Source: Bacteroidota bacterium (GTDB lineage: Bacteria > Bacteroidota > Bacteroidia > AKYH767-A > OLB10). Taken from it: a stretch of DNA of 64,000 nt. Below the pieces are notes generated by a model. That model was not told where the DNA came from, searched no databases, and saw only the letters and a program-made list of their open reading frames with translations. This document shows positions 1 to 64,000 of the stretch, one piece after another; positions within the stretch are counted from its first letter, which is position 1, and each line of letters opens with the position of its first letter. The stretch covers positions 117,102 to 181,101 of the forward strand of contig JADKIC010000003.1 in assembly GCA_016721435.1 (NCBI GenBank). The letters are read 5' to 3'. Position numbers and translations under genes: made by a program.

Positions 1-116
1 CCCAAAATGGCCTGAATATGCTGCAACTTGATCTCTCTTCATTGTCATCCGGAATTTATACCATTCAACTCAGGAATGCATCCGCTGCACAAAGCTATCG
101 ATTTATGAAACCTTAA
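1..116 (+). CDS. 3' end of a secreted protein carrying a T9SS (Por secretion) C-terminal sorting domain; 5' part lies upstream of the window
   Basis: In-frame tail ...QNGLNMLQLDLSSLSSGIYTIQLRNASAAQSYRFMKP* (stop TAA at 114-116) has the hydrophobic/aromatic pattern of Bacteroidota T9SS CTDs. Confidence 0.4.
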   Translation, partial: QNGLNMLQLDLSSLSSGIYTIQLRNASAAQSYRFMKP

Positions 117-229
117 ATATGTTGATTATGAGCAGCCTCCGATGTGAATTCGGGGGCTGTTTTGTTTTCTGTTTACGGGGTGGTTGTTTTTCTTTTTACA
201 TTTGTTAAATAAATCACCCAAACATTCTA

Positions 230-2425
230 ATGAAAAAATTATTGAACCTACTGGCGATCCTGACGATTGCCCTTCCTTCTATGGGCAAAACCCCGCTTTT
301 CTGGAAGGATATCTCTAAAGAAAATGCCGCACTTCATGGTAAGGCTGCAATCAAACTACATCATCACGTCTAATGGAAGTGGATTTGAATTCCTTTTCCA
401 TGATGTTATTAACAGCACTGCTGAAGGCACTCAAGGAACCCTTTATTGGTGGAAATTCAATGCCTGATGGAGGTATTTCTCATTTCAAAATTGTGGAAAC
501 TCGGTAATTCCATCTGAATTAAAGCAAAAGTATCCGGGAATAAATACATGGGCCGGACAAAGAGTTGAAAATCCTTCTGCTACTATACATCTGGACAATT
601 ACGCGTTGGGGTTTTCATGCCATGATCCTTTCACCGGTTTTACTTTAAATCTGCTGCTGTGAGCAAAGCTTCACGTTCTTTTTGTGGTTTTAATTCAGCC
701 GATTCCGAGAATGTCATTGCAGCTCAAAATATCAAGCGAGATGTGCAGCAGAACGGTGGTGGTTTGAATGTGTTAAGAAGTGAAGGTTCTACATTAAGAA
801 GATACGAAGCAGCCATTGCCTGCACAGGGGAATATGCAAGTTTCCATGGAGGAACGGTTCCCGGAGTGCTCTCTGCAATAGTGACTACACTTAACCGGGT
901 GACCGGAGTATATGAGAAGGAACTGGCGGTTCGCTTAGTATTAGTGCCTAACAATGACACATTGATTTTTCTCAATTCACAAACCGATCCTTACACAAAT
1001 AATAACGGTGGAACAATGCTTGGACAAAATCAGGCTACGGTTGCAGGCAGAATCGGGAATTCCAATTATGATATAGGCCATGTATTCAGTACAGGCGGAG
1101 GAGGGATTGCCGGCTTAGGCGTTATTTGTAATCCTTTGCAAAAAGCCAGAGGTGTAACCGGTTCTAACACGCCTATTGGAGATCCGTTCGACATTGATTA
1201 TGTAGCGCATGAAATGGGACATCAGTTTGGAGGTAACCACACCTTTAACGGAACCACCGGTGGATGCTTTGGAAATGGTAATTCGGCAACCGCATTTGAG
1301 CCGGGAAGCGGAACAACGATAATGGCTTATGCCGGAATTTGTTTGCCTCAAAATATTCAGGCGAACAGTGATGCTTATTTTCATACGGCTAATTTTGATG
1401 AGATCATTGACTATGTTACACTTTCTACGGGGGCGACTTGTGCACTTTCAACCCCAACAGGAAATACACCTCCTGTTATTAACTCAATAGGTACAGATCA
1501 TGTTATTCCATACCAAACGCCTTTTGTATTGGAAGGCGATGCTACAGATCCGGATGGCGATACAGTCACCTATTGCTGGGAACAATACGATATCGGAAAC
1601 GCCGGTGCTCCAACTAATCCGACAGGAAATGCTCCGTTGTTTCGTTCGTTTAATCCGACAACAAATCCGAAGCGTTATTTTCCGAAATTATCAGCTATAG
1701 TTGCCAATTCCGCTTCCATCGGTGAATTGCTTCCTACTTACGCCCGCAATATGAAATTTCGTTTGACTGCTCGTGATGGAAGAGTGAATGGTGGTGGAGT
1801 AACCTATGAAGAAGTATTGGTGAATTTACAGGTGATTAATACAGGTGCACCCTTCCTTGTCACCTCGCCCAATACTTCCATAACATGGGTGGCAGGTACG
1901 CAAGAGAATATTACCTGGAATGTTGTAGGAACAGATATCGCCCCAATCAATAGCCCGAATGTGGACATTTTTATGTCGTTAGACGGAGGCTTTACTTATC
2001 CGGTAACTTTGGCTACAGCTGTTCCTAATTCAGGAGTTGCGACAGTGACTGTTCCGGCTGTTTCAACTACGCAGGCTCGTGTTATGGTGAAAGGAGCTGC
2101 AAACGTTTTCTTTGATATTTCAAATGTGAACTTTAATATTACGAATCCGCAAGGTGTATTTGAAAATGCATCTCATGATGCGATCCGGTTATTCCCGAAT
2201 CCCTCCGGTAGTTTTACCAGTTTCAGCATGGCCGGAAATTACAGAGGCGACGTGGTGCTGAATTTGTTTGATGGTTTAGGAAAATTAATGTACACTAAAA
2301 ATTTAGAAAAGACAGGCGATGGTCTGCTTTTTGAGATGGACTTGTCCACATTGAGCGCCGGCGTGTATACTGTACGGGCAAGTTCGGCTATGGGTAATAG
2401 TTATGAAAAGTTGGTTATAGAATAG
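230..2425 (+). pseudogene. Reprolysin/M12B-like zinc metalloprotease with T9SS C-terminal sorting domain; N-terminal 430 nt broken by three +1 frame slips
   Basis: Signal peptide ORF MKKLLNLLAILTIALPSMG from ATG 230, then frame changes near 370, 470 and 650. Main 588-aa ORF 659-2425 has HEMGHQFGGNHTF zincin motif and a CTD-like tail (LFPNPSGSF...VYTVRASSAMGNSYEKLVIE). Confidence 0.6.
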
Positions 2426-2509
2426 GAACGCTTGGTCGTACTGCCGGAAATAGATCTACTTGCGATTTGAAGTTTAGCAAGTGAATAAATAATGATATAG
2501 AAGTTTGCA

Positions 2510-2543
2510 AAGGGATGAAACCTCAAAAGTCATCCCTTTTTTT
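2510..2543 (+). terminator. Rho-independent terminator after metalloprotease gene
   Basis: GGGATGA-N11-TCATCCC hairpin followed by TTTTTTT. Confidence 0.6.
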
Positions 2544-2664
2544 AATAATTTCTTTGTTAATTAAAGATATAAATTTATTCAGAGGGCTGCTTTATTTCAG
2601 GAATTACTTTTTTTAATCGCTTAATGCATCTCGATCCGCTGTATTTCTTAAATTTGTAACATCA

Positions 2665-5134
2665 ATGAAAGTTATCCGTCGACTTCTTTATTTACTAATT
2701 GTATTTGTCCTTACAGGTATTGTAGTCGTTTTAATTTATCTCTCTTCACAGAAGCCGCACTACGATGGCAGTATGGAGCTTGATGGTCTTAACAATACGG
2801 TAGAGGTTATTTATGATTTCTATGGTATTCCCCATATATATGCAACAACAGAAGAAGATGCTTATTTTGCACTAGGCTATGTGCAAGCACAGGATAGACT
2901 TTTTCAAATGGAAATGACCCGAAGGGTAGCCTCCGGTCGTTTGGCTGAAATATTAGGTAAAGATTTTATAAAGGTGGATGCGTTTTTTAAGACACTTGGA
3001 TTGTAGAACATGCAGAAGCCGCCAGCAAAATCTACCTCACAGGTGATTCAGAAAATTATCAAAAGGCAGCAAAGTCCTATCTCAAGGGAGTCAATGTTTT
3101 CATCAAAGAGGGAATTACACCCGTTGAGTTCGTGATGCTGGGGATCGATAAAGAAGAATATACTATTAAGGATTTGTATCTATCCTCGGAGTTTATGGCT
3201 TTTAATTTCGCAATGGGATTCCGAACAGATCCACTGATGAGTTTTATCCGAAAGAATTTGGGCAAAACATATTATTCCGATATATACACCTCCTATGTGA
3301 ACGGAACGGAGAGGATACCTGTCCAGGATGATTCTACTTATTTTGAACCGGAAGCAACAGCCCGGGTTAAATCGTTTATGACTACGCCCGGCTCAGTGGC
3401 GGAAGTATTAAATAAAATCCCTATCCCACCAATTACCGGTAGCAATGGATGGGTACTGTCATCTGAGCGTTCGTCAAGCGGAAAAGTATTGTTCGGTAAT
3501 GATACGCATATTGGTTTTGGACAGCCTGCTGTTTGGTATGAAGCACATATGGAATATCCGGGTTTTAGTTTCTATGGTAATTACCTCGCCGGACTGCCTT
3601 TTGCAGCCATCGGACATACAAAGGAAAAAACCTGGGGATTGACCATGTTGGAAAATGATGATCTCGATTTTTATCAGGAGAGAGTGAAGCCGGGAGATTC
3701 AACGCAATACTGGGCAAATGGACATTGGAATAAATTCACGACAAAGAAGAAAGTAATCAAGGTGAAAGGGGCGGAAGATGTGGTGCTGGCGGTGATGGAG
3801 AGCCGTCACGGACCGGTGGTGAGTGAAGTGATGCCGGAATGGAAGCAGGTAACAGGTGATGCTGTGGCCATGTATTGGACACACCTGAATTTTCTAATAA
3901 TTTATTACAGGTTACCTACCAACTCAATCATGCAAATGATATCGATGAATTCAGAGATGGTGTTTCACAAATTATTTCACCCGGTTTAAATGTCATGTAT
4001 GGAGATAAAGCTGGGAATATTGCCTGGTGGGCCGCAGGGAAATTGATGAAGCGCGCTGATGGAGTGGATCCTGTTGTATTGATTGACGGCAGTGATTTCA
4101 AACAAGATCCTCAGGGCTTTTATGACTTTAAGGATAACCCTCAAATGGAAAATCCTTCCTCGGGATTTTTATACAGCGCCAATAATCAACCGGACTCTAT
4201 GAGCGGAGTTGGCTTATACCCCGGCTATTATGTTCCGGAGGATAGGGCGCTTAGAATAAAAGCACTGTTTGAGGAGAAAGAGAAATTTGGTATTAGTGAT
4301 TTGCAGCGAATAAGTAATGATGTCCTTTCTCCGGTAACACCGGTTGTTGCAAGGTCAATTCTCGAAGCGATCAGGGTTGATGTGAAGCAGAAATCACCTG
4401 CTCATGCCAATGCGGCGAATTTACTTTCCACCTGGGATGGAAATCATCACCTGAGAGATCGTGCACCGGTAGTCTATTATAAATTGCTGTATCATATCCT
4501 GCGGCTTTCCATGCAGGATGAACTGGGTGAGGAGAATTTTAAAGTGTATTTATCCACTCACGTGATGAAGAATTCCGTGCTTCCCTTTATTCAAAATGAT
4601 TCTTCTGTCTGGTGGAATGACGTGAATTCCCGTGATGTGGTGGAGTCGAGAAATATGATTCTGGAAAAAGCGTTTGAGCAGACCATCGCTGAATTGAAGG
4701 AGCAGCTCGGGAGTAATCAGGACATGTGGGACTGGGGTCGGGTACATGTGCTGGAGCATAAGCATCCCATTGGTATGAAGAAGCCATTTGATATATTTTT
4801 TAATGTAGGACCTTATCCTGTTGCAGGTGGGCCGGAAGTGATCAATCAAATGGGATTTGATTTGAACGGTGAGGGTGTATATCGTGTCAAATACGGTCCG
4901 GCAATGCGCATTGTGATGGATATGGCTGACCCCGAAAATTCAAGGAGCATTTTACCTACCGGGCAGTCGGGGAATGTGATGAGCCGCTATTATTACGATC
5001 AGGCCATGATGTATAATACTGGAAAATTCAGAAGACAAAAGATGAACAGACCCTTGATTGAATCGAACCGTTCCGGATATCTGACACTCTTTCCGTTAAA
5101 GAAAAATAAACTTTTTTTATTTGATGTGCCGTAA
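2665..5134 (+). pseudogene. Penicillin amidase/acylase family (Ntn-hydrolase S45; PvdQ/aculeacin-acylase-like), frameshifted into 3 ORFs
   Basis: ORFs 2665-3006, 3132-3989, 3875-5134 together span about 820 aa. GYVQAQDRLFQMEM motif in alpha part; SNGWVLSSERSSSGKVLFGNDTH (beta-subunit N-terminal Ser) in second ORF. Confidence 0.7.
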
Positions 5135-5148
5135 CGACAATTGAAAAC

Positions 5149-6102
5149 TTAAGTCTTTAGCACCTCCAGCATTTTAAAAGCAAGTGTTTGTGCAATTTTT
5201 ATATTTGATTCATGGGTCCAGCCGGAAATATGTGGTGAGAGTACTACATTTTCTGATTGAATGAGATATTGAAACGCTTCCGGCAGTTGGCTGGAATCAA
5301 TCTGTTCAAAGCTGAGCGCTTCGTATTCCAATACATCTAATGCTGCCCCTGTAATCTTCCCCGATTTTAACCCTTTCACCAATGCAGTGGTTTCAATATT
5401 CTTCCCGCGCGCTGTATTGATGAGGTAGATGTTCTTTCGGAATTTTTGAATCCATGAATCATTGACCAAATATTTAGTTTCATCGGTCAGCGGAACATGC
5501 AAACTGATGATATCACTCTCCATAAAGATTTGCTCTTTCGGGCATTGTTTTACAAAGGGATAGTGTTCTGCATCTATTTTAATATACGGATCATAAGCCA
5601 GAATGGTCATTCCGAATCCCTGCAGCCGTTGCGCGAAAGCAGCACCCATATTTCCGAAACCAATGACACCAATCGTTTTTCCTCTCAACTCCGTTCCTCT
5701 GTTTTCTTCCCTTCTCCAAATACCCTTCCTGACCTCTGCATCTGCCCTTAGCAAATGGTTCATACCCATCAACAACATTCCCAGAGCATGTTCGGCCACC
5801 GCATCACGATTACCTTCCGGTGCATTCAGGCAGTGTATGCCGGCTTTGGCTGCAGCTCCGACATCAATATTTTCCATGCCGGCTCCGGCGCGACCTATAC
5901 ACTTCAACTGTGTTGCATGTGAAATAAAATTTTCATCAATGCGAAAGCGACTTCGTATAGCGATACCGTTATACTTCCCGATTTCATCCACTACCTTTTC
6001 TTTGGACCAGCTAAAGCCTTCCACAGTGGTTACGCCGCCTGCTTCCAGTTCCTTTGTAAAAGCAGGGTGCATGGTGTCAATCAGAAGTACAGTAGGTTTC
6101 AT
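5149..6102 (-). CDS. D-isomer-specific 2-hydroxyacid dehydrogenase (phosphoglycerate dehydrogenase-like), NAD-binding
   Basis: 317 aa; Rossmann GxGxxG (GVIGFGNMGAAFAQRL), catalytic-domain similarity to SerA/2-Hacid_dh family. Confidence 0.75.
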   Translation of the reverse strand: MKPTVLLIDTMHPAFTKELEAGGVTTVEGFSWSKEKVVDEIGKYNGIAIRSRFRIDENFISHATQLKCIGRAGAGMENIDVGAAAKAGIHCLNAPEGNRDAVAEHALGMLLMGMNHLLRADAEVRKGIWRREENRGTELRGKTIGVIGFGNMGAAFAQRLQGFGMTILAYDPYIKIDAEHYPFVKQCPKEQIFMESDIISLHVPLTDETKYLVNDSWIQKFRKNIYLINTARGKNIETTALVKGLKSGKITGAALDVLEYEALSFEQIDSSQLPEAFQYLIQSENVVLSPHISGWTHESNIKIAQTLAFKMLEVLKT

Positions 6103-6154
6103 GTTTTATATAGTTCGAAGAAATGGAATGTTTATAAACGATGATGAGGTATAT

Positions 6155-7534
6155 TTATAACAACGTTCCGGTCAGTAGTAAGGCGGCAATACTGAAGTAG
6201 ATGATGAGGCCTGTCACGTCGACCAAAGTAGCAATAAAGGGTGCTGACGATGTAGCGGGGTCGGCTCCCAAATGTTTCAGAAGTAAGGGCATCATTGACC
6301 CCATAATGGTTCCCCAAACCACTACAAACATGAGCGAGGATCCGATCGTTAAGCCGATGTAGAGCCAGTGTTCGCCATAAAGGTTGGTGAATACATTCCA
6401 TAATCCCACGCGGGCAAAACCAAGTGTGCCTAGAATGAGTCCGAGCAATAAACCGGTACGAATTTCCTTACGCATAATTCTCCACCAATCGCCTACTGTA
6501 ATCTCCCCCAGCGCAAGCGCACGTATAATCAATGTAGCTGCCTGTGATCCGCTGTTACCACCACTCGATACAATGAGGGGAATGAATAAGGCGAGCACCA
6601 CTGCTTTTGCAATTTCATCTTCAAAGAAACCCATGGCAGAAGCGGTGAAAAGTTCTCCGACAAAAAGTACCACCAACCAGGGCGCCCGCTTGCGTATCAT
6701 CTCACTAAACCCTACATCCATATAGGGATCCTGCAGCGCTTCCACCGCACCAATTTTTTGAATATCCTCCGTGTCTTCCTTCTTGGCCAGATCGAGAATG
6801 TCATCTACCGTAATAATTCCAAGCAACAATCCACCGGCATCGGTAACAGGCAAGGCCACTCTGTTGGTAGTGGAAAAAGATTTCACCGCGACTTCTTCAT
6901 CATCAGTCACCAACAAGGAAGTGTATTTCCCATCCAATAAATCTTTAACAGGAACAGCATCTTCTGCAATTAAAATATCGCCGACTTTGATATCATCAAT
7001 GAGATAACCCATATCATCAACAATGTATAGTACGTCGAGCGTTTCACTCTTTTCACCTACACGTCGTATATAGTCCAGCGTTTCACGAACGGTCCAGTCC
7101 TGATTCACTGCGATGTAGTCCGGCGTCATCAAACGACCGATAGAATCTTCAGGATAACCCAACAGAGAAAGTGCGACTCTGCGTTCTTTTTGTGTAAGTA
7201 ACTTGATGAGCTTGTTGAGTTGCTCGGTATCCAGTTGTTCTAAAAGAGCTGTACGGTTATCCGCCGACATATCATTTAAGATCAACTGCACCTGACGATT
7301 TCTTAACACATCCAGCAACAATACCTGTGCGTTCAAGTCAAGCAATTCAAAAGTCTGATAGGCTTGGTCCCTATCGATCATATTAAAAACATATACTTGC
7401 TCATTTGTATTCAGGTCCTGACAAAGCATGGCCAGTTCCTCCGACAGCCACGACTCCAGTTTCAATTCCAACTGTTCTTTGTCGCGGTGCTGAATGAGCT
7501 CTTCGATAAAAGTTTTTTCTACATCGATATCCAT
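6155..7534 (-). CDS. mgtE: Magnesium transporter MgtE
   Basis: 459 aa; N-terminal MgtE_N, tandem CBS region, C-terminal 5-TM MgtE channel domain; ATG at 7534. Confidence 0.9.
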   Translation of the reverse strand: MDIDVEKTFIEELIQHRDKEQLELKLESWLSEELAMLCQDLNTNEQVYVFNMIDRDQAYQTFELLDLNAQVLLLDVLRNRQVQLILNDMSADNRTALLEQLDTEQLNKLIKLLTQKERRVALSLLGYPEDSIGRLMTPDYIAVNQDWTVRETLDYIRRVGEKSETLDVLYIVDDMGYLIDDIKVGDILIAEDAVPVKDLLDGKYTSLLVTDDEEVAVKSFSTTNRVALPVTDAGGLLLGIITVDDILDLAKKEDTEDIQKIGAVEALQDPYMDVGFSEMIRKRAPWLVVLFVGELFTASAMGFFEDEIAKAVVLALFIPLIVSSGGNSGSQAATLIIRALALGEITVGDWWRIMRKEIRTGLLLGLILGTLGFARVGLWNVFTNLYGEHWLYIGLTIGSSLMFVVVWGTIMGSMMPLLLKHLGADPATSSAPFIATLVDVTGLIIYFSIAALLLTGTLL

Positions 7535-7619
7535 AGACCTGTAAGGAGAATAATTTTATTTTGTTCTATCAGGCTAATGGCAGTGTAAGCAAAGTCAGGC
7601 TGAGAACAAAACAGCGTAA

Positions 7620-7800
7620 AACGTTACACCAGGGAAGCAAAGCTCCTCGTTTAGTTTTAGTTCAGAATGACGTATTCCTTTTCAGGAAAGCTGCTTTATG
7701 CGATGCCTTAATCCGACAACGCCTGTTCTACCCATTGGTGTCTTTCGACATTTCCGGGCAGCAGCCTCTGTTCATTCAGTAACCTCACCTAACAAGCTTA
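7620..7800 (-). promoter_or_regulatory. M-box (ykoK-leader) Mg2+-sensing riboswitch in 5' leader of mgtE
   Basis: Minus-strand RNA reads CUUGUUAGGUGAGG...GCUGCUGCCCGGAAAUGUCGAAAGACACCAAUGGG...AACUAAACGAGGAGCUUUGCUUCC, matching conserved M-box cores (GUUAGGUGAGG, GCUGCUGCCC, AAAUGUCGAAAGACA, ACUAAACG). Position immediately upstream of mgtE as in known M-box genes. Confidence 0.75.
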
Positions 7801-7975
7801 CTGTCAATGGCCGTCGCAAAAGTAAGGAACAGCCTCTTGCGAAACAAGGTAGGAGGGAACGTTTTCTTTATTCAATACTCCTTTATTTCATATGTGATTA
7901 AGGTAACGTATTCAATGATTCATTGTGAAATAAAAAAGCAATTTTTAATAGATATCTAAATCAACCACTCCTTAA

Positions 7976-8013
7976 ATAAAGCCTCCGGCTCTTAAAGGAA
8001 CCGGAGGCTTTTA
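7976..8013. terminator. Symmetric hairpin (possible bidirectional terminator) in mgtE/ung intergenic region
   Basis: AGCCTCCGG-N12-CCGGAGGCT flanked by A-run upstream and T-run downstream. Confidence 0.35.
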
Positions 8014-8365
8014 ATGTCTAAGGAATGAAGTTCAGGAAGGGGAATTCACTTTTTGTTTGGCATATTGACTATAGGCCGGACATCTTTCACGTGGTTTACA
8101 AGAAACTACAGTGAGCAGAATCATTCCTAGAAGTAATAGTGCTGTTATCTGGCGCATGTTATCGGGAGCTGAGTGGCAATTTTATGGATGCAAAATAAAG
8201 GATTTTTTTTATGCTTTTGTTGGCGATTATCAATAAATCCTGCATTTATTAACATTTTAACGTGGATGGTTTGAAAAAAGTGTAATCCTTCTTTTTTTCA
8301 TGATTTTATACGCTACTCACCCTTTTTTTGCTTTAATATCGTTCAAACCTTGTAATTTCGATCAA

Positions 8366-9073
8366 ATGAGCGATAGTTTAACGGAACACCCCACCCTGAC
8401 TTCAACGGAAATCCGGTTAGAAAGTTCCTGGAAGGAGCTGTTGAAGGGTGAATTTGAACAGGATTATTTCAAATCATTACGGGAGTTCCTTAAACTGGAA
8501 AAGTCGGCAGGCTATACCATCTACCCTCCCGGTCCCAGAATTTTTGCAGCATTTGACGAAACTCCGGTAGAAAAAGTGAAGGCCGTTATCATTGGACAGG
8601 ATCCTTATCATGGTGATGGCCAAGCAAATGGACTATGTTTTTCCGTGGCAGAAGGGATACGTAAACCTCCTTCTCTCCTGAATATCTTTAAGGAGTTAGA
8701 ACGGGATCTTGCCTTGCCAATTCCGGTAAATGGAAACCTCGACAAATGGGCACTTCAGGGTGTGCTTTTGTTGAATGCTACCTTAACAGTGCGTGCCAAT
8801 ACCGCAGGCTCTCATCAGAATAAAGGATGGGAGCAATTTACTGATGCGGCCATTCGGGCATTGTCAGAACGTTCTTCCGGATTAGTCTTTCTGCTCTGGG
8901 GCCGGTTTGCTCAGGCGAAAGCTGCGTTGATTGACAGGAACAAACATTTTATTCTGGAGGCGGCTCATCCTTCCCCATTGGCACGTACCGGTTTTGCCGG
9001 ATGTCGCCATTTTTCCAAAACAAATGAAATACTGAAATCGTTGGGTAAGGAAGAAATTGACTGGAGACTTTGA
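8366..9073 (+). CDS. ung: Uracil-DNA glycosylase (family 1)
   Basis: [18 protein letters not shown] water-activating motif, HPSPL region; ATG at 8366 preferred over upstream ORF start 8300. Confidence 0.9.
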
Positions 9074-9147
9074 TGCAGGGAATTCGCTCATATATTAGTA
9101 GTTATTTACAGTCGTTTTCGCTGTTTTTTATGAATTTCGGAAAGTCG

Positions 9148-10908
9148 ATGCCGTTAGTGAAGTGGCAATTTGCTTTATGTCTGGCCGGAGTTTTTTTAAT
9201 GACAGAATCTCCCGCACAGCATATCGTTGCTTTTGAAAGTATCTTCCCGGAACAGAAAGCCATCTTACAGAAAAGCTATACGGTTTTCCGGAAGTCGAAG
9301 GTGAAGGAGACCGATTCGATGCTGGTCCAGGCGGAATTGCGTCGTTCGCTGGAATGGTTGTTCGCGAAAGGATACCTGGAAGCCCGCTTCGATAGTCTTT
9401 CCTGCAAAGATGGTGATTGCAGGGCATGGTGGTTCACAGGCGTTCGCTATGAATGGGCGGAATTGAGGATGACCGGCAAGGATGAATTTGTTTTTGTTTC
9501 GGCAGGGATCCGGGATAAATTTTACAGAAACAAACCCTTATCGCCGGGGGCTTACGCCATCATGGCTAAGAAAGTGCTGGATTGGTGCTCCAACAACGGC
9601 TATCCCTTTGCGTTAGTTCGTTTGGACAGTGTCAAGACAGAATGGGCAGGATTGAAAGCGCGCTTTACCGTGGATAAAGGTGATCCGGTGGTGATGGATA
9701 CGGCATTGATCAAGGGCACTGTTAAGATTTCTGAGGCATATCTCTACAACTACCTCGGCATAAAACCGGGAGCGCCATTCAATGGAGCACTCCTCAGTAA
9801 AGTATCTGTACGTCTCCGTGAAATTCCCTTCGTGACCGAAGCCCGACCCTTTGAGCTGGAGTTTACACCGGGAAAAGCACGACCGGTCTTGTTTCTGCAA
9901 TCGCGAAAAGCCAGTCAGTTTAATGGAGTAGTGGGGGTGCAGCCGGATAATGTCAATCCCGGGAAAGTATTCGTTACGGGAGATGTGCGACTGCGCTTAT
10001 TGAATGCTTTCGGTAAGGCAGAACTGTTAGACCTTAACTGGAGCAATCCGCTGCCCCGTTCACAGGATCTTAAAGTTAAGTTCAGTTATCCGTTCTTGTT
10101 TTCGTTGCCGGTAGGGGTGGAAGGAGAGTTGATGCTCTTTAAAAAAGATTCCACTTTTCTGGAGCTGAACCGACAGATTGGCTTCCGTTATTTTTTTGCG
10201 GGGAATAACTCCTTTCGGGTCTTCTTCGGACGAAAAACAAGTAACCTGATTTCCACTAAAGGGTATGAGAATATTACCAGTCTGCCACCATTTGCTGACG
10301 TTGGCGCGAATACTTTCGGACTCGGCGTATTGTTTCAACGATTGGATTATCGTTTGAATCCGCGTCAGGGTTTCTCTGTAGATGTCAATGCCGGTGCAGG
10401 AGTTAGGGTGATTGACAAGAATGCCAGAATAAATCCGGAAGCATATGATAGTCTGAGTTTGCGGGCGACACAATACAAGGCAGAAGGAATAGTTGATTTT
10501 TATATTCCACTCTTTAGCCGGGCAGTGGTTAACATTGGCGCCATGGGCGGATGGATGCAAAATGAAAACATCTTCAGCAATGAATTGTATCGTTTCGGCG
10601 GACTGCGATCCTTGCGGGGATTTGACGAAGCTTCCTTACTCGCATCTTCTTATGTCGTCGGAAAAATAGAATACCGGTTTATCCTCGAGCAAAATTCTTA
10701 CTTGTTACTTTTCTACAACCGTGCCTGGTACGAAGATAGAAGTAGGGAAGAAATACTTACGGACACTCCTTACGGCTTCGGTGCCGGTATCACCTTCGAT
10801 ACTAAGCTCGGCATATTTTCATTCACCTACGCCCTCGGTTCTCAGCAAAGTAATCCTATTGAATTCCGTGCAGCGAAAGTGCACTTCGGTTTAGTAAATT
10901 ATTTTTAG
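9148..10908 (+). CDS. Omp85/BamA-family outer-membrane beta-barrel protein (Bac_surface_Ag)
   Basis: Signal peptide MPLVKWQFALCLAGVFLMTESPAQ at ATG 9148; C-terminal beta-barrel ending ...FGLVNYF (terminal aromatic). Confidence 0.5.
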   Translation: MPLVKWQFALCLAGVFLMTESPAQHIVAFESIFPEQKAILQKSYTVFRKSKVKETDSMLVQAELRRSLEWLFAKGYLEARFDSLSCKDGDCRAWWFTGVRYEWAELRMTGKDEFVFVSAGIRDKFYRNKPLSPGAYAIMAKKVLDWCSNNGYPFALVRLDSVKTEWAGLKARFTVDKGDPVVMDTALIKGTVKISEAYLYNYLGIKPGAPFNGALLSKVSVRLREIPFVTEARPFELEFTPGKARPVLFLQSRKASQFNGVVGVQPDNVNPGKVFVTGDVRLRLLNAFGKAELLDLNWSNPLPRSQDLKVKFSYPFLFSLPVGVEGELMLFKKDSTFLELNRQIGFRYFFAGNNSFRVFFGRKTSNLISTKGYENITSLPPFADVGANTFGLGVLFQRLDYRLNPRQGFSVDVNAGAGVRVIDKNARINPEAYDSLSLRATQYKAEGIVDFYIPLFSRAVVNIGAMGGWMQNENIFSNELYRFGGLRSLRGFDEASLLASSYVVGKIEYRFILEQNSYLLLFYNRAWYEDRSREEILTDTPYGFGAGITFDTKLGIFSFTYALGSQQSNPIEFRAAKVHFGLVNYF

Positions 10909-11019
10909 TTGTAAATTATCCTCCCTAAAATACAGTGACAATTAGGTGTTTACAGATCATCGTCTCAAAAGGATTTTCCTTTTTAACCACTAAGGCACTC
11001 AGATTTCTATGGTTCAAAC

Positions 11020-22129: not shown

Positions 22130-24079
22130 ATGAAAAAAATTCTTTTATCTGCTACGGCACTTTTGTTTGCTACCCTTGTGTATGCACAAACCCCTCCGGC
22201 ACAAACCTTACAAGCGGGCGATAATCTCATTGTAGATGGTGTAACTCCGATTCCACTTACATTGGTGTCAGAATTGAATCGTTATACCAATGTCCGTGGA
22301 GCAGGTTTTGCCGATTGGCATCCGGTTAAACGGGAAATGCTCATGTCAACACGTTTCGGGAATACAAGCCAGTTACATTACCTGAAAAATCCAATGGGTG
22401 CTCGAACGCAAATCACTTTTTTTGATGAGCCGGTAGGAAATGCTGTTTTCGATCCTAAGGAAGGAAAGTATTTTTTGTTTTCACGTGATGCCGGTGGAAA
22501 TGAATTCGCGCAGATATATCGGTATGATATGGTGGATGGTGCCATCACATTACTTACAGACGGTAAACGTTCACAAAATGGTGGCATTTCATGGAATACA
22601 AAGGGGGATCGTGTCGCCTATGCTTCCACAAAAAGAAATGGTGCCGATCGTGATATTTATATGATGGATCCCTTAAATCCTTCGACGGAAAAATTAATTT
22701 TTGAAGCAAAGGGTGGAGGTTTCGGAATGAATGACTGGTCGCCGGATGATAATAGCATCATCATTGGTGAAGGAATCTCAGTGAATGAAAGTCGTCTATG
22801 GCTTTTGGATCTGAAGACCGGAACTAAAAAGAGATTATCGCCTGAAACAAAGGAGCAAGCGGTATTTGGTGGAGCAGTGTACCTTCCCGACGGGAAGAGT
22901 ATTTATCTCACCGACATGGATAACGAATTCGAATACCTTGCGAAAATGGACATTGCCACAGGTAAGATAAAAGCAATTACTAAGGCCATTCCCTGGGAAA
23001 TCTCTACCTATGATCTCTCTAAAGATGGAACCAAAATGATCTTTAGTACCAATGAAGCCGGCTTATCGAAAGTGTACTTGCTCAATACAGTCACCGACAC
23101 TTACGAATTAATAAAAGAGATTCCCGATGGATTGATTGGTGGATTTGCCTTTCACAATAACGGAGAGGATGTTGTTTTCAATTATTCCAATGCAACTTCT
23201 TCAGGTGATATTTATGTGTTTAATTTGAAGTCAAGAAAATTTGAACGTTGGACAGAAAGTGAATTGGGCGGCTTGGTGGCGTCTCAGCTCAATGATGCAA
23301 AGCTGATCAAATGGAAGAGTTTTGACGGTCAGGAAATCTCCGGATTTTATTACAAGGCAGCGGCTAAATTTACAGGAAAGCGACCCGTTATTATAATGAT
23401 TCACGGTGGGCCGGAAGGACAGTCTTTACCTAATTTTCTCGGCCGTAATAATTATTTTCTCAATGAACTTGGTGTTTCGATCATCTTTCCGAATGTGCGT
23501 GGAAGTACCGGTTATGGAAAGTCATTCGTAAAATTGGATAACGGTTACCTGCGTGAAAATTCAGTTAAAGATATTGGCGCACTCCTCGATTGGATAGCGG
23601 TGCAACCTGACCTTGATGCTTCACGTGTGATGACCATGGGCGGAAGTTATGGCGGTTATATGGCCCTTGCCTGTGCAGTGCATTTCAGCGACCGCCTTAA
23701 ATGTTCCAATGATATCGTGGGAATCTCTAATTTCAATACGTTCCTTAAAAATACGGAAAGCTATCGCCGTGATTTACGTCGCGTGGAATATGGTGATGAA
23801 CAAAATCCGGAGATGTATGCCTTCCTCGAAAAAATTTCTCCGCTGACCAATGTGTCTAAAATTAAAATCCCTATGTTCATTGTACAAGGCGGAAATGATC
23901 CGCGTGTTCCCCGGACAGAGGCTGTGCAAATGGCAGAGGCGTTAAAGAAAAATAATATTCCTGTCTGGTACCTCGAAGCAAAAGATGAAGGACATGGATT
24001 CCGAAAGAAAACGAACAGCGATTACCAGTTTTATTCTACGATTCTTTTTGTGAAAAAATATCTGCTGAATCAGGAGTAG
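22130..24079 (+). CDS. S9-family serine peptidase (prolyl oligopeptidase/DPP-like) with N-terminal beta-propeller
   Basis: Signal peptide; GGSYGGYMA nucleophile elbow; Asp/His region at C-terminus. Confidence 0.85.
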   Translation: MKKILLSATALLFATLVYAQTPPAQTLQAGDNLIVDGVTPIPLTLVSELNRYTNVRGAGFADWHPVKREMLMSTRFGNTSQLHYLKNPMGARTQITFFDEPVGNAVFDPKEGKYFLFSRDAGGNEFAQIYRYDMVDGAITLLTDGKRSQNGGISWNTKGDRVAYASTKRNGADRDIYMMDPLNPSTEKLIFEAKGGGFGMNDWSPDDNSIIIGEGISVNESRLWLLDLKTGTKKRLSPETKEQAVFGGAVYLPDGKSIYLTDMDNEFEYLAKMDIATGKIKAITKAIPWEISTYDLSKDGTKMIFSTNEAGLSKVYLLNTVTDTYELIKEIPDGLIGGFAFHNNGEDVVFNYSNATSSGDIYVFNLKSRKFERWTESELGGLVASQLNDAKLIKWKSFDGQEISGFYYKAAAKFTGKRPVIIMIHGGPEGQSLPNFLGRNNYFLNELGVSIIFPNVRGSTGYGKSFVKLDNGYLRENSVKDIGALLDWIAVQPDLDASRVMTMGGSYGGYMALACAVHFSDRLKCSNDIVGISNFNTFLKNTESYRRDLRRVEYGDEQNPEMYAFLEKISPLTNVSKIKIPMFIVQGGNDPRVPRTEAVQMAEALKKNNIPVWYLEAKDEGHGFRKKTNSDYQFYSTILFVKKYLLNQE

Positions 24080-24159
24080 TATTATCTTAGTGGCATAGCG
24101 TTAGTTCTTCCGGGTTAAAAGTAAATGTCGAAACCAGGAAAATGGACGCTAATATTTTC

Positions 24160-24898
24160 TCAACTCACTTTATTGCGTGTAGCAGCAATTTCGTAAATGA
24201 GATCAGGATTGGATTCAAATTGATTCCCCACAACAACAATGTCCGCTCCGGCCCGGTAGATTTCTTCTGCTTTTTCGGGTGTGCGAATGCCGCCACCTAC
24301 AATCAATGGGATATTGATTTCTCGTTTGATGGCTTTGATCATTTCGACAGGCACAGGGTGTTTGGCACCGGATCCGGCTTCTGCGAAAATCAATTTCATG
24401 CCCATTTGTTCTCCGGCTAAAGCGGTGGTCGCAGCAATGTCGGGCTGATCAACCGGAATAGGAGCTACACCGCTTACATATTGAACAGTGGTCATGTTTC
24501 CGCCATCGATGAGTAAATAACCTGTAGGAGAATCTCAATTTCGGCGGCTTTCAGTCGTTTGGCTGCAAGAACATGTTGGCCGATGAGGAGATCAGGGTTG
24601 CGGCCGGAAATCAGACTAAGCAAAAGAATCGCGTCGGCATGTTCATCTACCTGCTGATGATTCCCTGGAAAGATGACAATGGGAATATCACACCTCTTTT
24701 AAGCGATGCAATAGTTCGGGCAATATCTCCTTGTGTGATGAGACTTCCACCTACAAAAAAGAAATCGACAGCCGCCTCCGTCGCATTTTTGCAAATCCTG
24801 TTCAGATGGGCTTCTCCCACTTTGTCGGGATCAACAAGGACCGACAACAAAAGTCGTCCGTTATTCATCGCCTCCTGAATCTGTTGGTAAATCATCAT
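24160..24898 (-). pseudogene. PcrB/GGGP-synthase-family prenyltransferase (heptaprenyl/geranylgeranyl-glyceryl phosphate synthase homolog), frameshifted
   Basis: ORFs 24647-24898 and 24160-24495 plus intervening segment; conserved FFFVGGS and IPLIVGGGIRTPEKA TIM-barrel motifs. Confidence 0.65.
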
Positions 24899-25558
24899 CT
24901 AAATGTTTCTCTCGCTTTCAATTGCAATAGTATGAACTAGCAGCACATCCTCCAAATTAATGAACCGATATTCAAATGTCCTCAGCAGATTATCCTTTTT
25001 ATAGGTTGCCCATCCCCATCCACTAACATCATCAATAAATGAAGGTTTATTCACTTCCAATTGTTCCTTAAATAGGATTCCGCCACCACCTATGTTTTTG
25101 AATAGAGCTTCCTTGACACTCCAGATGAGGCCGATATCGTTTAAAGGATTTGATTTATCTAACCACTTCTTTTCGATCTCATTAATAAATCTCGGAGCCA
25201 CCTTTAGCAACCGTTCATTGATTTCTTCCAGATCAAGTCCACAAGAGTATAAAGGATGGTACAATAGGCCCACATAGTGTGATGTATGGGAGATGGAAAT
25301 AAATCCGGGAAAATCCTTTGGTGCAGGCTTTCCCAGTTCATCATATTGAATATCAATTATATGTTCATCACCTAGCTGTAGGGTGAGTAGGGAGATGGCC
25401 ATTTTTTGAAGCTGCCGTTGGGGATGTTTATAGCGAATCAAAATTTCATCAAAATCTTCTTTCTGCACAAACTTTTCTAAGGCTTCCTTCGTTTCAGTGA
25501 GGTGCCAAATCCAGATATGTGCTCCGGAAGGCATAAGTTGATTAAAACTCAGGGGCAT
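24899..25558 (-). CDS. 4'-phosphopantetheinyl transferase (Sfp-type)
   Basis: GxD...WSVKEALFK signature of PPTase superfamily; abuts PcrB-like gene. Confidence 0.7.
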
Positions 25559-25634
25559 TTATATTAACAATTATAGAACCGCAAGGTATTGTTTCCGGAT
25601 GAGAGAAACGTACGTGTGCACAAGATTTCTAAAA

Positions 25635-26954
25635 ATGATGAAAACGCAAACAGCGCAGTATGTAAAATTTAAGGTAAAGGACATGTCCTTAGCCGAATGG
25701 GGTCGTAAGGAAATCAGACTTGCCGAAGACGAAATGCCGGGTTTAATGTCACTACGTACAGAATACGGAAAGCAAAAGCCGTTGAAAGGTGCACGAATCG
25801 CGGGTTGTCTCCACATGACTATCCAAACTGCTGTTCTTATTGAAACGTTAGTTGAACTGGGCGCTGAAGTGACCTGGTCTTCTTGTAATATTTTTTCTAC
25901 GCAGGATCACGCTGCTGCGGCCATTGCTGCTGCCGGTATTTCGGTTTATGCCTGGAAAGGGATGAATGCTGAAGAATTTGACTGGTGCATTGAGCAAACG
26001 TTGTTCTTTGGTGAAGACAAGAAGCCTTTGAATATGATTCTTGATGATGGTGGTGATCTCACCAATATGGTGTTGGATAAATTTCCTGAGTTAATTTCCG
26101 GAATCAAAGGTCTGTCCGAAGAGACCACTACAGGTGTTCACCGCTTGTATGAGCGTATGAAGAATGGCACGCTGCCAATGCCTGCTATAAATATCAACGA
26201 CTCTGTAACAAAATCTAAATTTGATAATAAGTACGGTTGCCGTGAATCACTGGTGGATGCATTGCGTCGTGCAACCGATCTAATGCTTGCAGGTAAAGTG
26301 GCTGTCGTTGCCGGTTTCGGTGATGTGGGTAAAGGATCTGCTGAATCATTGAAAGATGCAAAAGTTCGTACCATCGTTACTGAAATTGACCCGATTTGTG
26401 CGTTACAGGCGGCTATGGAAGGCTATGAAGTAAAGAAGATGCTGAACGCCGTGAAAGAAGCGGATATCATCGTTACAGCTACCGGGAATTATAATATCAT
26501 CACTGAAGAACATTTCCGTGCTATGAAGCACAATGCTGTGGTTTGTAATATCGGTCACTTTGATAATGAAATTGACATGGCCTGGTTGAATACTAATTAT
26601 GGTCACACCAAAGAAACTATTAAGCCTCAGGTAGATAAGTATACCATCGATGGTAAAGATATTATCATTTTGGCGGAAGGTCGTTTGGTGAATCTCGGCT
26701 GCGCAATGGGTCACCCAAGTTTTGTAATGTCAAATTCATTTACCAATCAAACATTGGCTCAGTTAGAACTTTGGACGAATACCGGTGCCTATGAGAATAA
26801 AGTTTATACCTTACCTAAACACCTCGATGAAAAGGTAGCGCGTTTACACCTTTCGAAGATTGGTGTTGATATCGACATTCTTTCTGAAAAGCAAGCGGAT
26901 TATATTGGCGTGAAAGTACAGGGCCCTTATAAACTGGATACCTACCGCTATTAA
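25635..26954 (+). CDS. ahcY: S-adenosyl-L-homocysteine hydrolase
   Basis: [27 protein letters not shown]-terminus, NAD-binding [10 protein letters not shown]; start moved to ATG 25635. Confidence 0.9.
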
Positions 26955-26977
26955 TACAAAACCCTATACATTGAAAA

Positions 26978-27007
26978 AGAGGTCGTTGAAAAACGGCCTT
27001 TTTTTCG
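26978..27007 (+). terminator. Rho-independent terminator after ahcY
   Basis: AGGTCGTT-GAAA-AACGGCCT hairpin + TTTTTTT. Confidence 0.6.
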
Positions 27008-27051
27008 CCTTGCTGGTTCAATTAGCGTCTTTAGAAATTTAAATAAAAAAG

Positions 27052-27104
27052 GTATAAAATAGATATAAAATAGATATAAAATAGATATAAGATAGATATA
27101 AGTG
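27052..27104. repeat. Tandem 11-bp repeat (AGATATAAAAT)x4.5, phased A-tracts
   Basis: gtataaaat agatataaaat agatataaaat agatataagat agatataag; 11-bp period equals one helical turn. Confidence 0.8.
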
Positions 27105-27125
27105 TTTGAAGTTAAATATGTTAAC

Positions 27126-27565
27126 TCAATTGTAAATATGGAGTATATTGTTACTTAAGAGTTGAGTCCTGTATTGTAATAGGGGCTGTCCGGCAGGGCC
27201 ATTGACAATAGATCCATCCAGCAAACTGAACTTACTACCACATGTGGAGTCAATAGCAAATATATCATTGGTGATGCCTTCTACAATGGAAGCTGAAACG
27301 TTAGGGTCAAAGGTGCAAGTGCGTTCATAAGCAGCAAATTCTGTGTTGGATTTCCGGACCACAATTAACCCCTTGTTTCCGGCATAATTATAATAAACCC
27401 AGTTGTTTATGGCGTTTAAATTGAAGTATTCAGGAGATTGAGGTTTAGATATTCATCAACTGCGACGGTAGGAACCCTGTCATCGTTCTTTTGCAGGCGG
27501 TTGAGCTGATGAGGAGGAAAGGGATAATCACCCATAGCGGAAACATATTCACGGAATTCTTCATG
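27126..27565 (-). pseudogene. Hypothetical small lipoprotein, frame-broken
   Basis: ATG 27565 gives MKNSVNMFPLWVIIPFLLISSTAC (signal/lipobox-like) then the frame shifts into the 78-aa ORF 27126-27362. Confidence 0.25.
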
Positions 27566-27623
27566 ATTCTTTTTAATTATTATTTGTATTTTTGAATGAA
27601 ATATACATATATTTGATCGTTAA

Positions 27624-28046
27624 TTGAAACTCCAAAACATGAAAAAGCAACTATTCTCTCTGATCTTCTCTCTTGTGATGATCTTACCAATTGGATTAAT
27701 GGCGCAATCTGATAAACTTGTTAAAGGCAAGCGGGGCGGATACATAGTAGCTGGTGAGCAGCAAGTTTACTTCGAAATTGTTGATGATGGAAGCAAAGTT
27801 AATTTTTATCCTTGTGATATTAATGGAGAATCGTTGAAAGTAATGCCTGAAATAGCAGATATTACAATTGTTTATATAGAAACGACTAAAATACATTATG
27901 AAAAAGATGTAAGAATCAAAGATGGTGTTTTCTCGGTGTACCCACCCAGAGAGTATCCTATTTATATATATGGTATTAACTACACCTTCAACGATCAGCA
28001 AGGCGCTGTCAAGTTCAGAGCACCAGATGCTCCTCAACCACGTTAA
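27624..28046 (+). CDS. Hypothetical secreted protein
   Basis: 140 aa, N-terminal signal peptide (…LMAQS); no recognisable domain. Confidence 0.4.
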   Translation: MKLQNMKKQLFSLIFSLVMILPIGLMAQSDKLVKGKRGGYIVAGEQQVYFEIVDDGSKVNFYPCDINGESLKVMPEIADITIVYIETTKIHYEKDVRIKDGVFSVYPPREYPIYIYGINYTFNDQQGAVKFRAPDAPQPR

Positions 28047-28124
28047 GGTTTTCTGAAAATTCTTTATAACCCTGTTAGAAAGACAGGGTTTTTTATTTAA
28101 TGGAAGTATCGATTCTGTGTATGT

Positions 28125-28442
28125 TTGCGTTATATGAAGATGAAAAGCTTCCTGCGGATGTTATTGTTCGTTTTGATCTTGCCTGTCGCATTTGCAACAG
28201 CGCAATCAGACGGTAGCGCACGTAAGAAGCAAAAGCAAGCAGAGAAGGCAAAGCAAGAGCAGATTAAAAAGCAAATGAAGGCTGATGAAATCGGTCGAAA
28301 GCGTCATTTGAAATTACAATCGAAGGATGTAAAGAAGCGCTGGAAGAAAAATAAACGAAAGTATAAGCATGTAGATTCCTTCGATCGCCGCCCGAATTTC
28401 TGGCAGCGTATTTTTCCGCGTAAGCGACCTGAGAATCGTTAG
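28125..28442 (+). CDS. Hypothetical secreted lysine-rich small protein
   Basis: Signal peptide then K/R/Q-rich low-complexity region (KKQKQAEKAKQEQIKKQMK...). Confidence 0.35.
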   Translation: MRYMKMKSFLRMLLFVLILPVAFATAQSDGSARKKQKQAEKAKQEQIKKQMKADEIGRKRHLKLQSKDVKKRWKKNKRKYKHVDSFDRRPNFWQRIFPRKRPENR

Positions 28443-28444
28443 CG

Positions 28445-31400
28445 CTATTCGGCGTATGCTCGCATATCAACAGGAACTACTGTAGTTACTCCGGGTTCCG
28501 CCATAGTGATACCATACATGATATCTGTTGCAGCCATTGTCTTCTTATTATGTGTGATGATAATAAACTGCGATTCGTGGCTGAAGGTCTTGATGATATT
28601 GTTGAACTTTTCAATGTTGTTGTCATCCAACGGTGCATCTACCTCATCGAAGATACAAAAGGGTGCCGGTTTCAACAAATAGATTCCGAATAATAGAGCA
28701 GTAGCTGTTAACGTTTTTCTCCTCCGGAAAGCTGGTGTATACTCAATGGTTTTTTGCCTTTCGGTTGTGCGATAATTTGAATATCGGTTTCCAACGGATT
28801 AGAGGATTCTGAAAGGATAAGATCGCAATTGTCATCATCAGTAAATAAGGAACGGAAGACTCTGATAAAATTAGCACGTACTTGTGTGAAGGCTTCCATA
28901 AATACCGTCTTGGCCGTTTCATCAATTTCATTGATCGTTTTTAACAAGGCTTCTTTGGCGTTGAGGAGATCCGTTTTTTCATTGATGATAAAATCATAGC
29001 GTTCCTTAATTTCCTTGTATTGTTCTAACGCCATAGGATTGATAGGCCCAAACTCATTTACGCGTTTTCGTAATTGTTCGGCTCTTGGTCGCATCTCCTC
29101 TTCGTTAAATTCAGGGTCGGGTTCCTGGTCGGATAAATCCTGTATATCGATGTTGAATTCAATGTTCAACCTTTCCTTAAGCGTATGCATCTGCAACTTT
29201 AATTCATTCAGTTCATCGTGTACTTGCTGCAAACCATTATCTGCTTGTTCTTTTTGTCGTCTTAAATCATTTAGCTTTTTTTCTTCCGCTTCAATTGCAC
29301 TACGTGATTGTGTATATTCCGTTTCTGTTTCTTTATAGGCGGTTTCAAACGAAATTTTTTCTTCGAGCATCAATTTAAAGGCCTCGCTGTTGTTTTCAAG
29401 GCCGCCAATGAGTTGGTCCGTTTGTGATTTTACAGTATCAAGGTCGACTGCATATTGCTCTTTGTTTTTACGAAGTGATTCTGCCTGATTCGTTTTGTAT
29501 CCAATGTCACGAATGATATTTTGAATCCTGTTCTGCTGTTGCAACAACACAATATTTTGCTGATTGAAAAGCTGTGATTTTTCACCGGATTCTCTTTGCA
29601 AAGTTTGGGTGAGGTCTTGTTGTAAATTCAGTTGTTGCACGAGTTTCTCTAAGCGTTCACGCAGTAGGGTAGGACTCAGCTCCGGATTTGATTGCTCTTC
29701 CAGTAATAGTTTTTCAATAGCGCCGGCTTCCTCATCCAGTCGTTCACTGTTTTTTCTCGATTGCTCTAAATTATTCGACAAGAAATCACGGTTACTCTGC
29801 AAGGTGTTTACCTGCCCGTTTAAACGGATAAAATCATTTTCCTGTCTGTTAATTTGCTGTTGAGTCTCTTGCGTGTTGTGCTTGATATCAGCCAATTCCT
29901 GTTCAGCATGTTTCACCTGATCACGGTATTGTTCAATGATGAGTTCCTGTTGTTTCAGTTCCTCTGCCAGTTTCTCCAGATTTCGAAATTTGCCGGTACG
30001 TTTTCCGTCAAACAAACCAACTGATCCGCCACCGACTGCATATTTCTGACGCAGAAAATGTCCACTTTGTGAAATAATAACAACAGATTGATCTCCTTCG
30101 AAGGGATAATCCTGCAGTGAACGATCTTTATCTAATACTTGTACGTGTCCGAGAAGGAAATGAAAAAGCCCATCGTATTTATGATTTCGTTCTATCGCAT
30201 TCATCGCGGGAGTGCATCCTTCCAGAGAAGCTACTGTTCCGGATTTAAAATGTTGAAGCGTTTCTAAAACAAAGAAGTGAGCCCTGCCTTTTGCAGATTC
30301 ATTCAGCGTTTGTAATGCCGCCCAGGCTTCCTCCATGGTATCCACCACAAAGTGATTCAGGTAAGGGTCAAGGAAATTTTCTATTGCTAATTTAAAGGGC
30401 TCCTCACAGACAATAATTTCACTCAACAGGGGTGCTTCTTTAAAACGCTGATGGTTTTTCTTTAAATAGCGAATGGATTCCGGATAACCTTCCATTTGCT
30501 CCAGCAAATTTTTCGTTAACTGGTATTCGTTATGACGTGCATCGAGTTTTCTTGATTCCGCTTGCAATACCTGATTCAATTCTTTCAAGCGGGTTTCCGA
30601 GAGCTTTAAGTTTTCATCCAACTCAAGGCGCAATTGTTTCAGGCGTTTTAATTCCTGATCCGCTTTTTCCTTGTCCGGTTGTATGGCCGCAATTTCCTGC
30701 TCTAAGTTTTTTAATTTCTCTGCATGTTCTGCTTGCTGATCCTGATGTCTTTTTACTTCATCTTTTATGGATTGAAAACGCGACTGCTTCACTGCCTGCT
30801 TTGTTTCGAACTCATTGATCATGGTTCGTAACTGATAAGTCTGTTGATTGAGTTCACGAATACTAACCTGTGAAGCTTCATAGGCAGATTTACTTTGTTC
30901 TGATTCCGTTTTAAGTTTACTAACGGTTTCGTCTAGCTGACGCAGGTGTTCTTCTTCGCGGATTTTTTCATCCTGGAGTTCAAGCAAGTTGTTCTGAATC
31001 TCTATTAAAGATTTATCATCCTGTTCTGACTGCAATTGCAATTGCTTTTGCTTTTCGATGAGGAAGTTCAGTCTTTCATTTCTGTTTTTCTCTTCGTTCT
31101 CAAATCGTGTTATTTCAATAAGCTTTTCATTCAATGCTTTTTGAACGGCCTGAAAATGTTTTTCTTTATCGGAAGCCGTCGTCTTTGAATTCTGAAGCGA
31201 TAGTTCCAGTTTTTCCAACTCCTCCTGTAAAGTAACTTTTGTAGTCAGCTGCTCTTGTTCTTTTTTCTGAAAATCGATAAGAGCACTGCTTTGATGTCGT
31301 ATGCTATATAAGGCAAGCTGTGTACTTAACGTCCGGTATTCTTCCCTGATACGGTAGTAGCGATCTGTTTTCTTGGCTTGAGATTCCAGTTGTTTCAAAC

Positions 31401-32001
31401 TTTTTTCTATTTCAAAAAGAAGGTCGTTCACACGATTCAGATCTCCATCCGTTTCTTCCAGCTTTTGGAAAGTTTGTCGCTTTCTTATTTTATATTTGGA
31501 AATACCGGCTGCTTCTTCCAGCAATGTTTTGATGGTATTGTTCCTGTCCTTCAAAATATCATCTACCATATTTAATTCTATGATAGCATAAGAGTCAGGT
31601 CCGATACCTGTATCAAGAAAAAGATCGTTAATATCCTTCAGTCGGCAGGTAAGACCATTCAATAAGTACTCCGATTCACCCGAGCGGTAGAGTCTTCTTG
31701 TGATAGATACATTTGTATATTCAGTGGGCAGAATGCCTTTGTTATTTTCAAATGTCAGGCTTACCTCTGCCAGATTAGAGGGCTTGCGTTGTTTTGTTCC
31801 GTTAAAGATGATGTTCTCCATCTTTTCACTCCGGAGCAGACGTGTTTTCTGTTCCCCCAATACCCAGCGCATCGCATCTACTACATTTGATTTTCCGGAG
31901 CCGTTAGGACCTACAATGGCGGTGACTCCCTCATCGAAATGAATAATTACTTTGTCGCCAAAGCTTTTAAATCCTTTAATTTCAAGTGACTTTAATCTCA
32001 T
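28445..32001 (-). pseudogene. smc: Chromosome segregation protein SMC, frameshift near the C-terminal ABC signature
   Basis: N-terminal Walker A GPNGSGKSN, long coiled-coils, hinge; ...LSGGEKR ends the 1097-aa ORF and the D-loop/H-loop segment (FDEVDAPLD...ITHNK) continues in ORF 28445-28678. Confidence 0.85.
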
Positions 32002-32189
32002 CTTACTTTATCTCTTATTAAGAAAAGAAGGTTCCCCGTGCATTCATCGGGAACCTGCTTCTACAAGGTTTAATGCGCATAGAATACAAAGAAAGATCCT
32101 TGGCCTTCAGGTAGAAGTTTCCGGATTTTCATTGAAATTTCAGTATTTACGCAATGCAAATGTAAAAAACAGGACCTTCTGATACCAGC

Positions 32190-32648
32190 ATGACACTACT
32201 TGTGTTGAAAAGTGTTTATTTTGAGCCCATGGAAATAAAGACTCTCTTTTATGTGGCGATCGGAATCATCTGGCTCCTTTCAAAATTTCTTGAAGCGAAC
32301 AAGAAATCCAGGGAAACCAATAAACGTGTGGAAGGGCCTGTTATTGTCGTTCCGCAGGAAAACCAAAGACCGGTTCAGCGACCGGTGGTGAATCTCCCAA
32401 GGCAAAAGCAGGTACGACAACCGAAAATGACTAGAAATATGCCCCAATCCATCAAAAAAGGTGAAGAGGAGGGAAAAGTTGTTAATTACGAGAACTATTT
32501 TTCAAAAAGAAAGCCATTATTTACTGAAGAGACTGTAATGCAGGAGGTTCAAATTCTTGAGCATAACGAAGATCACCCAAATTCAATTGGTTCTGATATT
32601 TCAAAAGAAATCCGTAGTGGAACTTTTAACTGGAACGGGCTGTGGTAA
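32190..32648 (+). CDS. Hypothetical membrane-anchored protein
   Basis: One TM helix (LFYVAIGIIWLLSKF), basic/Pro-rich linker; no known domain. Confidence 0.3.
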   Translation: MTLLVLKSVYFEPMEIKTLFYVAIGIIWLLSKFLEANKKSRETNKRVEGPVIVVPQENQRPVQRPVVNLPRQKQVRQPKMTRNMPQSIKKGEEEGKVVNYENYFSKRKPLFTEETVMQEVQILEHNEDHPNSIGSDISKEIRSGTFNWNGLW

Positions 32649-32813
32649 TCAATGAGTTATTGAAACACCAGCGTTTTGGATGAAAAAAATGATGTTGAAA
32701 ACTTGAAACCATTTGAAAGTGGATTTTGAAATTCAAATCAAATGTTTCTATTTTTAACCCCACCCTAATAATTAACCTAACATTAACACTGATTAAGCTA
32801 CAAACTAAACCCT

Positions 32814-35800
32814 ATGATAAGGAATGTCTACTTAACACTAGTGCTTTTATTTCTGACTACTGCCGGCGCTATTGCGCAAACTGGCGCTATCAGAGGTAAA
32901 ATTCTGGACAAAGCTACCAAGGAACCATTGCCATTTGCCTCGGTAGTTGCAGAAATGAATGGAACCCAAGTTGGTGGTTCCCAGTCGGATTTTGAAGGAG
33001 AATATACCATCAAACCGCTGCAACCGGGAAGTTACACCCTCAAAGTAACGTATGTTGGTTATACCGATCTGGTAATTACCGGAGTACTGGTATCGAATGA
33101 CAAGATTACCTTCCAGGATCTTTCAGTTGGTAAAAAGGTGACGGAAACCAAAGAGGTGGAAATCATTGCCTACAAAGTGCCTTTGATTGATAGAGGTAAT
33201 ACTTCTGTAGGAGCAACACTTACCCGTGAGGAAATTGAAGCTGCCCCAACCCGGGATGTGCGTTCGGTGGCTTCTCAGGCCGCAGGTGTCTTTCAAAAAG
33301 ATGATGGAGACGGCGTTAACGTTCGTGGATCGAGGACAGAAGCAACCGATTACTATGTAGATGGTATTCGTATTAGAGGTAGTACCAATCTTCCACAAGC
33401 CGGTGTCGAGCAAGTCACAACTATTGTTGGAGGTACGCCTGCTCAGTATGGTGATGCTACCGGTGGTATCATCAGTATTACCACCAGAGGTCCATCAAAG
33501 GATTTCTCCGGTGGAATCGAAGTAGTGACTTCAGAAGTGTTGGATCAGTTTGGATACAATCTTGTTTCCGGTAATTTATCCGGTCCCATATTAAAAAGAA
33601 AGCTGGAAAATGGTGCCACTAAGTCGGTTCTTGGTTTCTTTATAAGCGGTGAGCTTCAGTTAGATAAAGATCCTGATCCATCTGCGATCGGTATGTATCG
33701 TCTTAAAGATGCTGTATATAATGACATGAAGCAAAATCCAATTCGCCCCTATCAAACAGCGAATGGCTTCGGTTTCGATAATGCAGCAGCATTTTTTATA
33801 CGAGGGACGATTTTAACAAAGTAGATAATAAAGAGAATGTTGATCAGTTGGGCTATCGTTTTACAGCTAAACTTGATTTCCAACCGGTGGATAATACTAC
33901 CTTTACATTAGGAGGTTCCTTTAACGTGAATGACCGTACCAGTTATGCTATTAACAGGGTGGCTTATAACTCGGAGGAAAATCCAAATATTAAGGATACG
34001 GATTATAGGATTTTTGCTCGAATTACGCAGCGAATTGCATCGACTTACAAGTCAGAAGAAGGTTCTAATTCATCTTCAGCATTCAGAAATGTTTACTTCT
34101 CCTTTCAGGCGGAATACAATAAAAATCAACAGTTGAATCAGGATCCTGATCATAAGGATGATTTTTGGCGCTATGGATGGTTTGGTCGTTTTCCGAATGC
34201 CCGCGTGAAAGGTTTCGTGCCTACCAGCATCGATTCTTTGGGCTTCCTGGTGGAAACGCCCATTTATCTCGATAATTTCAGTTATGAGCCGGTTGGAGTA
34301 AATCCTTTAAGTGAAGCATATAATATCTCGGCTTATGATTTCCTTCAATCTGCTACAGGTTCTTCAACGTTTAATAATATCAATACTATTCGTGGTCCGG
34401 GTGGAATACGTAACGGTGATGGTGTGGCCAGTGTGATGGCTATTTGGGAAGCGATGGGTAATGGAAGAAATTTATACCAGAATTTCGATAATGATCAGTA
34501 CCGTTTCACCTTGAGTGGTAACGCTGATATTAAAAAGCATGCCATTCAGGTTGGTTTTGAATTTGAACAACGTATTGATCGTGCTTACAGCCTTGGACCT
34601 CGCGGATTATGGACACTGGGTCGTTTATTCGCCAATGACCTGAATAAATTATTGTTAGTTGATCAAAGTAATCTGATCAGTTCAGACACGAACTTCGTTG
34701 ATGGAACAGTAAGAAATGACTACGGAACCGGTTATGTCCCTGTAGTGGATGGAGACGGTAATATCGTTAACGGTTTCTATGAAAATTTACGTAGCGGGCT
34801 TGGTGTTGCCAACAATCAATACGTGGATTTCGATGCCCTTAGCCCGGAACAACTTGACATCGGTATGTTTACTGCTGATGAACTTATCCTTAATAATGTG
34901 GTTGGTGGATATTATGGTTTCGATTATAAAGGAGATAAGTTCACCGGTACTACCACCTTTAAAGATTTCTTCACCAAGAAAGTAAACGGTGTATATACCC
35001 GTGAAATTGATGCTTTCCGTCCAACTTATCTGGCCGCTTATATTCAGGATAACTTCGCCATCGATAACTTGAATTTCAATATTGGTTTACGTGTGGATCG
35101 TTTCGATGCAAATCAAAAGCAATTGAAGGATCGTTATCTTTTATTAGATGCATATAATGTAGGTGACTTCCCTGTAGCCATTGCCGGAAAACCTGATAAT
35201 ATCGGGAATGACTTCATTCCTTATATCGCCAATGCAAATGATTTAACCTCTGTAATCGGTTATCGTGATGGAGATGTATGGTATGACGCAACAGGACAAA
35301 TTGTAAGCAATCCTGATTTGATCGCACAGAAATCTTCATCCGGTCTTATCCTTCCTGCTAAAAAGGATGGTGCCGGAACTGTTGCAGGAGAAGATTGGAA
35401 TGTAGATGCTGTTTTCCAGGATTATGAACCTCAAATTGTAGTGATGCCTCGTGTTGCATTTAGTTTCTCGATTACTGATCAGGCGCAATTCTTCGCACAC
35501 TATGATGTATTGACTCAACGTCCTACTTCTAACCTTAGAAATGATCCGATGGAATATCTGGCATTGATTCGTAACCCTGATGGTTTGATAAACAATGCAG
35601 GACTTCTTCCTGAGCGTACTACAGATTATGAAATTGGATTCAAACAAGTAGTAAGTAAGAGTTCTGCATTCACCATTTCTGCCTTCTACCGTGAAATGAA
35701 GAATATGATACAAGCAACGAAAGTGAATTTTGCCTATCCGTTTACCTATACTTCCTATGCGAACATCGATTTCGGTACAGTAAAAGGTATGTCATTGATT

Positions 35801-36499
35801 TATGACTTACGTCGTACCGGTAATGTAAGAATGCTGGCTAACTATACACTTCAGTTTGCAGATGGTACCGGTTCAGGTGCCACATCAAACATTGAGTTGA
35901 CCGATACGGAACAACCCAATATCCGCTTCATTGTTCCTTTAGATTTCGATACCCGTCATGCCTTCACCTTATCACTTGACTATCGTTACGGCGAAGGAAG
36001 TGCTTATAATGGTCCGATGTTATGGGGTAAGCCCTTCCTTCAGAATACCGGAGCGAATCTGGTATTCCGTACGAATTCCGGAACTCCTTATACCCGTCAG
36101 GCACGTGCCACTCGTGAGGGAGCAGCTATCGGCTGGCAGGATAATGGTCAGCGTGTAGTTGAAGGAGTAATCAACGGAGCACGTACTCCATGGCAGTTCA
36201 GGATTGATGCACGAATTGAAAAGGATTTCAATCTGAAACTAAGCGAAAAGAAGAAAGCTACATTGAATGTTTACCTGTGGGTGCAGAACGTACTGAATAC
36301 ACAAAATGTAACCGGTGTTTACCGTGCAACAGGTAATGCGGAAGATGATGGATTTATTAATTCACCTGACGGACAGCAGCTCGCAAGCGCTCAAACAGAT
36401 CCACAGGCATTTATTGATCAATATAACATTCGCATTCAGAATCCTGATAACTACAGTTTACCACGCAGAACAAGACTTGGTCTTCGTTTTGACTTCTAA
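32814..36499 (+). pseudogene. Large outer-membrane TonB-dependent-receptor-like protein (CarbopepD_reg N-domain + plug + beta-barrel), frameshift in T6 run near 33795
   Basis: Signal peptide, carboxypeptidase-regulatory-like domain (IRGKILDKATKEPLPFASVV...YTLKVTYVGYTD), plug-like segment, about 880-aa barrel ending RLGLRFDF; ORFs 32814-33824 and 33848-36499 are in frames offset by 1. Confidence 0.55.
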
Positions 36500-36531
36500 T
36501 CTGAACCACTACAAACTCGTAAAAAAACGCT

Positions 36532-39500
36532 ATGAAAATATTTCGATATAAGATCACGCTAAGCCTTGTGCTTATGTTAGCGGGGTCAGCAGCTACGTTT
36601 GCTAAGATGAACGTGGGTGCAAATCGTTTGGCTTCAGTACCCAATACCGGAGCAAAAACTGCCGCCGCCTGTCCTGTTACTCAAGCACAGATTGACCTGG
36701 ATGTAAATCAGGTGCGTGCCCGTGTACTGGTTGGTGGAGACTTATGGTGGGATCCATTCGGACAAACCCCCTATTATGAAGTGCCTATCGGTTCTAATAA
36801 AAATGCCCTTTACTCAGGCGCATTGTGGATCGGAGGTTTTGATCAAAGTAATCAGTTGCTCGTTGCGGCTCAAACCTACCGTCAGCAAGGTGCTAATGAT
36901 TTCTGGGGAGGTCCAATATCCAGAGATAATGGTACCGGCGCCATCAGCATTTCGGATGCACGCTGTCTGGAGTTTGATAAGTTCTGGACTATCAAAAGAG
37001 AAGATGTAGAGAACTTCCTTGCCAATGGAGTAACTACACCGGATATTGAGTCATGGCCGGGGAATGGAAATGTGGCAAATGGAGAACTTCCGTTTTTGGC
37101 TCCTTATTTTGATGCCAATAATGATGGTACTTATAATCATGAAGACGGTGATTATCCCTATTTTAAATTAGATGGTGATTATCCTACTGATCCGAATACC
37201 AATGAAACAGTATGTAATGATTACATCTTCGGTGATGAATCTATCTGGTGGGTATTTAATGATGTTGGTAACAGTAAAACGGAAACGAATAGTAATCCTA
37301 TCGGTTTAGAGATCAGAGCACAGGCATTTGCATTCAATACCACAAATAATGTGAATTTCATGACCTTTTATAAATACCAGGTCATCAATAGATCCAGTAA
37401 CGAATTGGATTCAACTTACTTTGGAGTATGGTGTGACCCGGATCTTGGAAATGCATCAGATGACTATGTAGGTTGTGATGTGGGATTGGGATTAGGTTAT
37501 TGCTACAATGGTGACCCGGATGATGATGGTGGTGGTGGTTATGGTTTAAATCCTCCTGCTGTTGGTATAGATTTCTTCCAGGGACCTTTAGCAGATTTGA
37601 ATGATGGTGTCGATAACAATAAAGACGGTCGCGTGGATGAGCCCGGTGAGCAAATTACCATGTCTCGTTTTGTCTATTATGAAAACGTAAATAATGTTCC
37701 GAATGGTAATCCGGCAGTAACGGATGATTATTATGAATACCTCAGCGGAAGCTGGTTGGATGGTGCGCCGATTACTTACGGCGGAAATGGAAAAGGAATT
37801 GGACCCGGTGCTACAACAACACCTTGTGAGTACATGTTCCCCGGAACTACAGACCCTAAATTCTCTACACCATGGACAATGGTAACTGCAGGAATCCAAC
37901 CTACAGATATGCGTTGGTTACAGTCTGCCGGTATTTTTACCTTGCAGCCGGGAGCAGTTAATTACATTACAACGGGTGTGGTTTGGGGTCGTGCAACAGC
38001 AGGTGGTCCTTTAGCTTCCGTTGAAGTGATCAAACGTTCTGACGATTTAGCACAACGATTATTTAATAACTGTTTCCAGGTATTGGATGGTCCGGATGCT
38101 CCTGAAGTAGCTATTCGCGAAATGGATCAACAGATTATTTTATCATTGGAGAATACAAGAAATGATAAAGTAGAATTGTATTCACAGTTTGATAAAAATA
38201 TACCCGGTGTTATAGCGGATCAGATCAATGATTCTACTATCGTATACGATACTTTGTCTATCGAAGAAAGAAGCTATAAGTTTCAAGGGTATAAAGTGTA
38301 TCAGGTAAGTGATGAGAACGTTTCTATCTCTGATATCAGTGATCCTGCAAAGGCAAAATTGCTTGCACAAATCGACCTTGAAGATGACGTTACGAAATTG
38401 GTGAATTACTCCTTCGATAATAACCTGCAGGCCTTTATACCAAGTCAGAAAACCGATGATATTAATGCCGGAATTACTCATAATTTTATCATCACGCAGG
38501 ATCAGTTTACATTGAAGCCTTTGGCAAATTACAGTCCATATTACTTCATGGTAATTTCTTATGCAAGTAATAACTATAGAACATTTGATGCATTTTCACC
38601 GGATCCTGTGCAAACACAGGCAGAACCTTATCTTCAAGGTCGTAAAAATGTGAAAATCTATTCAGCGATTCCGCATAAGCCTGTCGTGAACAACGGTGGA
38701 ACGGTAATGAATGCAGCTTTTGGAGATGGATTTAAAATTAAACGCATTGAAGGAACCGGCAACGGTGGAAATGTATTGGATTTGACCAGCGAAACAGTAG
38801 CAGAGATTTTAGGAAGTGCAGACAATAGAGCTGTGAATCCTGTTTATGAAGCAGGACTAGGCCCTATCGATGTGAGTATTTATGATCCTTTGAAAGTGAA
38901 AGGTGGTGGTTTCAGAGTTCGTTTCAATGGAGTTGCAGATGACTCCAGATACTTCATTGAAAATAATCCTGCAGGAACACTAATAGACAGTAGTTTATTC
39001 ACTTTGAGCAATCCTTATGAGCAATTGTTGGAGAACAATAAAATCGCTTTCAATATTTTCAAAATCACCGGACAAGAACCCGGAGATGGATCAGATGAAA
39101 ACGGTTTCCTTGAAGCTACACTTACCTATTCAAATCCGGCTAAACCCTGGTTAACAGGTGTAGCTGATGTGGATGGTTCACCCACCAGAGATTGGATTCT
39201 CTCCGGAACAGAATCAACGGATTTGGCTGCCGCCGGAATACCTTTAGATCGTAATTCGATTTATGAAGGAGTACTGGAAGGTACATGGGCGCCATATAAA
39301 TGGTTGCGCGTGCTGCTGTTGGAGCACCAAAGTTGAATTCCTCCATTGTGGATGTGTTATCAAAATGGACATCATTGGCGAGTGTGGATGTGGTGTTTAC
39401 ATCTGATAAAAATAAATGGACACGCTGCTCTGTGGTTGAAACAGGTGAAGATACTATGCCAAATATTGGAGCTGCTAAAAAGTTTGATAAACGCAGATCT

Positions 39501-40463
39501 CCTTCTGTGGATAAGAATGGTGTTGCAGGCGATGGTGTAGTTTCCACGGATCCGAATGATGCAGACTTCGTTTCGGCTACAGGTATGGGTTGGTTCCCGG
39601 GTTATGCAATTAATGTAGAAACAGGAGAGCGCTTGAATATTGCATTCGGTGAGAATTCATCATTAGTTGGAGAAAATAGCCAGGATATGATTTGGAATCC
39701 TACCTCTAATATCGGTACTGATGCAAATGGCAGATTAGCATTTGGTGGTATGCATTATATATACATCTTCAATAAAAATGGAGTTCTCGCTACTGATATT
39801 CCAATTTATGATAATGGTGTGAGAGTGGATTCTTTACTGAATACCTTAAATGCAGTTGCGAAACGGAATGTGTTCAAAGATTGTATCTGGACTTCATTAC
39901 CATTGGCTCTTGGCGGAAATCCGCTGTTAGCTACTGACGCGAAAGTACGATTACGAGTTGCGAAGAATTACAGAACATTTACTTCGAGCAACACTGCTCA
40001 GGTGAATGGAGGGAATCCCTTGTACGAATTTGATATTCCTCAATCATCTGTGGCCAGTACAGGTCAAACGGAAGCAGCCAAGGACGCACTGGATTTAATT
40101 AGAGTTGTTCCAAATCCATACTATGCGTATTCGACGTATGAAAAAACACGTAAGGATCAGTTGGATAATAGAGTTCGTGTAACTAATCTGCCAAGCAAGT
40201 GTACAGTTTCGATTTATACAATCAATGGAACCTTGATTCGTCAGTTCAAACGCGACTTCCAGAGTGATGTGTCAGATGGACTTGCAGTTGTGGAAGGTCA
40301 GGACTTTAATCAGGCGACAACGCTGGATTGGGATCTGAAAAATACTGCCGGTATTACTGTGGCTAGCGGCGTTTACATTATTCATGTGGATGCAGGTTAT
40401 CTTGGTGAAAAAGTGGTAAAATGGTTCGGAGTTATGAGACCAATAGATCTTGATTCTTTCTGA
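36532..40463 (+). pseudogene. porU: Candidate T9SS protein PorU (large secreted protein with retained CTD), frameshift near 39320
   Basis: About 1310 aa over ORFs 36532-39336 and 39300-40463; signal peptide; C-terminal T9SS CTD-like tail (VVPNPYY...VSIYTINGTLIRQF...GVYIIHVDAGYLGEKVVKWFGVMRP). Lies immediately upstream of porV, the conserved porU-porV arrangement. Assignment is positional and CTD-based, not by catalytic motif. Confidence 0.4.
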
Positions 40464-40497
40464 TTAGTTAATTGTAAAATAACAACCCTGAATTCGT

Positions 40498-41560
40498 ATG
40501 AAAAAACTTCTAAATTATATATCAATTGTTAGTGTAGCTCTTGGATGGACGGGAGCACCTGCCTTCGCCGGTAATGAAGACCGTGCAGGTCAGGCGAGAG
40601 CGAATGAGCTGCTCATCAACCCATGGGCCCGAACGGCAGGTTGGGGTGGATGTAACATCGCTCTGGTTAGAGGTGTGGAAGCCTTAAGTTTAAATGTGGC
40701 CGGAATGGCGCATAATAAAGGCACCGAAGTTACTTTCGCTCAAACCGATTGGATGAAAGGTTCTGATATCAAAATTTCAGCCTTTGGTCTGGCACAGAAA
40801 GTAGGGGAATCAGGATCACTTGGTCTTGCAGTTACCTCTATGAATTTCGGTGATATTGATCGTACTACGGAAGCTCAACCTGATGGTGGACTGGGTAAGT
40901 TCACACCACAGTTTCTGACGATTGCCTTCAGCTATGCAAAGAGTTTCAGCAATAGCATCTACGGAGGTTTGAGTGTTCGAATGATTTCTGAATCAATCAA
41001 TGATGTGAAGTCACAAGGTATCGTAGTGGATGCGGGTATTCAGTATGTAACCGGCTTTAACGAAGCGAAAGATGATCTGAAATTCGGGATTGCTCTTCGT
41101 AATGTGGAACTCCAATGAAGTTTGATGGCGAAGGTCTTTCTTTTAGAAATGATAATGCTTCCAGCAATATCAGTGTCCTTCAGCAACAGCGCGCAGAGCG
41201 TTTTGAAATGCCTTCATTAGTGGCAATTGGCGTATCTTATGATATTAAGTTGAAAGAAGAACACCGTCTTACCCCTTCATTGTCGTTCACAGCGAATTCA
41301 TTTATCCGTGATCAGATAGGACTTGGAGTAGAATATGGTTTCCGTCAGTTGTTCATGCTGCGTGCCGGATATACTTTCGATAAGAAAGATAGAAATGCCA
41401 TCGTTGATGATGAGATTTCTGCTTTGATCGGTCCAAGTGCCGGCGTGAGCGTGATGGTGCCCTCGGAAAATCCGGAAAGACATTCGGAATTGATTATGGT
41501 TACCGTGCAAACGAAACATTTGATGGTACACATACCATCGGTGCACGATTTAATCTCTAA
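40498..41560 (+). pseudogene. porV: T9SS outer-membrane shuttle protein PorV (LptO; FadL-like barrel), two frameshifts
   Basis: Signal peptide, PorV-family N-terminus (…AGNEDRAGQARANELLINPWARTAGWGGCNIAL…); frame slips near 41115 and 41470 restore the C-terminus ...ENPGKTFGIDYGYRANETFDGTHTIGARFNL*. Confidence 0.7.
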
Positions 41561-41580
41561 TCCGTTCTTGAAAATTAACC

Positions 41581-41625
41581 GGAAGACCTCTCCTGTTCAG
41601 GGAGAGGTCTTCCGCATTATTATTA
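41581..41625 (+). terminator. Rho-independent terminator after porV
   Basis: 13-bp perfect stem GGAAGACCTCTCC/GGAGAGGTCTTCC then U-rich tail. Confidence 0.6.
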
Positions 41626-41643
41626 TAACTAAGAAATTGTACT

Positions 41644-42123
41644 ATGTCAAAAATCACATACCTCACCGAAGAAGGATTGAAGAAATTACAGGAAGAGTTG
41701 AGTCACCTGAAGTCGGTGGAACGTCCTAGTATTTCCCGTCAGATTGCTGAAGCAAGAGATAAAGGTGATTTATCGGAAAATGCAGAGTATGACGCAGCAA
41801 AAGATGCACAAGGACTCCTGGAACTGAAGATCTCAAAAATGGAAGAGCTCGTTGCAAGCGCCCGCCTCATCGATGAATCAAAACTGGATATCTCAAAAGT
41901 ATCTGTTCTCTGTAAAGTGCGCATTAAGAACATTAGCAATAAGGCTGAAATGTCGTATATTCTCGTAGCAGAAAATGAGGCCGACCTGAAGTCCGGAAAA
42001 ATTTCCGTCTCTTCTCCCATAGGTAAAGGCTTGCTCGGAAAAAGAGTAGGTGAAGTAGCAGGCATCCAAACACCCGGCGGCATCATCAAATTTGAAGTGC
42101 TCGATATCGCCCTCTATCATTAG
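41644..42123 (+). CDS. greA: Transcription elongation factor GreA
   Basis: KLQEEL...DLSENAEYDAAKDAQ N-terminal coiled coil and FKBP-like C-domain. Confidence 0.9.
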   Translation: MSKITYLTEEGLKKLQEELSHLKSVERPSISRQIAEARDKGDLSENAEYDAAKDAQGLLELKISKMEELVASARLIDESKLDISKVSVLCKVRIKNISNKAEMSYILVAENEADLKSGKISVSSPIGKGLLGKRVGEVAGIQTPGGIIKFEVLDIALYH

Positions 42124-42222
42124 AGCGACAGTGGCAGTAAGAAATCCGCGCTAATCATTTAAATCCGTGTAATCGGCGTTCCTGATAAAATAGTATCTCA
42201 AAAACTTCTGTCTTTATTCACT

Positions 42223-42617
42223 ATGTCCACGCTCTTCACCCGCATCGTTAACGGAGAAATCCCCTGCCATAAAATCGCCGAGAATGAACATTTCCTCGCC
42301 TTCCTCGACATCATGCCTCTCGTGGAAGGCCATACGCTCGTCATTCCTAAACGTGAAGTAGATTATATTTTGATTTAAACGAAGACCTTTTCTCCGGACT
42401 CTGGCTGTTCGCAAAATCGATCGCACCCTCCATCGAAAAAGCCATCCCCTGTAAACGGATAGGCATCGCCGTTATCGGCCTCGAAGTCCCTCATGCGCAT
42501 ATTCACCTCGTGCCGCTTAATTCAATTGGTGATATTAATTTTTCAAAACCAAAACTTACTCCGACACAATCCGAATTAGCAGCAACTGCTAATAAAATAA
42601 TTTCTGCTATCAAATAG
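42223..42617 (+). pseudogene. HIT-family (histidine triad) nucleotide hydrolase, single frameshift in T-run near 42370
   Basis: MSTLFTRIVNGEIPCHKIAENEHFLAFLDIMPLVEGHTLVIPK... then, after a +1 slip, ...GLEVPHAHIHLVPL histidine triad. Confidence 0.75.
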
Positions 42618-42808
42618 TTGGTTTGCGTTAGCTAATTTTCATTTACAAGTAACTTTTTGCCGCTAGCTGCTTGCTTCTGGCTTCTTGCCGGTTACTCGGT
42701 AAAATAGAGAGCTACCTGCTTTTTTGAATCAGCTTATGTTTGGTGTGTGGTTATTGTCTTTTTAAACGGGATACTTCTTGAAAAAAGCAAGCAGCAAGCA
42801 GCAAGCAA

Positions 42809-43417
42809 CTACTTTTTCTCCCTACCGGGATTTTCAGTTATAAAAGCTGCCCATCCCGAATAGGATTTGCCGGACTTTTTTGCCGGTCCAACAATTTTTT
42901 TAGCTTTAGAAGTGGATTGCTCCAAAACGGTATTCGTTTGAAAATAATGGCATAATGCTACACCCACTGCATCCGTAGCATCCAGAAATTTTGGCGACTG
43001 CTCAAAGGCCAGTAAGCGCTGCAACATCGCCGACACTTGCTCCTTGGAGGCCGCCCCCTTGCCCGTAATGGATTGTTTGATGAGTCGTGGAGAATACCCG
43101 TACACCGGAATCTGATGCGATAATGCCGCCGCCATAGCCACTCCTTGCGCCCTTCCCAACTTCAGCATCGACTGTACATTTTTTCCGAAGAAGGGCTCCT
43201 CAATGGATAGCTCATCCGGATGATGGCGCTCAATCAACTGCACCACGAAATGAAAAATATCTTTCAACCGATCGAAATGAGAACTGCTTTTGTCAATTTT
43301 TAAAATGCCGGCCGAGATGAGTTTGAGCTTCGAACCACTGACACTGATGATCCCATAACCCATGACCAGCGTGCCGGGGTCAATACCTAAAATGATTCTC
43401 TCTTTCGCTTTCGTCAC
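42809..43417 (-). CDS. ruvC: Holliday-junction resolvase RuvC
   Basis: ILGIDPGTLVMGYGII catalytic Asp motif; GTG start. Confidence 0.9.
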   Translation of the reverse strand: MTKAKERIILGIDPGTLVMGYGIISVSGSKLKLISAGILKIDKSSSHFDRLKDIFHFVVQLIERHHPDELSIEEPFFGKNVQSMLKLGRAQGVAMAAALSHQIPVYGYSPRLIKQSITGKGAASKEQVSAMLQRLLAFEQSPKFLDATDAVGVALCHYFQTNTVLEQSTSKAKKIVGPAKKSGKSYSGWAAFITENPGREKK

Positions 43418-43950
43418 TGCTGCAAATGTGAGAGTTTTTTATGAAGTTCCCAGCAAACTATTCCGGCACATACTGACACATTTAACGAGTGCTTGGTGCC
43501 CTCTTGCCGGATCTCAATACTTCCATCGCAAAGATCAACCACCTCCTGACTCACCCCATCCATCTCATGCCCGAAAATAATGGCCGTGGCGGGTAATTGC
43601 GGAAGAAAATCCTCAAGCGAAATGCTCTCCTGCACCTGCTCCAAAGCATAGACTTTTACCCCTTCACTTTGAAGCTTTTTTACAGCGGAAAGCGTGTCCT
43701 TATCATACTCCCAGGGCACTGATGATGTGGCACCAAGAGCCGTTTTTAAAACTTCCTTGTGAGGCGGTTGTGCAGTAATACCGCAGAGAATAATTTTCCC
43801 GATCCGGAAGGCATCCGCACTCCTGAAAACAGAGCCAACATTGAGGGCGCTGCGTACATTATCCAGTATCAAAATAATTGGTAATTTCTTTATCTGTTGA
43901 TAAGCAGTGAGGTCGGGGCGACCGAGTTCTTCGTTGGTTAGCTTCTGCAC
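43414..43950 (-). CDS. SpoU/TrmH-family RNA 2'-O-methyltransferase
   Basis: SPOUT motifs (LDNVRSALNVGSVFRSADAF, GHEMDGVS, NVSVCAGIV). Confidence 0.8.
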   Translation of the reverse strand: MQKLTNEELGRPDLTAYQQIKKLPIILILDNVRSALNVGSVFRSADAFRIGKIILCGITAQPPHKEVLKTALGATSSVPWEYDKDTLSAVKKLQSEGVKVYALEQVQESISLEDFLPQLPATAIIFGHEMDGVSQEVVDLCDGSIEIRQEGTKHSLNVSVCAGIVCWELHKKLSHLQQ

Positions 43951-43986
43951 GCGAATGGGTATCTTAGCGCAAAGTTAAGTATAGCC

Positions 43987-46614
43987 GTGAAAGAAGAGAC
44001 ACCCCTCATGCAACAGTACAATAGCATCAAGGCGAAATATCCGGATGCGCTGTTATTATTTCGTGTGGGAGATTTTTACGAGACCTTTAGCGAAGATGCC
44101 ATTAAAGCTTCGAAAGTGTTGGGCATTGTGCTTACCAAAAGAAGCAATGGTGCCGCCGCAGCCATGGAACTCGCCGGTTTTCCACATCATTCACTCGATA
44201 CCTATTTGCCGAAACTGGTGCGTGCCGGCATGCGTGTCGCCATCTGTGATCAACTCGAAGATCCCAAAACAACAAAAAAAATTGTGAAGCGCGGAGTGAC
44301 CGAAGTGGTAACGCCGGGTGTGACATTCAGTGATAAAATTCTGGATCATAAATCGAATAATTTCCTCGCTGCTTTTTATCCGGCATCAGAGTCGGGCAGT
44401 AAATCGGGTCTCGCTTTGGTAGATGCCAGCACCGGAGAGTTTTATGTAGCAGAGGGGAACAGTGATTATATCGATAAATTATTGCAGAGCTTTCAGCCCA
44501 GCGAAGTACTGGTGCCACGTAGCGCGAAGGCGAATTTCGAACAAAAGTATGGTCAGCGGTTTTATACCTATTCCCTCGATGACTGGGCCTTTCAGTTGTT
44601 GTTTGCCAGAGAAACATTGTTGAAGCATTTTCAAACCATTTCCATGAAGGGATTTGGCGTTGAGGAAATGCAGGCAGGCGTTGTGGCTGCAGGAGCCGCT
44701 TTGTATTATCTGCAACAAACACGTCAGGAAACACTCGTTCATATTTCCGCCCTCTCCCGTATGGAAGAAGATCGTTATGTATGGCTCGATCGTTTTACCA
44801 TTCGGAATCTGGAGCTGGTGAATTCTCCCCATGAAAATGCCAGAACATTATTGAGCGTTCTGGATTTTACGGTTTCGCCAATGGGAGGGAGGATGTTACG
44901 CCGCTGGTTGTTGTTGCCACTCAAAGAAATTATTCCCATCAAAGAGCGACAGGATAACGTTGAGGTATTAACGAAAAGTGAAGAGCTGTTGGAAAAACTC
45001 CAGGCTGATCTGAAAGGAGTAGGAGACCTCGAGCGCATCGCCTCCCGGATTGCCATCCGTAAACTGGGTCCGCGGGAAGCCATGCAGTTAAAGCGATCTC
45101 TCCTCTTACTGGCCCCTATGAAGGAGCAACTCGAAAAGGTCAGCCATCCCGGATTAAAAGCCATTGCCGGTCGTTTACATTCCTGCGAAGAATTGCTAAA
45201 TAAATTAACGATGGCTTTGTCCGATGATCCTCCTGCCCTGCTGAACAAAGGCGGAACATTCCGTAAAGGCTATCATGCCGCATTGGATGAGTTAAAAGAA
45301 CTGGCGTTTGAAGGAAAAGATTATCTCCTTAAAATTCAACGTGAGGAGAGTGAAAAAACAGGCATCACCTCACTGAAGATTGCTTTTAATAATGTCTTCG
45401 GTTATTATATCGAGGTCACCAATGTGCATAAAAACAAAGTGCCGGCCTCCTGGGTGCGCAAACAAACACTGACCAATGCAGAGCGGTATATTACAGAAGA
45501 ACTGAAGCAATACGAAGAGAAAATTCTGGGTGCTGAAGAAAAGATTCAGAAGATTGAAGAAACACTTTACGCGGAATTGCTGGAATATATGTCTACGTAC
45601 ATTCTTTTGTTACAGCAGAATGCTTCGGAGATGGCCCGCCTCGATTGCCTCTGCAGTTTTGCCTCAGTGGCGATGAAGTACGGCTATGTTAAACCCGCAT
45701 TAGATGAATCGCTGATTCTGAATATCCGGAATGGCCGACATCCCGTCCTGGAGCAACAACTACCACTCGGCGAAAGTTATATTCCCAATGATGTCTACTT
45801 AGACAATGAGCAACAGCAGATCATCATCATCACCGGTCCGAACATGGCGGGTAAGTCGGCCATACTCCGCCAAACAGCGTTGATCGTTCTGATGGCACAA
45901 ACGGGATGTTTTGTCCCGGCACAGGAAGCGACCATTGGCATGGTAGATAAAATATTTACCAGGGTAGGGGCTTCCGATAATTTATCACAAGGGGAATCGA
46001 CCTTCATGGTGGAGATGAATGAAACGGCGAGTATTCTGCACAACATCACTAACAGGAGTCTGGTATTGTTGGATGAAATCGGGCGCGGCACCAGTACGTA
46101 CGATGGCATCTCCATCGCCTGGGCCATCGCCGAATTCATCCACGATCATCCTACAGCGAAAGCCAAAACACTTTTCGCCACGCATTACCATGAGCTCAAC
46201 GAAATGGCAGAGAGCTTTGGAAGAATTAAAAACTTCAGCATCGCCATTCACGAAAGCGGCAACAAAATACTATTCCTGCGTAAGCTCATTCCGGGTGGCA
46301 GTGAACATAGTTTCGGAATCCATGTAGCGCAAATGGCCGGGATGCCCACCAAAGTACTCAAACGGGCACAGCAGATGCTCGAAACCCTCGAAAAAGCCCA
46401 TGGCCTCAATGAAATTGTAAAATCCAGCGATGCAAAAGCCAAAAAGGACGAGTTGCAATTGAGTTTCTTCCAGTTAGATGATCCGGTTTTGGAGCAAATC
46501 CGTGATGAAATCCTCCAAACGGATATAAATACTCTTACTCCCGTAGAGGCGCTGATGAAATTAAATGAAATTAAGAAGTTGATTTCGAGAGAGAAAGTGA
46601 ATTTAAACGCCTGA
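43987..46614 (+). CDS. mutS: DNA mismatch repair protein MutS
   Basis: TPLMQQY N-terminus, Walker A GPNMAGKS, full domain I-V architecture, 875 aa. Confidence 0.95.
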   Translation: MKEETPLMQQYNSIKAKYPDALLLFRVGDFYETFSEDAIKASKVLGIVLTKRSNGAAAAMELAGFPHHSLDTYLPKLVRAGMRVAICDQLEDPKTTKKIVKRGVTEVVTPGVTFSDKILDHKSNNFLAAFYPASESGSKSGLALVDASTGEFYVAEGNSDYIDKLLQSFQPSEVLVPRSAKANFEQKYGQRFYTYSLDDWAFQLLFARETLLKHFQTISMKGFGVEEMQAGVVAAGAALYYLQQTRQETLVHISALSRMEEDRYVWLDRFTIRNLELVNSPHENARTLLSVLDFTVSPMGGRMLRRWLLLPLKEIIPIKERQDNVEVLTKSEELLEKLQADLKGVGDLERIASRIAIRKLGPREAMQLKRSLLLLAPMKEQLEKVSHPGLKAIAGRLHSCEELLNKLTMALSDDPPALLNKGGTFRKGYHAALDELKELAFEGKDYLLKIQREESEKTGITSLKIAFNNVFGYYIEVTNVHKNKVPASWVRKQTLTNAERYITEELKQYEEKILGAEEKIQKIEETLYAELLEYMSTYILLLQQNASEMARLDCLCSFASVAMKYGYVKPALDESLILNIRNGRHPVLEQQLPLGESYIPNDVYLDNEQQQIIIITGPNMAGKSAILRQTALIVLMAQTGCFVPAQEATIGMVDKIFTRVGASDNLSQGESTFMVEMNETASILHNITNRSLVLLDEIGRGTSTYDGISIAWAIAEFIHDHPTAKAKTLFATHYHELNEMAESFGRIKNFSIAIHESGNKILFLRKLIPGGSEHSFGIHVAQMAGMPTKVLKRAQQMLETLEKAHGLNEIVKSSDAKAKKDELQLSFFQLDDPVLEQIRDEILQTDINTLTPVEALMKLNEIKKLISREKVNLNA

Positions 46615-46659
46615 GGATTTGAAATATAGGCCTATTAAGTTGTATTTTTGCAACCCATT

Positions 46660-46735
<76 letters not shown>

Positions 46736-46738
46736 AAA

Positions 46739-46764
46739 AACCTCCCATACAGGAGGTTTTTTTA
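46739..46764 (+). terminator. Terminator hairpin after tRNA-Gly
   Basis: CCTCC-CATACA-GGAGG + T7. Confidence 0.55.
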
Positions 46765-46781
46765 TTTATTATAGTTTGCTC

Positions 46782-46843
46782 GGTCGGGGTCGTCTCGTCA
46801 AGTCAATTTATTGACTTGACGAGAAATCTCGTCTTTCGCTCCA
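46782..46843 (+). other. Partial 3'-half copy of tRNA-Gly with 33-nt palindromic insert replacing the T-loop
   Basis: GGTCGGGGTCG + [TCTCGTCAAGTCAAT tt ATTGACTTGACGAGA] + AATCTCGTCTTTCGCTCCA matches the anticodon-stem-to-CCA part of the upstream gene except for the insert. Confidence 0.7.
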
Positions 46844-46969
46844 AAAAAGCTTCCATTGTTAGAGGCTTTTGAAGTTAATATTCACTTTTCATCGAGATTT
46901 CTATTACTTTTGCACCTCTCAAACATTTCCCAAAATTCTGAATTCTTAATTCTGAATTCTTAATTACCC

Positions 46970-47053
46970 GCCCGGGTGGTGGAATTGGTAGACACGCAGG
47001 ACTTAAAATCCTGTGGCCTTACAGCTGTACGGGTTCGACTCCCGTCCCGGGTA
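46970..47053 (+). tRNA. tRNA-Leu (anticodon UAA), long variable arm, no CCA encoded
   Basis: GCCCGGGUGGUGGAAUUGGUAGACAC..CAGGA CUUAAAA UCCUG..ACGGG UUCGACU CCCGU CCCGGGU A; TActTTTG -7 box upstream. Confidence 0.85.
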
Positions 47054-47165
47054 CAAAACAGAGCGAAGAAACAGAACCAGAGCGATGTTTCAAGCTCTGT
47101 TTTCCCTGCTCACTCGCACTGTATCCTCGCTCTTAAATAGTATCTTAATTATAAATCCCTTTTCA
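47054..47165 (+). repeat. Copy 1 of about 110-bp direct repeat following tRNA-Leu (copy 2 at 47611-47725; degenerate copy 3 at about 47870-47985)
   Basis: caaaacagagcgaagaaacaga..gctctgttttccctgctcactcgcact..cctcgctcttaaatagtatctta..cccttttcaaa repeated at more than 85% identity. Confidence 0.7.
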
Positions 47166-47230
47166 AAATAAAATCTTGAACCAACCACCTTTTTAATTAA
47201 AAGAGTTTCTCAAAAAGCACTTTCAATCCA

Positions 47231-47485
47231 ATGAAATATCACGTATATGCTTTATCAAGCACTGTTAGAAATTATATTTATGTAGGGTTAACAAGTGATT
47301 TAGACCGAAGACTAAGGGATCATCAAAATGGATATAATCCAACTACAAAACCATATAGACCATTTGAATTGATTTTATTGGAAGAACATGAAACCAGGGT
47401 ATTGGCAAGAGAGAGAGAAAAGTATCTTAAAACCAGTGCAGGAAAGAGATGGCTGCGTAGTCATAAAGTAAATATTAAATCATAG
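47231..47485 (+). CDS. GIY-YIG nuclease-family small protein
   Basis: 84 aa; YVYALSS...YIYVGLTSDLDRRLRDHQNG matches the GIY-YIG core; its stop overlaps the start of a partial tRNA-Leu copy. Confidence 0.7.
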   Translation: MKYHVYALSSTVRNYIYVGLTSDLDRRLRDHQNGYNPTTKPYRPFELILLEEHETRVLAREREKYLKTSAGKRWLRSHKVNIKS

Positions 47486-47610
47486 CTGTACGGGCCTGCC
47501 TGACTGCCCACAATGAGAACCAAGAAATTAAAACAAGTATAGATTGGTTGATGTTTATAGTTTTTAAAATAGTCGGCAGGCAGGTTCGACTCCCGTCCCG
47601 GGTACAAAAC
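47484..47610 (+). other. Partial tRNA-Leu 3' copy (variable arm to acceptor end) interrupted in the T-stem by a 91-nt insert
   Basis: AGCTGTACGGG | CCTGCCTGACTGCCC...GTCGGCAGGCAGG | TTCGACTCCCGTCCCGGGTACAAAAC. Insert ends are complementary (CCTGCCTGAC / GTC-GGCAGG) and the flanks reproduce the tRNA-Leu 3' part. Confidence 0.65.
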
Positions 47611-47991
47611 AGAGGGAGAAACAGAGCGAGAGCGAAGTTTTAAGCTCTGTTTTCCCTGCTCACTCGCACTCTTCCCTCGCTCTTAAATAGAATCTTACTA
47701 TACATCGTTTTTCAAACTAATATTATCATGTTTCTATATCTAGTCCTTTGGTCTAAAAAAAATCCCATATTCCAGTCCTGAAAATTCCTTTGCACTGTAG
47801 CTTCTTCTCGATTCATCCTGGTTTCTCAATTCAAAACAATCTTCTACCCATAAAAACCGAGAACGAGTAACAGAACGGAGGAACAGATTGTTAAATACCA
47901 GAAAAGAGTTCCATATTCCCTTTCCTATAATACTATATATTTGCACTTAGATAGTATCTTGCCATAAACCCTTTTTCAAACCTACAATCTT

Positions 47992-48276
47992 ATGTTCCCA
48001 TTCCAAAATCTTGAAGTCTACAAGAAATCCAAATTATTCCATCTTCATTGTAAGGAGATCATCCTTACCCGCAAACTCGATTCCTACGTCAGAGACCAGC
48101 TAGGGCGTGCATCATTCAGTGTTCCATTGAACATCGCCGAAGTAAGGACAGGTCGCGACATGTCACCATCATGGAACGTCCTGTCACCAGTGATGTTCCC
48201 GGTCGTATCGTCGGTATGTAGTGACAGGTCGCGACCTGTCACCAGTGATGTCCCCGGTCGTATCGTCGGTATGTAG
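47992..48276 (+). pseudogene. Four-helix-bundle protein (TIGR02436-type) truncated by palindromic array
   Basis: First about 50 aa (FQNLEVYKKSKLFHLHCKEIILTRKLDSYVRDQLGRASFSVPLNIAE) match the family; the remainder (VRTGRDMSPSW...) is translation of the repeat array. TAtaTTTG -7 box at 47936. Confidence 0.6.
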
Positions 48277-48353
48277 TGGCAGGTCGCGACCTGTCACTAC
48301 GTGATGTCCCCGGTCGTATCGTCGGTAAGTAGTGACAGGTCGCGACCTGTCAC
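48146..48353. repeat. Tandem array A: 3 perfect + 1 degenerate copies of 22-bp palindrome GTGACAGGTCGCGACCTGTCAC separated by near-identical 33-34-bp fillers (period 55-56 bp)
   Basis: Palindromes at 48146 (1 mismatch), 48221, 48276, 48332; fillers cagtgatgtccccggtcgtatcgtcggtatgta differ by 1-3 SNPs. Confidence 0.9.
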
Positions 48354-51300
48354 TACTTTGCCACCATAAACATCCTACTAAAAACGCCCTCTTCCACAGT
48401 CCCTCTCAATATATACGCTCCCTCCGGAAACTGACTCGTGTCTAATCGTATTTCTTTTTGTTGTCCGGTGTTTATTTTTTGGAGTAGTCGTCCCATCATA
48501 TCGTAGAGTGCAAGTTCCGGTACGAATACCGCAGATGGAAGACGGATGATGAGTTCATCTACCGCAGGGTTGGGGAAGAGCTGCAGCATGTTTCCTAATG
48601 TTTCATTCAATCCTACACAACCGGTGATCATGATGCTGTCTCTCGCCATGCAGCCAATGCTATCACGAATCTCTACCCAGTATTGTCCCGGTCCGTTGAT
48701 CACCAAGCTCGTATTGCTGCTGCCGTCCTGCCAGAGATGGGAATAGCCCGGCACACCTTGTAGCGTGTAGGGATATCCACTGCCGCAAATGACAGTATCG
48801 CTGCCGAGTGTAAGTGGGACATTTAACTCCGTCATGCTGATCTGAATGGTGTCGTATGAATCCTGGCAGCCTCCTGTTACATGTAACCAATAGGTGCCCG
48901 GTCCAAATGCAGTGTAGGTCGAAGCAGTGCTTCCATCCTGCCATTCGTAGTTGAGAAAGGTGGTGTTGGGAATGATCGTATAAACATTGCCGGCGCAAAT
49001 CGTAGTGTCTTTACCGATCTCCACATTGCCGTACGTGAATCCTTGTGTGAAGGTGATGGTATCGCTCGCGATACAGCGGTTGGTGTCAACAGCTACGACC
49101 CAATAGGTGCCGATGGTGTTTACGCCATAGCTGGTGAAAGAAGTGCTGTTGTCTTGCCACACAAACGACTGCCAGTTATTGCCAATGGATAAGATAGCGA
49201 AACTGCAAAGGATGGTGTCCGGTCCGAAATCAATCGGTGCTGCCGTGATGGTTTCAACGATAAAGGTATCTATAACGGCACCGCAGTAACCAAAATACTT
49301 CATGGTGAGCGTGTCGATGCTTCCTGCAATGGAGCCCGTTAGTTCAATGGTGCTGTCTGTGGCATTACTCACCGTTCCGGGTCCGTGGTGCATCCAAATG
49401 GTAGAATCGCCCGGTAAGGCATAGGCGACTTCAAATGTTTCCGTGACATTCACACAAATTTTTCGTGGTCCGGATATGCGTGGCGTACTGAGGAGCTCAA
49501 TGCCCTTTACAAAATTCGGCATCGCCCAACCAAACCATAACGGGTTGGGATTATTTAGGAAATCTACAGTATATCCACACGCAGTACCGGCAAGATTGGG
49601 CTGATCAATATAGTCAATATAGAACTGATCTCTTGAAATCCATATGCGTCCATCAGGGCCTAAACTCATGTTGGCAAATTGTTTGGTTGTCGTTCCGGTA
49701 AATGGATCTAAACGGATTTCAGAAGCCAGAATTGCTGCAGGTGTACCCGCGGCCATATTGTACTGAAACACTTTTCCCTGTCGCAAAAGTCCAACATATA
49801 ATTTCGAATTGTCTGGAGAGAATTCAATGCCGTAAGGTGTTTCATTGACTAAAGAACTGTAGGTGATTTCAAACGGATTCGAAGCAATTCCTGTGTTTTT
49901 ATTGAAATCGGCAACACGTACGCGGTTGGGTAAAACGGTTGAGTTGATGCAGTATGCTACCTTGAGCCCGTCATTTGAAAATTTTATTTCTCCGATACCT
50001 CCGTTAAAACCTCCGTTAGCAAATGGGGAAATGACAGGAGTGGTTGCAAGTCCTGCAGCACTGAGTAAATAGGAATAAATCGTATCTCCGTCAAAGGATG
50101 CTGCAGAGATCCAGATGTCAGTGCCGTTGCCATGATACGTGCCTCCTACATGTTCATTGATTTTACTCCGTACCGGAAGATTTTTTTGTCCGGTGATGAC
50201 ATCTCCTAAACCACCATTGAGCGAAAGATCAATCACGCTGTATTTTAAACCTCCTGTATATTGGTTCTCGCCGCAATCTGCTGTGAAGAGATAGTAGAGT
50301 GTAGTGGATCCCGGTTTCGGTGCAAGCAAACATCCTTGTGTAGAGGAATAGCATCCGGCGAGTCCGCTTCCATTGGGCATAGACTGATGATTGCGGTTCC
50401 ATACTGTTAACCCATCGGTGTAAAGCAATAAATTTCCATCGCGATCAGAGAGAGAAGAGGTGCATTCGTCGGCAATACTTTGTCCGGGAACAGCACTATA
50501 GCCGACTACCGGAAAACTTGTACCGGAGAAATGCAGAGAGAAATTCGGCAAATACCAGTTCTCTAACATGCCCGCATCTCCGCAATCTCCAATTTTGAAA
50601 TAGAAGACCTCAGACGTATCGCTGCATTGATTGCTGTTTGCAATGTTATAAATGTAATGACTGCCCGGCGTATTAAATGTCTGTATAAAAGTTTGTATCG
50701 TCCCCTGATTTACACCATCCAGCACCCATTGCGCGGAATTGGAATTGGTGCTGCCGTCGTTAAAATTTAAGGTGCTCCCAATGGCATAAGGTCCGCTGGC
50801 CGGGGCTACAACAAAGAAGGCCTGTGCATCACAAAGTACTTCTACGATTTTTGTAATGCTTTCTTCACACGTAGAATCACTGCTGTTCACAGTTAATGTA
50901 ATCGAATAATAGCCGGGACTGGTAAACACATGCGTTGTATTGGCAGAGGTGGAGATGAGTTGGTTGTTCACATACCATTCATAGGCAATTGCACCGGCTG
51001 AAGCGTCCGAAAAATTTAAACTCCCGCCAATGACAACCACATTATTACTCATGTTGAAGTCAGCAATGATGGGGTTTAGGCAAGTAGGCTGGCAGGAAAC
51101 AGATTGAAGTAAACTTGCCCGTACACCGGTAATTGCAGCTTGCATGCGATCGCTTTGTCCGGTGGTGAAAAGAACTTTGCAACTGTTGAGGCCATAGTCC
51201 ATGTAATTTTCGATGAGATCATTTTGATCTCCTAATCCTCCAACACCAACTGGCCGGAATGGATTGTTGGGGCTTAAATCGTCATCATCGCTGTTGCAGG

Positions 51301-52111
51301 TGTTGGCAGTGAGCGGACATCCTACAGCTCCTGTACTCTGGTCGGGGGGTGTGTCGCAAACTTTATCTCCATCGGTTTGGCAGTTGTTGTTGCCACAAGC
51401 CCCTTCAAAGGTATGATAGAGCCCGAGATAATGTCCCGCTTCATGTATCAATACTTTAGTGGCATCAGGGCTATTGCCAAAATAAGCCGCTTCGTTTACG
51501 ATACCGTCTTCATCATTTCCATGTGATGCCGGTAAATACGCATATCCTGCAACACCACTACCGCCTCCAAGAGATGTAATTGAATTCACTACCCAAATAT
51601 TCAGGTAGTAATTGGGATTCCAACGGATGAGATTCTTTAACGTGTCATCATCATTTTCGGATATCATATCCGTTAGTGTGGATACCACTCTGTTGATGCC
51701 GGTAGTGTAATTTCCGTTTTCATCCTGCGATGCCAGACAAAATTGTATGTTGGTATTTACACCATTACCGGTTTGAAAGGGTCCGGTGTTTGAAAAGGCC
51801 TGATTGAGATACTGTATGGCAGTATTAACTTGCGCGTTTGAAATGTTTTCGGGTCCGTTGTTGTGAATGATATGCACCACTACAGGAATTGTCAGCACAG
51901 TATTGCTTTGCCGGTAAACGGATAATTGTTGGATTTTCTGATAGATATAGTCATTCATTTCCCGCATCCGGTTTCGGTAATCGGGATCACGGGACAGTTT
52001 GGAGTGGCGATGCTCGTCGCTGGAACATCCGGGAAGTGGTGCTATTTGCGGGACTTGTGCCCGGCTAAGGCCGCTGAATAACAGCAGCACGAGTAAGATT
52101 AATTTTTTCAT
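48353..52111 (-). CDS. M43-family (pappalysin/cytophagalysin-like) zinc metalloprotease, multi-domain, with T9SS C-terminal sorting domain
   Basis: 1252 aa; signal peptide; HEAGHYLGLYHTFEG zincin motif; repeated Ig/PKD-like segments; CTD tail LQLFPNPAVDELIIRL...AYILRGTVEEGVFSRMFMVAK. Confidence 0.75.
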   Translation of the reverse strand: MKKLILLVLLLFSGLSRAQVPQIAPLPGCSSDEHRHSKLSRDPDYRNRMREMNDYIYQKIQQLSVYRQSNTVLTIPVVVHIIHNNGPENISNAQVNTAIQYLNQAFSNTGPFQTGNGVNTNIQFCLASQDENGNYTTGINRVVSTLTDMISENDDDTLKNLIRWNPNYYLNIWVVNSITSLGGGSGVAGYAYLPASHGNDEDGIVNEAAYFGNSPDATKVLIHEAGHYLGLYHTFEGACGNNNCQTDGDKVCDTPPDQSTGAVGCPLTANTCNSDDDDLSPNNPFRPVGVGGLGDQNDLIENYMDYGLNSCKVLFTTGQSDRMQAAITGVRASLLQSVSCQPTCLNPIIADFNMSNNVVVIGGSLNFSDASAGAIAYEWYVNNQLISTSANTTHVFTSPGYYSITLTVNSSDSTCEESITKIVEVLCDAQAFFVVAPASGPYAIGSTLNFNDGSTNSNSAQWVLDGVNQGTIQTFIQTFNTPGSHYIYNIANSNQCSDTSEVFYFKIGDCGDAGMLENWYLPNFSLHFSGTSFPVVGYSAVPGQSIADECTSSLSDRDGNLLLYTDGLTVWNRNHQSMPNGSGLAGCYSSTQGCLLAPKPGSTTLYYLFTADCGENQYTGGLKYSVIDLSLNGGLGDVITGQKNLPVRSKINEHVGGTYHGNGTDIWISAASFDGDTIYSYLLSAAGLATTPVISPFANGGFNGGIGEIKFSNDGLKVAYCINSTVLPNRVRVADFNKNTGIASNPFEITYSSLVNETPYGIEFSPDNSKLYVGLLRQGKVFQYNMAAGTPAAILASEIRLDPFTGTTTKQFANMSLGPDGRIWISRDQFYIDYIDQPNLAGTACGYTVDFLNNPNPLWFGWAMPNFVKGIELLSTPRISGPRKICVNVTETFEVAYALPGDSTIWMHHGPGTVSNATDSTIELTGSIAGSIDTLTMKYFGYCGAVIDTFIVETITAAPIDFGPDTILCSFAILSIGNNWQSFVWQDNSTSFTSYGVNTIGTYWVVAVDTNRCIASDTITFTQGFTYGNVEIGKDTTICAGNVYTIIPNTTFLNYEWQDGSTASTYTAFGPGTYWLHVTGGCQDSYDTIQISMTELNVPLTLGSDTVICGSGYPYTLQGVPGYSHLWQDGSSNTSLVINGPGQYWVEIRDSIGCMARDSIMITGCVGLNETLGNMLQLFPNPAVDELIIRLPSAVFVPELALYDMMGRLLQKINTGQQKEIRLDTSQFPEGAYILRGTVEEGVFSRMFMVAK

Positions 52112-52304
52112 AGGGATGGATAAATTGCGTGGTTAATAGAGGGTTAAGATATAAATATTTATTTGAATTGTTGAAAAGACACTGAAAATCATTGAAAAAA
52201 TGACATGTTTTGGATGATTATAGAGATAAATTAAACAAGTCATGGGGTGCATTGTTTACCTTTGTGGGCACGTTGGATGGCTGTCGGCTGACCGTGCAAA
52301 AACT

Positions 52305-52799
52305 ATGTTGGATAAAATCAATCTCCCTAAACCCGTCTGGATCGTTTTCGGTTTCCTTTTCACAGGACTGGGCATTGCCGGTTTTATCTTGCCGATGATG
52401 CCGGGATTGGTGTTTTTTATTTTGGCGAGTTTTTGTTTTGCGAAAAGTTCCCCGCGCATGCTGCGTAAAATTTTAGCACATCCTCAGATAGGTCCACAAA
52501 TTATGGATTGGAAAAGAGGAAGGGGGATGCGCATGAAGACAAAAGTTCTGGCCATTTTACTCGTAACCATCAGTCTCTCGTTCAGTGCCATATTTATGGT
52601 GAAGTTGGTGTGGGTGAAATGGATTATTTTTTTCTCCATATTCGCAATCACTGCTTATATTTTATCTGTTAAAACAAGAAAGAGTAAACCCGCAATAGTA
52701 CCTATACCTCAATCCACTGAATATGGCTCCGTCAAATCCCTTGAAAACACTAAGGAAGTTCACCACTCCTCTCAAGTCTCCACTCAGAGGGGGAAATGA
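52305..52799 (+). CDS. DUF454/YbaN-family inner-membrane protein
   Basis: MLDKINLPKPVWIVFGFLFTGLGIAGFILPMMPGLVFFILASFCFAKSSPRMLRKIL conserved core; start set to ATG 52305. Confidence 0.6.
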   Translation: MLDKINLPKPVWIVFGFLFTGLGIAGFILPMMPGLVFFILASFCFAKSSPRMLRKILAHPQIGPQIMDWKRGRGMRMKTKVLAILLVTISLSFSAIFMVKLVWVKWIIFFSIFAITAYILSVKTRKSKPAIVPIPQSTEYGSVKSLENTKEVHHSSQVSTQRGK

Positions 52800-52821
52800 T
52801 TCCGATGTCGGCGAAGTGTTA

Positions 52822-53631
52822 ATGCTCGTCGCATCATATGATAAGAAGAATCTTTTAGTAAGTGAAGAAAAGTATGACCTGAACGGTGAATTGGAAGAAG
52901 TACATACGTTCAATTACGATGATCGCGGAAATCTCATCGAACATATTTTTGAAATTCCTTCCGATAATATCAGCGAGCGTTTTCTGACTACCCGTAACGG
53001 GGATGGATATCCGTTAATGATTATAAAGTATTATGGTGAAGATCCCGGTGAGAAAACGGAATATACCTACGGTACCCATGCGCAACCAGTAAAAATTCAT
53101 CGCTACGATGCGGATGGTGAATTTGAAGCGGAGGAAGATTTGCTGTATGATGATCAGTCTAGATTGATGAGCAGAAAAATTAATTCACCGGCAGAGGGTA
53201 ACCGGGAGTTTCGTTTTAGTTACGATGAAAAGGGGAATCTGGCCGGTGAAGAAGAATACGATAAAGATGGTAAGTTGGTGGCGAGTGTGAAGCTGGATTA
53301 CGATGAGGAAGGGAAGGAGACAATAGTGGCGAAGTTTAACGGTGAAGGAAAGTTGATTTCACGTCAGCTTTCAGAGTATGATGAATTGGGAAGATTGAAA
53401 CGGAAGGTGTCCAATGGTTTTTATACGCGGGTGAGCGATTACGAGTACGATGAACTGGGACGCGTGACGGAAGAAGCTTTGTCGGATGGTAATGGATTTG
53501 TGATTTCACGGAACCGCATGGCGTACGACGATGGTGGTCGCTTATTAGAGGAAACCGTATACGAAACGGATTTAACACGCGCCGGGCGAGATACACATCT
53601 CTCCAGCCGCTATGAATATGAATTTTTTTAA
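52822..53631 (+). CDS. RHS/YD-repeat-containing protein (short, no signal peptide)
   Basis: About 12 copies of xYxYDxxGxL motif at 20-22-aa spacing (SEYDELGRLKRK, YEYDELGRVTEE, AYDDGGRLLEE). Confidence 0.5.
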   Translation: MLVASYDKKNLLVSEEKYDLNGELEEVHTFNYDDRGNLIEHIFEIPSDNISERFLTTRNGDGYPLMIIKYYGEDPGEKTEYTYGTHAQPVKIHRYDADGEFEAEEDLLYDDQSRLMSRKINSPAEGNREFRFSYDEKGNLAGEEEYDKDGKLVASVKLDYDEEGKETIVAKFNGEGKLISRQLSEYDELGRLKRKVSNGFYTRVSDYEYDELGRVTEEALSDGNGFVISRNRMAYDDGGRLLEETVYETDLTRAGRDTHLSSRYEYEFF

Positions 53632-53686
53632 TAGGATAAAACTTCCTGTTCAACAGGTTGTTCTATCCATGTAATAGAAAAAGAGA

Positions 53687-55636
53687 ATGGCATATAAAAA
53701 TCTGCAACATTTTATTAAGGTGCTTGAAGCAGCAGGCGAGTTGGTGCGTATTCGTGAATATGTGAGTCCGAAGTTGGAGATTACGGAAATCGCTGACCGT
53801 ATTTCCAAACAATATGGTCCCGCATTGTTATTCGAGAACACAGGTTATGATTTTCCGGTGTTGATCAATTCCATGGGGACAGAGAAGCGGATGGCGATGG
53901 CACTTGGAGTGGAAAAATTGGATGATGTGGCCGCGGAGATTGAACAACTTTTTAAAACGATGACGGGGCCTAAGCATTCATTTTTGGATAAGTTGAAAAT
54001 GCTTCCTCAATTGGGAGAAATTGCCTCCTGGATGCCGAAGGAAGTGAGTGGGAGAGGAGCCTGTCAGGAAGTAGCGATGAAGGATCCGGATATTACCAAA
54101 TTGCCTGTATTGACGTGCTGGCCGGAAGATGGGGGTCCCTTTGTCACCTTGCCCGTCATCCAAACCCGCGACCCGCATACCGGTATTCGCAATGTAGGTC
54201 TTTATCGGATGCAGGTCTTTGAACCCACCATGACCGGTATGCATTGGCACCGGCATAAAGTATCCGCTCGTCATTTTAATGAATATAAAAAGCTTGGACA
54301 GCGTATGCCCGTTGCCGTTACTATCGGCGGAGATCCGGCCTATACTTATTCCGCCACGGCTCCCTTGCCCGATGGTGTGGATGAATTCATGTTGGCGGGA
54401 TTTCTTCGGAAGAAGCGCGTGGAGCTGGTAAAATGTCTGACGATTGATATGCATGTTCCTGCAGATGCAGATTTTGTCATTGAGGGCTATGTGGATCCGA
54501 ACGAAGAGTTTATTCTTGAAGGTCCCTTTGGTGATCATACGGGCTATTATTCCCTCGCGGATTATTATCCCCGTTTCCATATAACGGCTATCACTTACCG
54601 AAAAGATCCTGTCTATCTCTGTACCATTGTGGGGATCCCGCCTCAGGAAGATGCCTGGATCGGAAAAGCCACCGAACGCATTTTTCTGGCGCCGATAAAG
54701 ATGACGATGGTTCCGGAGATTGTGGACATGGTTCTACCTGTAGAAGGTGTGTTTCATAATCTAGTGATTGTTAAGATCAGAAAAGATTATCCCGGTCAGG
54801 CGCTGAAGGTGATGAATTCGCTCTGGGGTGCCGGCCAAATGATGTTTACCAAAATGATGGTGATTGTGGATGGTGATGTGAATATTCACAATCAGGTGGA
54901 AGTGGCGCAGTATATCGCCAATCATGTGGATCCGTTGCGCGACATTACTTTTTCTCAAGGACCTACAGATGTACTCGATCATAGTTGTTCACGTATGGCT
55001 TTCGGTGGAAAGATGGGCGTGGATGCAACTGCGAAGCTGGAAGAGGAAACATTGCCCGGTGCACTTTCTGACAAAGTAATTATCGGAGAATTAAATAAAT
55101 CTGTTCCTGCTATTTTGGAAGCATCTAAAATGTATTCTGAAATCAGGGAAGTAAATAGTTCATTGCTGGATATCGGCGTACCATTGGTGTTTGTTTCCAT
55201 AGAAAAGAATCGCAAAGGTCATGTAAAGGAGCTCGCCGGAAAATTACTGGAGATGGACGCGTTTCGTTTAGTGAAGGTGCTGATCTTTCTTGAACATACC
55301 ATGGACATTGCTGATGTGGCCGATGCCGTCTGGCGTTTCTCCAATAACTTCGACCCTAAACGCGACCACTTTAATTTCCCTGCCGGTAAACAGGGAGAAG
55401 TGAATCATATCGCTTTCGACGGCACACGTAAATTGAAAGAATTTGACGGTTTTGATCGCGATTGGCCTAATATTTTAGCTTCCGATGAAACAACTATGAA
55501 TCGTATAGATGCTATTTGGTCGAAGCTGGGTTTGGGTCCAATGATTCCTTCGCCCTCCCGAAAGTACAGTCGGCAGTTGTATGCAGGTGGTGCTGTTGCT
55601 GATCCGGAAGCGTTAAGTAATCCGGTTGCAGAATAG
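53687..55636 (+). CDS. UbiD-family (prenylated-FMN-dependent) decarboxylase, extended C-terminus
   Basis: N-terminus LQHFIKVLEAAGELVRIREYVSPKLEITEIADR...GPALLFEN typical of UbiD/menaquinone-biosynthesis decarboxylases. Confidence 0.75.
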   Translation: MAYKNLQHFIKVLEAAGELVRIREYVSPKLEITEIADRISKQYGPALLFENTGYDFPVLINSMGTEKRMAMALGVEKLDDVAAEIEQLFKTMTGPKHSFLDKLKMLPQLGEIASWMPKEVSGRGACQEVAMKDPDITKLPVLTCWPEDGGPFVTLPVIQTRDPHTGIRNVGLYRMQVFEPTMTGMHWHRHKVSARHFNEYKKLGQRMPVAVTIGGDPAYTYSATAPLPDGVDEFMLAGFLRKKRVELVKCLTIDMHVPADADFVIEGYVDPNEEFILEGPFGDHTGYYSLADYYPRFHITAITYRKDPVYLCTIVGIPPQEDAWIGKATERIFLAPIKMTMVPEIVDMVLPVEGVFHNLVIVKIRKDYPGQALKVMNSLWGAGQMMFTKMMVIVDGDVNIHNQVEVAQYIANHVDPLRDITFSQGPTDVLDHSCSRMAFGGKMGVDATAKLEEETLPGALSDKVIIGELNKSVPAILEASKMYSEIREVNSSLLDIGVPLVFVSIEKNRKGHVKELAGKLLEMDAFRLVKVLIFLEHTMDIADVADAVWRFSNNFDPKRDHFNFPAGKQGEVNHIAFDGTRKLKEFDGFDRDWPNILASDETTMNRIDAIWSKLGLGPMIPSPSRKYSRQLYAGGAVADPEALSNPVAE

Positions 55637-55759
55637 TATTAAAGGGAAAAAAGGTGTTGTAAGTATTTAACGTTTTTTGTTCTTTAAGAAATTGACTTTT
55701 GTAAGGTCTTTGCTTAGTTCAGCTTTTTTATACCTCTTCCGCAAACGAAATTTGTTTTC

Positions 55760-56623
55760 GTGAAAGGGATCCTTTATCTGTTACTGATTGTTGCGCTCAG
55801 TTGCTCCTCCTGTGAAAAGGAATCGGAGATCATCTCCGGCAATGTAGCACCTTCTGATCCTACGGTTTCATCGGTGCAGATCAGGCAATATGTACAAAAA
55901 GTCTATCTGGCGATCATTGGCACCGTTCCTTCCGATACGGATATGGTCAATGAGATTAATTTTCTGGCAAGGAATAATTGCTCGGTGAATGATCGTTCAA
56001 ATTTATTGGATCGCCTGTTTGCAAATCCCTTATATAAGACCAGTCAGTATGTATCAAAAAATGATCTGCTGCTGGAAGCCATTACATCTTCAGAAATTAA
56101 TGATATCATCGATGATATTCAGGATGACTTAAATAGTACAAGTACGATTGATACAGCCATTCTGAATCGTCAACTCTTTGCCATGCAACAATTGCAGACG
56201 GCTAAGCTGGATTATATCAACGGAACAATAAATCTGGCGGAAGTGCAGCGTCGGATGACAGCCTCTGTGGCCTTCACCTATGCCAATGGTTATGGAGATG
56301 CCTGGATCGAAGCGGTGTTTGGCTTCTTCCTCTTTCGTTTACCCACTTTGGATGAATTGGATCAGTCCGGTACGATGCTGGAAGGTTTCCCTGCTTATCT
56401 TTTTCTGCAGACCGGTGCATCAAAGGAAGATTTTATTCAGATATTTTTCTCTTCCCGTCCTTTCAAAGAAGGCCAGGTGAGAGCATTGTTCAGAGAGCAT
56501 CTCTATCGTGAACCCAATACTTCAGAGTTGATGAATTATACAAACAGTTTCAGTAATACGATGGATCATAAATTACTGATGCGTCAAATATTCTTAACCA
56601 ATGAATTCCTGCGTGGTGAATAA
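55760..56623 (+). CDS. Hypothetical lipoprotein
   Basis: GTG start, lipobox LSCSSC; no known domain. Confidence 0.4.
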   Translation: MKGILYLLLIVALSCSSCEKESEIISGNVAPSDPTVSSVQIRQYVQKVYLAIIGTVPSDTDMVNEINFLARNNCSVNDRSNLLDRLFANPLYKTSQYVSKNDLLLEAITSSEINDIIDDIQDDLNSTSTIDTAILNRQLFAMQQLQTAKLDYINGTINLAEVQRRMTASVAFTYANGYGDAWIEAVFGFFLFRLPTLDELDQSGTMLEGFPAYLFLQTGASKEDFIQIFFSSRPFKEGQVRALFREHLYREPNTSELMNYTNSFSNTMDHKLLMRQIFLTNEFLRGE

Positions 56624-56633
56624 ATTCAGAAAT

Positions 56634-57101
56634 ATGTTGTTCCTCCTCCTTGCCGCAAGTTTCACAGCCTGCATGGAACCGGAACCGATCTATGAGGTGG
56701 AACCCATTCTCGTGGAAGTCCAGGGTGGTCAAAAGAAGGCCGTTAAAACAGATCGTCAGTTTGTTTCCGGTGCTTTTGCCGATGTCATGAAGAAGCAGAT
56801 TACTACCTCTGAATTGGATGAGGCCATTTATTGCTATGATGCCAATAGTGATAAGGAAATGATACGCGATATGATCATCCGTGATTTGCTGAAGCGTACT
56901 GCAGCCGTCATTCCATCTGTATCAGAGATGCGCAGTGACCCTGAGAAATTTGTAGGAGATACCTACCGTCGTTTCTATAAAAGAGATCCCTCTGATCTGG
57001 AACGATGGACGGTGCAGAATCAGTTGGCACAGGATACATCAATAAGTCCGGTGATGGTATTTTATGTGTTTATGAGTGCTGAAGAATATAGTTATTTCTA
57101 A
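56634..57101 (+). CDS. Hypothetical lipoprotein
   Basis: MLFLLLAASFTAC lipobox signal. Confidence 0.4.
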   Translation: MLFLLLAASFTACMEPEPIYEVEPILVEVQGGQKKAVKTDRQFVSGAFADVMKKQITTSELDEAIYCYDANSDKEMIRDMIIRDLLKRTAAVIPSVSEMRSDPEKFVGDTYRRFYKRDPSDLERWTVQNQLAQDTSISPVMVFYVFMSAEEYSYF

Positions 57102-57109
57102 ATAAAGAT

Positions 57110-58414
57110 ATGAATCGTAGAAAATTTGTAAAGTCATTGGGTCTGTCAGCCGCAGGTGCGTTTGCAGTGCCGTATATATTGCCTTCCGGTCGACTCTTTG
57201 CCGCCACCGGTACCCGCCTCGCGAACCATGTCGTGCTCTGTCTCTATGCAGGTGGGGTCAGAAACCTGGAGTCTATCGATAAAGCGGAAGGAAATCTGAT
57301 GCCGAATATCCTTCGCGGAACAGAATCCATCTCTCCGGATATCCTTCCCGGCTTTGATCCTGTTCCTGCGCCGGTACTGGCAACGCCATTGTAGGATTAT
57401 GGTACTTTGTTCAAAGGGTTTCGCTATGCGAATATTTCTCCCGGACATTATCAGGGACATTTTACGGCTATCACCGGCCGTTATACCGGATATGATATTA
57501 ATTTCAATCAACCGGCTGCGTATCCGACCTTGTTCGAGTATTACCGTAAACACAATAGCCCTTCCAATTCCGCCTTGAATGCCTGGTGGGTGTCGGATCA
57601 TATAGGGGAGAATGAAAATCTCGCCTATAGCATCAGTCCCGATTATGGCGCTCAATACGGTGCCAATTTTTTTAGTCCGTTGAGTGTTTTTACGAGTGGG
57701 AATTATAAACCCATTGACTTGTGTCGTTCGTTCACTACCACCGAAAGACAGAAGATGGGTACCATGCTTGATTTTCTGAATCGTTCATTTGTAGAACCTG
57801 TCCTTCAAGAAGTCCCTATGGTGCGGAATACTGAACAGGATCGTATAGCTATACAGAGTTTTTATGGAAATCTCGCCACACGTCAAAAGAACAATCAACT
57901 CTGGGATCCCTGGCAGATTGGTACAGGGATGAATAGCGATATGTTCAATATGTTCTTCGCTGAGGAAATTATAAAGGAGTTTTCCCCCGAACTAACGGTG
58001 GTGAATATGACCGGTGTGGATGCAGGTCATTCGAATTTCACGGAGTATTGCAATAATATGCGTAAAGCGGATTATGCTGTTGGCCGCTTGTGGAATACCA
58101 TCCAGCAAACTCCCGGTATGGTGAATGATACCGTACTTATTGTTGTTCCTGAAATAGGTCGCAATACACAGCATAATTCTATTCGTGATGCTTACGAACG
58201 CTATGGTCTGGATCATTCTGATACGATGTCGCGCGAAATATTTTGTCTCGTGGCAGGCCCTGCCGGAAAGGTGGTGCAAAATAATGTGATTACAAATGTG
58301 ACCGGTGAGAGTATAGATATTGTTCCAACCATTGCACATGTACTTGGATTCCATCCCGACATTCCGCAAGGATATCTTCCGGGAAGTCCCTTGTATCAGG
58401 CATTCACCAGCTAA
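57110..58414 (+). pseudogene. DUF1501-like (sulfatase/alkaline-phosphatase superfamily) Tat-secreted protein with in-frame TAG at 57393-57395
   Basis: Twin-arginine signal MNRRKFVKSLGLSAAGAFA; ORFs 57110-57394 and 57407-58414 are in the same frame, separated only by an amber codon. Confidence 0.5.
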
Positions 58415-58422
58415 GAAGAAAG

Positions 58423-59306
58423 ATGCAAACGATGAAAATATATTTGGTGGTCGCGATGATGGCATTGGTGGTATGTTCCTGCAGTAAGGAAGAAAATCCG
58501 TTTCCTGCCGAAGTGTCGGACGATGGTGGCTCAGTTTCAAACCCTGATCCGAATAGTATCTCCGGCTTGCATAAAAATATTTTTGCTCCCCGATGTGCGG
58601 TCCCCAGTTGTCATGGCGGTACCTTTGAACCGGATTTCAGAACAGTGGAATCCACCTACTACACGCTCGTATATCAGCCGGTAGTGAAGAATACCATCAA
58701 TGAAAAATATACCTACAGAGTTGTACCGCGTGATACCGGAAAATCATGGTTGTATCATCGCGTCACCAGGCATGATTCATTGATTCCGCGTATGCCGATT
58801 TATATGGATGCGTTGAGTACAGAAGATCTCGGTCATATAAAAACATGGATATTGAACGGTGCACCGGATGCAAGAGGTGTATTGCCTGTGCTGGCGAATT
58901 TACCTCCAAAAGTGGCAGGATATAACGCGTATGATGCTTCCTTTAACCGCATCGATGTTTTGCGGTCCAGTTGGAGTGTGGCTTTTCCTGCTCCCTACGG
59001 ACAACAAATTAATTTCTGGGTGTTTGTCGATGATGAGGAAACAGAGGATAAAAACTATTGTTAAATCAAATGAAATTTAGTCTTGATCCAAATGATTTTT
59101 CAAATGCGGTTTCTGCCAATGCGACCTGGGTGAATGGTCCCGTTTGCTGGGGATGGGTGGTAAGTGTGAACACCGGACAATTTCCTGCGGGATCAAAAGT
59201 GTTTATGCGGTACTATATCAAAGATCCCATCCTGAATCAGGTGTTTGAAATGCCGAAGAATACTTCCTATTCTTATTATAAAACAAATTTCTCGTTCCAG
59301 CTATGA
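58423..59306 (+). pseudogene. Hypothetical lipoprotein with C-x4-CH motif, frameshift near 59060
   Basis: Lipobox VVCSCS; PRCAVPSCHGG motif; C-terminal 82-aa ORF 59058-59306 overlaps in +1 frame. Confidence 0.35.
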
Positions 59307-59737
59307 ACAGAATCCTGTTCTTCCTGCTGCTGATGGCAGTCCTTTCTTCCTGTAAAAAAGAAGAGTCGCCTTTTTCAGAAGTGCCGCGCATTGAAGTGCG
59401 TTCTATTTATCCGGATAGCGTGAAAGCGTTTACCGACAGTATTGTGGTAGAGATTTATTACGAAGATGGTGATGGAGACCTCGGTGAAAATAGTCCCTTT
59501 ACGCAGAATTTATTTCTGGTGGATCAACGCAATCAATTGCAGTTCGGATTTCGAATCGGTAGAATTGCCGCTGAAGGAACACCCGCTATCCGCGGAACGA
59601 TGAAAGTAGTGTTGCCCTATACAAATCTTGTAAACAATGCCGGTCCTGAACAATTATTTTACAAAGTGAGGGTGGTCGATAGAGATGGTAATACTAGTAA
59701 TACAGAAAATACAGGCTCCATTGTTGTCGTAGAATAA
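59303..59737 (+). CDS. Hypothetical lipoprotein
   Basis: MNRILFFLLLMAVLSSC lipobox. Confidence 0.4.
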   Translation: MNRILFFLLLMAVLSSCKKEESPFSEVPRIEVRSIYPDSVKAFTDSIVVEIYYEDGDGDLGENSPFTQNLFLVDQRNQLQFGFRIGRIAAEGTPAIRGTMKVVLPYTNLVNNAGPEQLFYKVRVVDRDGNTSNTENTGSIVVVE

Positions 59738-59740
59738 AAA

Positions 59741-60871
59741 TCAGGGAATACTTAGCCAGCTTTGAATAGGGTAGTGGTCGCTGAGTTTTCCGTTCTTCAC
59801 CCGAAAGGAATGCGTTTGAATATTTGGACTATGTAGTATGTAGTCGATTCTGAAATTGATGGGAAGTTTAATATAGGTGCTTCCAAATCCTTCTCCTTTT
59901 TCTATAAACGAATCGTCTAAATCATTTTTTAAGGTTTGATAAGTGTATGAAAATGGTGTATCGTTAAAATCTCCACAAAGAATAATCGGGTAGGGGCAAG
60001 CAGCCATATGTAATTTCAGTTCATCTACCTGTTGACTTCTCTTAATGGCGGCTTTCTTTATTCTCCTCAATATATTTTTCGTGTTTTTGAGTTTGTTGTT
60101 ATTGCTTTCCAGCGAATCAGGATATTCCAGAAATTCATACTCTTCCTGTTTAAAATGATTAGATTGAAAATGCGCATTGTAAACGCGAACCGTTTTGTTG
60201 TTGATATCAAGATCAGAATAAATACAGAAATTGGACTTCCCTTCTTCATAAAAGACAGTCCCTTCATCAAGAATCGGAAATTTACTGAAAGTCGCTAAAC
60301 CCCAATGACTGGTTTTACGAAGAGTGATACTGTACTTGATCGTTCCGAAATTGGCATTGATGAGTTTTTTTATGGTATCGTTATTTTGAAAATTACCTTT
60401 ATCATCATGAAAATATTCCTGAATGCAAAGAATGTCCGGCTGCTCTTGTTTGAAGAATTTGAAGATGGACGCTCTTGTTTCCAGGTTGCCGGTCCAGTTG
60501 TATAAATCAAAAAGCCGTACATTATAGGAGAGCACTTTGAATGCATTTTTCGGTTGCATGACTTCTACCTTGAACAAACCGGGCCGGTACAGTTGACTGC
60601 ATTTATCATGGCCGATGAGTATCACTGCCGCAGAGAGAAAGGCGAGACGACTTTTTCTGCTTGTCCAGAACATGACAAAAAGTAGGTTGATGAGTAACAG
60701 AACCGGAAAGGTATTGGATAAAGGCTGTAAAATCCAGAGTTTCTCGGGACTGATCCGCATCGCTGTCTGACAACAGAGTAAAAGCAAAGCCACGAAGAGG
60801 TTGATACTAAAAATAAGTTTTAACCAGATATTTCTATCCTTCTTCTCATTTTTAGTAGTTCTTTCATCCAT
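59741..60871 (-). CDS. Endonuclease/exonuclease/phosphatase (EEP) family membrane protein
   Basis: N-terminal TM helices, then LSYNVRLFD...ILCIQEYF...GDFNDTP...SDHYPI EEP motifs; ATG 60871 (ORF-track GTG start at 60892). Confidence 0.7.
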   Translation of the reverse strand: MDERTTKNEKKDRNIWLKLIFSINLFVALLLLCCQTAMRISPEKLWILQPLSNTFPVLLLINLLFVMFWTSRKSRLAFLSAAVILIGHDKCSQLYRPGLFKVEVMQPKNAFKVLSYNVRLFDLYNWTGNLETRASIFKFFKQEQPDILCIQEYFHDDKGNFQNNDTIKKLINANFGTIKYSITLRKTSHWGLATFSKFPILDEGTVFYEEGKSNFCIYSDLDINNKTVRVYNAHFQSNHFKQEEYEFLEYPDSLESNNNKLKNTKNILRRIKKAAIKRSQQVDELKLHMAACPYPIILCGDFNDTPFSYTYQTLKNDLDDSFIEKGEGFGSTYIKLPINFRIDYILHSPNIQTHSFRVKNGKLSDHYPIQSWLSIP

Positions 60872-60954
60872 TTTTGAGTAAAATATTTTCACGATAAAGT
60901 AAAATAAAATTATCCATAATTAATCCATATGCAGATGCATTACCTTTGCAAAAT

Positions 60955-61794
60955 ATGAACAATCTGAAACTTGGTTTCTCCTCCTGTCCGAACGACACTT
61001 TTATTTTTGAGGCGCTTGTTAACAATCGTTTAGGAAGTTCTTTAATTGTGGATCCGGTGATCATGGATGTGGAAGCCCTGAACAGACTGGCAGAAAATGC
61101 TCATCTCGAAGTGTCGAAAATGAGTTTCGCCGCCTTTCCTGCTGTTTCGGCTAACTATCAGATACTTTCTTCCGGCAGCGCTCTTGGTCGTGGTTGTGGT
61201 CCCTTGATTGTTAGTAAGGAACCGATTGATATGTCGAATCTTACTTCAATGGAAATTGCCATTCCCGGAAAAAATACAACAGCGAACTTGCTCTTGAGTA
61301 TTTTCTTTCCTCAACTGACCCTGAAAACGGAAGTTTTATTTTCTGAAATTGAAGATAAAGTACTTAGCGGCGAATTTCCTCTCGGACTAATTATTCATGA
61401 AAGCCGGTTTACCTATGCCGAAAAGGGTTTGCATAAAGTGGCCGATCTGGGGGAACTTTGGGAGCAGCGATACGGGTTGCCAATTCCTTTGGGGTGTATA
61501 GCAGTCAAAAGAAACATGCCGGAAGCGGAAAAGATGGAAGTTCAAAGTCTGGTTCGGCAAAGTGTGGAATGGGCTTTCCGTCATCCCGAAGATTCCGTCG
61601 AATATGTTGGTAAACATGCTTCGGAGATGAGCAGGGAAGTGCAGAATATGCATATCGGATTATATGTGAATAATTTTTCTTTAGATTTGGGCGAGGAAGG
61701 CAAGCAGGCCATTCGCATGATGTTCAAACTGGGCCACGACTCCGGTTTCTTCCCGGAAGCAATGGAGCCAATATTTATTAATGATTTAATTTGA
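60955..61794 (+). CDS. mqnD: 1,4-dihydroxy-6-naphthoate synthase (futalosine-pathway MqnD; MqnA/MqnD family)
   Basis: LKLGFSSCPNDTFIFEAL N-terminal motif characteristic of MqnD; ATG 60955. Confidence 0.65.
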   Translation: MNNLKLGFSSCPNDTFIFEALVNNRLGSSLIVDPVIMDVEALNRLAENAHLEVSKMSFAAFPAVSANYQILSSGSALGRGCGPLIVSKEPIDMSNLTSMEIAIPGKNTTANLLLSIFFPQLTLKTEVLFSEIEDKVLSGEFPLGLIIHESRFTYAEKGLHKVADLGELWEQRYGLPIPLGCIAVKRNMPEAEKMEVQSLVRQSVEWAFRHPEDSVEYVGKHASEMSREVQNMHIGLYVNNFSLDLGEEGKQAIRMMFKLGHDSGFFPEAMEPIFINDLI

Positions 61795-61798
61795 GAAT

Positions 61799-62763
61799 AT
61801 GATAGTTGTAACCGGCGCAGATGGTTTCATAGGTAGTTGCTTAACCGGCAGATTAAATGAACTGGGACATGAGGATCTGATTCTTGTGGATGAATTTCAT
61901 ACTCCTGCAAAGGAAAAAAATCTGTTGGGGAAGAAGTTTGAGAAAAAAATTCATAGAGATGCTTTTCCGGAATGGCTGGCTGAAAATTTCAAGGATGTAG
62001 ATTTTATTTTTCATATTGGTGCCCGCACAGATACCACCGAGTTCGACATGGAAATATTTAACCGGTTGAATCTTTTTTACTCGCAAAGTATCTGGAATAT
62101 TTGCAGCGATCATGGAATACCATTGGTGTATGCCTCCTCTGCAGCAACATATGGAGAAGGTGAATTTGGCTACGACGATGATGTTGCCGGAGTGCCGCGC
62201 TTACAACCCTTGAATCCCTATGGTTGGTCGAAACAGTATTTCGATTGCTGGGCCCTGGAGCAGAAGAAACAGCCTCCGCAATGGGCGGGATTGAAGTTTT
62301 TTAATGTGTATGGCCCCAATGAATTTCACAAAGGAAGAATGGCTTCCGTCATTTTTCATGCGTTTAATCAAATCAAGGAAAATGGGAAGGTGAAGTTATT
62401 CCGATCGCATCGTACCGATTATAAAGATGGTTGGCAACTACGCGATTTTATCTATGTTAAAGATGTGATGAAGTATGCATCTTCCTCATGAAAAATAAGG
62501 TGCCCTCGTCCATTTATAACCTGGGTACCGGAAAAGCCAGATCCTTCTTTGATCTTGCGTCCGCTACTTTTAATGCTTTGAATGTTGAACCAAATATTGA
62601 GTTTATCGATATCCCTGCCGATATTCGCGACAAGTACCAGTATTTTACGGAAGCGAAGATGCAAAAGTTGATAAATGCCGGATATAATAAACCCTTTACT
62701 TCGTTGGAAGAAGGTGTAAATGACTATGTGAAAAATTATCTTTCTACAGCTAAATACTATTAA
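61799..62763 (+). pseudogene. hldD: ADP-L-glycero-D-manno-heptose-6-epimerase, frameshift near 62490
   Basis: MIVVTGADGFIGS Rossmann start, YxxxK region, C-terminal 91-aa ORF 62488-62763 continues in +1 frame. Confidence 0.75.
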
Positions 62764-62772
62764 CCGGAAGGA

Positions 62773-63204
62773 ATGCAAGCATTGAAGCCACTCTTGAAAT
62801 CGAAAATAATTCGCTATTTAATTTCTGCCGGATTAGCCACCTGGGTGGATGTGGTGGTGTACTTCGTTTCTTTTAATTATTTGTATAAAAAAGAGGACAT
62901 CGATATTTTTGGCTTCTATACCGTTTCCGCACCTACCGCCTCATTGATCCTGAGTTATACCATCGGACTCCTGACAAATTTTACCCTCACAAAATTTCTG
63001 GTCTTTAAAGAATCAGAATTGGAAACCCATAAGCAATTGTTCCGTTATGTGATGGTCGCCATCCTGGTCCTCATCCTGAATTATTTCTTAATGAGTTTCC
63101 TCATCCGTCAATTGGAATGGTATCCTACATTGGCCCGGGCCGTGTCAGCGGTGAGCATCGGCGTTTTGAGTTTTGTGGTACACAAATCGTTTTCATTTAG
63201 GTAG
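62773..63204 (+). CDS. GtrA-family polysaccharide-synthesis membrane protein
   Basis: 143 aa, 4 TM helices, GtrA-like N-terminus (IRYLISAGLATWVDVVVYF). Confidence 0.65.
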   Translation: MQALKPLLKSKIIRYLISAGLATWVDVVVYFVSFNYLYKKEDIDIFGFYTVSAPTASLILSYTIGLLTNFTLTKFLVFKESELETHKQLFRYVMVAILVLILNYFLMSFLIRQLEWYPTLARAVSAVSIGVLSFVVHKSFSFR

Positions 63205-63446
63205 TGACAGGTCGCGACCTGTCATCATTAACAAAACGATCATAGATTACATCACAGTGACAGGTCGCGACCTGTCATCATTAACAAAACGATCATAGTT
63301 TACATCATGGTGACAGGTCGCGACCTGTCATCTTTAACAAAACGATCATAGTTTACATCACAGTGACAGGTCGCGACCTGTCATCTTTAACAAAACGATC
63401 ATAGTTTACATCACGGTGACAGGTCGCGACCTGTCACTACCTGTCA
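63204..63446. repeat. Tandem array B: 5 copies of the same 22-bp palindrome (GTGACAGGTCGCGACCTGTCA[T/C]) at exact 53-bp period with near-identical 31-bp fillers
   Basis: Palindromes at 63204, 63257, 63310, 63363, 63416; fillers cattaacaaaacgatcatagtttacatcaca with 1-3 SNPs; first palindrome overlaps the gtrA stop codon, and only about 7 nt separate the array end from the merR stop. Confidence 0.9.
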
Positions 63447-63791
63447 TCACAACTGAGCCTTTAATTCCTCTAAAAATTTTCTGGTACGAAGTAAAGTTTC
63501 CTTGATCTCTACATCTCTCGCCAGGGTATCTCCTTTTTGCTCGAGCATCTTTTTCGCTCCTTCTAAGGTATAGCCCTTTTCTTTTACCAAATGAAAAATG
63601 ACACGCAGATTGGCAACATCTTCTGCAGTAAATAAACGGTTGCCTTTTTTATTTTTCTTGGGCTTTAATATATCGAATTCCTTCTCCCAGAATCTGATCA
63701 GCGAGGCATTGACCTGGAATAGCTCTGCCACATCTCCGATAGGATAGTACAGCCGCTCAGGTTCTTTGTCGAAATCTATTATTGGTGCCAT
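63447..63791 (-). CDS. MerR-family transcriptional regulator
   Basis: N-terminal HTH (YYPIGDVAELFQVNASLIRFWEKEF) and coiled-coil C-terminus. Confidence 0.75.
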   Translation of the reverse strand: MAPIIDFDKEPERLYYPIGDVAELFQVNASLIRFWEKEFDILKPKKNKKGNRLFTAEDVANLRVIFHLVKEKGYTLEGAKKMLEQKGDTLARDVEIKETLLRTRKFLEELKAQL

Positions 63792-63839
63792 GCTGTTTTA
63801 AAAAATTTTTAGTGGAAAATATTTCAAACTTCCATTCCT

Positions 63840-64000
63840 CAGTCAAACGACTGGTTCGACTGTGAAGCCTGCTCTCGAATCTTTTCGTATTCTTCCGCCG
63901 TGAGGTCGTTGAAGAAGAAATTGATCGGGTTGATTTTCTTGCCGTTCTTGATGACTTCATAATGCACGTGCGGACCGGTAGAAGATCCCGTGTTCCCTAC
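63840..64000 (-). CDS. M23-family peptidase, C-terminal part (5' end outside window)
   Basis: ...GNTGSSTGPHVHYEVIKNGKKINPINFF LytM-domain motif; stop at 63840-63842. Confidence 0.6.

Follow-up and report, generated by a model that had tools for sequence, protein, structure and literature searches.

Two tandem palindrome arrays in a Bacteroidota genome as probable local amplifications of a double-foot, RAYT-associated GTAG REP

We analysed a 64,000-nucleotide stretch of DNA from a Bacteroidota bacterium (contig JADKIC010000003.1), hereafter the window, in which a short palindrome is reiterated at two loci within the 64 kb. Array A (48142..48356, no strand assigned) comprises a degenerate copy, a half-site and three good copies of the palindrome. 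It meets a remnant of a four-helix-bundle gene (23S rRNA intervening-sequence protein; 47992..48276, + strand), in which Pfam PF05635 matches amino acids 5-50 only, and a gene encoding an M43 metallopeptidase with PKD and T9SS-sorting domains (48353..52111, - strand). Array B (63201..63447, no strand assigned) comprises five palindrome cores between a GtrA-family gene (62773..63204, + strand; Pfam PF04138) and a convergent MerR-family gene (63447..63791, - strand; Pfam PF13411). An Rfam scan of the whole window returned only an M-box riboswitch and two tRNAs, and neither array was covered by an RNA family.

The repeated unit was then characterized. The 22-mer GTGACAGGTCGCGACCTGTCAC, a dyad of perfect symmetry with a central TCGCGA, gave nine matches in the window at up to three mismatches, all of them within the two tandem arrays, compared to none in 100 shuffled controls. 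This agrees with an earlier note on this DNA, which had described a 22-bp palindrome in two tandem arrays. The 22-mer is indeed palindromic, but the length of the unit had been underestimated, since the full element is a 28-bp perfect palindrome, GTAG-[T/G]GACAGGTCGCGACCTGTC[A/C]-CTAC. As single-stranded DNA or RNA, the 28-mer is predicted to form a hairpin with a 12-bp stem and a 4-nt loop (-11.5 to -12.2 kcal/mol as DNA), and the predicted folding of the array transcripts gave z values of -14.3 and -7.7. An intrinsic-terminator scan detected no T-tract 3' of the hairpins, indicating that these are not classical intrinsic terminators. The 28-mer has two hallmarks of GTAG-type repetitive extragenic palindromes (REPs), a short (20-40 bp), G+C-rich stem-loop palindrome and GT[AG]G at the foot of the hairpin. 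Among the window copies, those at 48273-48300 and 48329-48356 have GTAG..CTAC feet, as does the great majority of about 300 copies from other genomes and metagenomes. The next base pair inwards is either G:C or T:A (GTAG[G/T]...[C/A]CTAC), a compensatory exchange of which both variants occur on the same contigs.

In array A, GTGACAGGTCGCGACCTGTCAC matched at 48145 (3 mismatches), 48221 (0), 48276 (1) and 48332 (0). These matches lie in the degenerate copy (48142-48169; GTAAGG..CCAT) and in the good copies at 48218-48245, 48273-48300 and 48329-48356, the latter two with the full 28 bp; the half-site CCTGTCAC at 48180-48187 also belongs to the array. The spacing is thus 76, 55 and 56 bp, so that the 55-56-bp period reported in the earlier note holds for the last two intervals but not for the first, degenerate unit, which is longer. 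Tandem Repeats Finder (TRF) gave a period of 55, with 3.1 copies and 94% matches. Relatives L123 and L124 carry the same four copies, and strain L268 has 76-78-bp units in place of the 55/56-bp ones. The 55/56-bp unit of the window corresponds to the 76-bp unit minus the 21 bp between two CCTGTCAC direct repeats. At the right end of the array, the M43 gene terminates within the foot of the last palindrome, where CTA at 48353-48355 (+ strand) reads TAG on the - strand and is the stop codon of the gene. At the left end, the four-helix-bundle open reading frame (ORF) loses its homology after ..NIAE, precisely at the start of the first palindrome; beyond this point the ORF is read-through of the array (VRTGRDMS...), and its homologues continue NIAEGSGKFSK. 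Homologues of this truncated ORF yielded no empty site for array A, all of them being non-syntenic fragments of 51-88 aa. Strain variant L268 surfaced during that search.

In array B, GTGACAGGTCGCGACCTGTCAC matched at 63204, 63257, 63310 and 63363 (1 mismatch each, a terminal C>T) and at 63416 (0 mismatches), five copies with the exact 53-bp period described previously (TRF: period 53, 4.4 copies, 96% matches). Intact feet were found only at the outermost positions, GTAG at 63201-63204 on the left and CTAC at 63437-63440 on the right, and a duplicated half-site CCTGTCAT at 63440-63447 belongs to the array as well. The TAG of the first foot (63202-63204) is the stop codon of the GtrA gene, and the MerR stop codon (63447-63449) lies 7 nt past the last CTAC foot. 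Both the GtrA gene and the M43 peptidase gene now end on a stop codon contributed by the palindrome. The convergent order of GtrA and MerR is kept in relatives both with and without array B. L261, L262 and L264 represent the empty site, with no palindrome downstream of GtrA, and GtrA orthologues of 77-88% identity with no palindrome downstream are 8-10 aa longer (..FSFKV...). The palindrome thus reached the GtrA/MerR site after the split from these empty-site relatives. The array B locus of L120, L121, L122 and L252-L260 shows differing mosaics of whole and half palindromes, and strain-specific mosaics were observed at both arrays. At the GtrA junction, L264 has aaaGTAGGGAaaG, and L261 and L262 share only GT[A/G]. 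A native GTAG-like target site is an unproven hint; homologues of the four-helix-bundle protein lack such a motif at NIAEG.

The perfect dyad symmetry, the central TCGCGA and the MerR gene abutting array B might suggest arrays of operator sites to which a dimeric protein, such as the neighbouring MerR regulator, binds and by which it would be titrated or positioned. However, both arrays lie at gene 3' ends and not at promoters, the palindrome is absent from relatives that have the same MerR gene, and the compensatory T:A versus G:C change preserves pairing. Moreover, in many phyla the palindrome stands beside unrelated genes, and the 25 most recurrent families listed for 150 ORFs do not include MerR. 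The binding-site proposal of the earlier note was therefore abandoned as highly improbable.

The sequences between the palindromes (27-28 nt, GTGATGTCCCCGGTCGTATCGTCGGTAT in array A; 31 nt, CATTAACAAAACGATCATAGTTTACATCACA in array B) recur along each array but are not the same in the two arrays, as had been noticed from the sequence. The further suggestion that they are diverged inverted copies of each other is weak, as all they have in common is a 7-mer, GTGATGT, adjoining the palindrome (shuffle p ~0.04); both fillers are private to this lineage and absent from other palindrome loci. Regular 22-28-bp palindromic repeats with 27-31-bp intervening sequences call to mind a degenerate or orphan CRISPR or another adaptive array. 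Such an origin has next to no probability, since the intervening sequences are 94-96% identical within an array, Rfam contains no matching CRISPR-DR, and other strains show the same filler rearranged with half-palindromes instead of new spacers. At other loci the repeat is mostly single with unique flanks, and spacers that are unique and match protospacers were seen in no strain, nor were cas genes nearby. The earlier note, which had also set CRISPR aside, was right on this point.

A palindrome confined to the two loci of the window would have spoken against a dispersed family, as the earlier note pointed out, but copies were found to be widespread. The 18-bp core of the palindrome occurs at at least 119 genome loci with unique flanks, at at least 120 metagenome loci and on 7 viral contigs. 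This dispersal takes in about a dozen or more bacterial phyla, including Bacteroidota, several CPR lineages, Nitrospinota, Omnitrophota, Chloroflexota, Spirochaetota, Acidobacteriota, Gammaproteobacteria and others. Among the loci listed, several genomes have 4-6 exact copies, e.g., Pontibacter mucosus and a Poriferihabitaceae chromosome. Single palindromes with unique flanks make up the large majority of these other loci. Palindrome-plus-filler arrays were also found at L235 (60 bp, inside a RAYT ORF), L073 (279 bp), L028 (29 bp) and L132 (41 bp), and half-palindrome duplications broken at the symmetry centre occur in many lineages. A rough ORF-based classification placed 50 palindromes between tandem, 20 between convergent and 11 between divergent genes, scored 31 as intragenic and left 21 at locus edges; the in-frame copies inside genes include the repair genes MutL and UvrC. 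When 1033 ORFs from around the palindrome were compared by all-against-all BLAST, no recurrent neighbour gene emerged, and none of the 169 families matched in a Pfam scan of 150 flanking ORFs occurred more than twice. One six-member BLAST cluster among the neighbouring ORFs was RAYT itself. A linked cargo gene, the GIY-YIG and four-helix-bundle genes near array A included, was excluded by this lack of a recurrent neighbour.

RAYTs are HUH/Y1 single-strand nucleases, expected to recognise a hairpin with a GTAG foot. Regex and HMM scans placed a RAYT-like ORF at the palindrome in 9 of the 119 genome loci and 15 of the 120 metagenome loci listed, 24 loci in all, the kind of neighbour that the earlier note had recommended looking for. 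In 21 of these 24 loci the palindrome is itself part of the RAYT-like ORF, read in frame and placed between NH[IV]H and YIxxNP, and in many of them extra copies flank the gene (e.g., L135, L177, L207, L231 and L235). The ORFs match Pfam Y1_Tnp and NCBIfam NF047646 (REP-associated tyrosine transposase; E 1e-14 to 1e-17), the latter with scores of 53-63 bits, below the 80-bit equivalog cut-off, so that the proteins are RAYT-like relatives and not certified equivalogs. The best PDB match of the RAYT-like profile was E. coli TnpA_REP (4ER8; E 1.5e-4), which was reached only by the profile, as a PDB search with one single RAYT sequence gave no match. Homologues fall into 3470 clusters, members of which are named RayT by several sources. 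GRDLS occupies the same loop in 95 of the 120 best homologues of these 3470 clusters, many of which have tandem expansions of the whole or half palindrome.

The alignment consensus of the RAYT-like proteins (..MPNHIHGIIE.., ..WQRSFHDHIIR.., ..YIxNNP..) contains the HUH (NH[IFV]H), WQ and YIxNNP motifs tabulated for TnpA_REP subclass 2.4 by Quentin et al. 2018 (PMC6006769). The palindrome carries the 5' GT[AG]G and 3' C[TC]AC "double foot" of the REPs of that subclass. The palindrome is thus tied to one RAYT clade, TnpA_REP subclass 2.4, i.e., RAYT group 4, and the in-frame motif inside the RAYT ORF could partly be kept as protein sequence. Group 4 RAYTs have been reported from 17 bacterial classes, with low-copy flanking 16-mers (PMC5581495).

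The inability of the earlier note to assign the repeat to a known family is superseded by this fit to the double-foot REPs of PMC6006769, which resemble the present element in their paired feet, in the long G+C-rich stem, in a variant with three G-C pairs at the bottom of the stem (GTAG-GGACAGG), in their occurrence in Bacteroidetes and scattered phyla, and in an apparently low copy number. Unlike what we observed here, that study describes neither a 28-mer nearly identical in about a dozen or more phyla nor clean palindrome-plus-filler tandem arrays. The exact palindrome DNA and the peptide GTGRDLS had no match in the searchable literature, and the sequence is not in the supplement of PMC6006769. 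The REP class is already described, and the exact 28-mer is new to the searchable literature.

Clusters in which the palindrome is reiterated along with its flank fit the description by Di Nocera et al. 2013 (PMC3733652) of large REP clusters, in which units and flanking DNA are repeated in tandem, mostly downstream of ORFs. The GTAG REP super-family treated there (SMAG, Pseudomonas, E. coli) shares with the present element the GTAG terminus, short loops, and in-frame copies in genes, including repair genes; it lies mainly downstream of ORFs between convergent or co-directional genes, as the present element would too. It differs in that its GTAG is unpaired and at one end, whereas here it is at both ends and base-paired. 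E. coli BIMEs are likewise tandem REP mosaics with conserved linkers in intergenic 3' regions, RAYT-associated (4ER8 family) and variable in copy number between strains. However, their REPs are of two types, set alternately in opposite orientation, their linker motifs are defined, and they are known to bind IHF, gyrase and Pol I, whereas here a single symmetrical palindrome is joined by linkers that are locus-specific flank, absent from other loci and with no known host-factor sites; a BIME of the E. coli type was therefore rejected. REPINs (Pseudomonas, E. coli; group 2/3 RAYTs) are also short palindromes, and their dispersal, like that proposed here, is by a domesticated Y1 transposase present as a single copy, but they are inverted REP pairs with a spacer, present in hundreds of copies and vertical within a lineage, in contrast to a single perfect palindrome that is apparently low-copy and is shared across phyla. 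A single palindrome could come from a REP doublet via central deletion (PMC6006769).

Of the "REP/BIME or MITE type" put forward in the earlier note, the REP/BIME-type palindromic element stood and the MITE did not. The match of the RAYT-like proteins to Y1_Tnp, the IS200-like transposase family, and the palindromes flanking the RAYT-like gene would suit a MITE, or an IS200/IS605-type terminal hairpin left behind as solo ends. Against this, the mobile unit measures 28 bp and encloses no internal sequence, and neither terminal inverted repeats beyond the palindrome itself nor target-site duplications were seen, both of which are expected of a MITE (100-400 bp). The loci share the 28-mer only, the flanks of the RAYT-palindrome units in the loci examined do not recur between contigs as those of IS copies would, and PMC6006769 groups the clade with REPtron-type genes and not with IS. 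We regard this origin as very unlikely.

Taken together, the arrays very probably arose by tandem amplification, locally at each site, of a 28-bp double-foot GTAG REP of the RAYT-associated type (subclass 2.4/group 4). We know of no demonstration of RAYT-catalysed REP transposition for subclass 2.4. An enzyme of this clade may have dispersed the palindrome, which would have moved between phyla with the RAYT gene that carries a copy of it. Each array would have started as one or two nearby copies, and slippage or unequal recombination between copies may then have amplified the palindrome with a piece of local flank; instability of the palindrome at its symmetry centre would account for the half-site duplications and deletions. 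Binding or cleavage of a GTAG-footed single-stranded hairpin by a RAYT is known only for the E. coli enzyme (PMC3479197, PMC8266576). A search for a RAYT gene in the 64-kb window, and in about 80 kb of sequence from this lineage or close relatives of it, found none; with no more than about 2% of a typical genome covered, ongoing mobilisation in the organism is unproven.

This result is also what one would expect if the arrays were relics. The REP would have arrived long ago and its cognate RAYT been lost, the arrays now changing by slippage, unequal crossing-over and SbcCD-type processing of palindromes, and persisting because their hairpins do good, or at least no harm, at the 3' ends of genes. 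The internal copies of array B, which lack GTAG/CTAC feet as expected for recombinational and not transposase-driven amplification, the unit variants arising by deletion between 8-bp direct repeats and the breakage of half-palindrome duplications at the symmetry centre in many lineages all suit such a history. However, the same evidence fits the origin by amplification of a RAYT-associated REP equally, the RAYT was sought in so small a fraction of a genome, and group 4 RAYTs are usually found in genomes bearing their REPs (PMC6006769). We thus consider a relic a possible if doubtful explanation.

A more far-reaching and unlikely reading, which we offer as speculation, is that one near-invariant 28-bp REP is carried across phyla as an in-frame "seed" inside its own RAYT ORF. 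Its TAG-bearing foot would rewrite gene 3' ends (GtrA, M43) and it would insert in frame into linkers (MutL and UvrC in CPR), the whole- and half-palindrome arrays, which occur in intergenic host DNA as well as within the RAYT loop, being footprints of an enzyme-linked, centre-directed process and not of plain slippage. If true, this would make the element a cross-phylum, self-seeding replicator that directly affects protein termini.

At the RNA level, REPs of E. coli reportedly play roles for which Newbury set a precedent in 1987, and REPs near stop codons are said to hinder translation termination there (Liang, Rudd and Deutscher, in 2015). By analogy with E. coli, the array transcripts would probably form stable 3' stem-loops at gene ends, acting against 3' exonucleases or attenuating read-through. 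The arrays may also hinder translation termination, since they begin at a stop codon. Such effects would be by-products and not a dedicated function.

With the amplified-REP interpretation, a CRISPR-like false lead is removed and the arrays are placed among the REP clusters tied to group 4 RAYTs. A concrete, searchable REP sequence becomes available for Bacteroidota and CPR; Bacteroidetes had been reported to have no GTAG repeats, only CGTC types (PMC3733652). The GtrA locus offers a clean natural example of a REP altering gene ends, and the quick turnover of clusters from strain to strain may serve as a strain marker for Bacteroidota of activated sludge and soil. Finally, the identity of the 28-mer across phyla, together with the in-frame copy in a transposase gene, provides a tractable test of REP mobilisation by RAYTs.

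Nine matches to the 22-mer GTGACAGGTCGCGACCTGTCAC were found in the window at up to 3 mismatches, whereas 100 dinucleotide-preserving shuffles gave no match at the same threshold, confirming the 22-bp palindrome that an earlier note had described in two arrays. Array A contains copies at 48145 (3 mismatches), 48221, 48276 and 48332, and array B at 63204, 63257, 63310, 63363 and 63416, with a final T and not C in four of the five array B copies. The palindrome is perfectly symmetric, as noted, but the true symmetric unit is longer, namely, a 28-bp perfect palindrome GTAG-TGACAGGTCGCGACCTGTCA-CTAC with GTAG/CTAC feet. Complete 28-bp palindromes occupy 48273-48300 and 48329-48356 in array A, and the feet of array B are intact at its outermost positions only. 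We also observed one isolated half-site per array, CCTGTCAC at 48180-48187 in array A and CCTGTCAT at 63440-63447 in array B. Tandem Repeats Finder returned a period of 53 (96% matches) for array B and of 55 (94% matches) for array A; the reported spacing of 53 bp in B and 55/56 bp in A held except for the opening unit of array A, which is 76 bp and not 55. The near-identity of the fillers within each array confirms that these are not CRISPR arrays. Elsewhere in the window, ATAAAATAGAT (11 bp) is repeated 5.4 times in tandem at 27043-27101 (93% matches), without relation to the arrays.

The 18-bp core GACAGGTCGCGACCTGTC was scanned in one genome per species and was present at at least 119 genome loci; in 596 Gb, a palindromic 18-mer would by our estimate match about 9 times by chance. 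The window's variant of the palindrome was found at at least 120 metagenome loci, and the core was present on 7 viral contigs. Carriers among the matches listed included many Bacteroidota (Pontibacter, Flavobacterium, Chitinophagaceae, Saprospiraceae and Paludibacter among them), several CPR lineages, Nitrospinota, Omnitrophota, Chloroflexota, Fibrobacter, Spirochaetia/Leptospiraceae, Acidobacteria/Aminicenantes, Zixibacteria, Ignavibacteria, Gammaproteobacteria and Bacillota. Flanks are unique to each copy and the feet are conserved, nearly all copies reading GTAG[G/T]GACAGGTCGCGACCTGTC[C/A]CTAC; the G..C and T..A forms constitute a compensatory pair and occur adjacent to each other on the same contigs. 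Since the copies are dispersed and have unique flanks, the palindrome is not restricted to the two loci in the window, in agreement with the dispersed REP-like family proposed earlier.

Some copies have a particular setting. In CPR (Patescibacteria), the palindrome was observed inside long ORFs without a frame break (L087:3590, L097:6799, L089:7144, L013:1861 and L108:3595), with in-frame sites in the linkers of MutL (L087) and UvrC (L097), between the GTPase and C-terminal domains of YchF (L089) and in a Ser/Thr kinase (L013); another ORF site is near the N-terminus of a DUF3048 protein. In Pontibacter (L001, L027, L056, L072, L078, L079 and others), the palindrome lies within longer common repeats (ctatagttctatagtt..., ...ttatactttg), suggesting composite, MITE-like elements around the REP. 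Further GTAGGGG-headed palindromes, such as gtaggggcgggtttcaaacccgccc and gtaggggcggcccc, are located near the REP (L049:~1375, L015, L090, L119 and L081) in Nitrospinota, sponge-symbiont and uncultured genomes, which appear to hold several GTAG REP families.

We investigated the neighborhood of the copies by all-against-all BLAST of the ORFs at most 1.5 kb away and by a Pfam scan of 150 flanking ORFs. No neighbor gene was recurrent, as none of the 169 Pfam families from these 150 ORFs occurred more than 2 times, which rules out both a dedicated cargo gene and an operator array. A HUH...Y1 motif scan followed by an HMM built on database homologues identified a RAYT (REP-associated tyrosine transposase)-like gene, of the kind that the earlier note had proposed to look for near some copies. 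A RAYT-like gene is present at the palindrome in 24 loci (9/119 genome and 15/120 metagenome loci), the genome loci belonging to Bacteroidota, Magasanikbacteria (CPR), Aminicenantes and Zixibacteria. Of the 24 loci, 21 have the palindrome within the RAYT-like ORF and in frame, between NH[IV]H (HUH) and YIxxNP (Y), where it is translated as VGTGRDLSL; the T/A variant of the window would read VVTGRDLSL. Moreover, many of the 24 loci have extra copies just outside the gene. The RAYT-like proteins matched Pfam Y1_Tnp and NCBIfam NF047646 ("REP-associated tyrosine transposase"), the latter with E values of 1e-14 to 1e-17, below its 80-bit equivalog cutoff. In the PDB, a profile of 35 homologues matched E. 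coli TnpA_REP (4ER8) best (E value of 1.5e-4), with the HUH and Y regions aligned. The protein database yielded 3470 homologue clusters, including Pontibacter and Segetibacter proteins, and several were named at source "REP element-mobilizing transposase RayT." GRDLS occurs in the same loop in 95 of the 120 best clusters, and many of them carry tandem expansions of whole or half palindromes there (e.g., VGTGRDDAGTGRDDAGTGRDD... and RDLSLQRDLSQQRDLSLQ). The palindrome is thus linked to one clade of RAYTs. Neither the window nor about 80 kb of sequence from the same or closely related lineages contained a RAYT gene, as would be expected if the element were a relic in this genome, evolving by recombination alone; we regard this reading as rather unlikely.

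The arrays are a tandem cluster of the double-foot GTAG REP of group 4 RAYTs, a class that has been described. TnpA_REP subclass 2.4, which corresponds to RAYT group 4 of Bertels et al., comprises genes flanked by REP copies and proteins with the motifs NH[IFV]H, WQ and YIxNNP; its REPs comprise forms with a stem bottom of three G-C pairs and double-foot forms (5' GT[AG]G, 3' C[TC]AC), and it abounds in Cyanobacteria and Bacteroidetes and is scattered elsewhere (Quentin et al. 2018, PMC6006769). The present palindrome and RAYT-like genes display all of these features. Group 4 RAYTs were found in 17 bacterial classes, with low-copy flanking 16-mers, about 14 per replicon (Bertels et al. 2017, PMC5581495). 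GTAG-tagged REPs were described by Di Nocera et al. (2013, PMC3733652), who reported only CGTC-type REPs for Bacteroidetes; their account of the GTAG-tagged type, whose large clusters consist of units recurring in tandem with the DNA beside them and lie mostly downstream of ORFs, describes arrays A and B exactly, and the in-frame palindromes in CPR MutL, UvrC, YchF and Ser/Thr kinase fit it as well. The particular palindrome sequence was not found in the searchable literature.

Array B takes up all of the space separating two convergent genes, one of the GtrA family on its left (62773-63204, plus strand), which runs into the array, and one of the MerR family on its right (63447-63791, minus strand). 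The TAG within the GTAG foot (63202-63204) serves as the stop codon of GtrA. We observed an insertion polymorphism at this locus. Three relatives (L261, L262 and L264), in which GtrA is 77-88% identical and the GtrA> <MerR synteny is kept, have 59-111 bp of unrelated intergenic DNA without the palindrome, and their GtrA is 8-10 residues longer (..FSFKV....*). Thus, the REP arrived in the lineage of the window, where it took the place of the intergenic DNA and of the last GtrA codons and gave a new stop. In L264 (~1930, GtrA 3' end), aaaGTAGGGAaaG stands where the array of the window begins, with seven bases identical to the REP foot and stem start, and the other two empty-site relatives have only GT[A/G] in common with the foot; this might indicate a target preference or be due to chance. 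Upstream, a 1-nt deletion at 62469 compared to L120 (gtgatTgaag versus gtgatgaag) breaks the NAD-dependent epimerase gene (61799-62763) into two ORFs, of 230 and 91 aa; either the gene is a pseudogene or the deletion is a homopolymer error of long-read assembly.

Array A is flanked on one side by what is left of a four-helix-bundle (23S rRNA intervening-sequence protein) gene (47992-48276) and on the other by the 3' end of an M43 peptidase/T9SS gene (1252 aa, minus strand), whose stop codon is also supplied by the TAG of a GTAG foot (48353-48355, minus strand). Homology of the four-helix-bundle ORF ends at ..NIAE, exactly at the start of the first palindrome, where homologues read on as NIAEGSGKFSK. 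The 18 homologues found in the database for its N-terminal half (P0241-P0258) are likewise all fragments, of 51-88 aa and in nonsyntenic places, which gives the impression of a dispersed family of small genes in decay. Nearby, a cassette at 46970-47700 with a GIY-YIG gene (84 aa, 47231-47485) is bounded by direct repeats of the tRNA-Leu(taa) 3' part plus downstream sequence (about 47031-47147 and 47582-47697); the arrangement suggests insertion into the tRNA gene with regeneration of its 3' end, and the cassette is in tandem triplicate in the relative L123 (L123:3001-4560). The tRNA-Gly(gcc) 3' end aatctcgtctttcgctccaaaaaa recurs about 110 bp downstream (46660-46850), directly after a perfect 15-bp inverted repeat (46793-46824), suggesting another small insertion in a tRNA gene. 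At 7636-7803 (minus strand), we noted an M-box (magnesium) riboswitch (Rfam RF00380, 147.7 bits).

Local turnover is rapid, and comparison across strains showed that both arrays vary. The window differs from every fetched assembly, the nearest being GCA_963852085.1, with flanks 96-99.7% identical. Closer strains (GtrA 98-100% identical) differ from its clean 5 x 53 bp array B: L120, L121, L122 and L252-L260 have mosaics of 155-219 bp in which whole palindromes are mixed with right halves (TCGCGACCTGTCAT) and a second filler. The four-copy form of array A is common to the window, L123 and L124, and strain L268 has units of 76-78 bp; removing from the 76-bp unit the 21 bp that separate two CCTGTCAC direct repeats gives the 55/56-bp unit of the window. 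Both fillers are private to the lineage of the window. Their only likeness is the 7-mer GTGATGT beside the palindrome (shuffle P of about 0.04), and therefore the earlier idea of diverged inverted copies was not supported; instead, each array appears to have amplified its own local flank. Arrays of the same design with other flanks occur in L235 (60 bp, within a RAYT gene and in frame), L073 (279 bp), L028 (29 bp) and L132 (41 bp).

From what is known of HUH/Y1 enzymes and REPs, the RAYT would recognize the GTAG-footed hairpin on single-stranded DNA and disperse the REP. Horizontal transfer of the RAYT gene would carry the REP along, since the gene holds a copy, which would account for an identical REP in distant phyla. 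The anatomy of the arrays suggests an origin in recombination or slippage between two neighboring copies, by which the palindrome and the intervening DNA are amplified. Breaks at the symmetry centre are frequent; they are visible as half-site duplications in numerous lineages as well as within the RAYT loop, and point to hairpin or cruciform processing or to template switching.

At the RNA level, a hairpin of high stability is predicted for each copy, and the folding of the arrays is much more favorable than that of shuffled sequences (z = -14.3 and -7.7). No T-tracts were found at the array hairpins. By analogy with E. coli REPs, the arrays would shield the mRNA upstream of them against 3' exonucleases and lessen read-through between the convergent genes, and a hairpin beginning at the stop codon may hinder termination. 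Two aspects of this REP are mildly notable: the 28-mer is near-invariant across phyla, and gene ends have been remodelled by it.

Follow-up and report, generated by a model that had tools for sequence, protein, structure and literature searches.

Two arrays of one palindrome, each lying where two genes converge, raise the question of what these repeats are and whether they delimit a gene block that can invert or be excised. Both occur in a stretch of 64,000 nucleotides (nt) of DNA, hereafter the window, from an uncultured Bacteroidota lineage. We conclude that both arrays are very probably clusters of one double-foot GTAG REP, the cognate of RAYT (TnpA_REP) subclass 2.4/group 4, that has been tandemly copied in two old junctions. 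The link to RAYT was established in other genomes, and the window itself contributes nine copies at two loci in 64 kb.

Palindrome arrays and the gene ends they occupy

The repeat unit in both arrays is GTAG-TGACAGGTCGCGACCTGTCA-CTAC, a 28-nt hairpin with a stem of 12 to 13 bp and GTAG/CTAC feet, whose core of 20 to 22 nt is perfectly palindromic in seven of the nine copies. When the window was searched with the 18-mer GACAGGTCGCGACCTGTC at up to 3 mismatches, nine matches were obtained (seven exact and two with one mismatch), all of them confined to the two arrays, and dinucleotide-preserving shuffles yielded none. No further copy was found in roughly 60 kb of additional sequence from this species. 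Array A (48142-48356, no strand assigned) consists of four double-foot REPs, A1 to A4, at 48142-48168, 48218-48244, 48273-48300, and 48329-48356, with a linker of 27 to 33 nt and a period of 55 to 56 nt; the first unit is degenerate and is spaced 76 nt from the second. GTAG feet are present on A2 to A4 and CTAC feet on A3 and A4, while A1 carries GTAA. Array B (63201-63449, likewise unstranded) consists of five copies, B1 to B5, at 63201-63227, 63254-63280, 63307-63333, 63360-63386, and 63413-63440, with a period of 53 nt and a partial extra arm, CCTGTCATCA, 3′ of the last copy (63440-63449). Its units are 94 to 96% alike, linkers included, and canonical feet occur at the outer ends only (GTAG on the left of B1 and CTAC on the right of B5), the inner copies showing ACAG, ATGG, or ACGG on the left and TCAT on the right. 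These inner copies are duplication products, not independent insertions. Throughout the arrays, a single symmetric REP and a single linker are repeated head to tail. The same architecture of array A was found in an independent assembly, GCA_963852085.1 (locus L204), which is 98.9% identical to the window, so array A is no assembly artifact.

Both arrays were previously placed, by a sequence-only reading of the window, on the stop codons of convergent (3′-3′) junctions, and the stops read directly from the sequence bear this out, together with the finer overlaps claimed for them. Array A does start inside a four-helix-bundle ORF: the 5′ half of this gene (PF05635/TIGR02436; 47992-48141, plus strand) is cut between ...GCCGAAG and TAAGGACAGG, the start point of the array, and a mechanical ORF (47992-48276) continues from there into the array. 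Only residues 5 to 50 of that ORF match PF05635 (profile positions 1 to 48 of 106), and the match stops at the array A start; the ORF is a truncated four-helix-bundle remnant. On the other side, the gene for an M43 metalloprotease with a T9SS C-terminal sorting domain (48353-52111, minus strand; Pfam) ends at the ancestral position, with its TAG (48355-48353) lying within the CTAC foot of the last array A REP (28-nt element, 48329-48356); the 1-nt overlap reported for this stop holds for the 22-nt core.

At the second junction, the gtrA gene (62773-63204, plus strand; Pfam GtrA) overlaps the first array B palindrome as claimed, its TAG (63202-63204) being the TAG of the GTAG foot of that copy, and its protein is 3 to 8 residues shorter than palindrome-free orthologues. 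The merR-family gene (63447-63791, minus strand; Pfam MerR) has its ancestral TGA stop (63447-63449) inside the partial REP arm, 6 nt past the last CTAC foot, where about 7 nt had been estimated.

A REP family linked to RAYT genes in other genomes

The exact 20-mer core is present in at least 99 loci from many phyla, including Bacteroidota, Acidobacteriota, Aminicenantes, Patescibacteria, Gammaproteobacteria, Chrysiogenota, Spirochaetota, Fibrobacterota, and Bacillota, where it mostly occurs singly. Among 102 core copies, 72 carry the GTAG foot, 73 the CTAC foot, and 59 (about 58%) both. The family is located mainly just downstream of genes: around 104 copies, 106 of 208 sides have an ORF of at least 100 amino acids that ends no more than 300 nt away, and an offset of 0 is the commonest single ORF-end offset. 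A Y1 HUH transposase is encoded in 11 of the 99 loci (each at most 8 kb long), and in most of these 11, palindrome copies lie both inside the gene, in frame, and beside it. The transposase matches Pfam Y1_Tnp above threshold and the NCBIfam model "REP-associated tyrosine transposase" with 57 bits, below the curated cut-off of 80. The associated proteins carry the motifs NH[IVL]H, WQ, and YIxNNP. Sequence searches of solved structures gave no match to RAYT, and the palindrome string had no match in the literature text searched or in viral contigs.

These features agree with RAYT subclass 2.4, whose signature, in the available text of Quentin et al. 2018 (PMC6006769), comprises NH[IFV]H, WQ, YIxNNP, a double foot, and an in-gene REP, and whose members are placed there in Bacteroidetes and scattered other phyla. 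According to the available parts of that work and of Bertels et al. 2017, the REPs of subclass 2.4/group 4 share the long hairpin and have GT[AG]G 5′ and C[TC]AC 3′ feet; they flank the transposase gene and sit in frame between its HuH and Y motifs, as does the present palindrome in other genomes. The short hairpin and both feet are thus found in the window, and the association with RAYT is found elsewhere. Unlike subclass 2.4 loci, the 64-kb window contains no RAYT gene, and its REPs are arrayed regularly head to tail.

With a period of 53 to 55 nt and a repeat of 22 to 28 nt, the arrays resemble at first glance a degenerate or orphan CRISPR in which a palindromic repeat alternates with spacers some 30 nt long, and automatic tools could mistake them for one. 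However, the "spacers" within one array are 94 to 96% identical copies of each other, no cas gene or domain was found among the ORFs examined, and the palindrome elsewhere is mostly solitary and linked to RAYT, which leaves this reading with practically no probability. An array of MerR operators was also considered and dropped, since the palindromes lie at the 3′ end of merR, are found across phyla, and are tied to RAYT genes.

How, then, do the arrays compare with known REP clusters? The BIMEs of E. coli are intergenic REP clusters with short conserved linkers and variable copy number, and the same can be said of the arrays described here. BIMEs, however, bind IHF or gyrase and are built of two types of REP that alternate in opposite orientations, whereas the present arrays repeat one symmetric REP with its linker; an assignment to E. 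coli-type BIMEs was rejected for lack of the alternating two REPs. REPINs (Bertels and Rainey 2011) likewise form a symmetric hairpin unit headed by GTAG at either end, but each consists of two separate REPs with a spacer between them, and they have been characterized as vertically inherited and specific to a lineage, in contrast to a core that is shared across phyla. The GTAG super-family (Di Nocera et al. 2013, PMC3733652) shares with the arrays the tag, the location downstream of genes, termini that contribute the TAG stop of the neighboring ORF, a preference for convergent or unidirectional junctions, and tandem clusters that include flanking DNA. The GTAG REPs of that survey came from Proteobacteria, Cyanobacteria, Chloroflexi, and the PVC group and not from Bacteroidetes, and in most of its families a single tag is present and unpaired; in the present element, each end bears a tag and the two tags pair. 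The kind of REP, the TAG-supplying ends, and the tandem clusters are already known, and the two arrays are a further example.

The 14.8-kb block and the IS110 element

The two arrays bracket 14.8 kb, exactly as had been stated, and of the genes listed in between, Pfam recovered M43, DUF454, RHS/YD, UbiD, EEP, MqnD, an epimerase, and GtrA; DUF1501 was not found. Pfam also confirmed MerR and an IS110 transposase in the window. From this arrangement, the sequence-only reading had suggested that the arrays are inverted-repeat borders of an invertible or excisable segment, which we now consider highly improbable. Judged by the 7 to 12 nt beside the symmetric core, arrays A and B are indeed oppositely oriented, with GTGATGT 3′ of the core on the plus strand in array A and on the minus strand in array B, a weak form of inverted borders. 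Yet the 98.9% relative (L204) is collinear with the window on the array A side and over about 10.9 kb of the block, and in contigs of about 95% identity, drawn from about ten metagenome samples, both junctions occur in the window's order and orientation. Neither an alternative orientation nor an empty site was seen in related contigs, a comparison outside which minority variants within a population fall. Inverted arms of up to 30 nt are 83 to 90% complementary, and the identical palindromes of 20 to 28 nt could serve as a recombination substrate, but when the larger ORFs of the block and those flanking it were searched against Pfam, several had no hit of any kind and none showed an integrase, invertase, or resolvase domain, and the genes of the block include ones of housekeeping type (UbiD, MqnD, and epimerase).

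More distant genomes pointed in the same direction. In a relative whose M43 is 75% identical, the block is retained and M43 is not followed by a palindrome, and distant relatives keep the gene order alaS-M23-merR> <gtrA-epimerase-mqnD-EEP-UbiD. The merR/gtrA junction and its downstream genes are conserved; 80 more distant loci with MerR orthologues share the junction, and the palindrome is present there in 0 of the 80; in two of the palindrome-free loci (L120 and L124), the spacer is 22 to 38 nt long. Homologues of M43 with about 52% identity are found in unrelated gene contexts and are therefore uninformative on junction A. The synteny comparison proposed along with the mobile-segment idea thus returned a collinear block and palindrome-free distant junctions, the outcome that the reading itself had named as speaking against it. 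Taken together, this comparison of related sequences indicates that the 14.8-kb block is most probably ordinary, vertically inherited chromosome between two neighboring REP clusters. The lesson is that inverted palindrome arrays around genes do not make a gene block mobile or invertible.

Some IS110 relatives insert into REPs. Since an IS110-family element (PF01548 and PF02371) is present at about 10943-12419, the palindromes were also proposed to be its target sites, as REPs are for IS621 in E. coli. This, too, has only a slight chance of being correct: no palindrome lies near the element in the window even when up to 3 mismatches are allowed, and none was found at up to 4 mismatches in 1.5 to 7 kb of sequence around the IS copies in two insertion contexts (one in the window and L116; the other in L115, with its downstream flank shared by L117). 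The upstream IS flank carries GAATTGATGAAT-type repeats instead in both contexts. Thus, no IS copy adjoins a palindrome in either context, and the proposed check spoke against the claim.

Origin and consequences of the clusters

Comparison of close relatives revealed that the clusters themselves are variable. Junction B is 155, 208, 219, or 242 nt long in strains 95 to 97% identical to the window, and the array B linker is present as a single copy in a 95% relative (37 of 39 nt identical); exact-protein searches for junction B in the 98.9% relative gave no match. Junction A in a 95% relative (L110) holds an intact four-helix-bundle gene of 114 amino acids along with other palindromes, and the window shares the truncated gene with its 98.9% relative. 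In one lineage, half of the four-helix-bundle gene appears to have been lost through a deletion with its end point in array A, and REP arrival at the merR/gtrA junction is lineage-specific. A search for the source of the array A linker yielded no more than a 14-nt match, inversely oriented, in the 95% relative; a micro-inversion of the linker was considered and dropped, this match being too weak.

The same comparison bears on whether the arrays are selected mainly as RNA-level elements, acting as bidirectional terminators or as 3′-end stabilizers, a reading that is compatible with a REP origin and that we regard as unlikely. The arrays begin at stop codons and form very stable hairpin stacks on both strands (z = -15 and -8 versus shuffles), and RNA roles of REPs have been proposed (PMC3733652). 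However, neither strand of either array contains a T-run or any terminator-like site, in contrast to a genuine hairpin plus T-run terminator elsewhere in the window (46735-46762), and the arrays are therefore not classical intrinsic terminators. The earlier description of REP-type elements at 3′-3′ junctions stands, and its bidirectional-terminator part does not. Moreover, the window has about eight further convergent junctions that lack a palindrome, and palindrome-free relatives cope with their 22- to 38-nt spacers. Array copy number and arrangement vary freely among near-identical strains, which argues against a tuned function. Putative effects of the hairpins on flanking mRNAs, such as 3′-end protection or interference with translation termination, are possible.

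For the REP clusters favored here, we propose that REP copies entered two old, very short convergent spacers in this uncultured Bacteroidota lineage. By analogy with characterized RAYT/REP systems, entry would have been mediated by a Y1 HUH transposase acting on the single-stranded hairpin. Since each foot contains a TAG, insertion of a copy at a gene end or just within it would replace or supply the stop codon. Local remodeling of the clusters would then have followed, with REP-plus-linker units being tandemly duplicated, deleted, and converted, events that may have given rise to the regular 53-nt and 55-nt arrays and to the deletion of the four-helix-bundle 3′ half.

One further aspect extends beyond this locus. 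The transposases associated with the core are 33 to 76% identical and read the embedded REP in two different frames, and an identical 20-nt core across many phyla was not found in the available parts of Quentin et al. 2018 and Bertels et al. 2017. We tentatively suggest, as a possibility somewhat short of even, that one base-identical 20-nt REP is common to RAYT subclass 2.4 systems of many phyla, with the transposases having meanwhile diverged. This base-exact spread is the sole aspect that may merit a dedicated survey. If true, either the hairpin would be under unusually strict constraint at the DNA level or these systems would have passed repeatedly from one phylum to another, in contrast to the REPIN-RAYT systems studied so far, which are lineage-specific and vertically inherited.

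For the organism itself, the two arrays document the short-distance behavior of REP clusters in an uncultured Bacteroidota lineage: they supply stops, shorten gtrA by a few codons, and mark the end point of a gene-destroying deletion, and their copy number shifts between strains that are 95 to 99% identical. If the core is indeed so widely shared, the clusters in this species would be active hot spots at which gene 3′ ends are remodeled.

Two palindrome arrays at convergent gene ends

The 18-mer GACAGGTCGCGACCTGTC was found nine times in the 64-kb window at up to three mismatches (seven exact copies and two with one mismatch) and zero times in shuffled sequence. All nine copies are confined to two tandem arrays flanking a 14.8-kb gene block. 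In array A (48142-48356), four copies recur every 55-56 nt, with a degenerate first unit 76 nt from the next; in array B (63201-63440), five copies recur every 53 nt, and the units, linkers included, are 94-96% alike. The complete element reads 5'-GTAG TGACAGGTCGCGACCTGTCA CTAC-3'.

The sequence-only reading had placed the arrays on stop codons at convergent gene ends, and this was borne out by direct reading of the sequence. The M43 protease gene (minus strand) ends in a TAG (48355-48353) inside the CTAC foot of array A's final copy, gtrA ends in a TAG (63202-63204) supplied by the GTAG foot of array B's first copy, and the merR TGA (63447-63449) falls 6 nt past the last foot, within a partial extra arm, CCTGTCATCA. 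Array A does start inside the four-helix-bundle ORF, as had been claimed, but that ORF is the first half of the gene only: its residues 5-50 match positions 1-48 of the 106 in profile PF05635, and the match stops exactly where array A begins. Pfam agreed with the earlier gene calls for the block, except that "DUF1501" was not confirmed.

A double-foot GTAG REP and its transposases

When a one-genome-per-species collection was searched with the exact 20-nt core of the palindrome, at least 99 loci were retrieved. Among the matches listed, hosts include Bacteroidota, Acidobacteria, Aminicenantes, several candidate-phyla-radiation lineages, Gammaproteobacteria, Chrysiogenales, Spirochaetia, Fibrobacter, Bacillota, and others. 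Conservation beyond the core in these copies is limited to the feet, with GTAG present in 72, CTAC in 73, and both in 59 of the 102 copies among the matches listed. A homologue of a 172-aa protein is encoded at 11 of the 99 core loci among the matches listed, each locus spanning at most 8 kb. This protein matches Pfam Y1_Tnp above threshold and, against the NCBIfam model "REP-associated tyrosine transposase", reaches 57 bits, short of the cut-off of 80; motifs NH[IVL]H, WQ, and YIxNNP are present in its homologues.

According to PMC6006769, TnpA_REP subclass 2.4, equivalent to RAYT group 4, is associated with "double foot" REPs carrying 5' GT[AG]G and 3' C[TC]AC, includes transposase genes with in-frame inserted REPs, and occurs in Cyanobacteria, Bacteroidetes, and various other phyla. 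The palindrome and its linked transposases in other genomes fit this description. GTAG-tagged REPs are further reported, in PMC3733652, to reside chiefly between convergent and unidirectional ORFs and to form large clusters of tandem units copied along with flanking DNA. In a sample of 104 palindrome copies, ends of ORFs of at least 100 aa lie within 300 nt on 106 of the 208 sides, and the commonest single offset is 0, i.e., the stop codon is the TAG of the foot. We conclude that each array is a cluster of a double-foot GTAG REP from an already described REP-RAYT family. Five head-to-tail copies recurring every 48-49 nt in another genome (L084, ~7170-7390) show that regular arrays of this REP are not peculiar to the window.

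The palindrome-linked transposases are only 33-76% identical, and the REP embedded in their genes is read in two different frames, as VTGRDLSL in one set of loci (L061, L057, L041, and L072) and as SDRSRPVT in the other (L066, L077, and L093). These two translations indicate that conservation acts at the DNA level and that the embedded copies are probably of more than one origin. The passages of PMC6006769 and PMC3733652 consulted hold no statement on a base-exact cross-phylum REP core; the persistence of one such core across many phyla, despite diverged transposases, is mildly unusual and possibly already known.

In 11 of the 102 copies among the matches listed (L001, L007, L014, L036, L045, L076, L094, and others), the hairpin extends at least 10 perfectly paired bases past the core, in locus-specific stems of up to 20 bp. 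At L045, a T-run follows the outer stem, as though the REP occupied the loop of a terminator. Such stems could reflect either REP insertion into hairpin tips or outward growth of the palindrome by template switching.

Terminators, the IS110-family element, and other features

Arrays A and B are predicted to form very stable hairpin stacks on either strand (z = -15 and -8), but no T-run follows the hairpins in either array. They thus differ from a perfect 11-bp hairpin directly after tRNA-Gly (46735-46762), which has A6 at one flank and T6 at the opposite flank and is a textbook bidirectional intrinsic terminator of the classical hairpin-plus-T type; a bidirectional terminator role for the arrays, proposed from sequence, is therefore unsupported. 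About eight convergent junctions elsewhere in the window are palindrome-free. A putative RNA-level effect of the arrays on flanking genes is possible, and a tuned role is disfavored because the arrays vary freely between strains.

The IS110-family element of the window (~10943-12419) has copies in two insertion contexts, one represented by the window and L116 and the other by L115, which shares its downstream flank with L117. At up to four mismatches, no palindrome was detected in the 1.5-7 kb of sequence examined, and the upstream flank carries GAATTGATGAAT-type repeats in both. ATTCATCA is repeated 4.5 times at 12427-12462, adjoining the upstream end of the window copy, and the GAATTGATGAAT motif adjoins the second copy in its unrelated context (L115, 2550-2630). 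These repeats may be the IS target or a portion of the IS end. The suggestion that the palindromes serve as IS110 target sites found no support, since neither context contains one.

Several further features were observed. The window has two copies (47032-47147 and 47583-47697, 90-97% identity) of a segment made up of the tRNA-Leu(taa) 3' end and ~80 nt downstream, with a small GIY-YIG nuclease ORF (47231-47485) between them; the 95% relative (L110) carries one copy and lacks the GIY-YIG gene, whereas the 98.9% relative (L204) has the insertion. This arrangement looks like a small element inserted beside the tRNA gene. Three genes that relatives have intact (321, 434, and 293 aa) are each broken into two ORFs here (61799-62763, 57110-58414, and 58423-59306), which suggests indel errors of long-read assembly or recent pseudogenes. 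An M-box (magnesium) riboswitch scoring 147.7 bits (minus strand, 7636-7803) precedes the ORF at 6155-7534.

Age of the junctions and turnover of the arrays

The 14.8-kb block had been likened to an invertible or excisable segment. L204 (GCA_963852085.1), an independent assembly with 98.9% identity to the window over 13.6 kb, carries both array A and the truncated four-helix-bundle gene as in the window, and its coverage, the array A side plus ~10.9 kb of the block, is collinear. Metagenome contigs from about 10 samples (~95% identity) likewise keep gene order and orientation (mutS, tRNAs, four-helix-bundle gene, M43, block, gtrA, merR, M23, and alaS). A relative with a 75% identical M43 protein has kept the block, and the palindrome is absent from the 434 nt after its M43 gene. 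At 80 metagenome loci with MerR orthologues (54-72% identity), alaS, M23, and merR in many cases converge on gtrA, epimerase, mqnD, EEP, and UbiD; the palindrome is at the merR/gtrA junction in none of the 80, and 22-38 nt separate the two stop codons in the shortest-spacer loci. Pfam revealed no recombinase domain inside or adjoining the block. For the consensus assemblies compared, the collinear relatives and the lack of a recombinase domain rule out the block as a unit; collinear blocks and palindrome-free relatives are the very outcome that the sequence-only reading had set against its proposal. By these comparisons, both gene junctions are old and the palindromes are later arrivals, in this lineage only.

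C-termini were then set against palindrome-free orthologues. The merR and M43 stops are at the ancestral position, with the REP starting at the stop or directly behind it; the M43 gene of the 95% relative takes its stop, TAA, from a copy with a GTAA foot. The gtrA protein is 3-8 residues shorter than its palindrome-free orthologues; the REP sits within the former 3' end of the gene, and the TAG now used comes from its foot. Since the ancestral spacer measured only 20-40 nt and each foot contains a TAG, exact stop-codon overlap is expected for such elements.

At junction B (gtrA/merR), no two strains seen are alike: lengths are 155, 208, 219, or 242 nt, with 3-5 recognizable palindromes, half-arms, and 1-4 linker copies. 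The 95% relative has just one copy of the window's array B linker, identical at 37 of 39 positions, so the 5 x 53-nt array stems from local tandem amplification of REP plus linker and not from five separate insertions; amplification likewise accounts for the footless inner copies. The junction in a remoter relative (L119, 8865-9304) contains a 405-bp unrelated insert lying between direct repeats, 35 nt long, of the merR 3' end, and it seems to be a magnet for differing kinds of insertion. In some strains (L201, 3052-3990; L202, 2988-3926), a Bro-N domain gene lies between merR and the M23 peptidase gene; it is absent in the window.

The 95% relative has an intact four-helix-bundle gene (114 aa) at junction A, together with ~280 nt of unique sequence, three main-family palindromes, and one palindrome of a second GTAG family. 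The latter, GTAGCCGCGTTACATGTAACGCGGCTAC, lies among the main-family palindromes (L110, ~14140-14200), so the species has more than one REP type. Relative to this strain, the window is missing ~570 nt of junction A, with ...GCCGAAG in the gene joined to TAAGGACAGG... in a palindrome. The length variation at junction B and the deletion at junction A indicate that the REP clusters here are hot spots of duplication and deletion, which could arise by slipped-strand mispairing, unequal exchange, or template switching at hairpins.
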